Source: Marsupella aquatica (Eukaryota; Plantae; Marchantiophyta). Taken from it: DNA of 64,000 nucleotides. The DNA lies in the NCBI GenBank assembly GCA_973895155.1, contig OZ316894.1, forward strand, positions 24,364,709 to 24,428,708, given 5' to 3'. The notes under the pieces are model-generated. The model worked only from the letters and a program-made list of their open reading frames with translations, ran no database searches and had not been told where the DNA came from. The position numbers were made by a program, and so were the translations under genes. This document shows, one piece after another, positions 1 to 64,000 of this stretch (positions are counted from its first letter, which is position 1; each line of letters begins with the position of its first letter).

Positions 1-647
1 TCATCTGCACAAGAAGAGGTCCTGTCGTGCATGAGATGGTGCATGGAAAATAGAATCCATCATTGTGTAACTGATGTCATTGGTAAGGTTCATATTTCAC
101 CTGATGTTTGCAGGCATTGCCCTGAAGCGAGTATCCACATGTACACGAGCAACTATCCTTGTCCCAATCTGTGACTACGTGTTCCTTGGGACCCACACCC
201 AAATACATCACGAAACTGAGGTGTATATGTATTTGACATAAGGTGGATTAGTACATGGTTTCTTCGTCAATTCTATGAGTGTACTGGACAATCATTTTGT
301 ATCAAACTGCTTAATATGCTAAGTTGATATTGGTTGTATGTGATTATGATGTAAATTGGATTGCATATCCCATTGACATATATGAGTAACTTTTACATAA
401 AAACATGTCATGGCTTAATTGTAATGTTCATGTACTTGAACCAACGTCAGTTAGATATCCGGTAGACATTAAAAATTAACAATAGATTGCTACGATATGT
501 CCATGTATTAAACAAAAAAAGATCGCATATAGATGATGTAGTAATATTGACTTAATAATGGGTAAGAAGTAGTTATTGGGTTGTGCATGCAGCTCATTCT
601 ACCACACATCTCTTGCTCTTACTTTACTATGATTGCAGCACGTCGAC

Positions 648-821
648 CCTCTTTTAATGTTGTCATACTCGAACACATGTTATCAAGGCGGGAGGGCATT
701 GTGAGCAAGGTAGAGCAGGCACAGTGACTGGAGTTCCTCTTTTAATGTTGTCATACTCGAACACATGTTATCAAGGCGGGAGGGCATTGTGAGCAAGGTA
801 GAGCAGGCACAGTGACTGGAG
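648..821. repeat. Tandem duplication, 2 x 86 bp (period 88)
   Basis: cctcttttaatg...gtgactggag occurs at 648-733 and again at 736-821. Confidence 0.95.
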
Positions 822-914
822 CTCCGGCATGTCGAAGAGGAAGTCCAGATTTTGTAGCACAAGCAAATCTGAATCGATGTAGATGACTTTATCATACTGG
901 GTAAGCTGCCATAA
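822..914 (-). pseudogene. Fragment of a GT8 glycogenin-like (PGSIP/GUX-type) glycosyltransferase
   Basis: LWQLTQYDKVIYIDSDLLVLQNLDFLFDMPE matches the GT8 DxD region (LWQLTxYDKIIFIDADLLxLxNIDFLFxMPE); no recognisable GT8 sequence on either side. Confidence 0.75.
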
Positions 915-2859
915 GCAGAACATCACATTCCATTGAAGGAGGAATGTTGTTATGTGATTGCATCTTAGAGGATTCAAAGGGGATTTCACAACTGCGTGCC
1001 ATATGCTTACACTCTTCATTTGTAGCTAATGAACCAATCCTTTGTGAAACAAAGCATTGGCACCCACGTTCATACAATACCAATTCTCACACAGCATCTG
1101 CCAAACCGAGATAATTGACACGAGATCAACTCAGAAATATGTTCCAGCTCACTTCATGGAAGCCACGAGTTACTGCACAATGTAGAACTAACCTAGTTAC
1201 AGACTAGTATGTGCTTCAATAATCCCGAATAACTGGTGCTTCAATGTTCATTAGGGCAGGAAAGGCTCACTCGCACCATCCTGACCACCTGAGACGGCAG
1301 GCCATGCCTGTGTGTTTTGGGGGGGGGGGAGGGTGGGTTTGGAAAGGGACGCTGCGACGAGGGAATGGACTCGAGAAGAGCAACTCGATCAGGCCAGCGA
1401 TAGTCCTAGGGAACTCTCGTCCCCAGGGAGGAAATCTCCCTACAAGGTAGAGCCAAAGGAATCCAAGCCCGCACCGATCCCTCTGTGGACGGCTGGCGGG
1501 CAGTTGACAGAAGGGAGAAATTTCGATCCTATCTGCAACATAGACTTTCCTGGAATTCAGTGATGGAAGGGACTTACCTGGTCTAGATGAGAGATCCAAC
1601 TGAACTCGCTACGGACGTTGCCAGATGAGAGGTACTCAAACCTACAGCGAGAACACTAATCGCGGGCTGCCCCACTAGAAGACACTAGGGTGATGTAGAG
1701 GAGAACAAAAGAGATGGCGGAGACCATAATAGACGCAGACAGAAAGAGAGGACCATACACGTTCCAATGAAGACAACCTGGCAACAGAAGGAGAAACAAC
1801 TAAACTGACAGCGACAGAAGAGATAAATTAGTCTTCAACGTATTCGTTGCACACAAAGGTCCAGCCACCCACCGCATTAGAGTGGAATAGAACGGCTCCA
1901 AGAGAAGAATTTGGCTTCATTAGAGAGGCAAAGAGAGGCCTTTCTCACGCTTGCCAAGCTAGATGAGTCCTTTAATATTCATCCCGAAATGTTCATAATA
2001 GAATTGGAAGTATTGGAATATAACGTAACGGCAGAAGAGGGTGGATGGAGAAGTTCTCCAATGAAATTGACGGTGAGGGAGAAAAGGTGGGGCAGTACCA
2101 GCCTAGAAATCAAAAGCCAGTCTTGAATCCCGCAGTCGGCATTGGGTATATGAGAAGCTCGGGGAGTGGCGAGCTTGGATTGGACTGGGGGTAGCTCTGC
2201 GTCATTTTGGGTGGAGTGCAGACATAGGAATATTGTAGGGTGGGTCGTTGACGCGGTGGGTCCTTGCTTCCGTGCTTTTGCCGTGGTTCTGGTACGTCTT
2301 CAGTGGTCTCCTCGGCTTGCTGGCTGGCCTTCCTGGTAGTGGTGGTGGTGGTGGTGCTGTCAGCGACCTCGTTTCGTCTCCCTTCTTGTTTCCCTCCATT
2401 GGTGCACAGTTCTGCCATTTTTGCAAGTGAACATTTGTCAATTTGCGACAGAATGTCGTGTAATTCACTTCATGAACAAAGTTCATCGGGTTTCCAGAGA
2501 ATTCAGAAGAGGCATTCAAAAGGCAGCTTGATATTGGAACTACGAAGATGATCCATGACGCGATATTCCCTAGTCACTACCAGCTCGACAACATACAGAC
2601 TGAGGAAACCATCTCCTCAAATCTACGTTTCCAGCAATCAGGTGAAGGGGCTGCTCGTTGAAAGCGCTCCGTAGATTGTGGAGAGTCTATCGAGCATAGC
2701 GCGTCACAGTGTTTCAATAATCAAGCCGTTCTTTTGTCTGTTCCTTGGTAAATTCCCCTCCTCAAACTACTCCAATTCATGTTGAATTTCGGATAGCACC
2801 TGGCGAAACGGAACTATTTGATGGGACTCCAAATCGTGGAAGCTGCTGCTCTAGTTTCC

Positions 2860-3935
2860 ATTTCTGCATTTCCCCATAGCACAGTCATCCTTGTCCTAAA
2901 CATCCTCTGATATTTCCATTCTCAAAGCAGCAGTGAATCGAAAGAAAAAACTGGACGGATCTCACCGAACCAAGATGACCACGATTCACCACCTTCCTCT
3001 ACGCTCTGAGGCGAACGGATCAGTCTAAGGTGAAATTTGTCCCCAGCTCTGCATTTCCACACCCCAGAGCCATCCTTCTCCTACGAATCCTCCGATTTCC
3101 CCTTTCTTAGAACAACAGGGGATAGCAAAAGAAAAGTGGATTCAACAACAAAGAAATCCATGATTCAGCGCCTTCCTCTAAGCTCCGACGCAAACGGATA
3201 ATCTATTCGAGAAGTGAAACTCGTTCCTACCTCCGCATTTCCACAGCGCAGAGCCAGTTGTTGAGGTCCTCAGCTAATTTTGCACAGTTCACATGCAACA
3301 CTTCAAATCAGTGTATTACTCAACACTTAATGTTTTGCTAAAGACGATCGTGTTCCTTAATAGGGCCTCCATCTAAGAATCCTTTGATTCCCCATTGTCA
3401 AAACAACAAGGGATAGCAAGCGAAAACAGGATTCCACAAACCAAGATGTCCACGATTCAGCGGCTACCTTTAAGCTCCAAGGCGAACGAATCAGTGTAAG
3501 ATTTGAGAAGTGAAATTCGTTCCTACCTCTACATTTCCACACCCCAGAGCCATCCTTTCCCTAAAAATCCTCCGATTCCCCTTTCCCAGAACAACAGAGG
3601 ATAGCAAGAAAAAACTGGATTCAGCAAACCAAGAAGTCTACGATTCAGCGCCTTCCTTTCAGCTTCGAGGCGAGCGGATTAGTCTAAGATTCGAGAAGTG
3701 AAAGAACTTCCCACCTCTGCATATATTTCCACAGCGCAGAGGCATCTCCTCCTAAAAATCCCCCGATTCCCACTTTCTCATAACAACAGCGGACAAAAAA
3801 AGAAAACTGGATTCAAACCAAGAAGTCCACGATTGAGCGCCTTCCTCTAGGCTCCGAGGTGGACGAATCAGTCTAAGATTCGAGAGACAAAATTTGTTCC
3901 CAGCTCTGCATTTCCACACCGCAGAGCCATCCGTT
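2860..3935. repeat. Degenerate tandem array, ~185-bp unit, about 5.5 copies, one interrupted by a ~110-bp insertion
   Basis: The motif tctgcatttccac and variants recur at ~2863, 3048, 3232, 3528, 3717 and 3906; shared blocks gattcagcgccttcct and cagtctaagattcgagaagtgaaa. Confidence 0.85.
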
Positions 3936-4233
3936 CTCCATCTCGTGATAATGCATCATGTCCACCCATGGCAGTCTCTCCCGGATCACAATTTCCACCC
4001 ATGGTAGTCTCTACGGATCACAATGCCTGCATGGAGCAAAGAAAGATGCTAATTGACACTTTACCAATTCACGATTGAAATCCCTCTGCCACGGAACAAA
4101 ATAAGAATTATCAATTTCAAAATTGGGGCGCTAGCGCCATTTTCCAAATCAAGTAGAGTACACTTCAACGATCTTTATAATTACATTTTCCAAGTGAGAT
4201 GAAGATCAATGGTGCGGGCCAGTTGCTGCGGTG

Positions 4234-4332
4234 TCGATCCATGGCCTCCAAGCCACTTGCTGAAGCGTCGATCGATCCATGGCCTCCAGGCCACTTGCAG
4301 AAGTGTCGATCCATGGCCTCCAGGCCACTTGC
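4234..4332. repeat. Three short direct repeats cgatccatggcctcca(a/g)gccacttgc
   Basis: Seen directly, spacing ~35-38 bp. Confidence 0.9.
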
Positions 4333-4534
4333 ACCATTCCATAAAGTAAGTTTGAAATACTTTGGGCTCATTTTCAATGGCTGAGCCCTGGCTTATCCAA
4401 CGAGCAGTAGAGGGGAGACAAGTCGACATAATTGATTTGGATCTGTATCCGGACCCTCCTCCTCCAGCAGTTGTGTCTCCTCCTCCTTCCTGTCCAGGCA
4501 CGCCTCCCCAACCTGCTGAAAAAAGACTTCTATC

Positions 4535-5730
4535 ATGAGGAAACGTAGCTTCAGTCAAGACACTGTTCACAGTGGCAAAAAGTTAGGGAGAGATACTTTT
4601 GTCAATACTGTTAGAAACTCTCAAACTAGTTCCAGTCAGCGAGGGTCCCTTGAGAGTACAAATCCTGACGGCTCTCCTAGCCCACCGTTACATTCTTCTG
4701 GAGATGCACGTGCTTGTTCAAAGGGTCAGGTGCCATTTCAAACAACGTTGCCATCTTCTGGGAATCCACGCACTTTTCTAGCAGATCAGGTGCCCGAGGC
4801 AAGCACTGCGCATGCAGAGATTCCACACATGGAGGTTACACAGCAGAAGTCATTGGTAAATGCTGGCGAGCGGATACAACTTCAACTTTTGAGGGGAGAG
4901 ATCAAGCAAGCACAAGAGACTATTCAGTTTTTACTCAAAGCAAATCAAAGTGCATTGAAGGATAGCGAAGAACCGCCTGCTCACTGTAACCCGAGAATTT
5001 TGAAGAGAATTTCGAACTCTGTTGTCAGCCACCTGCTCTTGGAGAAAGAGCTACTCTATCCTACAGAGGATATTCAGCAAGAGGCATTGCTGCATGAATT
5101 TGGAATTTCTATTGAAGACAAGAAATCTCGTGATGAATTCGTTAGAGCCTGGAACAACAATACCAGCCAACCAAATTTCAGAGCAATCATGAAAGATGCA
5201 ATGAGGAGGAGAAAAGGATCGCTCACAAAGGTAAGCTTTCAACAAGATCAGAAGTAAAATACTATTCACTCTCCTTATGTTGTATAATTATTCTAAAATT
5301 CTAGTACTATTTTATTTTGCAGAGTCTCAGAGATGAGCTGTATCAACAATTGGGAGTCAGGAAGTATCACAGAGGATCAACTTTATAGGAGAAAGAATAT
5401 TTCATAAAAGAACTACAGGTCCACAAGCACAATGACGCATGGAGAACCTCTGAGTCAGATGGAATATGGGACCCTTGGGGTTCTTTAGCAGTGCATGCTG
5501 CCATTTCCAAGGCAATCTTTGCAGTTCACTATATCCCGTCTGACATAATTTCACTGTCTCTTGATCTGGCTGCTTTCATATTTTATGTGCTGACTTTGGC
5601 TATGGAGGACCGGAATCTACAGGGCAACGAAAGACTTACTCTGGCAGGCGAGTTGGAGGAAATGTCGCAGAAAATTGTTGAGTGGGAGCCATATATGAAG
5701 CGCATAGCAATTAAGTGTCCTGACGCTTAG
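4535..5730 (+). pseudogene. Two-exon gene of unknown function, probably transposon-associated, with one premature stop
   Basis: ORF 4535-5230, GT-AG intron 5231-5322, exon 5323-5730 in frame with the 5491 ORF; TAG at 5386-5388; a Pro-rich reading from 4377 is out of frame. Confidence 0.5.
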
Positions 5731-7445
5731 TATGACAAGAAGCTGATGTATGAACCTGACAAGTTACTTTTCTGAAAAATAAAATAGGCCAACAATTTAC
5801 AACTAGTCAGTTGATAGCTATAATTTGCGAGTAGATAGTGGACCTACTTTAGTTGTATCTACTTACTGTTGCAAACCAGATAAACTCTGCGTACTTGTCA
5901 TTTTCTTTTTGTTCAGTTGTTATTCTCTGTTGCAAATCCAGAAAATCAAATAAAAATCAAATAAAGATCAATATGGTCTGAACCTACTATATCTATCTCC
6001 TTCACTTTGCAAAATGATTCCTTGCAGTAAAGGTCCCGCAAAGAATAGATTGCATGCTGGATCTTTCTCTGCAGTGCGGATCTCCATTTGAGATTGCTGT
6101 AGAAGATTGTGGCAAGTTACCAGTCTCATCATCATTGGTGCCATCACTATGAAAATGAACACAGTCTTTGATCTCCTTTTGTAGACGTCCATGTAGAGTG
6201 AAAATTAACAGTGAATCTTTTCAGGTTCCACTGCCAAAATGAAACGCCCTTCTCTCGCTCTTGCTTTTACCTGCATGCTAAACCTTTTGTTGCTCGGTGA
6301 ATGACTCCAATTCTCTGGTTGTCTGTACAAATCCTCCACTCCTCATAGCCTTCCCTTTCACTATTACACGACCGTGGATAGATGACAACAGCCTCTCTTT
6401 TCTGAATTCTGATTTCAGTCAAACTCTCAACTCCCACACAGGCTAGCTGTCGCCTGGTGGGCATCATATAAAACAATACCAGTGCATCATTTCCAGTTCA
6501 CTTGCTGGATTGTTCAAGTTTTTGCTGGGTAGACACTATAGTAGGGCAGGCAAAATATAGGACTATTTTAAATGGACACGTGCATCAGCTTTTCAGATCC
6601 TTCAATGTCAGCTTTCCCCGTCATGCCTGCATGCCAAAGCAAAATTGGGTTAGCGTGAACTTAAATATCTTGCCCACCAACTACTGTAGACTTTTTTTAA
6701 TTAGAAGTTTAACAGGCACTAGACTGACACATACATCAGGCATGCAGGAAGAGCAATTCGGAATATCATGGGAGATGCTCAGCGTGCAAAAATTACATTG
6801 ACATGATGGACAAAGGGGAAGGACATCGAGGATCTTTAGAATCTTAGAATACAAAGTTGAGACCGTCCATACTCAAAAGCAGTTTTGTGCCAGTTGCTCA
6901 AAGGTTTAGGGTTTGTGTGCCGCACAAGTTGGAATACACCCGGCCAGAGCAACCACAGTAGGAACAATCTAACATTCCAACAATCTAACTCCACGCAGTT
7001 CGATGTTCATTGCAATAATAGCTTCTGCCTGTCTGGAATTCATTTTTGACACCGAACACAAACAGATCGGCGCCGGACTGATTCTTCATCCGGACAAAGA
7101 GATTAGATACTCTAAATGAATCTTGAGTGGTCCAATTTGCCCTCGCATTTAGAGCACACGTACAATGTAATCTACTCTGTCTCAGCGCATCTTCCCGCAC
7201 GAAAACCCTCATGCATTCCATTGTCCATCTAGCCATGCAAACAATTCAAAGCGAACAGCGAGTTACTGTCACTGATTGCTATTGTCACATTCGCCTATTT
7301 GTGCAAGAGCGTTTTGGCATCAAAATCTTTCAAGGACCCATGAAGGACCAATTTTGAGCTCAAAAAACTTGACCGGGAGGTAGAAAATCTGAAAGTATGC
7401 TCTACGTGTTATAAAAGCAGATTTATTCCCTGCACTCTTTTTGCA

Positions 7446-7567
7446 CGTCAAAGCGGCTCTTCCGGACGTCAAGACGGCCCTTCCGGACGTCAAGACGGCC
7501 CTTCCGGACGTCAAGACTACAATTCGTCGCTCATGCCCGAGACGGCCCTTCCAAATGTCAAGACGCC
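7446..7567. repeat. 21-bp tandem repeat gacgtcaagacggcccttccg (about 3 copies plus one variant)
   Basis: Seen directly; translates as (KTALPDV)n. Confidence 0.9.
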
Positions 7568-8314
7568 CGTCGGGGGCGGCCAACGGGGCTGCGCTCTTTG
7601 TAGTAGGAGGGGGAGGGGAGGGGGAGGAGGGGGAGGGGGAGGAGGAGGAAGGGGCGAAGCAAGGAGTTTAGGGGAATTGGAGTTGAGGGCCGCACGACGA
7701 CGGCAACGTGGAGAGGAAGTCGGGAGGAGGAGGAGGAGCAGCTGCGAGGGTGAGGAAGGAAAAATGCAGCACAAGGAGGAGCAGTGTCAAAATGGACGAG
7801 CCGGTGCAGCAGCAGCAACCTCAGTACTAGTCCAACTTAGACGACGAAGAGGAAGGGAAGGAGGAAGGGCGGGGCAGAGGAGGACGAGGAGTTCAACTAC
7901 TTTGACTACTTCGACCACCACTTCGGCCACTTGGAGAACTTGGAGAACACAGGCTGTAATCCTTGCGTTGCATACTCAGTCGGTGTGTATGCAATTGTCA
8001 AGGCATCGGGCGTTGATTGAAGGGGTGCTTTCTAGTCTGTCTCAACCCGATGAGCAACATATACTTTGAGGACACAAGACGACTTAAAGTTCATAGGTTA
8101 CAACCACGGTAGCTAGCATAGTTTGACAGCGATAGACGGTGAGAATCTATCATGAGCTAACATTCACGATATCAGAGGAGAGACCAGATTTCATAACAAG
8201 CTTATTTTAGCCTACATGTGCCAAGTCTGTAGATGCCTCTGACAGGGGCTTGCGGACGACAGTCATGGTCGGAGATCTTGACTTCAAGACGAGAAGGAAC
8301 ATTTGAACAAAGGT

Positions 8315-8593
8315 CAAATAAAGGGCCAGTTTCTTCCACATCTGACGCGAGATGCTGGGCACGGGATTGGAATCGAGTTCAACGAATCGAACATGACATT
8401 GTCTGTGAGCAATGATGGAGTCCTGCTGAAAGCGGGCATGGTGTTCAATGTCGTGCTTGGGTTCCAAGAGGTGGTGGATCCAACGACAAGAAAGTTCTCG
8501 ATGCTGTTGGCCGATACCGTAGTAGTTTTGGCCAAGGGGCCTCAGATTCTCACTGGCATGTGTGGGAAGTCCCTTGCACACATTCTGCTTTAG
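8315..8593 (+). pseudogene. SPT16: Isolated fragment of FACT subunit SPT16 (end of the M24 peptidase-like domain)
   Basis: LTRDAGHGIGIEFNESNMTLS...LKAGMVFNVVLGFQ...KFSMLLADTVVV...GPQILT matches the SPT16 pattern LTKSAGTGIGLEFRES...LKPGMVFNVSLGFQ...FSLLLADTVIV; only ~90 aa of a ~1000-aa protein. Confidence 0.8.
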
Positions 8594-11024
8594 TCCTCGT
8601 TTGTCTTTCGCGCCTTTGTATGATTTTTAGTTCTTTTTGTATACCAAAGTGAGTCCTCTTTAGAAGGCATTATCCCATATTAGCAAAGAGGGCATTATTG
8701 AATACTACTCTATGCTGCATTGTAGAGAAGATATTGAGACAAGATATTGAGAGTAAGAGCTAGAGAAGATTTCAGCCATCGTTAAGTCCTGTTCAGCTAC
8801 GAATCACGGAATGTAGCAGGTGAATATCCTCACTTTCAGAATGTTGATTGGACTGATTGATTAGTTGATTGATTCACTTACAGTTCAAGTCCCTCTCCCT
8901 CCCTAGCTCCAAGTAGGTGGCTTTGATGCCTCGCTTTCGAATAAGAGAGGGGCTTGGACAATGCGAGCTAGCTTCCGAGGAAAGGAAATAGACTGAGGAG
9001 AGAGGGAGAGAGACCGATAGAGACACAGAAGTGGACAAATTGGTCGGCTGGACTGCACAGTTCACGTTGCAGACATGACACTTTCCGAGACTAGCGGTGT
9101 CTAGTATTAGCTTGGAAAATTTTAACCTCTTGCTGGTGGAGGGAGCGCGGGCGTCAGAGCCGTCTTGCAGTGATACAGTCCTCTAGAATTCGAAGGTCAC
9201 TCAGGTTTAAGGCTACCGAAAGAAAGGAGAGCGAGCGGATGATGGAATGGATGGATTCTCTGGAGTCCTGCGCCAAAATGCCAACGAGTGTCCAATATGC
9301 AATGCTCTACTCTAGCATCCGATGGGCTCCTCGCCGTCAGGTAATTTAACCCTTGACTGTCAACATCCATAGGACACGGAACGTCCGACAGAAAGGAGGA
9401 AATGAGTGACGCGATGCTTGCGGTAGTAACGAGAATGGACGAGAGTGTACCGCACGGTAGTGGTAAGAGAGACAATTCCCGACGAGAGAGTCTATGCGAT
9501 GAAGCAATATTTCGGGGTCCTCAGGGTAGTGGGATGCAACCGATTGAGAGGAAGATCCCTGCTAAATCTTATACCAGGGAGTGAGTGAGAGGTGCCGGCA
9601 TTGCTCACAGGCGGGTTCACCTAGTGAGTTGACTCGCGGTTGCTCAGACATTGCATTTGGTTTTGCAAGCAAGGTGATGAGATCGAGGTTCCGGCATTCT
9701 GAACGGAACGGACAGACCTAGAGTGGTGCCAGTCGGTCTCCCTTCGGCCGCCGAACTTGGAATCGACAAGTATGGCAGAGGTCGAGGAGATGCAAGCGCA
9801 GAGGTCGAGGAGATGCAAGATGTTGGTACTGCAAGCGGTACCAGCAAAGGATATATGCTGCAGATTTCTTTCTCACTAGGGTGGCAAAGGGCTTTCCCTC
9901 AAAGCAAGAGAGGTCGAGGAGATGCAAGCGCGTTCAATAAGTAATAATATTCTTTTCGAGTGCAAGGGATGCGGAAGCTGCAAGCGAGAGAGAAATGTTG
10001 CTACGGGAGGGCCGAGCTCCAGTTTGCAATTTTGCACAGGTCTCGAGTCAAGCGGTCGAGTGAAAATCGACGAAGAGACAAGGTTAGGAAAGGGTTTAGA
10101 ATATTTTAATGTGAAGGTAAGTGGATCGAATTTGGTGGCAAACTCCCTGAATTCTTCACAAGTTTGTGGACCACTGCATGGTACGGGCTGCTTATAATTG
10201 GAACATCGATATATCTCCTTTTTCTCTAGGAGCTCGATGACAGGTTAGAGCGCGTCAAGGAGAGGTCAAGATGAAGTATCTGACTAGGAGCCCAAGTCAA
10301 AAGGAGACGCTATGGGCAAGAGCCGGACGTCAGATCCTACGGCAAAATTGTTGTCCGTCCGTCCACAGGGAGAAATCACACGGGATAGGGAAGAAACCGG
10401 GCGAGATTCTTACCTTTTTCAATTGCCATGATAGCCGGGAGTTCCGATTTCTGTGCTTCGCCTTGATAGAATGCTTCAATTAGATGTAGTAGCGAACAAA
10501 ACGAGAGAGCGTGTAGTCGTATAGCTAAGATTTATTTCCGGGAGCTTGCGAAAATGCTTTGACCTGGTTGCAAACGACTTGAGAACAAGACAGAGTGTTT
10601 AATAGAGCTCAGATTGCGCGGAGCTTTAACAACCTGCAGTTGCGAACGAATTGATGAATGAAACGAGGGCTCCCAAATAGTGAGCACAATGACAGGTAAC
10701 GCTACTGCATACTCAGCGAGAGACACCGCTACTGCACCAATGCTATTGCACATAACTATGCGTCCTACTGTAGGTGCGAACAAATTGACTAATCCAACGA
10801 GCGCTTCCAAAGAGTGAGCACAGCGAGAAGTAACGCTACTACATCAACACAACAGCGAGAACAACACTCGTGCATGATACCGATGGCCAATTTGCTTCCG
10901 TGCAATGTATGACACTGTTCAATTAGTGACAGATAGACGTTGCTTTTTCTGCAGAGGCGGACATCAGAAGGTGGGTATGTGATGTGATTTATTAGTGCAA
11001 CCAAAGGATTGGTCTATAATTAGT

Positions 11025-14000
11025 CACATCGCGGACTCAGGTGCATCATCAGGTGACTTAAGGTGACTCCCTAAGTAATTCATTGAAAAATTTCCAATTT
11101 TGTATTCAGTTCAACAGCAACAGTTTCTCAGTTCAACAAAAGTAGTTACTCAATAGTGGAAGGTCAGAAGAAATTTAGAAAAAGGAAGTCTTGGTGAAAG
11201 AGAGCCATGAATATTTTATGAGCTTCAAATGAATGTAATCAACAATAAGTATCGATGTGCAGAGTAGTGGTTTTAATACACTATTGATTTTATACTGTGT
11301 AGGGACAACAGGATTTTTGATGGCTTCAAACTTTAAGTGTAATTTTTGTGGAGCTTTGGGATTTCTGGATTATACAGCTTTGCGGACCCACCAAGGACGA
11401 AATGGACTTTGCTTAGCTAAACAGAGAGCTGTGCAAAGGGCTAAACAGACTGATCATGTGATGGAGGCAGAGCACGAAGGGTTTCGTACGAGTGTAAACG
11501 TTGGGAACACATGTATACCGGAATCTATACAGGCCAATGTTGAGACAGTTGGAGAGCAGTCCTCTGAGGAATTCATGGACCTGTTTGAGAATGAATTCAC
11601 ATCTCCTGCCCAATGTAATAAAAAATTTGATGTTACTTTTCAACTTGTCTTCTTTATGAGACAATGCCACAACGGAGGAGGATTATCTCACAAAGATATG
11701 AACAGATTATTTCGGCTGCTGCACCACCCTCAATTCGATACCAAAAAAGTCCAGGTTCATACTGCTGCTGAGGTTTGTAAATATGAGGAAAGTTTAACAA
11801 GTGAGAGGGGTGACCAAAATTGGGAAAAGGTTGAAGTCCGCGAGGAGACTGAAAGTGCTCCAGTTCATTTGTTGCATCGTGATCCATTACGTGTTTTGGA
11901 AGATCTATTTTCTTCTCCTAAAAATAAAGAAGAGTTTGCACTTCACTCTTCAGTTGCTATAAAGGGCAGTGAGAGATTGTACACTACTTTGCAATCCGCT
12001 GAGTGGTGGAGGGAAATGGAGCAAGACGTTGAATCTACTTGCAAAGGAGGAGTGATTGCACCCATCATTTTGTATTCTGATCAGACTGCCTTGTCTCACA
12101 ACAAGAGAACTCAGGGTTGGCCTTTAGTCATGACAATTGGCAATATTAATTGCAGTCTTAGAAGTTTGCCAGAAGGTCACGCTTTGCTGGCTATTCTTCC
12201 TGTTATTGGTCCGAATGATCCAGGTGAGATTTAAACTGCAATTATTCCCCTCCAGTTGAATTTGACTGCTCTTTGTCTGTGTAGATATTCCCAGGATGTT
12301 AAAAAGTCCAACACTTACAACCTTTATATTCATTTTGAAATACTTACACTAATTTCTTTGTTGTAGGTATATTGGAGACAGAGGTTCCTAGTACAGCCAA
12401 ATTGGAACTGTTTCACAAATGTGAGGAGATTGTTTTGGCACCATTGAAGGCGGCAAGTCATACAGGAGTTCACATGAAAGACCCATTTGGTCAATCCCAG
12501 TGGGTCTTTCCAAGACTATGTCTGTATATCTGTGACCAGACAGAGGGGAGTAGAATCACATGCACATTTGATACAAACAAGTCAAATTATCCATGCAGTT
12601 GTTGTTTCTGTCCAAAAGAATCCCTCAGCAATGTTGCAAGAAGATTTTCTTACAGGGATGAGAAGGGAATGGAAGCAATCTTAGAAGAGATGCGATAGTC
12701 TTCTGTGCAAGATCAGAAACAGATGTCTAAGGAGCAGTCGATTTATCCAGTACAGGTAAGCACTTCTTACTGAGATGAGCATTGATTGTGCAAAGGGAGT
12801 TTTGAATGTGTTCAGTTATTCTTCTCTTTCTGTCAACTGTGAGTGATTTTTTTTCTTGTGATGTCTTGCAATGTGCTCTATGGGGATTTTGTGGAGGTGA
12901 TTTGCTGTATGGAAATCCCTATCGATGCATACAATTAGACGGTCTTCATCAGTCCATACTAGGTGTATTCAAGACTCTAGTGGGCATTGTGAGATCGGCT
13001 GCTGCTTCCCAGAGCCTTGTGAAAAAACCTATGCAAGAACTTGATAGAAGACTCCAGAAAATACACAAGGAATGTCGTTATGCTTCCTTTAGATTGCCTG
13101 GGAGTAACCAAAGTGGTTACTTTCAAAGCAATGCTAACTTTCATGGATTCGAGCATAAATTTGTTATGCAGGTTGTGGTATTTTGTTTGCTTGGCGTCAT
13201 TCCAAATCCGCTCATTGAGGTTTTTGTGGACTTCATAGATTGGTATTTGCTAGCATTCCAGAGTAAACAACATTCTGAGAGGTCCTTGAATCAAATGGAT
13301 CAGTTAATGAAAAAAGCAGTAGGATCGATGATAAAACACGCTAAAACTTGGCAGAAGTCAAGTTTCAACATTGTAAAAGTCCATGCCATGAGTCACCTGA
13401 AAGATTGTATCAAACGATGTGGGTTGCCTTTAGAATATGACACAGGTATATTCGAACATCTTCACATTGCCCTCATGAAGGTTCCATACAGACATAGCAA
13501 CAAGAGGAATTTCATGGGGCAAATAGCAAGGCATAGCCAGAGGACTAGAATTTTACTAGACGAAGCGAGCTGTCAAGAAGACTTAAGAGTGCACGCAGAA
13601 GATGTTACTGCACTGGACCGAGTACTATTCCCCTTACCTCCCTCCCACTTCTGCTACACTTTCAGTTTGTACTTTCTGTGTAGCAACACATGTCACTTTA
13701 CAAAGGATGTCTTGTAGGCACTTATGCATGTGCTTTATGATTTGATATGTGCAGGCTGTATTGACAGGACAGATCACCCTATCTGGAAAGGATATAAGGT
13801 TGACATTGAGTTGGCTTGATGCAAGTAACAATGACTTTGTGCCTGTAGAAGTGAGTGAACTATTTCAGTGTCAACCAGAAATACAACTGCACCTGAGAGA
13901 AGCCTTTGTTATGCACTTGAATGATGAGAACTGTGCAGTTCCTGAGATAATACAAATTTGGAAAACCTTAGCAGTGCCTGCTGGGGAAGGCATTCGATTT

Positions 14001-14870
14001 GGAGATTGGCCAATGTACACCCGTGCCTGCAGAAGTTTCCATGGTAAAGAATGGTTTGGATTCGTCTCTCTTCAGATGGAAGAAGCTGGCATTGATCCTG
14101 TAACATCTTATGGTCAACTGAGGTTGCTGATTTCTTGTGAAGTCATTGATGAGGGTGGCAAGAAGATCATGAAGCATCTAGCATTTGTTAGAATGATGGA
14201 GAAGCTGCCAAGGGATGGAGATTGGAAGTTATTGCACTGCACAAAGCTCCAGTGGGTTGATGAAGGCACGACAGCCTCTACAAGCAGAAAAGCACTTTAC
14301 AAAAGATCCAAAGTGCCTTATATTGTTGTGGAGGTAGCAAACATTGCTAAAGTGATTCATTGTGTCCCTAATTTTGCTCAAGTTGGCACATATTTTGAAA
14401 ACAGATTCAAACTTTAATGGTGGACCATGCAATGCAGGTACTATATCTTGTAGCCTTTATATATCGCTTCTGTTTATTTGTGTTTTGAGTCAGCCTGCCA
14501 GGTGTATGCTGTTGATAATTTTTGATCTGGATTCATTTGACAGGAGAGGTAATTGAGTCTTCATGTGTGATTTGCTTTTCTCACATAATTGTTGGGTTCA
14601 CAGGATGGAGTTAGCGTCAAGAAGCAACTCAAGGCCAGTCCTCTTTCTGTGCAAGAGATAGGAAAGAGCCGTGCAACAGCTTTTGCTGTTGGCCTTCGAA
14701 TAGATGAATATGCTCATGTTGAGGTTTCTATGGAGCGGCCTGTACCAGCTGACAATTTTTTGTCTTCAGACTGAGCAAAAGGGTAGTTAGTTGCAAATAT
14801 GTTCTGGCAGTGAGGTCTTTCAAAGGTTACCACTAAGGTTACCACTGGTGACTGTCTCCAACCGGCTGTG
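11025..14870 (+). mobile_element. Plavaka-type DNA transposon (termini tentative)
   Basis: Contains the transposase below; candidate ends CACA...TGTG with imperfect inverted similarity (tcatcaggtgacttaaggtgact vs reverse complement tcaccagtggtaaccttagtggtaacct) and GT on both flanks. Confidence 0.5.
11320..14417 (+). pseudogene. Plavaka transposase, 4 exons (11320-12223, 12367-12755, 12872-13621, 13755-14417), ~900 aa if repaired
   Basis: N-terminal CxxC...H zinc-finger-like segment; motifs PIILYSDQT, WPLVMTIGNI, LFHKCEEIVLAPLK, VFPRLCLYICD, DGLHQSILGVFK, KVHAMSH, YDTGIFEHLHIALMKVPYRHSNK; lesions are TAG at 12696-12698 and an acceptor reading CAA at 12869-12871. Confidence 0.85.
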
Positions 14871-15399
14871 GTTCTCACATGTTGACACTTTAATGGCATT
14901 AGGTTATCTCTAGAAACAGTCAAACAAAACTGGCTGACAAAGCACTACTCTGGGAAATACTATGTAGTTTAGAGGAACAAAGTTTATTGAAATAAAGTTT
15001 TCCCTTTCTCCTTACTTTAACATCTATGAAAATTTTGTGGAAATCTTTCACTGCTTATTTTGGTTAAATATTTCCTCCAAAGTTTTTGAATTCAAAAGTT
15101 TTTTAAGCTTATTTGGTCAAAAATTGTTTACACACCAATTATAGATGGAACATAAGGTTTATATCAAATAAATTAAAATGTCAATAGCAAATCTACATCA
15201 AAAGTATATATGTTTCATAATGTAATTAAATAAACTTTCAGCATTGCATAGACATCATACGGATATAAAATAGATGAATTTGTTATAGCATATTAAGATG
15301 GCATGGTGTCATGCATAAAACATAAATTGGACATAGCCATTTGTAGCAATCACTCTTATGTCCAATAGATACAAAACAAACAAAATTTCAGTTTTGTGA

Positions 15400-17874
15400 T
15401 GTAGTTGGATGATGTGCTGCGAACTGACGCACAACTGGCCTCTCCACACCGAAAAGTGGTCACATTATCATCTGGGATGGCCTTGGCCCGTTGTAGGGAC
15501 TTGTGCACATGGGCTTCAATGGTCTTATTTCAAATTCGGCCCTGGAATTTGTCAGCCAAAATACATCAATAATAATTTTCCAGCACTCTTATTCGCCCAA
15601 GCAGCCAAGGAATGGAGCGCCCGACAATACTGTAGCGACCAACTTCAACTCCATCTTCAAAGTGTGATGCCAACGCTCGATTCCCCCATTTGTGTTCTGA
15701 TTGGCGTGGTTGTAGCCCCGTAATTTTATTGCCCAGCTACACACCTTGCTGTGCCATTCTCGCTTGTAATAAACAACAAATCCAGGTTGACTGTTTGTCC
15801 ATCGGTTCATAAAGGCTTCAGACTCTTCAATCAAATCTGTAGGGCATGCAAAGTCACGTTAGGCTCAGAATTGACTACGGAGGTGGACTCACTTGTTACA
15901 AATGATGTAAACATGTGGAGGAGTGTGGCATGGACAGAATGAAAATGGAATTGAACTTACCGGGGCCGTTTGAGTACATGATTGCACCCAATTCTGCATT
16001 AATCTGTGCTTTGGCAAATGGGCAAAAGACTTTGGAGATTATGTTCTTTGTCCAAGCCCTTCGAACGTGCCATGTGCAGAAAGTAATATGCACTTCCGGG
16101 AATACCTGCCTGCAGTAAACATTCACACATTCCAAACGTTACACTAGGTCATCCTCTCTATTAGACTCATCCTCTCTACTATGCACCACACCGCCCAATT
16201 TGATTCATCTGGAAATGTTTAGACACTCCTGCAGGTTTTGCACTAATATACTTGATTGCTGCTTGCTCCTCATCCACTACATCAATGATCCAACAATTTG
16301 GCTTCCAGGGGAGGATCAGATTTAGCTCAGCCCTTCTGGCATTGACACGATCCTTCAGGGCATTCAGGGTTCGGCCCACATTTGCAGCTTTGTATGATTG
16401 CATAAGGGCAAAAGCAACGGGGATAGCATTCTGAAATTTGTCAAAGACAACCACCGTGTAAAAGGGAAACTGCAAAACAAAGAAATAGGCAACAGTGTTG
16501 GGTCAGCTCATGTTTTATGGTACATGGCAGCAGCAGGGTATAAAAAGTCAGGTTCTGACAATGCACTACTTACCCCAAGGTGATTGGTGCCAAAAGTGGC
16601 ATCAAATGCTACTGGCCCCTCATGCCCAAGTTGGGCTAACTTCTTTTGTTGCCAAGGAGACGACCACATAAGAATGAAAGGTTGGTTGTGTGCTTTGACC
16701 TGCGGCTGATACAAGAGAACTTGTTCTTCATTTTGAAGCACCCATAGTTTTGTCGCTTGCGCTTCGTCTGAGCAATAGTCGGGTTCACGCTGTCGCATAC
16801 AATCCCTCACTGTTTGGACATCCCTAGGAGTGAGTTGCATGTCTCTTGACATGATGACATTGGCATCCTCATCTGGGTGGTCCTTACGCCACCTAGTAAG
16901 GATTTCCTCAAAATGTGCATCAACAATTGCCCTGGCAGTCAAGCCTGCCCTAAGGTATCGTTCAATTTTGGTCCTTAGCTTCAATGAGATTCTTGGAGCA
17001 ATATGTGCATTGCATTGAAAGGCAGTGGGGTCTTTCAGGCCATGGCAGATATTTCCAGCCCTGTCCAAATGGTCTTTCCGGATCCATTTGATCAGCACAG
17101 CCCCAGGTTGGTCCTCATATTTTGTGGAGGTGAATGAGCATCTGCAACCACATTGTACAGACATTCTTGCAGTGCTCAAAGAGGAGAGTGAGTTGAATTT
17201 GGAAATGCATTTGGAAACAGCAAGTTCTCCCGAAAGCAGACATTGAGATTGTGAGAAAAAAGGCGAGGTTCACCTGTTAGCGTTTTTCTCTTCAGAAAGA
17301 TTCCCATTTCCTTGCATTTGAGTGTGTCTGGTACCTTCATTGATTTCCAGCCGCGATAATCCTCAGGCCCATAACAACAACAATATAACGTAGTTGTCTT
17401 GACCAAAGGACTTGTCTTGTAGATGCGGTTCTCCACCATTTGTCGGATAGTGAACTGTGTATGGAAATTGTCGCGCATATTCTCACCCCAAATGAAATCT
17501 TTCACCCTTCCCTCTGGGATCCAAGCATAATCAGACTTCGAACCAAACCATTGAAGAGCATTGAGTTCAAATTCACCAGGCCGTGGATTCTGAATTTGGT
17601 CACATTTCAAATATTCAGAGTGGCTTTTCCGCATGGGTGGACTTACTGGTGGCACTGTATCATTGCGAACCTCGTCCTCGATAGTAAGGCCACGTAGATG
17701 CTCTAAGACTTGATCCAGAGCATCCGGTTCAACTCCATCCGTGCTGGAAATGTGATTTTCATCTATACTGTCCATTCTGTGCAAGCGCGGTATGTTTGTT
17801 GCACTGTACTCCTTGTTGGTACTCTCTTGCAAAAATGGATCGGACATTGGCACGAGCGTGGTGCCTTCACACAA
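15400..17874 (-). pseudogene. MULE (Mutator-like) DDE transposase of the plant SWIM-zinc-finger family, spliced, 3-prime degenerate and truncated
   Basis: Motifs CCYGPEDY, CGCRCSF...HLDRAGNICHG, FDATFGTN, FPFYTVVVFD...IPVAF, FCTWHVRRAW, TNGGIERWHHTLK; introns 16573-16470, 16251-16110, 15960-15837; frameshift near 15625 and TGA stops before RAKAIPDDNV; no SWIM finger visible. Confidence 0.8.
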
Positions 17875-18513
17875 CCAACATATGATGTGGCGCCAAGTGC
17901 AGAACTTCTACCACGGATTCAAAGACATCGAATGCACCTCAGGTGGTGACATATTAGCACGCTGTTACCACACAAATGATTGATTTTGGCACATTGCACG
18001 ACATTACATTTCATTCGACAGAGCACACAGTTGTGGCAGAGAATGAGAATGTGCAGAGTGCCTCGCAACATGTCGCGGTTACATTCCCTCGCAGGAGTTC
18101 AGGCATGGGAGTCTCCGTCCCGCTCCCTCACGATTTTGAAACAGTATTCCTCATTTGAATGCGTACATAACCGGGATTAAGGTGCCAAAAAAAATTTAGG
18201 TAACTCGTACCCCAATCCCTTCTGCATACATCGCGACGGAGTGAAGGTGCAGGCGACCCGAGAGGGGGGTTTCAACGCCGGTGCAATCGGGGGTGCGGGC
18301 CCGGGACGGGTTTGGATCTCAATAGGGACAATCCTGGGCATATTTTGGGGACAGGTGCGGGAGTGCCATGGCTGAAAATGGACAGGCTGCCCGAATGGTG
18401 TACGAACTGCCCAAAACCGTGAGCGGATGTAACCAGGACACTTGACATTGTAATACCCTGTAAACCCTCCCTCTTGCCTCATTAATGTGCATCGATATTT
18501 GGAATCGTGCTGA

Positions 18514-18516
<3 letters not shown>

Positions 18517-18560
<44 letters not shown>
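18517..18560. repeat. (AG)22 microsatellite
   Basis: Seen directly. Confidence 0.97.
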
Positions 18561-18564
<4 letters not shown>

Positions 18565-20717
18565 ATTCCGTGTATTCAAACCTTTGAATTATAATCACTC
18601 TGAATAGTTGGCCATGATCTTCAACTACAGATATAGTCCACTTGCGCTCTTAATAACTGACGGTCCTCTGTTGTCTATGAGTAGGGGGATCTACACCTAG
18701 TAGTGGGTATGACCACTCGGAAGAGAGCAAGAAGGATAACCAAGGAAATGTTGTCTTTTCTCATTAGTTTTATCACTTTTACAAAAGTTTCACCTCTTTC
18801 CATTTTTAAGTTTTTAGGAGGTGGCAAGGCAGCTCTTCTGGGGTTTTTTTTTAAGAGATCATGAATATTACTGTATTTTTTGGTTGGTTGTTGTGTGGTG
18901 GGGTTTTTTTTAAGAGACCAGGCATATTTGGTTTTGGGTTGGTTGTTGTGTGGCAGGGGTGTTTTCTCTTTGGGGGAAGAGAGGGGCAACTCATTTGGGT
19001 TGGTTATTGAGTGCACTGAGGCAAGGGCAAGGATTGAGGATTCATTTGATCTTGGCCTCTCCTCTCCCTTCCTACATAAGTACTCTCCGTCCCCTTTCCC
19101 ATGCAAGTACAATATTTTCCTATTAAAATGAGAAAATATTTTATCACATGTATTGTCTTCACTTGTTAATGTTGACTGTGTTTTTCTTTCACTTCCTTGT
19201 AACTTTTACTCCATAGATTGGTATGGACTAAAACATCTTGTATTTCAATGATGGTTTTAATGGAATAAACTCTTTTGTTGAATAATTTCGTTTATGCATT
19301 ATATTTTACACTACTACCTCTTTGATGCAACCACTTCTATTAGATAATGATGTCATTTCTTCCGGAGCATTTTTGTGAAATGAGATCAATTTGCAATAAC
19401 ATGTTTTGTACAACCTCACCTGTTCCACAAGAGCAGCAACATTTCTGCAACACGTCTTAAAATATGCAAGTACAGTACATCATTTCTCTAATCACATCTT
19501 CTACGCAATGACATCATTTTACACAGTGATATCTTTTGTGCGACAATATGTTTTGCTCCCATTGATATTTTCTATGCATGACACTTTCTCTGCAACACAA
19601 GAATATCGAGCTTTGGTTATTAAAGAAACACTTATATACAAATAGTTACGTCTTTTTGTAAAATTCGTGGAGGAGGCCATACTGAGGTGGCAGTACGACA
19701 ATTGTTCGAAATGACATTAACTTCCATTTGTAAAATTGATGCAGGAGGCCATACTGACTGAGGTGGCAGGACCATAATTGTGCGAAATCACGTCCGATTT
19801 CGACTGATCTACGACTGAGAATAAATGCGTGAATGAACGGACGGATCCTGGCCCGTGCTGGGACGACAGTACGTAGAGCGCCCACTTGGCGACCATGCTG
19901 GCCCATGACGTGGCGCCCATCCCCAACGCCAACTGCCAGCAGCTTCGGGCTTCCCTGCCACGCGTAGCCAGCCCCTCGCCTCCTTCACTCCTCTCCTACC
20001 CCCCCATCTTTCACTTTCTTCCCAAGTATCTCAACTCACCCCATCGCCAACGATCCACCGATTTCTAGATAGACCCACGAATCGCATCGTGCCCCTCATA
20101 GGTAGACCCTCTGTCCCACCAATTGCTTATCAACATTGTTTCATCGGTCGTTCTGAATTGGAATTCGAGCTATTTGAGCGAAGTGTTAGACGGTGATCGT
20201 CCGTGACACATTTTGTATGCAAGAATATTGGGAAGATTTGGAGGATTGGACTTTTGTCTGTTCTCGTCTTCGTCGATCCTCTCTCCCGTTGAATACTTGG
20301 TGACATCAATCTCTGCTAATAGCGCTACTACCGTAGTTCTCCGAGGATTATCATTTTACCACTGTTGGACATATTTTAATCTCGGCTGCTGTGAATAGAT
20401 TCGAAGGTCTGAGTCAGTATCAGTTGGAGAAGAAGTGAGGGAGAGGGAGCTTTGATTCCTACAAATTTGACCTAGTTGGTTTCTGTCAGTGGAGTACTAG
20501 AGGATTGAAGTTCGACGTAGCAGGAAGATCCGCTTGTGGTTTTTTGTACCTGAGATCTTCCATTTGTTCGTGCGACTACCACGAAGAGGTCTTGGTGCAT
20601 CTGAGGTAGAAGCAATCGTTTGTGGAGGTGAGGAGATTCTTTGTTCTTGAAGGAGTAGCCGATTGTTCGTCAGACAGTTTGAGGCAGGTTTGTGGTTTTG
20701 GTGAAACAGCACGCACG

Positions 20718-21008
20718 ATGGCGAGCAAGTCGAATGCAGACACGTCGAAGTTGAGCCATGAGGAGATTGAGAGGCACAATCTGCATGGATCGAAGAGGCC
20801 CCCCGGCCAGTCTCCGGGAGGCGTGTTGCACCAGCAGGGAGGGGCGGGGTTGAAGGCCGGGAGATACCCGATGGCGCTGTGGGGCGTCCTGGTTGTCGCC
20901 GGAGTGGGGTCTTACGTTTATTACCGCAGCTCTCATCCCAGTCCTGGCGGTCAAGCCGGCTCTCACAGCCCCAACGTTCAGAAAGCCGAAGCAGTAGCCA
21001 ATAAGTGA
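20718..21008 (+). CDS. Small single-pass membrane protein (96 aa), uncharacterised plant family with a PGGVLHQ motif
   Basis: ATG at 20718; PPGQSPGGVLHQ followed by the hydrophobic segment MALWGVLVVAGVGSYVYY, as I recall from small conserved plant TM proteins. Confidence 0.7.
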   Translation: MASKSNADTSKLSHEEIERHNLHGSKRPPGQSPGGVLHQQGGAGLKAGRYPMALWGVLVVAGVGSYVYYRSSHPSPGGQAGSHSPNVQKAEAVANK

Positions 21009-24000
21009 GAAGTCTCGCCGGCAGAAGATCGACGCGCCATATCAATTTTGACGTGCATCGTCTCGACTATTTCCTCGCCACAGCAATATCGTTCTGCAGA
21101 GTTTCGATTCTCAGTCGGTCGGTAGTTTCTCGACTCGTATGCGCATCAAGGCACTCTGCAGCCATTAGACTTACTCCTGGATCGGCAATTGGTCCGCAAA
21201 GCACCTAACTCGGCGATCTGTGCCGTTTAGAGGGAGCACGGCATACGAAGTTAAACAGATGTCCTTCTCTGTCCATTCCGGCGAGGCTGCCTGTTCTTCC
21301 TCGTCTGGATCGGGTTGTTTCGTGAGGAGCTCACATTTTTGGAGAGATGACAGTTGTGAACTTCACGGTGATGGAAGTGAGTTGAATTCATTTGGCGATG
21401 AACAGAAGAGTGGAACAGCGTCTCTTGTCATCAGGCTGTGAGGGAGAATGACTCCTGAGTTTTTCTTCAGGCCGCGGAGGAAAGAACGAAATGAGATGAG
21501 ATTGATCGAGGGTAGCGATCGTCGAGCAACCTTGAAATGTAAACATTTTAAGTTTTGTAAAACTGTAGATGGAAGGTTATGTCATAGTGATACGATCAAT
21601 CTTGTACAAAAGATGAGAGGAGGAATATCAGTCTCTTTCTGTTCGAAGTTGGGTCGAAGATATGAGGCCGGCAACGGCGAAAGCGCCTTAATTCCCTTGC
21701 GCTTTCGGATAGTGATATCGTACAATTGTTTGACAATATGAAATGACATCCCTTTTGACTTAAAATAAATCCTTCCTCTTTGAAATGGAATTTTGTTTCT
21801 TGGGACGCCAGTGGTAGATGTGTAACTTTGCCTAGATTTTCCGGTGCATGTCATTCCTCAAGTTTGAATCCGTCTTTCTGCTCCATTGCTGCAATAGAAC
21901 ATACAATTTTGTCTGGAGCTTGCTACTTCTATGCATAGATGTTTACGTAGCTGTAAATGATCGAACATAAATAACTCCATCATGAATGTTTGGTATATTT
22001 GAAATGGAAGTGGTCTTGTGTAAATCGATGTGTAGGTGTGGCTTGCAAGTCTCTTGCCTCCCCGTTTCCTTCGTGCACTTGCGGCCAAAATCAATTAGTT
22101 TCTTGAAGACCTCGTCCGTTGCAATGACGAAGTTTGCTGGAGCTATTAGAATGGGTGATGTTTAAAGAAGGCAAAATGCAATTTTACTGTTACTTTCAAG
22201 TTTCTTCCATTCATTGGTGAGAACGAAATCTAAATTGAGTATTCGGTGCCCCATGGTTGGGACAAATCCAGCATTTCTTTAAAATGCTTTCTTAATCAAT
22301 CATAGCTGGTTCATCCCTGACAAATCTGATCTGAAATGGTCATGCTTTTTTAATCAATCATGGCTGGTTCATCCTCGACAAATCTGAAATGGTCATGTAC
22401 AAGAGTACAAAATTTGTTGGTAGATATATATCTGGTTCATATGGATGGGGTCTCGGTAACTGCACATCAAAATATGACATATACGATGTACGACACCTCT
22501 GCATACCGTGATAATCCTAGTTTTTTCCTTTCAATCAATGAACACATTTTGATGTGTGATTACCAGCAGGGAGGGATATGGATGACGGTAAGCAGAAGTT
22601 GTAAGCACAGTTTGAATATTGTGCATTGTGTACCGGAAGCACGATTGGTTTACAACCTATAAAACATTCAGTGAAACGAAAGGATTTCGAAAATGGACAG
22701 GGAACAAATGATAGCGACTGTGTTATTGCTAAGCGTGTCACAGTTTGGATTCTACGTGAAAATTGGGAAACAAGCTTTTATTTTCTTGATCGTGATTGGC
22801 CTATCACATAAAAAGAAGAGAAGAAGATGCGCATCGAACTTGATTGGCCCCATCGAACTTGATTGGCCCCACTACTACTGTATAAACATCGTATAATAAT
22901 CTTTGTCAACTTACTGCGATCTGAGGAACCGTGCCCTGAATGTGCATAGTGTCCCAGTTCCATAGCGAGATGTGGTGACCATCTACTGCAGTCATGTAAG
23001 AGGCTATTAAATCGAAATGGATTACATTGCCAAAAGTTTTTGTACAGCACAAGTGCCGAACAGTGACCACCTCCATAAACTTTTCAATGGCGATTGCATC
23101 AAGAAATGCCAAAACCGCTGATTATCATTCAGTATTTTATTCCTCAACAATGAGTGGCGGAGTGTTTTCACCACATGTATGTACAGGACATGCCCGTCGC
23201 GATGAAATCTTACCACTCAAAATATGGCAGGGAACTGAGAAAGCTCCCAAGATCAATCGCCCATATGTCCATTGTCTGCATCGAGGACGTGACCTAAAAG
23301 TCCTCCAGGGAACTTTGTTCTGACTCTCGCTGCTCTCAGGGGACTTTGCATTAGCACAGGCCACTTATATATAAAACTTCCTTGTAGCTGTTTTCTTGTG
23401 ACTTCAACGGATGCGCATGAACCGTAGCCCCGCGTTATCTTCCCTCGCAGATTGCTGTTCGTAACCTTCTCGGTCTCTTCATGGTGGATGGTGCGGAAGA
23501 CTGACGATACCGAGAGAGCAGGCCTTATCACGATCAAGTTCACTGTGTGGTAGCATCAAATTGGTTTCTCACTTTGTGCGGGAATGTCAAAGAAGTCACT
23601 CACCAGGTATTCCACGTCTCCAGAAATTGATCTAGGCCGCTTCTTGATATTGTTTCATTCACTCGTCAGGCTTTTCCCGAGATGTTAGCGCACTTTGTTG
23701 TGGCTCTTTCGACATTTCGCGGCTAATAATTGGCGGCAATCGGTGTTTTGCAGAGATCTTTTGTCTGAGACACTCCTTCGCCACGGAGTAGTGACGTACG
23801 TCGTTTCAAGCCTTTGCCTCTCGTGTACCAACTAGATTTCACCAAATCATGAACTTGATCTTTGAAGTAAGACCTCTACGAATCTAGAAGGCACTTCATG
23901 AAACGAGGTTTTGCTTTCTGAAGCAAAGAAGTATGGTCATTGTGTAGTCTTCTTAACCAATGTTTCAATCTTCTCCGGAGCAGTGCAACTGGTTTCAGAA

Positions 24001-24383
24001 TAACTGGATCAACAGATGTATGAAATCTTAGCGTAGTGGTGGTCTTTTCGACACAGGACGAGTAACTTGTTATCTTCTGTGTCACAACCTCTCCTGCTGT
24101 GGAAGAGTTTTTCCGACCTCTTTGATAGATCATACCCTGTCCGGATTAAACAGTGTAATCGCTTCGGTTGTAATTGCTCATTTCAAGCTTGTAGAGGAGG
24201 AGGTCACTGACCATTCGTCTCGGGTTGTCATGAATGTGTTCTTGCAGAAGTCAGTAGTGTGCAAGTTTGAGGTGCATGCTCCACGGACTGGGCCACAACA
24301 GTAGCCTCGCCTATGGCCATTCACTCCTGACCGGGACGAACAGTTATTCCTGCTTTAAGGTTCTCCACTTCCCAGCAAAGAAA

Positions 24384-27300
24384 ATGTTCAGTTGGTATTC
24401 AGGCGCGGGCTCTTCGAGCGCGTCTAGCTCGAAGAGACTCAAAGTAGATGCTCGGAAGGTGTGCTACTCTGTAAACCCAAATTCTCTCATGACATTGTGT
24501 TACTCGCTCCAGTCTTTCTTACAAGTGAAGAGATTGAATTTTCTATACACTGCTGCCTGCATTGGTGAACGAGAAAGTATTAAAAGAATAATAAGATGTT
24601 GAGGGAGTGATTGTGGTCACTTTGACAATCTATCACTTAATATCCTCAAGCCGTGTTTATGGTGTTCTCTCTAGACTGTTAAGGTGAAGCTCATAAAACT
24701 GTGTCCGATAATAGTTCCCTTGTTTTTGGATTGGTTATCCTGGCAGGTGAATGATTCCTTGTTTGAGTTGAGGAAGCCATCAGGCACTCCGACCATGGAG
24801 ATTTTGTTTTTCCATGGCCTCCAATTTGGGGACTTATCAGATGCACATCTACGCACTTGGGAAAGTGAGGATGGTTGCTCCCTCTGGCCTCAAAAGTGGT
24901 TGGTGGAGGAGTTTCCTACAGCTCGTATATTATGTGTTTCCTACCATGGGGGTGTGGAGAAGAGCTCTGGCGGGAGCTTTGACATGCACATCATAGTTGA
25001 AAACCTGCTCTCTGATTTCATGCAGGAAGGCATAGGACAAAGTCCCAATTGTCCTGTTGTCTTGGTTGGTTATTGTTTCGGAGGCTTGGTGATAAAAAAA
25101 GTCTGTTTGCAAGCAAATATTAACCAAAAGTTTGTAAGAGTTGAGAGTGAGAAGTCAAAGATGGAGACTTTCCTTGAGAATGTGAAAGGAGTGTTTTACT
25201 ATGGTACTCCTCACCATGGGATTCCTTGCATAGACAGATTGATAAATTCCTCTCAGAGCCCGTTGCTGACTTATTTCAGAACGTTGAGCAAAGAGGCGGT
25301 CAGGCTGGATTACGAATTTGATCAGCTATGTAGAGTTTATACTAAGTGGAAAATCCATGGACTCGGAGAAAATCTGCCCACAAAATTGGTATGGAGAAAC
25401 TCATTACCTTCCTCAAGTATGTAATGGTTTGGTATCTTGCATCTAGTTACTCCAATACTTCTAGCATCTTTCATGACTAGTTTCATCTGTCAAGCAAGTT
25501 GTTTTGACCACGCAATTTAGCAACAAGGGGACCCTGCTTCTCCATCGTTATTAACGCTGTGACTTGACACCATAAAGATCCTTCCCATTCAGAGGTTTTA
25601 ATACAATTTGCTTATTCCAAAGTCACGTTTTCACAGCAAACGCGAACCAACAGTTTGTTCTGTTTAGATTCCATTGGTTCCTTGGATATTTTAGTTGTAA
25701 AGCACCCAGGCGCCATTTTGACAGCTTTGTAAGATTTCCATCACTTAGATGGGTGCCTAAGTGCCTGGAAAGCTAAGATCTTTGCCTGGGATCTAAGTGA
25801 TTGAAATCACCCTAAACTCTATAACTTAGATGGGTGATTTCCATGTCTCTAATACTTTTGGGATGTCCTGCTCTGTTGTGTTTGTGCATGCAGGGCCTAT
25901 TTTATGGTATTGTAGCCGCACCAGAAGAATCTGCAAGGAAAGGAGATCATTTTAATGTTTTTCCAGCAGATCATTTGTCTATTTGTAAGCCACATGCTCA
26001 AACAGACAGGAGGTTCTATGCCCTGACAGACCTTCTTCACATCATTACAAAGAACTCCAAGGTGAAATAGCTCTATCCAATACTTGCACGTACAGAAGAT
26101 ATTCAGGTTCAAGTGCTTACTATGCAATAAATGTGGCTTTAGTTCTCAGAGCAAATATTTATCCAAAGTACAAGCTTGCAGTGCAAGGCCCTACACTGTA
26201 AATGCATTATAGTTGGCCAATCTTCAAGCTGCAGTTACTTTGGCGATTTAGTTGCTACTCAATCCGGCTGTGCATCTGATTAAATTGAAACTATGTGATC
26301 TCTTCAGGTTGTGGTTCCTATTCATGAAACTCATGGACTTCCGGACTATCCTATTGAATTGGAGAGGGGTGCTGCAGATTTGATGCACAAGCTAAGTAGT
26401 GGAGCTATTCTTGGTATTTTTGGCATGGGGGGGATAGGCAAGACTACCCTCGCAAAGCAAATGTTTAACACAATGTCAAAAGACTTCGAATATACTTGCT
26501 TTGCTGATAATGTCAAAGGCATCCAATTGCACGAATTGGAAGACTGGCTTCTAAAACATTTTCATCAAAGTGGAAAAAGGTGTGATGAGGCTAGAACACA
26601 GTGGTCTGACTTGAAGGAGAAGAAGACATTAATTGTCATGGATGACACGGACTCTGAATCTCAGTTGAAAGTTCTGCCCAAATTGCAATATTTTGGAAAA
26701 GGCAGTTGTTTGATCATGACCAGCCGTGACAAGGAAGTTTTTAAGTTTTATGAGAATTGTTTCATCTACGAGGTTGATTTTTTGAAGGAGGATGATGCAA
26801 AGAAGCTCTTCTGCCAACATGCATTTGGTCCAGAAGGCATTCCGGACATTTTGAAGGAAAATGTCAATGCGATGGTCAAGAAATGTGATGGGTTGCCGTT
26901 AACCTTGGAAGTGTTGGGTCGATACCTTAGAGGCCATGCAACAAATGCTAAAGTGTGGGCGGAGACCATAGACAGGCTTCGAAATGTGCAAGCCATCGGG
27001 GGGGCTAGAAGGGACAGAGTGTGGACTTCAATGAGGGTAAGCTATGATGACCTCTCAGAACAGGAACAAGAGATGTTCATTGATGCCGCCCTGGTTTTCT
27101 TTCAAAAGCCATTGTATTGGGCCCTTGCAGCATGGAGCATTCCTGGTGGAAATGAAGAGACAACGTGGGCAAACTTGGTGAGCAGGTCGTTGGTGAAGGA
27201 AATTAACAATGCGGTTTGGGTTCATGAGCACCTGCGAGACCTTGCTGAGAATATTTCCCAGGGCATCATGGTATCAAACAGTGGAAGTGCAAACATGACA

Positions 27301-30300
27301 GTGGACATGCTAAATGCCAAAAAGGTAGGCGCTATTCTCATTGAAGTGTTGTCCAATCAAGTCGGGCTGGTTTGTGAAAATTGCATCAAATTGGTCTTCT
27401 CCGCTCGGCTGTCGTTCACTACAACTCTGCTACCTCATCCTCCAATACTTATTAAATTCATGTGACTGCAGGCAAAAGCAGAGATCAAATCCTTGCTGCT
27501 CGAGTATATGTTTGAAAGGAATGACACAATCATTCGCTCTCCGGATGAGCTCAGAACGACACTTCAAGTCGACTCCTTAGCTGGACTACAAAAATTGAAA
27601 TACATTGAGTTTAAAGGTGTTCTTTGCGAAGGTGAGGGAAAAGATCTCACAAGAAATCTCTCCCTTCTCAAATGGGACAGCAAAAATAGTCGATACGGAT
27701 CTCATATCGTTTACTCGACAAGGCCACAAAGTATGCAGAAATTTCAGATCAGCATCAACAAAATGAATTACTTAGCTATCCTTGAGCTAAAAAGTTTTGT
27801 GATCCCCGAAGCATTCCCCGCAGCATTAGGGGACCTCACCAACCTGCGCATTTTATCGCTGCGTGACTTGAAAGGGTTGGACCATCTCCCTGAAAATTTT
27901 GGCAATCTCTCTCGCTTAAGACGGCTTAAGCTAATGGATCTATGTTCGTTGATGTTGCCCCAATCATTTAGCAACCTACTGGCCCTTGAGCGTCTTACGT
28001 TTCGCCGCATAAAATCTTTGCACTTCCCGGAATCTTCAGGGGATGTTTCCTCCCTGGTGCTGTTGAGAATCCCCGACTCCTCCAGCCGTCGTCTCCCATT
28101 ACTGAAAGAATTGTTCATCGACAGCTGCCCATTAATCAGGTGTCTACCCGATTTTTTGTCCCGACTCTCGGGACTCCAAAAACTGGTCATAACGGATTGT
28201 CCTGGTTTAGCAGAGTTGGGGGATGCCTTCAGCAAATTATCCTCTTTGCGAGAATTAGATCTGATTAGGTTGGGTATTCAAGAGCTTCCTGTGAGTTTCG
28301 GGCTTCTCTCTGCGCTGGAAGTATTACGTATTAGGAGAGCTGGAAGATTAAGAAGTTTGCCGGACTGGTTTGGCCAGTTGACTGCAGTAAAGGAGTTGGA
28401 AATTGAATTGGAGGAGCTGGAGACTCTACCCAACAGTTTTTGCTTTTTAAAGTCTCTGGAGGGTTTGACTATAATGTGTCCTAAATTAGAAAGATTGCCG
28501 GACAGTCTTGGGGAGCACACTCGGTTGGAGAAATTGCATCTCACGGTCGAGAGGGTGCAGGCTCTCCCGTTGAGTGTGGGCGACTTGTTTTCATTGCGTG
28601 ATTTGGTGTTCAGTTCTTCGTTTGCTAAGCTGGTCCCTGATAGCTTAGGGCAGCTATCTTCATTGAAAACTTTAAAATTAGAATGCCCTCGTTTGGAGAA
28701 GTTTCCCGACAAGTTGGGGAAGCTCTCCTCACTCGAAGAGTTGTCGATTTCTTCATCAAGCTTGGTCACCCTGCCAGAGACTTTAGTGCAGTTGTCTTCC
28801 ATGAAGACTTTAAGCTTGTCATGCGAGAAGATGGCAAAGTTGCCAGACGTTTTAGGAAAACTCTTCTCGCTGGAAGCGTTGTCAATTTCCTTGCCAATCT
28901 TGGAGAGTCTACCGGAGAGCATACGACAGCTTCATAATTTGAAGAAACTGACTCTACGGAGGGCTAACAAATTGAAAAGTTTGCCAGACGATTTCGGCCA
29001 GCTCATCGCTCTGCAGGCACTCGAAATCGACGCTGCTGAGCTGCTGACGTCCCTACCCGACAGTATATGCCTTCTAAACTCTCTTCAGAAGTTGAGAATA
29101 AATTGTTCTAAACTGGGAAGTTTGCCGGACAAGTTGGGGAAGCTCTCCTCACTCGAAGAGTTGTCGATTTCTTCATCAAGCTTGGTCACCCTGCCAGAGA
29201 CTTTAGTGCAGTTGTCTTCCATGAAGACTTTAAGCTTGTCATGCGAGAAGATGGCAAAGTTGCCAGACGTTTTAGGAAAACTCTTCTCGCTGGAAGCGTT
29301 GTTTCAATTTCCTTGCCAATCTTGGAGAGTCTACCGGAGAGCATACGACAGCTTCATAATTTGAAGAAACTGACTCTACGGAGGGCTAACAAATTGAAAA
29401 GTTTGCCAGACGATTTCGGCCAGCTCATCGCTCTGCAGGCACTCCAAATCGACGCTGCTGAGCTGCTGACGTCCCTACCCGACAGTATATGCCTTCTAAA
29501 CTCTCTTCAGATGTTGAGAATAAATTGTTCTAAACTGGGAAGTTTGCCGGACAAGTTGGGGAAGCTCTCTTCACTAGAGGAGTTGTCGATTACTTCATCA
29601 AGCTTGGAGAGCCTGCCAGAGAGTTTAGTGCAGTTGTCTTCTATCAAATCTTTAAGCATATCATGCGAGAAGATAAAAAAATTGCCAGAGACTTTAGGAA
29701 TGCTCTCCTCACTAGAACACTTGCATATTATTTCATCAAGCTTGGAGAGCCTGCCCAACAGCATAATGCACTTGTCTTCCATGAAGACCTTAAGCTTGTC
29801 ATGCGAAAAGATGGAGAAGTTGCCAGAAAGTCTAGGAAAACTCTCCTCACTGGAAGTATTGTCGATTTGCTTGCCGATCGTGGAGGGTTTACCGGAAAGC
29901 ATCGGACAGCTTCATAATTTGAGGAAACTGAGTTTAGAGAAGGCTAACAAATTGAAAAGCTTGCCGGAAATTTTTGGCCAGCTTATCGCTCTCAAGGGCC
30001 TGAGAATACATGCTGATGGGCTGCAGACACTGCCGGAGAGTTTTTCCTTTCTCAAGTCTCTCGAGCGATTGTCAATAGAAGCTTCTAAATTGGAGAGCCT
30101 GCCCGAAAGTTTAGGAGAGTTCGGTGAGCTCACTTCTTTGTTTCTTCACGTCGACAGCGTGCAGGCTCTCCCTTTCAGTTTGAGGAAGTTGTCTTCACTT
30201 CGATATTTGATACTCACGTCTAAGGTTCTTAAGCTCCTCCCTGAGAATTTAGGGCAACTGACTTCGTTGAAACACTTAGCATTAAATTGTCTTAATGTGG

Positions 30301-30989
30301 AGACGCTACCGCATGCTCTTGGGCAGCTCTCTCAGATGACAAACTCATCAATCCAGAGTTTACCGGAGAGCAGGTGGCAGCCTCCTTCTCTGAGCAGTTT
30401 GACTCTTGTAGCGGGAAAAAGTGCGAGGAGCCTATTGGGTGGAATTGGACAAATGTCATCGTTGCGAAGGTTTCAATTTGATAGCGACGGGCATGAGGAG
30501 ACACTGGACCTCTTTGCACACTTTTCGAGTTTTGCACATAAGCTAATTCTCACAGGGCGCAATACACGGATCCTCCCGGCAGGTTTGGGTAGCCTTTCAT
30601 TGTTGAAGGACCTGACTCTTGAAAACCTGGAAATAATGAAGACATTACCGGATGAAATTGGAGCACTCTCTTCTTTAGAGAGGCTCACAATTAGATCTTG
30701 TCATGCGTTGGAGAGCCTTCCGGACAGTTTAGGGCAAGTTTCTTCTCTAATAGTCGTCAGGCTTGAGATTTGCGGGAGACTCAAGAGTCTGCCAGACTCC
30801 TTGGGAAGGCCCTTCTCGACTCAACAGGCATTGCTGCAAGAAAACCAAAGTGACGAGATCAGGGAGCAAGCAGAGGAGTCCTCCAATACAAAGAAAACGG
30901 AGGCAATGCGGCTAGTCATTACAAGTTGTCCTTTACTTGATGACTCGGTGCTGGACAGTTTGGGCTGGATGTTGATGTCCAAATCATAG
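24384..30989 (+). CDS. Alpha/beta-hydrolase-NB-ARC-LRR immune receptor (HNL class); exons 24384-24458, 24747-25388, 25894-26061, 26308-27324, 27472-30989; +2 frameshift at ~29303
   Basis: Hydrolase motifs ILFFHGL, WPQKWL..EFPTARIL, VLVGYCFGGLVIK, FYYGTPHHG, DHLSICKP; NB-ARC P-loop GMGGIGKTTLA, kinase-2 LIVMDDTD, RNBS-B GSCLIMTSRD, GLPLTLEVLG, MHD-like VHEHLRDLA; long array of ~23-aa LRRs; all introns GT-AG, phase 0. Confidence 0.93.
28708..29549 (+). repeat. Near-identical 420-bp tandem duplication (6 LRRs) inside the NLR
   Basis: 28708-29127 vs 29128-29549; I see only a TT insertion and two substitutions; a more diverged third unit starts at 29550. Confidence 0.95.
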
Positions 30990-32436
30990 CTATTATTATT
31001 ATTCACAGCGATCCCTCTCTGTTCCATATTGCGTTGGACCGGAGAGGTGCTACGAACGATATCTGCGAAGTGAGGACAGAGCCCGTGGTTGAGTCAGGTC
31101 AGGAACCTGCAATCATTGTGTGAATTCAATCCTTGCAGTTACTTCAATCGATGGAAGAAGGCGGATATAATGGCCCACAACTCTCGTGAATTTTGTTACA
31201 CTGGTAGATTTTGCAGTGTGTATGTGCCTTGATTTAAAGAAGTTTGTTTTGAATTACCTTCGAGCAGTTCCTTCATGGATTCATCGATAACGTCAGGAAC
31301 AGCTGCGATTCCCGTTTAAGTATTAAGCTGATCTCTAGCATGGATACAGATATGCCGGAAATGACAGTGAGCTCTGTTGAATTTTTGTTATAAAGGCAAG
31401 CTTCGGCCAAGTATCTTGCGGTTCACACGCTCTGCATATGGTCGCTCGCGTCTAAATTGTTAACTTCAGTCAATTGGTTTGTCTTGCAGGTTTGAAATGC
31501 AGCATCCACTCCATGGTTCAGATGATCTGCATTTGTCCCGTTTGGAGAAACCTAATTGTCAAAGTATGAGCACAACATTAAGGTGGAGCTTGACATAGTT
31601 CAGCAACGGTTTTCTCACCGAATCGATGGGGTTTCTTTTTATGGGAATTATGCAGACAGTACGTCTTGCCATGGGCAGATGTTTGACTTCGGCGAGTATG
31701 CATTATGTTTTCAAGCTAGGTTTCTGTGAAAGAAGCATGGGGTAATGAAATCGTCAGCAGTGCTTTCTAGGTGGGCCAGGCACATGGCATTTGACTCAGA
31801 GTATGTGTTGCACAAAAGTCAGAACACAGCAGAAGAACAAAGATGTACTACACTTTCAATGAAGGGAGACTTTCCTGCATTTCCCTTTCGAAGTCTTTGG
31901 ATGTCCTGTTATCTTTGATTTAGGACTTTGCAGGCTGCCACGTTGGAGGGTACTTCAGAATGTGCCAACCGCAAACAGAAAATCTACCTCGGGGAAGTTC
32001 TGGCGCATTAAAGTAGTAAGTTGTTCTCCCAAACCTTGTTGTAGCTTTCAAACAGTTGCTCCCAGTTTTTTCTAAGCTCTGAACTGTTGACTTTACGAGT
32101 ACATCTCGAATAGAGCGACCGGGAGGTGCTGGAATTCTATAGTTGGCTTATGCATCAAGTACATGTTATCTTGCAGCTATCAGAGTCACCCTGGCTACTA
32201 TTGAGGACGACCAAAAGGTATTACTAATGAGGACCAACATTGCCATGAGGTTCCTGACATGCAAAATGATGAGCTGCCTCATGATGGGGTTTCTTGCTTA
32301 TAATATGTCGCAAATTGATCATGAGTTGAAATCTGGATAAGTGCCATATTCAACACTCGCAATGCTTCTGCTCTGTCCCACCAACCAACCAATTATGTGG
32401 ATGTCATTATTTTCCAATTGCATCGTGTCCTTGTTA

Positions 32437-32785
32437 TGTTAGGATTTATTCTTAGGTCTAGAATTACGACTGTATTGTAGTTAAGGTTAATCTTAGTCGT
32501 AAACTTGATTAGGTTAATTATGCTGCGCACACTCTATAACCAAACAATGTTTGTTTGAAGAGTGAAACTCAGGTTCATTGTTACGAAGTTAGTTAAGAGA
32601 TAGAGAAAGCTTACGCTGTGGATACTTGATATGGTTGGTCGATCTAGAGTGCAATAAAGCTCATGTGTGTTCCCGTGGACGTAGTCTCATGTGGAGATGA
32701 ATCACATATTTCTCTGTGTTAACTCTTGTGCGTTGGATGATTCATGGACTTGCCGTTACGATTGTCGTCTATGCTATACATAACT
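32437..32785 (+). mobile_element. Copia-like solo LTR (349 bp) with 5-bp target-site duplication TGTTA
   Basis: Begins TGTTA and ends TAACT (one change from TAACA); TGTTA at 32432-32436 and 32786-32790; internal TATAA, AATAAA and cccgtggacgtag...tgaatcac, a motif typical of plant copia LTRs. Confidence 0.7.
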
Positions 32786-34874
32786 TGTTATTTTTGTCCT
32801 GAGTTTGTTTTGTGATCTCCCAATTGCGTCGCAACACAGAGTTTGTGCCTCTGGACATAAGTATGTATCATTTTCCTTATTTTGAATTCACTTAGCAGCC
32901 AATCAAACCAGGTCCATGGTCTGCAGGCATTCAGAAAGCCTTGAATAATCTTTATGATATGTGTTTCAGCAAAGTTGGTTTCCTTTTGGTTGCATTGTTT
33001 GAAAACCATACGTAAGTTTTCTCGAGCGTGGAAGGACAGTGGAGGAGACCGGGGGTACCAAGTAACATGTAGATAATATGTGACGTAAGAATGTACTCAT
33101 ATTCTTTAGATTAGAGTCTTGCAAAAGGGAGAATGGGGAAAGGAGTTGTCTATTATAGTAAAGAATCGCTTGCTTTGATTGTCTTAGGTGGCCTGCACGT
33201 CAAAGAGTACTTAGATAGTGCACCAAGATTAGTCAGATTATTTGAGGGCAGAGCGTCTTAGCTAGCCTGGGCTCTTCAATATTTGTTAAATAGATTGAAT
33301 GATTTGTTGAGTAACTTGATCAATTTCCTGACTTGTACCTGAGAATTCCTGAAGAACGTACTTGGCGGCCTCCAGTGGAATCCAGCTGCTTCCTTGGTGT
33401 TTTCAGCTTTCAGTTCCAAATCGGCTTGTTTTGCCACCCACCGATCTAGAAACTCGTCGCATCGTGTTCTCCCATGGTCTGAAGGCCCAAAGAAAGAAGG
33501 CTTTTGGAACTGTTATGGGTTTAAATTTGTCCCAAGTTTGAATCGCTTTGAAACGATTGCTCACTCCATCAGGTGCTCGAATCTCTGGAGTGAGGACTTA
33601 TTAATCAAACAAATTGATATGGTCGTATTGCAAGTGTTCTCCAAACGACCCTCCGGCTACTTAACAGGCATCATATCTCCTGATGGCCGGTTCTTGACCC
33701 ATTATCATGGGGTTTAAATCGTGGAGTTTAAGCTAGACATTGATTCCTCTCTTACTCTTTCCGAGACCACTTTGTTGGCTATTATCAAACGAGAAATCTG
33801 AAATTTGTCCTTGGGCGCCTTGACCATTTCCTCATCCTGTTCTTACGTGCTTTTGATGCCCGCTCCTTCAGGATGGATTTGTCCTTTCGGGTACAGCAGT
33901 GAGGAGGAAAATATCCTGCTGCCAATGCATTTGGTTCACTTGTTTATCTTTTGTTAGGTATAGATGTTGAGAGGTGATTCGAGATGTTTCGTGCTGAGAA
34001 AAGGCCTTCAAACAAAACTGGCTCTGCTCTACACTCGTGAACGGGGAGCAACTGAAGATCCAACAGACAGCACGTGAATGGAAACAGGCTCCACACACGC
34101 CAATAAACGGAGAAACCAAGAACATGGATACCAATGCGGAGAAACCAAGAACATGGATACCAATATCAAGTCTGCAGATAGAAAAGCGCCATGTCTGTAT
34201 CGACGGGTCTGGAATGGTTTTTGCGTTTATGCATTTTGCTTATCAAGTGGTCGTGCACTATTGTAGCTGATTGGGTAATTTTTTGACTATCTATTGAATC
34301 AAATCTAACTTCAATTGCGACGGATCCTGGAAGTTTAAATCGTAAATTTTGCCCGAATTCTTGTGTTTAATCTTTGAGGATCACGCCTCTAGAGTTTTAA
34401 GGCGTAATTGATATTTCGGATTGCTGCAGCTCGACGACGATCATGCCGAGGCATGGTCGTAGCGTACAATTTAATTAGAACCAGCTGTTTGTTTTGGACT
34501 CGACTGGTACTAGAACACAAAAAAGCGCAAAGGTCGCACCGACGGAACTTTTCTGATCGAGGTGAATACTAGTGAGCTTCGGAAAAGCCTACTAACGATT
34601 GAAAGGCAGTCGCCCACGTACGTGAATCCATCCAATCAAAAAGCCTCAGATGTCTTGTGACAGAAGCCTACTGTGATCGTTTGGCTGCTTTTCAAAGTCT
34701 CAATCTCAATACAGATGAACTATTGCACAAGGAACGTGAAGACCTCAATTGACATAAACCTGCCGCCCCGCCTGCAGTTCTCCACCTCCCAGCTAGGCTG
34801 TTCAATTGGAGATATATTAACAAGAGTGTTTGAAAGTGTCTCACTGTACTAGCGGGCGGTCAGGACTCAAGAAA

Positions 34875-35336
34875 ATGAAGAGCGTTCCTGAGTTCCTCGT
34901 CCCAGGTGTAGGTCTACTCCTGATACTCAGTATATGCATTGCTGCTCTCGAACCTGTTGTATCGACGCGATGGGAGCCCAATGCAAGCAATATAGATGAT
35001 TATACCGGTCTCTCGTGCCAGACCGACAGCTCTAGCCCTGGGGTAGGCGATGCGACCGCCTGCTCTACTACTCTCATCTCTCTGGGTAACCAAGGCATTC
35101 AGTGCTGTCAAACTGATTGCTCCACTCCCGCCGGATACAGCTGCACCACTATGTTGATTTCTGGATCAGCGGCCACTGACATATGTGGCAACTGCGGAGC
35201 TTGTGTCCCATGTGACCAAGCTGGGAACTCCCTTGGGAATATCATCTCGAACTGTGCATCGGCCTCGGGCCAGGTCTCAGGCTACATTTTTGGCTTCACA
35301 GATCCTTCAATGTATGTTAGTGTCTATCACGCTTGA
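34875..35336 (+). CDS. Secreted cysteine-rich protein (153 aa), resembles fungal KP4/Ecp2-like small secreted proteins
   Basis: Intronless; hydrophobic signal peptide; 11 Cys after the signal; pattern CQTDSSSP...D...C...L...CCQT...SCTTM...GSAATDICG...C..AG...I...C...GQVSG. Confidence 0.75.
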   Translation: MKSVPEFLVPGVGLLLILSICIAALEPVVSTRWEPNASNIDDYTGLSCQTDSSSPGVGDATACSTTLISLGNQGIQCCQTDCSTPAGYSCTTMLISGSAATDICGNCGACVPCDQAGNSLGNIISNCASASGQVSGYIFGFTDPSMYVSVYHA

Positions 35337-38300
35337 AGATATATTGGTATTGTAACCAGACTCCTTGCAGTCTTATATAAAGTTCACCCCGAGGTTCATC
35401 CTCGTCGGATCCTTGTGAATAATGTCGTTTCGGTTTGCAACGTTAGTTGAATGAATAGTTGATACTGTATGGCCTTAGTTATGTTTGCTGGACATGTTTT
35501 ACTCCACAAATTGGGCAGCTAGAGCTTGCCAGTGGCTAACTACGTCGACTGCACAAAGAGACAAGTTTTGGCGTGGCCGGAAGGTTGAAGGAGAGCTCCC
35601 CAAGTGGTGTTTTCGTTAGATTCTTCGAAAACAGATAATGAACCATGATCTGGAACAACGTTATGTAATACTTGGTCTTCTGTGGCAATGACGTGTACAT
35701 GATCTCGGACGAACATATCGGTAATATCTTGTAGACTAATCTCCTTGGCTGCATTGATTTCTCTCTTCCTGCTGCTTCGTTTGGGCACCACTTCTTGGAC
35801 TTCCACCAATTCAGCCACCAATTTGATATATATTCTGGCGACAATTTGTAAGAGAACAAGGTACGTACTGCAGCTGGCGAGCGAAGGTCAATGCAGCTTG
35901 TCTCTGGGGCTAAACTTCTAGCACCCAAATTTAGTATTGAGGAAGGCAATTTTACGCTGGCACCGTGTACGTAAATTAGTAAGGGTGAACATGGCGTTGG
36001 AGATAACTTGAATACTTCCCGGCCGAACATCACCATCCCTACCGAAGCACTTACGACTGACTTGCGTCACAATCATAGTTAAAAAATTACATACGTACAG
36101 GGTGTTGTGCCACGTCAAAAGTTGCCGGAATTACTGTGTTCTGGACATCTAACTTCCATTTCAACTGTGCCATAACCTCTCCGTGCATGTTACATCCGAT
36201 TCGAAATCGAACATCAATGTTTGCTCCTCATCATACAGCATAATTCATTACGAAAAGGGTCGCCATCACCTAATGTAGCTTTGCTTCGAGCTATAAGACT
36301 CAGATAAACTAGTCCCCGCATACTCTTGCGTATTCACAGGAAGGGAAGGGCTCCCTGCAGCCATACCCCAATGCTTACCCCTACTCACAGGAAATATTAA
36401 ATGCGTCTCATTTGGTTTCCTCTACCCTTAAATTCGATCGCGAATTATCTTATGGATGTCCTCTGTACTTAAATCTTAACCAGATTGCAACATAGACTTG
36501 GTAACGGTGCAAACAGAGAATGAGACATCAGTAAATGGACTGCCACGGGAATAGTGAAGGCTGATAACCTAAATGTCAAAGCGGAGAACATTCAATTTAG
36601 GCAGGAAATACTGATGCACACGAAGCCTAACTAAACGAACAATGATCGAACAAAATTGTTTCAAACAAAAATGAAAGAAACCAAATCAAGGCCCAACCGA
36701 AGAACCTTGAATGACGCCCTTTGAAATTGAATACCCAACTCCAAATAGTTTAGAAAGTACGTCAAAACAATCGGAAACAGTGGGAAATTCCTCCAACAGT
36801 TCTTATCTAAAACCGGTTCAATCTCAGCACATGAGTCGTAAGTTGCCTGTTCCTTCGAAGCACAGAACTGAGTAAACAGAAAAACCACACCAGAAGTAGT
36901 AGTTCCGCAGCAATAGGCCTTGGTGAAGCTCTCTGGAAGCTCCGAAGCCATTCCCAAAAGACCAAACCTTGCAAAGCGGAGTAACGGCCCTCTTTGATCT
37001 GTCTGAACAGTCATCAGCTGAGTGTTCAGATAGATCAAGACCCAGGTGTATAATTGCTATGGCTAGGGAATATTTGGGATTTGATTCGGCTGATCACATT
37101 AATTTATTACACGTAGCTGAACGCAATCCTGATCCCAATTTCCTGCTGCAGGAAAATTCTGTACTGCCATCGCAATTTGTGGAGTAGTATACTGGGGGTC
37201 TTCAACTCCTATTTTCTACGACTCTGTCACCAAGACAAACCTTGAATCGCAGAGAAATTGCTTCACGAAAGAACATGAGACAAATTTTTAGATCAAATCG
37301 AAATCGTCTATGATCGGATGGCTGTGCTCAATTCTCGCATGATTTCAAGAAGTTTGGCGAGGTAACGGATGAATCTATCAGGTGATACTGTACCAGGTTG
37401 AATTGATTGTCTTACGTCAATTTGTTCTTCGATAAGGCCCCGTTCTTTGATTTCAACAGCCAGCTCACTGTAAAACATTTTCACACCGTAACTCGTGCCA
37501 AAGAAATAGCGAAGTTGTCTCTAGAGACAGCACAGAGTAGCACTTCATTGGCCAAAGGCAAACCCATGCCCATAATTCTAGTTCATCCAGTAAGCTCGAA
37601 AAGCCGCCACGACCAGCCCACATGGAAATGGCCCAGTGGGCCCAGTGGCGACCATTCTCAGATTGCATGACGTCCGATGCGTCCAGAGACTCGAGCAAAA
37701 GGTCGCTGAAAGATCGAGCTGAGTGGGTTGACAGACGAGGCTGAAGAGCTGAAACAAGTCAACTTTCTCGGATTTGCTCCAAAAAAAATTTGGTTGATCA
37801 GACAGTAGAAAAGATCAGTGTTTCCTCACGGGGTCAATCGGGCACTCTCACCATGGTCAAACCAGATAAGGAGAAGTATAAAGCATAAAAAAACTCCTCA
37901 ATCATGCCTTCAAAGCTTTTAAAATCTTAAACAAGTGAGTTCAAATCTTTGGCCGCAGGATATTGCTCTCGTCACAGGAAGCTGATCAACCGCAGCCCAC
38001 CAGAACTATTATTGGTCCTCAATGCCGATCCGATAGGCTCATGACGACTGGGATTCTTTGTCGGCAGGATACTCACCTCGTCATTCCAAAGCCGCCCGAA
38101 AGGCATCCGGAAGGAGCCGAATCGGAATGCGAACTGACCGCAGACCTTTACAATATTGTCACATCATTACCTGTCAGTGCCGATCTAAGAGGTCATAGTC
38201 AAACTCCTTTTGATTTATCACGCGTAATATGGACCCGATGCAGTCCATGGAGGCGCCTGGCTCGATTTGTCTCGCTTCGAAACATCTCGTTTACGCCGAC

Positions 38301-39269
38301 GCGGAGTCCAGTGCTCGTCATCAGGCATGGGTCAGCAAAGGTGTCGTCACTATCATAGACTTGTCCACTGCTCTGGATTTTGACTTGATATAAACAACTA
38401 CCTCCAAGTACACCAAGTTATCATGAGTTCACCTCGTCAATTTGATGAAGACTGACATCCGAGTGCCTCGAGGACCGAATTTTCACACGATCGAGCAGGG
38501 CCATTAATTGAATCGACCGCCTACATCTCATTAGGCGATATCACTTGCCGAGGAAAAGCTCAGTATACGTAGGAAGAGAATCTGCCACTGATGAGCTAGA
38601 GGAGCGAGCAAGACCAGATGCGGACATACCGTAGTTCACTCGCGGACAACAGAATTGAACTACTTGAGAGACTGTAAGCAGGTAGGCCCGCCCTTTCGTT
38701 CTTCGCGTAATCTTCTCCCTTGTCGTCGCAAGCGCCGCTGCGACTCACTATGAACGCAGAGAAATGATGAGTGTCCATTTTCGAAAGTTCTGAGGTTTTA
38801 GAGAGGACGTCCCGTTCAGAGAATCCTTTCACTTTTGTTCTAGTCTAAAGGTGATTACTGAGATTGAAGGTGGCGTCATTGTAGAAGCGGAAAAGGGGAC
38901 TGGTAATGAATTCGGTACTAATAACGTAACATCCTGTTCAGACGAGTAGAAAGCATCACATCGAAATATACAATCCGGATATAAATGGAAGATCTATAAC
39001 ACTCGCCCATCAATCAATCCTCTAGTAATATGGCACAATACTAACACATCTGCCATGCAGTTTCTCGACTTCTAGGACTCAGAACCACCTGTTTGAGATG
39101 TTCGAGACTACTTGAATATGCGCGAAGGGAAGCTCAAATCGTGAAAGTCTGTCAATATACTCGTTAAGGAGGGAGCCAAGGGAATTGAGCGGTCTGGGGA
39201 TACATCAATCAAGCTGAACTTGGGAGTCCATATAAGAAACGGGCTTCTCATAGTTCTTAATAATTCATC

Positions 39270-40277
39270 ATGCGTGTTGGAAGCTCCCGCGTACTTCTGG
39301 CCCTCGCTATCATTTTGAGATTGTCTTCGGCTGGCTTCTTAGAAGGGGCAGAAGCAACCGGCTCAACGCATTTGCCACGATTGGAGCCGCTCAGTTACGT
39401 TAAGACCGACCGGCTCAATGTTGCCTATTATGAAGCTGGGCCAGAAGACGGCGAGGTCGTGCTCCTCCTCCACGGATGGCCCTACGACATCCACAGCTAC
39501 GTCGATGTTGCCCCTGACTTAGCTCACCGAGGGTACCGTGTTATCGTCCCATATCTGCGCGGCTATGGCCCGACAACATTCCTCTACACCGACACTTTCC
39601 GGTCCGGTGAGCAGGCTGCCCTTGGGGCAGACGTCATTGCATTGCTGGACGCACTTCACATACCGAAGGCAATCTTCGCCGGGTACGACTGGGGTGGTCG
39701 CGGGGCATGTGTTGCTGCCGCATTGTGGCCGGAGCGCTGCTCGGGATTGGTCTCGGTTAACAGCTATCTCATACAGGACCTCTCTGTTGCGTGGGTGCCG
39801 CTAGCGCCAGCAATCGAGGCTGGATTCTGGTACTTCTACTACTTCCTCACGCCGCGGGGAGCAGCGGCGTTGGCTCAGAATTCTAAGGGAATCGCTCGAG
39901 TCGTCTGGACGAAAAACTCGCCACAATGGAACTTCACAGAAGCGGACCTCGATCGAGCATCCACAATCTCGATCAACCCCGACTACGTCGACGTCGTTCT
40001 CCACTGCTATCGCCACCGACTCCTTTACGCACCCGGGGATCCAGCCTATGCCGACCTCGAGTCTCAGCTTCTGAAGCAGCCGCCGATCCCAGTTCCTGCA
40101 GTCACTCTCGATGGGCTCGCCGACGGCAATTTCCCGGCCACCAACGGATCCTCCTCTGCAAGCCACTTCACTGGACCGCGCGTACATCACCAGATACCGG
40201 GAGCTGGTCACAACCTTCCTCAAGAACGTCCGAAAGCATTCGTGGAGGCAGTCCTTGAGGTAGCTAGCCTTCTTTGA
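39270..40277 (+). CDS. Secreted alpha/beta hydrolase, epoxide-hydrolase-like, bacterial-type (335 aa)
   Basis: Signal peptide; LLHGWPYD oxyanion motif, YLRGYG, nucleophile GYDWGG, catalytic His in GHNLPQE; intronless and visibly more GC-rich than the flanks. Confidence 0.92.
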   Translation: MRVGSSRVLLALAIILRLSSAGFLEGAEATGSTHLPRLEPLSYVKTDRLNVAYYEAGPEDGEVVLLLHGWPYDIHSYVDVAPDLAHRGYRVIVPYLRGYGPTTFLYTDTFRSGEQAALGADVIALLDALHIPKAIFAGYDWGGRGACVAAALWPERCSGLVSVNSYLIQDLSVAWVPLAPAIEAGFWYFYYFLTPRGAAALAQNSKGIARVVWTKNSPQWNFTEADLDRASTISINPDYVDVVLHCYRHRLLYAPGDPAYADLESQLLKQPPIPVPAVTLDGLADGNFPATNGSSSASHFTGPRVHHQIPGAGHNLPQERPKAFVEAVLEVASLL

Positions 40278-41205
40278 GGAATCCAGCGTTCCACCACAGA
40301 GACACAGACATTGGGGAATGAATTCTCACTATACTGCCCTCTTCTCTTGCACTGTCTAGTGTCATGATTGTAGATTGCCGGTCCTTGGTGAGAAGACCAC
40401 AGCTGCGAGAGTCTTTAACCTCTTAACACGAGAGCCAATTACATAACTTGTGCCCTTCAAATTACTACTTCCTCAGCCATGGTCCAGAAAATCAAGAGTG
40501 AATTACAAATCTTCAGTCGGTCTATGTGAGTTCTTGCACATTGCTAGAACAACTTCAGCCGTCAGTTAAAGGACCCAATTAGTATTTCCAGAGCAATCTC
40601 CGAGTAAGTGTGTGAGATAGTTGACAAACAACGCACACGACACATCCGTTCTTCGGATTGAGATTGGCTTATTGTGGTTTAATTCTGTCACAAAAAAATC
40701 CCATTACAATAAACGAAACTCATGCTCAGTACCTCCCATCCATATATTTAGTCGATTCAAGCCAATTCAATTAATAAGATCAACTACGGTAGACAGGAAT
40801 CCGAAGAACCATGCTTTCAAGCCGACAGAACTTCAAGCCAATTCAATTCATGAGACCAACCAGATAGGAATGGGAGGAACAATGCTTCAAGCCGTCATAA
40901 CCTCAAATTTCAGCCTCGAGGAGTATGTACGCTGCATTAAATTGTGGGATACAATTGCCTGACTTCAATAACACAGGTTGCGTGAAAGGCAATAACTAAA
41001 AACCTACTGTACCTCACTTTTTCAGCAAATTAGTCTCCAAAACAAATCTCGGACAGTTCTCCGACGACAAATCTCATTTCGCTCCAACTATCAGTCACAA
41101 CCTTGGGTACTGAAGAGGCTCATCCCATAAGGGTAGACCATCGTATCTTAAAACGCCTCACATGAATTCATGGGTTGAAGTTCCCATGCACCTCCAATGG
41201 TGCCT

Positions 41206-44200
41206 CTACCGGCGATACCTATATCGCTTGAAGTTGAAATAAACATGTAAAATACCACGCTCAAATGTGCACTTGAAACCTTTCTTGTGTGAATACTCCC
41301 ACTCTTTGTTCACAATCCTAAATGCCTGCACAACAATCAAGACAGGGAATGACATGTCAATACCACAAGCGTACACCATCACAGCCAGCTGTGCACTATT
41401 GTTGTACCATTCGTTGTGTGCGAATTCTGAAGATACATCAAGTATTATTATCTGTTGGAAAAGCGCATGAGATAGATGGAGATAAGGACGAGGCCAAGAA
41501 TAGAGAGAATACGTAGACTTACAATATCCTCATATGGAGGCCCTGCATGGAACCGTATCAGACAAGTCTCGCCAGTGCTTCCATCTCTTTCAATGTAATA
41601 GGTAGGAGCTTTTGTTTTATCCACAAGATCAGGATAAAAGATATTGAACTTGTAGCCTTGTACAATCTTAGGGGGAGGATTGTCATGATCGTAATGCGTT
41701 TGATTGTATTTATTCCACTCATAACCGGTGTGGACACGATTGAAATACTTTGGTTTTCTTGGGCGGTACTTATCATGCCACCAATACACCTGCCAGAAGA
41801 CAAACCAAACGTTGTGAAAAGACAATAAAAACTGTGACAGGCATAAATTGAACTTAAAACAATGAACAAACCTAGGAGAAATGTGTCTGAAGAGCCCCAA
41901 TCCACAACATAACCTCACCCGGTCATCTTAGTACCTGAACGTACTGACGAAATTGAAGGCTGCTACAAAGGTAGGCGGAACGACCTAAGAACATTTGAAA
42001 GTTACCTGTGATTCAAGATTTACTTCTGACCCAATCCCAAGTATAGCATCCCCTTCCTCCATGCCTCCCATGGCCTTCAACACTAAGGCCCGCTCCGGCC
42101 CTGTTAGCTCTATGTTGTCATCGTCAGTAGTAGTTGGTCCCACAGCAGCATCCTGCAATCTGCGTTGTTGCTCTTCCAGTACCTCAGCTCTCTTCCGCTC
42201 CTGTTCCCATTGGAAAAACAACGCACTCAGTAATCATTGATTAAAGGAGCACTGCTCCTGTAGTGCTATTTCTTGGCTCAGTCACCAAACCTGCTAGACT
42301 TCTCACAAAACTAGCCACAGATACTGTCGCTAGAAGTGAAAGAATTGAGAAAGTGTGGACTTACTAGATCTGCTTTATCTGTCTCAGGATCAACCACTTC
42401 ATCGCAATCATAATCCTGAACAAGTTCAGGAGAGAAGGATCCCGGTTCGTCTTCTGCCTCCCTTGGAACATCTTCTCTGTGTGTGTCTGTTAAAAGTTCG
42501 GGAGAGTATGCTCCTGGCTCTGCACAATTAAAATATAACATTAGAAACCTATAACTGCTTCTGAAATGGAAACAAGTAAAGCGATGGGTTTCTATAGATA
42601 TACGCTCCTTGATTTAGGGTTTAGGGTTATAGCAAGTAATCCAAGCAAGAAATACCCTTAAATTTATACGGTAGGATGCCAAACTTTGAGAACAGGTTTT
42701 GTAGCAGTAGCCCCAATACTGTTCGAGAATTCGCGTTGTCAGCATAGGACAGACCTCAGTGTTTAGGGTTGGATCCCGGACTTGTCTTCTGCAAGTATTT
42801 CTTGGATAAAGAAAGCGAGTCCAGAAAGCCAACGCTAAAGGAGAAACTCTAGAGAAGATTGGGAACCCGTGAAGTGAAGAACCCGGCTGACCGAACAGTA
42901 GAAAACAAACACAAGGTAGCTGACAACTCAAATCCAGACCAATCGCCATACCTTCAGAAGCTATATCTGCAGGGTCCTCATGTTCTTCGCCTTGACTTCT
43001 GCGGTCTTCATGTTCGTCCGAGTCTTGCAGCCTTTGCAAATGTTGACGAAGCAGATCTGCATGTATTTCCCGAAGTCGTGCCTGTCACAGTTTGCAATTT
43101 AGATTTCTCCTTTCCCCACAATTCCCAGAGTAGATCAGGAGCAACCTCACCTCTTTCTTCCAAATGGATCGCACTAAAGTATCCGGGAACGTGGTTGACA
43201 AATCCAGAAGGGCTTGTGAGATACACAGGAGAACGTGACTAAAACACTGAAGCTGACAAGCTCGCTCTCAATTCTCTAGTAAAACAGGAAATGAACGGAA
43301 GATAATGTCGTGGAAGTGTGGTATTCATGGAAGTGTGTAAGTAGTTTAACGTTTGTAGACACGGTACCTTTGCCTTGTAAATGTGTAGCCTCTTGAGCAC
43401 AGCTTCCCAATATTCCACCACTTTTGCGGTGCCTGAACGCATTTGTGCCTCAATCTGAGTCTGCATTTCATCAAGCTCGTAAAAGCTCTTGCCCTGCAGC
43501 ATATCCTTGACCTCCGCATCCACACTAGAGTGAAGCCCCATGTTCTCCGCCACAAGCTCAGGTGGGGGATCCTCCCCTCGAACACGAGCTCGGTCTAGAA
43601 TATCTCTTTTCCGAGCCTCAGATATTTCCCAATCACAAACAACCATCATAGCCTCCCAAAATTCAACGTGAGTGGGAGTAGCCCGATCCAGCTCCAAATG
43701 CATCTTGATGTCAGTTCGAAGTTCTTCCATTTCTTTCACAGTCAATCCCTTGTAAATCTTATAAGGCTCGTTAATTTCAATGTCGAAGTCATCGGACAGG
43801 TTAAGGTTTTTGGACAATACATCAATTGGCTTTGCACGCCCCTCGCGTAGACGTATCTCAGACCTGACCTTACTCTGCTCAAAATGAAACTCTTCTTCCT
43901 TTTTCTCCCAGTCCTGGAACTCAGCTCTTGCTCTCTCCCTAGCAAGCATGGCCATTTCTTCTTCATGCTGAGCTTTCTCGATTGCTCTTTCCTCTCTCCG
44001 CTTCTTCACCTTTTCGATCTCAGCCATTCGTTCCACCTGTCGCCTCTTCTCTGACTTCAATGACAGCTCCCGCGGATCCAAGCCATTCGTTAGATCTTTT
44101 TCAATCTTCTTCCTCCAAACGAATTTTTCGGTGAGATTGGCATCTCCAAAAGGGTTACTATCGTTGGTGTACCCCGACACCGTCTGAGTCTTCAATTTCT

Positions 44201-44468
44201 TCGCAACTTTGAGGGCCTTCTTCTGAGCTTTCTTGCTCAAATAATCTTTAAGAGCTTCATCGGTAACTCTCTTGGACGAAGCTCTAGGAGACCCGTCTGA
44301 CTCTTCCTCGCTGGGCGATTCCTCCGTATCACTCCGCTCCCTCCGACGTCTCTTCCGCCTACTCTCTGAGTGACGAGATTTCGAAGTCCTGCTCTTCCTC
44401 CTTCGTGATCCACTGCGTCCCCTCTCTTCTTCTTCTTCTACCTCCTCAGAATCGCTGGCCCTCGCCAT
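41206..44468 (-). CDS. CACTIN: Cactin (spliceosome-associated); exons 44468-43368, 43081-42952, 42519-42365, 42200-42006, 41789-41523, 41325-41206; 655 aa
   Basis: GYTNDSNPFGD, FHFEQSKVRSEIRLREGR, KYRPRKPKYFNRVHTGYEWNKYNQTHYDHDNPPPKIVQGYKFNIFYPDL, C-terminus FNFKRYRYRR; all exons join in frame. Confidence 0.97.
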
Positions 44469-45107
44469 GTGAACTTTCTCTTTTCAAGCCTTCTCCCCAA
44501 TGCCTAATGTCAACCTAGCCCTTTCAAAAGTCGAAGCAAAAAATGCCGAACGTCCGAAGCCAACAAATTGCCTGATCAAAACGATTCACAAATAAATTGC
44601 TCGAGATGCTCGCATCAACCTTGAAAACACCCTAATTCTTGAGAAGACCCTAATTCTTGAGAAGAAAGGCCGCATCCACGGTGAGCCTCATGAAACACCT
44701 AAACCCTTCTCGGTCGACAAAAAAGCTGAAGCAAAACACGAGAAATTGGATAGCATTGTGCCTGCGAGGCTCTGTCGACCGACATCATTCCTCCACAATC
44801 TGTCACAACCTAAACAACAAATTGATGACAGTAGCTACGTCTTCCAGCCTCGCATAAACCCAATCAGTCCCCCACGCCTCTCGAAAGGTGGCAGGTCAGT
44901 CCAGAGCCTACGGTAGTCACCTTGGATTCTTACGAAACTCCATCCCTGCGATTGCTTCACTGATGCACCAGTTGCACCATCCTCATTCACGTAGTCCTCA
45001 AATTGAAACAATTCAGAACAGCACCAGCGCCTGTTTTCATTTGCTCCGTCGTGGTTCTTCGGTCACCACCCTAAGTCCTGTTTCTAAAACATGAATTCCA
45101 GAGTAGA

Positions 45108-45110
<3 letters not shown>

Positions 45111-45150
<40 letters not shown>
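45111..45150. repeat. (TC)20 microsatellite
   Basis: Seen directly. Confidence 0.97.
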
Positions 45151-45154
<4 letters not shown>

Positions 45155-45194
45155 CAGCCCTACTATTTATGTCTTTTACTATTGGTCTCCATCA

Positions 45195-45730
45195 CTAATT
45201 GACTTCTTGAACCCCTCCTCTACTTTTCTTGTTGTATATCTATGGATATGGATGGTTATAAGCAGCCTATTATGAAGGTGCAAATTTTAGCCAAATTCAA
45301 CTAATTGAGTTCTTAAACCCCTCCTCTACTTTTCTCATTGTATATCTCTATATCTATGGATATGGATGGTCATAAGCAGCCTATTTTTAAGGTGCGAATT
45401 TGAGCCAAATTCAACTAATTGAGTTCTTAAACCCCTCCTCTACTTTTCTCGTTGTGTATCTATGGATATGGATGGTTATAAGCAGCCTATTGTTTAGGTG
45501 TGAATTTTACCCAAATTCAACTAATTGAGTTCTTAATGCCCTCCTCTACTTTTCTCGTTGTATATCTATGGATATGGATGGTTATAAGCAGCCTATTTTC
45601 AAGGTGCAAATTTTAGCCAAATTCAACTAAATGAGTTCTTAAACCCCTCCTCTACTTTTCTAGTTGTATATCAATGGATATGGATGGTTATAAGCAGCCT
45701 ATTTCTTAGATGTGAATTTTACCCAAATTC
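45195..45730. repeat. Tandem array of five ~106-bp units
   Basis: Units start at 45195, 45301, 45415, 45521 and 45627 (ctaattgagttcttaaacccctcctctac...gccaaattcaa); degenerate echoes at ~45950-46060. Confidence 0.93.
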
Positions 45731-47375
45731 CACCTCCCCAAAAAGTGTTCACCACTTTTGGCTAAAACTGGCTAGATTCTTTGAATGCCATTAGCCACTT
45801 CCCACCAAATCATGGACCTCATTTGCCAGAATCTAATGGTAGTCTGTGAATCTAGGGATATCTGATAACGAATATTCCTAGCATCTCTTCCCTTAGAGCA
45901 GCTGGCATTTGCCACACTGGCTGAAAACAAAAAACTTTTAAAATAAGGTGGTTATAAACCATTAAACCTCTCCTCTCCTTTTCTCTTTGTATTTCTATGG
46001 ATGATTGTAAGCCATTAAACGTCTCTCTACTTTTCTATGAATGTTTCTATGGCTAGGGGTTTATGAAGTTTGTGAAAGGTGGCTGGCCCCTCTAGAGGAT
46101 TACACAATTGCTTTACGGTAAAAACTAGAGCAAAAGTACACTTGAATGGGGCTTATACTTGATAATGCATGGCTACTGGTGGGGTGGGGGAAAAGGGGGG
46201 CGGCATGGGTAATATACCCTACACATCAACCTAGCGGCGTAGAGAGTCGGTACTTGTTGGCTTTCCTTGGATGTAGTCCTTTGGAGAGAAGAACACAAAA
46301 AGTAGAGGGTAAAAGCCCCCATGCCCGGGTGTTGAATCTTATTATTAAAGAACGAACTGAAGCCTAGGTCTAGAGTGAAACCTCTAGACCCTAACTCCCA
46401 AGCCTCTAGACTGTAACTCCCAACACACACAAAATTGATAATGAGTCTCAATAAAGAGTCCCCCACAACTCCAACAGAAATTCACAATTCCCTATGCCTA
46501 CTATTAGGAAATTCAAGTGTTAAGAACCCAATGGGTCCCACTCTAATAGGTTGCCTGCCTCCTTCCATTAAGTTTATAAAAGTTGGGTCCCACTCTTTAA
46601 ATTTGCCCGCCTGCCAGTTTTTATTTAGGTGATAAGAGTTGGGTCACACTTTTATTATAAATGTTTCCTGCTTGCCCATTTCTATTTAGGTGATAAGATA
46701 ATGACCTCCACTTTCTCCAATGTGTCAAGTGTTTTATGAAAAAAAGGCTTTGGTCAACCCAACTTTGGGATGGGAGTTTGTGCAAAAGTTGGTCAACTGA
46801 GGAAGCTTGAACTGATAATCTTGCTTGCCACAACTTATACCATTGGGCTATGCTTGCTGGGACAATTTTAGAAAATCCTGCCCTTATGTGGATGGCATTC
46901 TAAAATGTGACAACACCCTCATGTCTTCAACTTGTGTGCATGATGGGGTAACACAATTTGCACCCAATCCAACAAACAGCAATAAATTAGTTTGCAAGGA
47001 ACTCAAATAGTTTTGCTTGATTGTGCTCCCAAGTTGATAAAAAGTGAAGTGTGACCTGTTCCTATATACGAATGGCTAGGATTGCATCTCCCACATAGAA
47101 AAAAAGTAATTGCTGCCCCCAAGTTCTTATAAAGCCACGCTTAGGTGAAAGTTCCGATGAAAACAGGACAAAAGTACACTTGGGTCTATGCCTAATAATC
47201 CATGGATAATTAGTATACCCTAAACCCAGGCCTCGCAAAATAATATCGCACCCTGGAGGCAATTAGTTGGCCCACAGTTCATAGGTGATAAGAGTTGAGT
47301 CCGAATCTTACTGGAAATGCTGCCTACCTGTCCATCCTAACCCGGGGGTTCTGAGCCTCAGGAGAAAGTCTAGGA

Positions 47376-47520
47376 TAATGACGGTCTGGTCGACCGTTAC
47401 TAGGTTGTAATGGGACGACCAGGTTCTGACATAGTTGTGACCGGCGGTAGCCGGGAGCGACTGTGGAGGAACCGGGGAGGGCCAGTACAACGTAGTAACG
47501 GACGACCGAGATCGTTATTA
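47376..47520. repeat. Imperfect palindrome with ~34-bp arms and a ~75-bp spacer
   Basis: 47388-47409 ggtcgaccgttactaggttgta pairs with 47486-47507 (20/22), and extends outward with one gap. Confidence 0.85.
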
Positions 47521-48144
47521 ACGTACGTAATCATGGTTTTTAGTCCATATTACCGGCTGTGACCAGTTCAATCAATCGGGAACGTCGATGCAGTGCGAGC
47601 CGTGGCAGCGGGGTAAAGAAGGAAAGGGGCGCCTAGCTCCTCATTCAACATTTCGAATTGTGTTTGAGCTTTGGGCGGAGGCGACAAGCAGTAGCACCCG
47701 ATTTGAGTTTGAGCTTCGTGCAGACGAGCAGCAGTAGCTGCCAACGATGAAACGATCAATAGCGCCAATGGAGAGCTTGAATGCAATGGAGATCAATGGA
47801 GCGATGGAGATCAATTGAGTACAGTGGCAATGAGCGGGGAATGGCAGCATCGGGTTCAAATTTCTTTCAGCCAAGAATTGCTAGTTTCTTGGAGCGGTGA
47901 CTGGCAGATGACAATCTTGTTTCCATGCAAGTTGATGAAGGAATGGCGAGTTGCATGGAGCGGGGAGTGACCGATATCCTTTTTGAATTTGTGTTTGTCT
48001 ATGCGAGTTGCAACAGCGCCTTGAAGACAGTTGAGTTGCATACAGTCGAGTTGATAGAAGACTCTCATTCGCTGTGTACCTACAATCTTTTTAGTAACTA
48101 TGTTAGCCCAGGTCGAGAGTTTGGTCTCATTCTCTGAAATACTA

Positions 48145-51100
48145 ATGTCGATAGCACCCATGTTTGCTGGATGTGAAGTCTTGGACGAAGAGATGGCGGA
48201 CGTGAGTGGGGGAATGCAAGTGAGTGAGAGCATTGTTAAGGACGTGAGTGACAATTCAGGGACAATCGACAGAGCAATAACCGATGTTGAAGAGCACTGG
48301 AGCTCTGAAGACTCTGATTTCCTATTAGTCGATGAGTTGATCGCTGGTGAGGAGATGGATGTAGATAGTCCTGATTTATCAAATGTTTTTGATGAGTTAT
48401 CCAGAGAGAGTGCAACAGTCAATATCGTCACTGTTCTTGCTGAGAATTGTGTAAACATTCCTAACGACGGACAGATCGAGGCTACAGAGGCAACAAAGGT
48501 AAGCATGCCAGGGCTGCGGGCGCTCCCCGACCCTGGTTTAGCAGATGCAGGGAAAGGAAAGGAGAGACTTCCTTCAGAGAACAATGACAAGTGGGCCTCG
48601 AAGCGAGCTAACGACCTGAGGAAAGGGTTAGGTTGGGACATGTCTATAGGTTTAGGAGACTTGCCATTGAGGCAACTCGATGAGTTATTGAGTAACCTAT
48701 TTTCCAGAGTTGTTAAGGTCGATGGGACACCTTATCCCTCATCCACGCTTATGAACATGTGTAATGGATTCAATCGGATCATCAGAAGAGCGAGTGACAT
48801 CAGGTCCTTGACAGAACAGACAAATCTAGTTGAGAGAGACTTCAACATAAACTCTCATCCAGCATTTGCAAAAACGCGGATGGTTGTCGTTGCTGCAATA
48901 AAAAAAAGCGCGAAGGAAGGACTAAACAAGAAGAGGCTGAAAGTGAGTATTACTTGATTCATAAGCCTTTCGCACTTACTGTATTGTTTAGTCCTTCCGC
49001 ATACTGTTCTTTTAATTGAAGCAAAATCATCTGGCACCGATGGTAGTGCAATAGGTGCATTCTATGTAAAATCTTGTTGAATTCCTACCTCCAGCCGCAA
49101 ATGCTTTGTGCTCACTCTAGGCGACCGATAATCTTTGAGCTCCTTCGCATAGGCACGTCACTCAAGGTTGGTTTCCTGATGCACTGGAGGGGAGTTCATT
49201 GACACGAGGTTTAACTCCCGACAGAGAGCAGCTATCAGCTATCAAAATCGGTCTTGTCTAAGTCAGAAATGTGGAGAGCTTGTCCGAGACCGAATGGGGT
49301 CATCTCAGACAATTAATAGACCTTCTGACTTGGGAGTCATCCGAGAACAACGTTCAGGGCTTAAGCTACGATGTTTCTGCCAAAGATGTGGCTCGGTGTC
49401 GTACTTAACAGGGACTTGTGAGGACGCAGCTGACTCAGTCTTCCCAAGGTCGCTCATCCTTTGATTCCCTGTTCTCAATGTATCGATATACTAGAATTAG
49501 CAATGTGCACCACTATTCTCAATTTGCTAAGTCACAGACTTCAATTCACTAAAACAAAATAAAATCTAATCGTACGCAATGAGTGCCCGACTGAGTGGAA
49601 CAACTGGACGTGATGATCGATCCCGACTGAGTGGAACAACTGGACATGATGATCGATCGACTCAGCTATTCTGTGACCGCAAAGCTTGTAGGGGGATGGT
49701 CCATCGACTATCTGTCCTGGCTTTTGCCTGTGTTCTGGAGTTAGAGACTTCAATGCACTGTCTGATTTCTGATAGACTTTTGGTTGTGTTTTGTTGCAGT
49801 CGGAAATACTGACGGAAGAACACGAGAAAGCAATTTTGGCAGACATCGACCATCAAGTGACATCAAGCCATGGATGCCAAAAACGTTTGGCATTTTTTTT
49901 CCTTGTCAGGCTCGGTATTCGTGGAGGCATGGAACTGTGGAATTTACACAGAGATGATATTATTGTCTGCACTGATAGGTCTGGGAAGGAGTATGTGAAG
50001 TGAGTGCTCGATTGAAACCATGAATGAGTTTAATTGTTTGATGTTATATTTCCTCTTTCTCAAGACCCGCCCTGTGAGACTTCCCTGTAATAGAGCCTAT
50101 CCACGGGAGAATGGAACCTGCGGCTGACACTCTTTGGTTTGCGCACTCTTTCTAAGAGTTTTACTGATGTTCGTGTGGCAGATTTGAGGAGCGATTAAGT
50201 AAGAACAACAACTATAGCATGGATCGTTACAGTGAAGAGCAATTCAGAAATGTTTATCATAGTTACGAAGATGATTTTGTCATGACAGTAACACAATATA
50301 AGCGTCATCTGCCATGCCCTGAGGAGACAGAGAAGCCTGATTTGTTTATGCAGGCTATAACTAACCCTGTTAGCATTGTGTGGTACAATAAGTGTCAAAA
50401 AGTTGGGAAGGGGGCTGCAGGAGGTTGGCTGAAGAATATGGCGTTACTTGTGGGATTGCCCCCTGAAAATTTTACAAACCGAAGTGGGAGGGCAACATTA
50501 GTGACGCGCATGGCTGCCAAAGGAGTGCCTGACGAGGTAGGCATGGCCATAACTGGTCATCGCAGTACTGGAGGGTACAAGAGATACGATAGAACTCAAA
50601 AGTTGAAAATGGAAGCTGCAGCCTTAGTCTCCTCAAGTCCGAATGTGGATTATGGACAGGCACTAGCTCACGTGTCAAAATCTTTCGTGGAGGAGGAGTT
50701 AGTCGGTTCCTCTACAGCTTTGAAACCCTTGATTGACAGGGTGAGTGAGAAATTCAACATGCAATTGGCGTTGCAAAATGGAGTACAGGTGAGTACGTAC
50801 TGGATTTTGCAATCTATCACTTCCGAAAAATTACGGACTACCGCCTCATTTCGATAAGAATAACCTGTCTACAATTCTTCGTGAAGTTTGAACTACAAGA
50901 AAGAATTGTCGATCTTCCATGAATGCATCGATCTCTCAGCGGTCCAAGAAGTGAAATCGGCACGTCGCGAGGCGACAGAAGGATCTGTCTCTATCTCTGT
51001 CTCCGACCTTGTTTTTGACTCGCATAGTTTTTCAACTTGTACATTTTGTGTCTTGTTCGTCCTTAGGGGTTTTAGTGGAGAGGGGAAGAGCATCGCAGCT

Positions 51101-52801
51101 CTGTTTTCGGAAAGGTGTCTTTATGTATTATTGTCTGATTGTAAATTTGTGTTCAGCCGGAAAACAATGTCTAACCGACTATACCAGAATTGTTGACCAG
51201 AATAATTATCTGTTTTTCTTCTTGGATTATAGGGATCGAACACACCACAGAAGCAAGAGTTGGCAATAACACAGAACAACCAGGTGAGTTGTTGGTGAGG
51301 TGTTAGTAGTGAGGCTCTGTGTGGTTGGCATTTCAGACAAACGCCTGTCTTGAGGCATCGCCGTCAAGACACCTTCGCTCTTCAAAAGATTTACGTCAAA
51401 AGAGCTCTTCAAAAGTGTGTATCTATGGCTTCGGTCAATCTGCTCTGTGGTTTTTTTCTTGTGTGTGTCCACTTTACCTAGTCTCGGGAAGAGTTGGCGG
51501 TCGAAGAGAGTAGGAGAGGGGAGAGAGCTCAAGGTCATGTCCATGCAAACAGCGCTATGGGAGGTCGGTGACTGGTGTGACCTAAATCAAGACTCGGACT
51601 GGCTCTAGTGTCTGTCACATGTCAAAATAGGGCTCGTTAGGTTTCTGGTGTGTTTCTCTCCGCTTCGTTTTCATCTGGAAAGGATAGGAGGAGATGGTGT
51701 TCTTCCTCGGGGCAGGGGCTGTAGGGTGGCTGTGATGGAGCCTCGCTTTTGAGCTTATTCCGTGTTAGTGGGGCGAGTTTGATACCTGGGACTTCACAGC
51801 TAACTTTTGTCGGCAGTAGTACCGTGTTCCCTGATGTTTCCATGAGGGAAAGGCTATTCAAAGTTTTCATGTCTGCTGACAGTGTAGTATTGCGCTTTTA
51901 AGCGCAGGATTCCTTGTACGTTCGGTTTTAGGCACGGGTCTATTTGGTTCCTTTAATTGGAAGGATTTGGTGGTGTGGATTGGAGCTCGGTAGTCCGGGT
52001 CCTTCCGTTCTTCCTTTCATATTACCTTTCAGGAGTCTGCCTTGCAGTAGTCTGGTGATTTTGATTAGCTTGGTTCCCAGTGCATCGCGTCGAGCGGAGA
52101 TTTTTTTTGTTGTCTCAATAATCATACATGTCTCAGCTATAATATCTGCCGTAATCATCTAGTGATTTCAAGTAGATTTTGTTTTCGGATTGACCTACTT
52201 GTAATTGACTTCCATGTTTCTTCTTTTTTGTGTCTTTCTTTCCTCAGCTCTTCAAAAGATCGTGTGTGCTATTACGTCCTTATTCTGAACCAAGCCCCTA
52301 AATTGTGATCGACTTGGCTGGGATTGTGCAATCGAAGTCATAGTGACAGTTGTGTGAAAATTATAAAATTAGGGTAAGATTTTGCCTTGCTCGCCCCGGG
52401 TAGCCTCGTAAAACTACGACAACCATTTTTGAAGTCCAAAGAATAAAGTAAGGCAGGTGCAGAGGGAGAGTATGTGACCCGAATGAAATTGCCCCGTAGA
52501 GCTTATTAATTAATTTTGTACTTTTGGCTATTCTCAACAGTCAAACTCAAATGCTGTGAAGGTGTTGCAGGCAAAGAGGGACGAGTCAGAAATTCCTTAC
52601 TATGATGATGGTTTTGACTACGAGAGTGAATTTGCCAAGGATCCGATCCTTTACAAACGAATGTGCGGGAGGGCGTTTAAAAGGCCTAACGTGTCTGTGA
52701 AGAACAGCTTGACAGGGAACCAATTTCACAATTGTTCCGTCACAATCAAGATTGTGCAGCCTACTAAGGAGGAGGAGGAGAAGGAGAATATGACATTATG
52801 A
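48145..52801 (+). CDS. Tyrosine recombinase of DUF3504/Crypton type; exons 48145-48942, 49800-49999, 50182-50788, 51233-51283, 52571-52801 (start and last two exons tentative)
   Basis: LDELLSNLFSRVVKVDGTPYPSSTL (SAM-like), catalytic R in LGIRGGMEL, K in SKNN, TNRSGRAT, TGHRS, Y in YKRYDR, C-terminal FHNCSVTIKI; spliced frame is open with GT-AG introns; possible extra first exon 47925-47966 joined to 48112. Confidence 0.85.
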
Positions 52802-52844
52802 ATTTAGACTTTGGCAGTGAAGAAGTCAGATATGATAGTTTTGA

Positions 52845-52956
52845 CAATAAAACTTTAGGATTAGCTCAATAGACAGATCATGAATCTGCGTAGGTTTGAT
52901 AGATTTGGCAATAAAACTTTAGGATTAGCTCAGTAGACAGATCATGAATCTGCGTA
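52845..52956. repeat. 48-bp direct duplication (period 64) downstream of the YR stop
   Basis: caataaaactttaggattagctca(a/g)tagacagatcatgaatctgcgta occurs twice. Confidence 0.9.
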
Positions 52957-53189
52957 CGTTTTCAGTTCCTATCTACTATAATAGGCCAGACAGATGAGTC
53001 ATGTATGACATGTCACTACAATTTAAAGTGTAGCAATGAGGCCTACAAATAAAGTGAAAATTTCTTCAAAAAATGTTACTTTCATTGGGCATGAGTCTCA
53101 CAAAATCTGTCGTACTTGTTGTCCACTATTCATTGACTGATGCCACCTACTTCCATGCGCTGGCTGCACCTTTCAAAATTGAAAGATAT

Positions 53190-53325
53190 TGTGTCAGGAT
53201 GTAAATTTACACAAAGACATTTTGTCAGGACTCAAAATTACGCTGTCAGGAAGCAAACTTATAGTGTCAGAAAGCAAACTTACGGTGTCAGGCAGTAAAC
53301 TCACAAGAAAGTGGTTGTGTCAGCC
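53190..53325. repeat. Cluster of six TGTCAG-core repeats (~21-bp spacing in the middle), subterminal in the YR element
   Basis: gtgtcaggatgtaaatttac, tgtcaggactcaaaattac, tgtcaggaagcaaacttat, gtgtcagaaagcaaacttac, gtgtcaggcagtaaactcac, gtgtcagcc. Confidence 0.8.
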
Positions 53326-53657
53326 ACCAACATTATGCAAATGGTGAGGTCCGCCAGATCCTTTCACCAGACGGTAACATGGACTATAGACCAAGATTAC
53401 GTTCTGTGTTGAAAAATTGGACAAAAGTACACTCTGGTCTATGTCTAATAATCCATAGTCACCAAAACCCATGCCTCACAAAATAACGTTCTGGGCGTTC
53501 AGTTGGGCCACAGTTCAGTGCAACACAACGCTGTCTAGCTTGCACCTACTAACTCCAGTAAATTCATTGTCTTCAGACATCACATCTAATGCCCTTCATC
53601 CATCTCATCCCGTGTGGGCCTACTCTAGAAACACCCCTTTGACGACTTCCAATCCTT

Positions 53658-56600
53658 TCACCAAAACTTCAGGCGTAACCCGAAAAACTCCACCACAGCC
53701 ATTCCTCCAACAAGAGTTGCGAGGTACCCAACCAAGATAAGCATGGCCATTACAGAAGACGCAGAGATGGTGTCCACAGTCACATTCACCAGGCCTGTTA
53801 GAATATTGCCCTGTTGAAGAAGACAGCACAACAGTTTCACCAGTTGAAGTGAATTTATCAGGATAAGAATGTTGCATCGGCTCAGTAATATCACTTAAAC
53901 CCCTATACTCTTCAAGAAAAACCGGCGTAGTGAGGCTGAACGTAATGGAATCTGTCCTCGAGAAACCCATAACGAGTATAATCATTGAAATACCGAAGCG
54001 AACCAGTTGTGTACGAGCTTGCTTCAGGAAGTTTGAACATGTGGACAGAGGCCCAACCTATCTATCCTCGAGTCAGAAGTAATAAACATACCAATAGGAA
54101 AGTAGGTAGCAAGTTGTGATCAAAGATCTGTAGAAGAAGCATTTGCTTAGATGGAAGAAGCGCATCCGCGGTAATAAATATGGCTATGACCTGCACCACA
54201 ACGTTCCTACCTCGAATTGAGATTCCTCCATAAGCCAGAAGAAAGGTTTGGAAATAAATCATAGTAAAATGAAACTTGGCTTGAAGAAAAGCACCCTCCG
54301 CGTCGTTTGCAAATATCTACGGTAAAATTAGTAAGCTAGGAATGAATATTTGTACCTCCAGGTTCATAGCAAAAACAAACATCACGTACGAAAGGTTGCA
54401 CTGCCAACAACCAAATTCAGTATAAGGAATAGGAGAAAAGTACGCTTAAAGTTCTATCGATCATTTTGCAAAAGCAATAAAACAGGTAGCAGTTAAAGTT
54501 AGTACCATATTGGCAGGCCGCCAAATCCAGTTTTTCACCGATTGACCTGTGTCTATTATTGACAACAATTTGAACATGCACCATCTACTTTAGATCTTTG
54601 AAGCTCAAACGCTTGACTAATATACGGGGATTGGGTGAAACTTAAATTTGACTGGATTAGAGCAATGACGGGCTCGGAAAGCTAAGGCAGAATTGGCACT
54701 AGTCACCTTACCAAGGTTAGCTCCGATTTCAACAAAACTTAAACTACAAACCAATAATGCAAGCAATCTGTTGAGAGAACTTCGGCTGGCAGCTATGACG
54801 ATAGATCCACTAGTCAAGAAGGTATGATCAGAGTTGCACTGCTCACTAGTTCTAAAACCAGAAGATCAGGCGAGATAGTACGGGTGGTCCTATTGTTGTT
54901 CTTGCTGAAAGGTTACCAGGTGATGTTAAATACTACCTTTTTGGCATCACAAACAAATACCTAGACATGAAGTACCTTCTCTGCACCTCGGTACTGAATG
55001 GCATTCCTAGAGCGAAAGGAACAGGGCGTCATTATGACCGGGTAAGCGCAGTCATTGAGCACAGCCAGAGTGTAGAGTTTATGGTTGAGTGCAAAGTTTT
55101 TACCATGCGACGCGAAATTCTTTCGATGTATAGATCTCCAAAAACAGCAAGGGACCTACAAAATTACAAATCAATTAGGTCTCGACGATTCCTCCCTCCT
55201 ACTTGTCAAAAGCCGTGTTTCGATTCAGCACTCAATTTCTGTAAACAAGACAAGATCATGACAAAATCTGGAAGAATGGAGATCGCAGAAATGCAACCCT
55301 TTGGTATTTGGAATTACCACAAGATAGCATCGAGAACCCAAACATCAATTGCGACTGACCAGGGAACTGTCCCTGTTATTCTCCTTTTTCTTCCAGTCTT
55401 AGTAGATATATCATCATTTCGATACAGCGTTCTTTCTGGAGGAAAAAGAAGATAGTGACCCAGTTGCACACTGATAAGATAGATACTCCAGTACCCTGCC
55501 AGATCAACGTAAAAAGCTTTATTGAGGAAAATGCAGCGGAAACTTGATGCCATTATCATAACGACAGTGATTTACTTGTGGGGAATTACTCCTGCTTCAA
55601 CTGCAACAGCCAAGACTAAACGCAGGATCTGAAATGTGCAAAGATGTGGGCTGTGGATTTACCAAAGATGCTGAAAATGCCTTCTTTGTTGAGGCTGACC
55701 AGGCTGGGGCCACGTTCAGGTGAAAGCAGGTACTCATTCAAACCAGAAGATAAAATTGTCTGGTACACTGCCACATAGACTCTTATAAGACGAAAACTCC
55801 GACTTCGTCTTTGAAGCAAGCCCAACTTTCTTGAAGGGGAATGAACAGAAGTGCAGTAGTCTAACAATTAAATTGTATATGAATGTGTAAAGCCTTCATC
55901 ATGCATGAGCTGCTCCTAAGCGTTCTGTTTCAAGTAGTGTTTATCATCAAATCGTGGCCGGGGAAAGGAATTCTCGATAGACCTCATCAAAGCGTGAAAA
56001 TAAAGAAACCCTACACTAGCACCAATACCTCCGAGAATAATCACTCCCAAGGCTCCACAGTAAGAGGCAGGAACATGGACTAAAGAGGTCAAGAGTGCCA
56101 CTCCTGCAAGAGTGAAGAAAAAATTCCAGTGCACCCCATACTCTGCAACATGCTCCTGTGCCACATCAGAAAGAAAGCTAGAGCAGACCATAATGAAGAA
56201 ATGAACAGAACTCGAAGGGCCCATGCAGTAATTGACCCGACAAACCAAAGAAATAATTGTGTCTTCGCAAAGGGACACATCTGATGAACTCTTCACGATT
56301 CAAAAATTACATAAAATTCTAATTCTAATGAAAGTAAAAAAGTTGCAATTTGTTTAAAAGCTCACTCTTTGCATGAAAAGCAGACTAGAAGATATCGTGC
56401 ACTTGCACAGCACATTTGCTTCACTACAACTACAGTAACAACAATTCAAGCAAGCTTCGAATAAGGTGCCCCATAGGAACTGAATTGACAATATTTACAA
56501 GAGAAGCTTTCCATAGTCCATAGCACAACAGTTTGAGACAAACCTGATAATCGACACCCTTGGTCAATATGAGCCTGGAAAATGCAAGCACTAGTAGAGG

Positions 56601-59541
56601 ACACGTGTTGCGGAGCACCCCTCCATTCTTCCTGTGCTGGCAATTCATCCTATATTAGCTCTATTCCCTGGCTTGCAAAACAATAAACTGGGATAACCTT
56701 GCTAACACCAAGTTAACACCTATACCTATCATCTATCGGGACTGAAAGAAAGCATTAGCAGACACACTGCACCTAAGATATAGTACCAAAACGAACTGAT
56801 GATCTGAAATGAAAGATGGGGATCACTTACGAGGGAGGCAATTCTCGTGCCTGCCTTGAAACGAGGCCATTGGCAACGACAAATGACCCAACTCCTACAT
56901 CCATCTGCTAGCCAATCAACTACGACTTAGTACCATTGCTTGCTGCCCAAAATTGATCACTAGAAGCAACAGTCAGTTGGAAATGCTTCTTTCTTCGTGT
57001 ACCTGATTTGCCCTACATGCAATACCCTGACCATTAAATATCTGCTTTACACAAGCTGCATGATACTTTCCTCGTCCCAAATCGACTGTATCCAACCTGA
57101 GCTCTTCGACTTAAATACCAAATTGAACTGCCTGAGAACTGATCAAACTTAGACCCGAAACCTATCTAATTCCGCATTGTGAGCTCAATAGTCCATGAAT
57201 GAAGCTGGCAGACACATCAATATGAATAAGTGATCCAGGAAGTATCCATCAAAAAGCGCCATAAACACTGACAGAATTCCAGGATCATACTCACCAGCCC
57301 AGTCCCATAGGTCTCTGTTTTCGCATATCGTCTTGGGAAGACGTTAAAATCCACAGCAAGGATGCTCACACATGTCACCAACATCTGCACGTACTCACTT
57401 CAATGTAATATCAACGTAAGAATATGATACAAAGAACTCTGTTAATTCGAAAACCGAGCCACGGAAAACCAGAGACTCCTCAAAGAAGGGAAATAGATCC
57501 GGGTTTCCTCTATCGTTGTGTTGGATTACCATGGTAAATCTGAAAGATGACAAAAACGTTTTGCGAAAGTTTGAATTGTGGTCTAGTTGTTGAGAAGTTG
57601 GCTCCATACCTCCTTGCGAACTAAACCTACACAACGCGCACTATCAGGTTCAATTCCACATTTCCACTTTTAGCATCATCTAGGCAAGCCAAAATTCAAG
57701 ACATGCAACAGATCTTCGTGGAACGTAGAAGTGTCAAAGTAGATCGCAAATTGCAAATCACGCCAAGACCATATCATGCACAAAACCGTGATCAAGCGTT
57801 ACAATACTCGGATTGAAGACGTCCCCTGATGGGAACAAACTGTAGACTCAACCTATACAACCATTTGTTTCTTGGCAAAACGGAAGTCAGAAAGTAACCT
57901 CCACAGGCCGGCAATGCCTACTAGTATGAGGCACAGACAAACTGTTGTTACAAGGTACACCCAATCTGCAAGGACCTGCACGGAACAGATATATCATATA
58001 AACTGCAAGTACAGTACTCTATTTTATGCCAAAGAGCATCCTCTTGGTCAACTCCATAGTGGACAAATCGCTCCAAATCATCAGCGTAAGTCAACCATTC
58101 AGGAGAACAGGGACGATGATCTAGAAACTTCCATTCAAAGATTACCTTTACGTGTTATTAAGGAACGGGCTCTATGTAACTGAACTTACTGTCCAAGCAC
58201 GAATCAAGAATGACTTACACGACACCATCACCAAAACAAAACAATAACCCACAAAGAAGAGACGTTCGACGCGTACCGTTAGACAAGCAATTGTAGGAAG
58301 ACCTACAAAAACGACGTCCTTCACCAGCATGATCACGTATGCTTTGCCATCCCTGCCCTTGTCTTTCTGCTCATTGTGGCAAATACTGTTGCTTACATAG
58401 TTTGCCTTTGATGCTACACACAACCGGAGAAATTCGTTAGGAAGCGCAATGACCTTGTTCGGAAGACTCTGGTCACTTTTCTACTGGTGCAATCTACTCT
58501 TCAAGTACATTTACGAGCGACGTGAAAAGATGCGTCCCTGTAACAACTAAGATGTGCAGACTTGCTCGGAAGCTTTGCCTAGGTTTGGCTTTCTTGAAAA
58601 CTAACAATCTGGACAGAGAATAGCTTAAACCATCAGCAGGATTACAAAAATACCCTTCCCAACGGTGTCGTACAGAGTGAGGACTATTAACATACTAAAA
58701 GTGCTACACTCAAGTTCTGGTAATTCTGGGCTGAATTCTTCCAGAGCAAACAATTGAAATAGTGTAAAACTTACTCTTTGACCCAACTTCCCTACTTTGA
58801 ATAAACCTACAGATTGGGCAAGTTTGTACATTCCACTTAGGACTTTCAAGGAATCGTATAGTATCTCTCAGTTATTCTTTGAAAATCCAACATGACAAAC
58901 GTGAAGAACGTGACGTATTATACTGGTCTTACATCCAGCAACTCTTACTGCACAATTCGGGAAAAGACATTACCGGATAGAAGAAGGTCAAATAGTTGGC
59001 GCAGAAGCACAAATATCTGAGCCGCCACAAGATGCAAGTCCAGTGCAGAGTCAGAGGAGCAGGGAAGACCAGCCAGAATATTTTGAAGCGCAAAATTATG
59101 GCCCTATCGAGAAGAGAACCTGCTCAAATTGGATTACTCTACATCCCTTCATTGCAAGTAAGAGCTCAATACTGATACAACAAAAGAAAAGTGCGTACGA
59201 CATTTGCTTTATCATCTAGGTACCACAGAATGACGTACCGGAACAATAGCTGACAAAGCTGCAATCTCCAACATTGTGGAGCCACGTAAATTACTCACAA
59301 ATCTTCAAGCAAAGTTGCAGAGTAATTTTAGATCCAGGGAAAATACTAAATTTTTGTGGTTCCAATTGATGCAAGTGGGGGCCGACCGAAAGAGAGTCAA
59401 TAGAATTCAAATATGATGATCACCTTCCCGAACCAGCATGCAATCCATTACAAATATTGCTTTGGAAAAGTTGCTCACGCACTCTTGTTTGCGTTCTTTG
59501 AGCCCGAAACCAGCAAGTCCAATTTCATCTGAAGTCTCCAT
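53658..59541 (-). CDS. PIGW: GPI inositol acyltransferase PIG-W/GWT1, many short exons
   Basis: Exon peptides [70 protein letters not shown]|[36 protein letters not shown]|[14 protein letters not shown]...LRLKFW*; ATG at 59541-59539. Confidence 0.93.
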
Positions 59542-61604
59542 GGCCCCCAGCCAATGATTCCCGAGCTAGTGCGGGGCTCTACAGGATTCCTTCCTTCCGT
59601 CCCTCCTGTCCGCAGGACAAACACCGGGTGACACAGGGAAACATACTAATGTAGCATATTATATGAGGCATGATGTTTGGATGAGAGCCTCACAAGGGGT
59701 TACAAGCTTAGGTCTGACCACATAGCATATATGTGATAACTTGTACAACAAAGACAGCAAAGTACACAAACTTCTCAGATAGCCGATCAATGCTGAAGAA
59801 ATAAATGAAAGAAACAGGACCCCTCAGCTCCTACATATTCGCAATTACATGCTCCAGAAGTAAAGCTCAGGAACTCCAACCAACAGCAAATCTATCGACC
59901 CAAACGCCACAATACGACTAAAGCAACCAACACCACACAAGTTGCATTAACTTCTTGGGACGGAAACGATGGACAAAAAGCTAACATGCCATGCACCCTT
60001 TGACTTTTGGATCGTCACATCTCAAGTGAAGCAGTCCTCATTCTACGTGGACACCTCCACCAAATTTCGAGAGACAAACGCAGGACCTGATTTCTACGTC
60101 TGAAGCTTCCAAGGCGAGTCATAGTTCCTATATCAAGGACAGTGCTCACATATAAAATCGGTAAATTGGTTTTCCGGGTGTTCACCAATTTCTATGATAC
60201 AGAATGCACGGCAAAACACAGATTGTCGACAGGTAGCATCAACGATAAATTTATGTTGGAAAAAACCCTAGACTTCAACAGATGAAGACGCCATACATTC
60301 TAGATCAAGCACTATTGTCAGGATCAAGCATTATTGTCAGGGACACCACAGAATAGCTTATGTTGAATGACCACTTCTACTACAGGAGACACGAACACCC
60401 GAAACCCAACTGAAGTGGAGAAAAACAAGGTTGGAAAGGAGCCGGACAGTCCTCGACCTCTCAGAGAGCGCTTGGTAAGGCCTCCGATCGAGATAACTGA
60501 GTCGCAACCCTATAATCGTCTTGGCCGATTGCAAAGCCTCGCCGCTTGACTGATTCTCTTGCAACTGAACCTCAGCCTCAGCAAGCACATTTTGCCATTT
60601 TCCTCTCGTCTCGTGCAGCTCAAGATCTTCTTCCTCCACCCATCATCAACTCACTGCTCCATACATTGCGAAATGTGTCCCAATTCCTTCTGCAAAATTA
60701 TGAAGTTTCAGGTGCCCCAATTGGCGTCTCTTCACAAACTCTCCCAATTATGATTTTCAGCCAATTTTAGTTTTCAGCTGTAGACATTGGGTCAAGTGTT
60801 TTATGAAAGGTTTTGTACACAGGCACTGTGGGGAACTGTCTCCTACACCAGCTTAGGAGAATTGGCGAGCTTGGGTAGGCTAGAACGAGATGGGGCGGGG
60901 AGGCACATTACATGCACATTAAGGATTTGGCGAATTGAGTTTATGCAGGGCAAGGTGGCAAAGTGGAATGAGCCCAATGTAATGTTGTGAACTCCCTTTG
61001 TCTACTTGTCCAAAGTTGTCACATTATGGTCTTCTCATTTTGGTCCAAACAGAACTCCTTCTCACTTGGAGAGAAAGACATCCCAAAGCCCTTCCAGCAT
61101 TTTAAGCCCTATTCAAATCTTGGGCAGTGCAACCTATAGAGGATGATTAACTTGGGGGGATGATTAACTCAAGGTGGATTCTGTGAGCAAAGATGTACCT
61201 CGCAAGAGCATGCACATGACAAATAGTCAACATAGTGAGATATGTGGTTCACTTTCTTTGATGAGACTATGTCAATAGAAACACATAAGAACTATATTGC
61301 ACTCTAGACCCATCAACAACATCAAGTCTCATTGTTACGGAACCACTTGAAAGATATGTAACCACAGATTTTTGACCCACAACCCTTGCACAAACCAGCC
61401 TGTACATAGTCGTGGAACTCGACTACCTCAACACTTAGCTCCGGCTTCACTGACTCCAACGCCGAGCTCCCCTATGGTCTAGGCCCGGAACGGTCATCGG
61501 GGGAGGACTTAGCATGGGGGGACTCTTGGGCAATGGGGCGTGGCATTAGCGAAGGCAATGCGCTACGCTGGTGACACACACTAAGGACTTAGACTAGCTG
61601 AGGG

Positions 61605-64000
61605 CTGGTCAGGTCAAGGGGAAAGGGCCGGACTCAAGGTCGACCGTTCGGACCCCCGGTCGGACTTTGGGTTCTGAGGGCTTGAGTGAGAGCTCCTCTT
61701 GGGCCCAAGGCCAATGGAGTTCACTCCATGGGCAATGGACACTTGGGGTACGAGCGACGGCCCGATCCGGGTTTGGCCAATGGGGGTCCCGGGTGACGAC
61801 GGAATCTGAGGGCTTAGGCATGAGCACCAGGTCGGCCCGATCACAACGGGCTAAGGCATTCCGCTTACGTATGCCTAATTAGAAAATTATGGGCCAAACG
61901 GAAACAGCGATTTGGGAAGTCCATTGGAGGACTTCTTGGGTGCGTTGGAAAGCTCTCAAGGAGGACTACGTCCTCCTGAGCTCAACTAGGTCTAGGGGTG
62001 CCATGGGTTCTCGGGGTTTGCAAGGGCTATTTTGCTCGCTTGCCAAATCCTGCCGAAACAAGAACCAAGTCGCATTCAATGTCCCAAGGGAACTCATGTT
62101 GGGAAGGCAAGGCCAAGTAGGCATGGAGATTGAGTTCCAAGGGCACTTGGCCCCTAGACCATCAGTGGGGCGAGAACCGGGAGTTGGTTGCTACCCTGGG
62201 CCCTTAGTCTTAACTAATACATGGAGGACGTGCGAACGCTCGAAGGGTAGTTTTTATTCATTTTGAACTAATAATTATAAATATTACTGGTAATAAGGGA
62301 ACTTTTAATGGTAAAATGGAAATAACAAGGGGCAAACATGACAAGGGCCCGATCGCAGGGGGGTCCACTTCATTTACATGGAGTGAGGGCCCAGGGGGTT
62401 GCTAGAGTCGGGGCCATTCTGGTCCTAGCTTGTTAGGACAAGCTTGGGACAAGCTTTAGGACAAGCTATGTTACTTGGACCATGAGCATGTCCTAGGGGA
62501 AGGGCGGTCAGTTGGTGATGAATAGGTACGAGGGGGAACCCGGGCTCCACCCGAAGAGGGGTTGTTCTAGACAAACAGTGGGTGTCTATTGTTTGCACAA
62601 GCAACCAACCACATTGGTAAGTAACCCGCCTTGATCTCGGATCCCAAGACCATTGTCTTATCTGAAGCTCAGGGGTTTCACTTCCACAAAAATGGCACAT
62701 CACGTGCGACGAAGGATAGGGTCATTTTATTGGTTTGAAGGGAAGACTTAAGATTTGTTGTAGACGGACAATAGGGTCTTTTAAATTCAATTTTGAGGCT
62801 TATAAGAATATTAGGGTCTTTCTAAACAATTTTTTGGAATATTCCAACTTTATAGGGGTTGAAACATAAAAAAAATTCTTACATTTTAGGGGGTCCGAGG
62901 TCTAAAAATGTTGCAGGGGATGGGGAGCCGTCCATATAGTGAGACCCCCGAGGTCGTTAGTAGAATGGATAGAGCCTCTCAAGCCGCACGGCCTTGCCAT
63001 GAGCTGAAACTTAAGTTCGGTGCCCATTGTTTGCCCAGAATATCCCCTTTATCGAGTGTCGCTCGAGCTTCCCCACTTTCTATCTGTCACCGGTTGACTG
63101 CCCTCCCTCCAAGACATGGCCACGGCCCAAATAGCTAGCTTGTTCCAAAGCTTTCCCAAATGTTGGGACCAGTTCAACCCAAACTCTAGCAACCATCTCC
63201 ACGGCTCTAATCAATCAAGAGTCCAAGGGCAGGATGCACTTAAACCTCAACCCCCATGCCTACTCTGTGTTGTCTCCCCAACGCAAGCTCCCATGGGAAA
63301 TTGAATGCGGTTTGGTTGCTATTTTGAAAGATTGGCCAGTGGGCGAGAGAACCCTTTGCAAACCGTTGATGACCAAGGCACCCACGGACTGAGCTGAGAT
63401 CAGGACTATGTAGTCCTCCTCGAGAGATTTCCAGCACAACCATGAAGTCCTCGAACATACTTCCTGTTGAGGAGGTATTGTCATTTCCATTCCCGTTTCC
63501 ATTTGACGTTTCCCCTTAGTAGCACCATTGTCGCACTTCACAACTTGGGCTTGCTCCTGGCCCACTAAGAGACACCACTCCCCTCGTCTATGCTTCTAGA
63601 CAGCTGTCACCCCCAACTAACTTTGGTCCCCTATTTTTGGCTCTTTATCAGGATTCCAACCCAATCGACTAGACACAAAACTAACTTGCAGACCCATAAC
63701 TTTCTAGTTAGACAAACATAGGAAAAAAGCCTTACCTGAAGCCTCAGCCTGTTATGATCCGGCAGACGCAATGCTCATGCCTGGGCCCTCAGATCTCATC
63801 GTCAGTTTGGGTTCCGGATGGCTACACCCGAGTCACGGCGTATATCTCATGCGCCAAGCGTCCGTTCCGCATGAACTAAGTTTCTTTGGCCTTGGGCCCA
63901 AGAAGAGCTCTCCCTCAAGCCCTCAGAACTCCAAGTCCTTTTGGGGGTCTAGACGGTCCGCCCCGAGCTCGCCCTTCCCATGACCCGACCAGTTCCCAAT
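61605..64000. repeat. Large degenerate inverted repeat (foldback), running off the window end
   Basis: ~61605-61860 matches the reverse complement of ~63740-63992; ~61900-62110 matches ~63270-63500; ~62395-62550 matches ~63055-63200. Confidence 0.85.

Follow-up and report, generated by a model that had tools for sequence, protein, structure and literature searches.

The 64,000-nucleotide stretch analysed here (the window) very probably contains an unbroken land-plant Crypton of the CryptonA/DUF3504 family that was mobile in the recent past. The element is present here in one haplotype and missing in another. Inside its left end lies an inverted copy of the junction that would arise if its two ends were joined in a circle; this inverted junction copy, called the mirror below, is new here. 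As a whole explanation, we propose that the element moves by means of its own recombinase, as a circle whose + strand folds on the mirror, and we give this reading a probability of about 0.5. No Crypton described from land plants was found in the literature. The element and the host genes beside it are placed as follows.

47368..53402, + strand: whole element, 6035 bp, GT at both ends; delimited by loose contig ends, locus-specific contigs and the empty-site contig
47368..47375, + strand: left terminus, GT and a 6-nt stretch without mirror partner; predicted crossover or spacer region
53192..53324, + strand: six GTCAG-containing subterminal repeats, spacing mostly 21 bp; candidate protein-binding sites
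53364..53402, + strand: right terminus, whose last bases are GT; pairs with mirror part 2
41451..44483 (extent approximate), - strand: cactin, host gene flanking the element, by Pfam
53658..56654, - strand: exons of PIG-W/GWT1, host gene flanking the element, by Pfam; the gene may begin further right

Pfam identifies both flanking genes, which bears out the insertion between cactin and PIG-W proposed in an earlier note on this DNA. The PIG-W/GWT1 stop is found ~255 bp from the element's right end. The same note had delimited the element as 48145..52801; the gene is indeed there, but the larger element at 47368-53402, its ends and the inverted junction copy had been missed.

The left end is marked by other copies of the element, whose contigs have loose ends at 47368 (two contigs in run X1, three in run X2). 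Locus-specific contigs stop at 47397 on the left and begin at 53373 on the right, so that each junction-spanning contig holds 30 element bases, one below the 31-base bridging rule. Contigs join the element to its flanks at both ends in run X1 and at the right end in run X3; these two runs may be the window's own source.

An empty cactin-PIG-W interval, which the earlier note had thought worth looking for, appears in one of three runs (X2) as a contig of 258 nt and depth 22.8, linking 47243-47348 to 53414-53531. Its 32 intervening letters, compared by eye, agree with the left flank in 20 of 21 positions through one GT, continue into the right flank and hold no element bases. Because its right side has 7 listed substitutions and 2 insertions in common with an X6 contig extending into PIG-W, we assign it to this locus; the empty site is known from this single contig of run X2. 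In the empty allele, as at the element ends, we see no target bases that were carried over. The terminal direct repeat is 2 bp (GT), in single copy in the empty site, against a literature figure of 4-6 bp for Cryptons. In one diverged copy, only the G of GT matches.

Comparison of the element ends revealed neither terminal inverted repeats nor long terminal direct repeats: between the first and last 60 bases, the longest exact match is 7 bp inverted and 6 bp direct. A 71%-identical direct repeat (47160-47281 and 53413-53517) was considered as a pair of terminal repeats and rejected, as it lies outside the element ends and is retained in the empty allele. None of the 7 listed contig joints connects the right end to the left end; since contigs drop rare variants, this has no bearing on circles. 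In run X6 both flanks are covered and cover of the element is patchy and diverged; no joining contig is among the X6 contigs listed, and the run was not counted. Run X5 gave 151-nt pieces identical to the window, which were taken as carry-over and left out.

In run X1, contig depth is 57-70 inside the element and 23-25.5 in the flanks, a ratio of 2.3-2.5 and no whole number; in run X2, it is 91-121 and 45-48, respectively. These values, read from run contigs only, suggest 2-3 near-identical copies, contig depth not being equal to copy number. Element-internal contigs show 0-1 differences each among those listed, introns included. Intron 1 has a contig depth of 57 (X1) and 91 (X2), and the near-identical copies retain introns. 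Together with the empty site, the further insertions in the contigs agree with the possibly mobile family that the earlier note had suspected. A ~90% identical copy misses 47402-47947, mirror included (deletion joint in X1, X2 and X3), a further deletion joint at 47488-47940 is listed in run X2, and codon 498 is a stop in one diverged contig. The mirror-deleted copies may be dead relics, or a sign that the mirror is dispensable.

The mirror and the hairpin that it forms with the left end consist of three parts.

47376..47445, + strand: terminal hairpin, left arm; pairing with 47450-47520 in 52 of 71 columns; z -9.1 relative to 200 shuffles
47450..47520, - strand: mirror part 1, copying the element's left start in inverted orientation
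47525..47562, - strand: mirror part 2, inverted copy of the last 39 element bases; pairing in 33 of 39 columns; score 46, with 27 as the highest among 300 shuffles

Together, the two parts of the mirror, 47450-47562, reproduce the predicted circle junction in inverted form. Part 2 ends on the copy of the element's last base, with 4 nt between it and the left-start copy, and none of the 300 shuffles reached its score. Mismatches in the left hairpin are strand-biased: on the + strand, each of the 18 is either G-T or purine-purine (binomial p 8e-6), whereas a control inverted repeat within the window splits 34 to 32. The right-end part of the mirror shows no such bias (3 to 2). Predicted folding favours the + strand as DNA (-44.5 vs -30.4 kcal/mol) and likewise as RNA (-96.0 vs -61.6). 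The strand bias would suit a hairpin formed as RNA by the 5' end of the + strand transcript equally well. An Rfam search gave 0 matches at E up to 1.

In the proposed mechanism, the spliced mRNA would give a Cre-like recombinase with the active site Arg-Lys-Arg-Arg-His-Tyr, and the element ends would be joined at GT into a circle. On one strand of this circle, the junction would anneal with 47450-47562 into an imperfect stem of ~110 bp, leaving an unpaired 6-by-4 loop adjoining GT. The recombinase would bind the stem and swap one strand with a chromosomal site, for which a short match beside the cut would be enough, and the resulting junction would be resolved by replication. Such single-strand exchange would account for a 2-base match being enough, for the common left end of the copies seen and for the build-up of copies.

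Integron attC sites provide a precedent: they recombine exclusively when a single strand is folded, use a microhomology of 3 bases and are resolved by replication (PMC4792948). With CTX phage attP, they serve us as a working analogy only, for a site of a tyrosine recombinase rebuilt by the fold of one strand, strand-biased and with a very short target match (PMC4792948). The element differs from both in being eukaryotic, in encoding its own enzyme and in its much longer stem, and its single-strand use is a prediction. Active Cryptons of Chlamydomonas combine clean excision with growing copy number (PMC9977147). If true, the folded-strand route would explain how an excising element gains copies, and it would offer a plant-native recombinase with minimal target needs. 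Given the element's identity and recent mobility, we put this route at a little over one half. We stop just short of even odds for the stricter claim of a land-plant transposon that is active and autonomous and whose integrating form is a folded single strand, a eukaryotic counterpart of integron cassettes with GT as its only target need.

According to a 2026 review, the mechanism of Cryptons is without experimental demonstration (PMC13565253). In the Goodwin model, the same active Crypton would move as a double-stranded circle, and the mirror would act in regulation as an RNA hairpin where the transcript begins, provide accessory binding sites for the recombinase, or have arisen by accident long ago. 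This is possible, if on balance doubtful. The model predicts a short direct repeat at the ends and a clean empty site (PMC3212892, PMC9977147), it can accommodate a strand bias compatible with RNA as well as DNA, and it fits the diverged copy that does without the mirror. However, an RNA hairpin needs no copy of the far right terminus, let alone one exact to the last base and set 4 nt from the left-start copy. Moreover, junction and target share only GT, whereas PMC3212892 gives the spacer of these enzymes as 6-8 bp, and neither the empty allele nor the element ends hold the target bases that would have been carried over.

The recombinase gene is composed of five predicted exons.

48100..48942, + strand: exon 1, likely ATG at 48100; ATG of the earlier annotation at 48145
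49800..49999, + strand: exon 2, with catalytic Arg I (CGT 49920)
50182..50788, + strand: exon 3, with Lys AAG 50201, Arg at the His II position CGA 50480, Arg II AGG 50489, His III CAT 50558 and Tyr TAC 50585
51233..51283, + strand: exon 4, 51 bp, predicted only; the frame is open with or without it
52541..52801, + strand: exon 5, conserved C-terminal motif and stop; E 5e-7 against residues 649-706 of P0001

The open frame of ~630 aa announced earlier is there: from ATG 48145, the five exons give 638 codons and 0 internal stops. The in-frame ATG 48100, with a product of 653 aa, is the likelier start because the alignment with Calypogeia begins at 48115. All 4 predicted introns start with GTGAGT and end with YAG. 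Introns 1 and 2 coincide exactly with breaks between tblastn pieces against the Calypogeia protein P0001; among 149 homologue alignments, 24 ends lie at most 3 residues from intron 2 and 11 at most 3 from intron 1, the median being 4 per 7-residue window. The recombinase is 51% identical to a Calypogeia fissa protein.

On checking the sequence, the catalytic codons cited earlier (CGT 49920, the Lys of SKNN, CGA 50480, the His of GHRS and TAC 50585) are all as given. Five of six catalytic positions are canonical, the tetrad being R-R-R-Y and not R-H-R-Y. Across 26 plant-clade proteins, the His II position is occupied by Lys (19), Arg (5), Pro (1) or Thr (1), and by His in none. The Arg had been taken for a lineage variant of His: the loss of His does prove to be a family trait (His in 0 of 26), but from these sequences it is best read as a change from the plant-clade Lys (19 of 26), not from His.

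That the element is mobile yet its own enzyme weak or dead from this Arg, with recombinase supplied by a related copy, seems improbable. His II is retained in 17 of 22 DUF3504-type relatives, as this idea would have it; against it, Calypogeia proteins diverged by ~50% have the same Arg with the remaining catalytic residues kept, Lys is the plant norm, and the position tolerates several residues in other integrases (PMC5861418), with Lys, Tyr, Thr or Ala replacing His II in archaeal and haloviral ones (PMC5861418). As Arg is not among the substitutions tabulated in PMC5861418, we only infer catalytic activity.

A family scan of the six non-exon frames of at least 90 aa inside the element found no reverse transcriptase (RT) or RNase H family, and the one gypsy-type RT query had no better match than E 2.2 within the 64-kb window. 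The earlier statement that RT, RNase H and gag are missing nearby holds for these frames. Among the homologues, P0201, a recombinase fragment fused to an RT, was rejected as an RT-bearing relative and taken as a chimeric gene model; its RT is gypsy-like by eye, and presumably of the gypsy class.

These results bear on a DIRS-like route, by which an unspliced transcript would be reverse-transcribed by another element's enzyme, with the mirror as the internal complementary region (ICR) that rebuilds and joins the ends. DIRS-1-type elements do pair a tyrosine recombinase with an internal region that is complementary first to the left start, then to the right end (PMC7192593, PMC8969392), the same order as in the mirror, and DIRS-1 requires its ICR, makes single-stranded cDNA and has an RT that works in trans (PMC7192593). 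Still, we regard this route as decidedly improbable. The ICR of DIRS-1 is exactly complementary and placed near the right end, between inverted LTRs (PMC7192593), whereas the mirror is 73-85% complementary, at the left end, in an element without terminal inverted repeats; it therefore cannot be the template in each cycle. Introns are retained in near-identical copies, the recombinase is of DUF3504 type, and the element has no gag, RT, RNase H or inverted LTRs.

The family assignment made in the earlier note is upheld by profile comparison and, through a homologue, by structure. When 26 plant-type proteins are compared with 21 DUF3504-passing ones by HHalign, the probability is 100% (E 5.6e-53, 345 columns), and the alignment brings together Arg I, Lys, Arg II, His III and Tyr of the two sets. 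As a stand-in for the window's protein, the structure model of its 51%-identical Calypogeia homologue has Cre/Tre as top match (E 9e-8, TM 0.65 by target length) and also matches a chain of the SEPHS1:QRICH1 complex (E 9e-5). The Pfam cut-off for DUF3504 is passed by 23 of 54 scanned homologue matches, one of them a Riccia protein; the thresholds of DUF3504 and Phage_integrase are reached neither by the window exons, scanned singly, nor by P0001, scanned whole, and the same Pfam scans of exons, P0001 and 54 homologues show no match to DUF3435. A PDB sequence search gave no match. In a quick tree, a single branch (SH-aLRT 99) separates the plant rows from the DUF3504 rows. This tree has no outgroup, no named CryptonA/F/I/S references and no DIRS, Ngaro or Starship sequences; 5 of 53 rows were left out (P0123, P0124, P0247 and P0250 because their coverage was low, P0190 because it is a fused duplicate). 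The element very probably belongs to a land-plant branch of the CryptonA/DUF3504 family.

The domain is homologous to that of the domesticated ZMYM2-4, QRICH1, KCTD1 and KIAA1958 (PMC3212892), a QRICH1 complex chain being among the fold matches. One may ask whether this is a single-copy host gene of the ZMYM or QRICH1 kind, the empty allele being a deletion. The intact gene with four introns and gene-like CpG content (observed/expected 0.75 in the element, 0.24 in the adjoining repeat patch) would suit domestication, as would the catalytically dead relatives in lycophytes and Marchantia. We consider it very improbable: other copies share the starting base but have flanks of their own, and the empty allele is exact to GT. 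The domesticated proteins are fixed host genes that have lost most catalytic residues (PMC3212892), whereas the element keeps five of six and is polymorphic, so the single-copy gene that the earlier note had envisaged as the counter-case is not what we find here.

Contaminant DNA (fungal, animal or other) or misassembly has next to no probability: CryptonA is described from animals and from Glomeromycota, which colonise bryophytes (PMC13465315), but element and flanks are connected by contigs at both ends in X1 and at the right one in X3, the cactin adjoining the element is of land-plant type (all species-named proteins in its best 120 matches), and 15 of 15 species-named proteins among the 30 recombinase matches looked up come from non-seed land plants. 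The earlier worry that the contig might be non-plant thus falls away, and the host is a land plant, likely a liverwort.

The CryptonA elements of animals and the Glomeromycota subfamily Glomhopper resemble this element in their single gene for a DUF3504-type recombinase with a QRICH1-like N-terminal part, in having no RT and no terminal inverted repeats and, often for Glomhoppers, in their introns (PMC3212892, PMC13465315). It differs from them in its land-plant host, in Lys/Arg for His II, in scoring below the Pfam DUF3504 threshold and in its own branch (SH-aLRT 99). Its ends are defined, whereas no terminal repeats were found for animal Cryptons and Glomhopper boundaries are unclear, and the inverted junction copy is not among the features described for either in the available text (PMC3212892, PMC13465315).

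CryptonF-1_cRei of Chlamydomonas reinhardtii is likewise from the green lineage, with a short donor motif that matches the target, clean empty sites and a growing copy number (PMC9977147). It belongs to the CryptonF group (GCR1_C domain in PMC3212892), unlike the DUF3504-type element, its motif is the 5-bp CACCG/CAYCG instead of the 2-bp GT, and its activity was observed (PMC9977147) where ours is deduced. Starships are giant, with a DUF3435 captain and cargo; the element has 6 kb, one gene and no DUF3435 match.

Few eukaryotic transposons are as poorly understood as Cryptons, and the element lends itself to experiment: its gene is unbroken, its ends are placed to the base, there is an empty site, and the structure predicted for it is specific. 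Scans of metagenomes, made with P0274 and alignment A4, gave 67 and 66 pattern matches, respectively, with 0 relatives among them. Relatives were found in liverworts, a moss, lycophytes and ferns, extending the Crypton order to these plants; in Calypogeia, homologues occur on five records of different length. The element also points to plant domestications that may parallel those of ZMYM and QRICH1.

The interval between the cactin and PIG-W genes holds an unbroken, recently mobile, CryptonA-like element from an undescribed land-plant branch. The earlier note had placed its recombinase gene and insertion point here, and both placements hold: five predicted exons splice into an open frame of 638 codons with no internal stop, and the flanks are cactin and GWT1/PIG-W.

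Features of the element and its surroundings (window positions)
47368-53402 (+), Crypton-type element encoding a tyrosine recombinase
48145-48942 (+), recombinase exon 1
49800-49999 (+), recombinase exon 2
50182-50788 (+), recombinase exon 3
51233-51283 (+), recombinase exon 4 (predicted)
52541-52801 (+), recombinase exon 5
47450-47562, junction mirror: inverted copy of the junction predicted from joining both element ends
53658, end of the last GWT1/PIG-W exon, on the other flank of the element from cactin

An alternative in-frame ATG at 48100 would give a recombinase of 653 aa. All four introns start with GTGAGT and end with YAG. The sole match of the first homology search, a Calypogeia fissa homologue (P0001), is 51% identical to the gene model over 585 columns; its tblastn alignment splits at introns 1 and 2, and its C-terminus aligns with exon 5. 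Fragmentary homologues split at these points as well: across 149 alignments, 24 ends fall no more than three residues from intron 2 and 11 no more than three from intron 1, compared with a median of 4. At 49447 and 50469 the near-identical contigs of runs X1, X2 and X3 carry other bases than the window, the one at 50469 changing codon 429 from Asn to Ile; these are either copy differences or base errors.

The recombinase retains Arg I, Lys, Arg II, His III and Tyr, with Arg at the His II position. In 26 plant-clade and unnamed rows this position is never His (Lys in 19, Arg in 5, Pro and Thr in one each); His is found in 17 of 22 DUF3504 rows. According to the available sections of one study, this position is Lys in SSV1 integrase and Tyr, Thr or Ala in other integrases (PMC5861418). 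Taken together, the counts and these substitutions make the change a family trait, as the earlier reading of a lineage variant rather than decay had it. Judged from sequence, Arg at His II is probably compatible with catalysis.

A Pfam scan of the exons and of P0001 gave no family above threshold (Phage_integrase, E 0.13). Exon 3 adjoins, with a score of 0.98, an Atlas cluster in which DUF3504 and Phage integrase occur on 54% and 61% of members. Searching 1.84 billion representatives with P0001 returned 561 matches at E up to 0.001; 30 among the best 150 were looked up, and all 15 with a species name (the other 15 carry none) are from non-seed land plants: Calypogeia, Riccia, Marchantia, Ceratodon, Selaginella, Diphasiastrum and two Adiantum species. 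UniRef labels the Marchantia relative 'DUF3504 domain-containing'. The DUF3504 cut-off was passed by 23 of 54 scanned matches, most of which also match QRICH1 or Phage_integrase, and HHalign aligned the plant profile with these proteins over 345 columns at 100% probability. The best fold matches of the P0001 AlphaFold model (mean pLDDT 67, mostly >85 for residues 200-570) are Cre and Tre. Profile alignment and fold thus uphold the proposed Crypton/DUF3504-type assignment. A quick tree covering 48 rows has one branch (SH-aLRT 99) that separates 19 land-plant-group rows, the window recombinase included, from 21 DUF3504 rows. Two Calypogeia proteins form the sister group of the recombinase (SH-aLRT 100), which makes a liverwort the likely host. 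This carries the phylogeny suggested earlier as far as the plant-DUF3504 split, in a tree that lacks an outgroup as well as DIRS, Ngaro and Starship rows.

All species-named proteins among the best 120 cactin matches are from land plants, at up to 80% identity, in a search of proteins of 205-653 aa, outside which bryophyte cactins may fall. Joints in X2 at 41786-42021 and 43637-44298 (about 37 deep) may point to an additional copy of cactin, either deleted or diverged. An intronless alpha/beta hydrolase frame at 39264-40277 looks microbial by eye, a possible horizontal acquisition.

Neither a land-plant Crypton nor a junction mirror in any Crypton turned up in the literature searched; Repbase, subscription journals, figures and supplements lie outside that literature and may hold plant entries or descriptions of terminal structures. 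In the sections available, Cryptons are listed from fungi, animals and stramenopiles (Kojima and Jurka, PMC3212892), are said not to have been described from Arabidopsis (PMC7385966), and have no plant case in PMC11630846, PMC8969392, PMC8371274, PMC9406493 or PMC12617341; the Glomhopper text names no plant members (PMC13465315). The present element has exact ends, whereas no terminal repeats were found in animal Cryptons (PMC3212892) and the Glomhopper boundaries could not be fixed (PMC13465315), as far as those sections go.

At least 94% of words are present in four of six listed runs. Among the contigs listed, those of other copies diverge from the window at 47368 (at least two in X1 and three in X2) and at 53401 (at least one, in X1). 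Locus-specific X1 contigs stop at 47397 and resume at 53373; with the 31-letter words on which we take the contigs to be built, this delimits a shared stretch of 6035 bp, 47368-53402, with GT at both ends. A single X2 contig joins 47348 to 53414 through 32 letters. An additional G makes up one of them, 21 align to 47349-47369 (20 identical), and ten track the right flank from 53403. By this make-up the empty allele keeps one GT and carries no footprint. The joining contig is as deep (22.8) as the second haplotype over 53780-53829 (22.3), and an X6 contig that extends into PIG-W has the same differences on the right side, so X2 holds two haplotypes, with and without the element. Together with the shared start of other copies, the clean empty allele substantiates the mobility that had been thought possible.

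In single contigs, depth inside the element is 2.3-3x that of the flanks in X1 and at least about 2x in X2, these contigs showing 0-1 differences; we estimate 2-3 near-identical copies, an approximate answer to the earlier question of copy number, contig depth not being copy number. Further copies are about 90% identical, one of their contigs having a stop at codon 498. CpG stands at 0.75 in the element, which is not depleted, against 0.24 in neighbouring repeats. An older local duplication (47160-47281 and 53413-53517, 71% identical) is split by the element, with a third partial copy at 46122.

The first 150 bases of the element fold as a hairpin (47376-47445 with 47450-47520, z -9.1). Four bases beyond it, 47525-47562 can pair with the final 39 bases of the element (33/39) and stops on the terminal base; none of 300 shuffles reached its score, and no comparable complement was found elsewhere in the window. 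On the minus strand, 47562-47450 copies the joined-end junction, apart from a gap of six against four bases immediately next to the GT. Each of the 18 mismatches in the hairpin is G-T or purine-purine on the + strand, whereas mismatches split 34 to 32 in a control inverted repeat and 3 to 2 in the right-end part of the mirror. Such one-sidedness makes selection on the left arm likely, for folding as a single + strand of either DNA or RNA. One diverged copy has no hairpin/mirror region, which weighs against the region being required, unless the copy in question is a relic; the junction mirror is an unexplained feature. Gaps in diverged copies span 47401-47948 and 47488-47940, and the 15 letters bridging the former open with the seven bases found at the left terminus. 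The control repeats (61605-62145 and 63235-63992), long and about 72% identical, are perhaps the ends of another transposon.

By analogy with integron attC, the recombinase would act on a folded single strand, exchanging one strand and leaving replication to complete the event (probability about 0.5). For attC, the sections available describe a tyrosine recombinase using a folded strand, with one-strand exchange at a 3-base match finished by replication (PMC4792948). The published Crypton model, in which a double-stranded circle recombines with a target that matches it over a short stretch, is a possible but weaker candidate; in the text available it lacks experimental demonstration (PMC13565253), and copy gain of active Chlamydomonas elements is left as a complex mode (PMC9977147). 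Recombinase supplied in trans seems improbable. A DIRS-like route is slightly less probable still, since the mirror, though ordered in parts like the DIRS ICR, is imperfect and introns are retained, whereas the ICR is described, in the part available, as exact and serving cDNA repair (PMC7192593).

Besides the folded-strand route, related proteins deserve mention. Five from Diphasiastrum, Selaginella and one unnamed source (P0182, P0189, P0281, P0197, P0210) form a clade (SH-aLRT 100, quick tree) in which no member retains Arg I, Lys or Arg II; its persistence all the same in two distantly related lycophytes makes it a candidate plant domestication parallel to ZMYM/QRICH1. One 90%-identity cluster (P0148, P0294, P0295) spans Marchantia polymorpha and M. 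paleacea, P0148 having Pro in the motif and no His III; this second candidate domesticated gene is testable in a model liverwort. Near-identical Adiantum capillus-veneris copies on different records, in two groups (P0135/P0272/P0273 and P0131/P0138/P0141), suggest recent Crypton amplification in a fern. P0137 and P0274 are uninterrupted plant-clade recombinases of 819-843 aa on 10-kb JGI contigs, one of them on 12 contigs. Within the window, a 106-bp tandem array and high-copy repeat patches occupy 45129-47367 (X2 summed depth >1000, CpG-depleted) and 59879-60500 (820).
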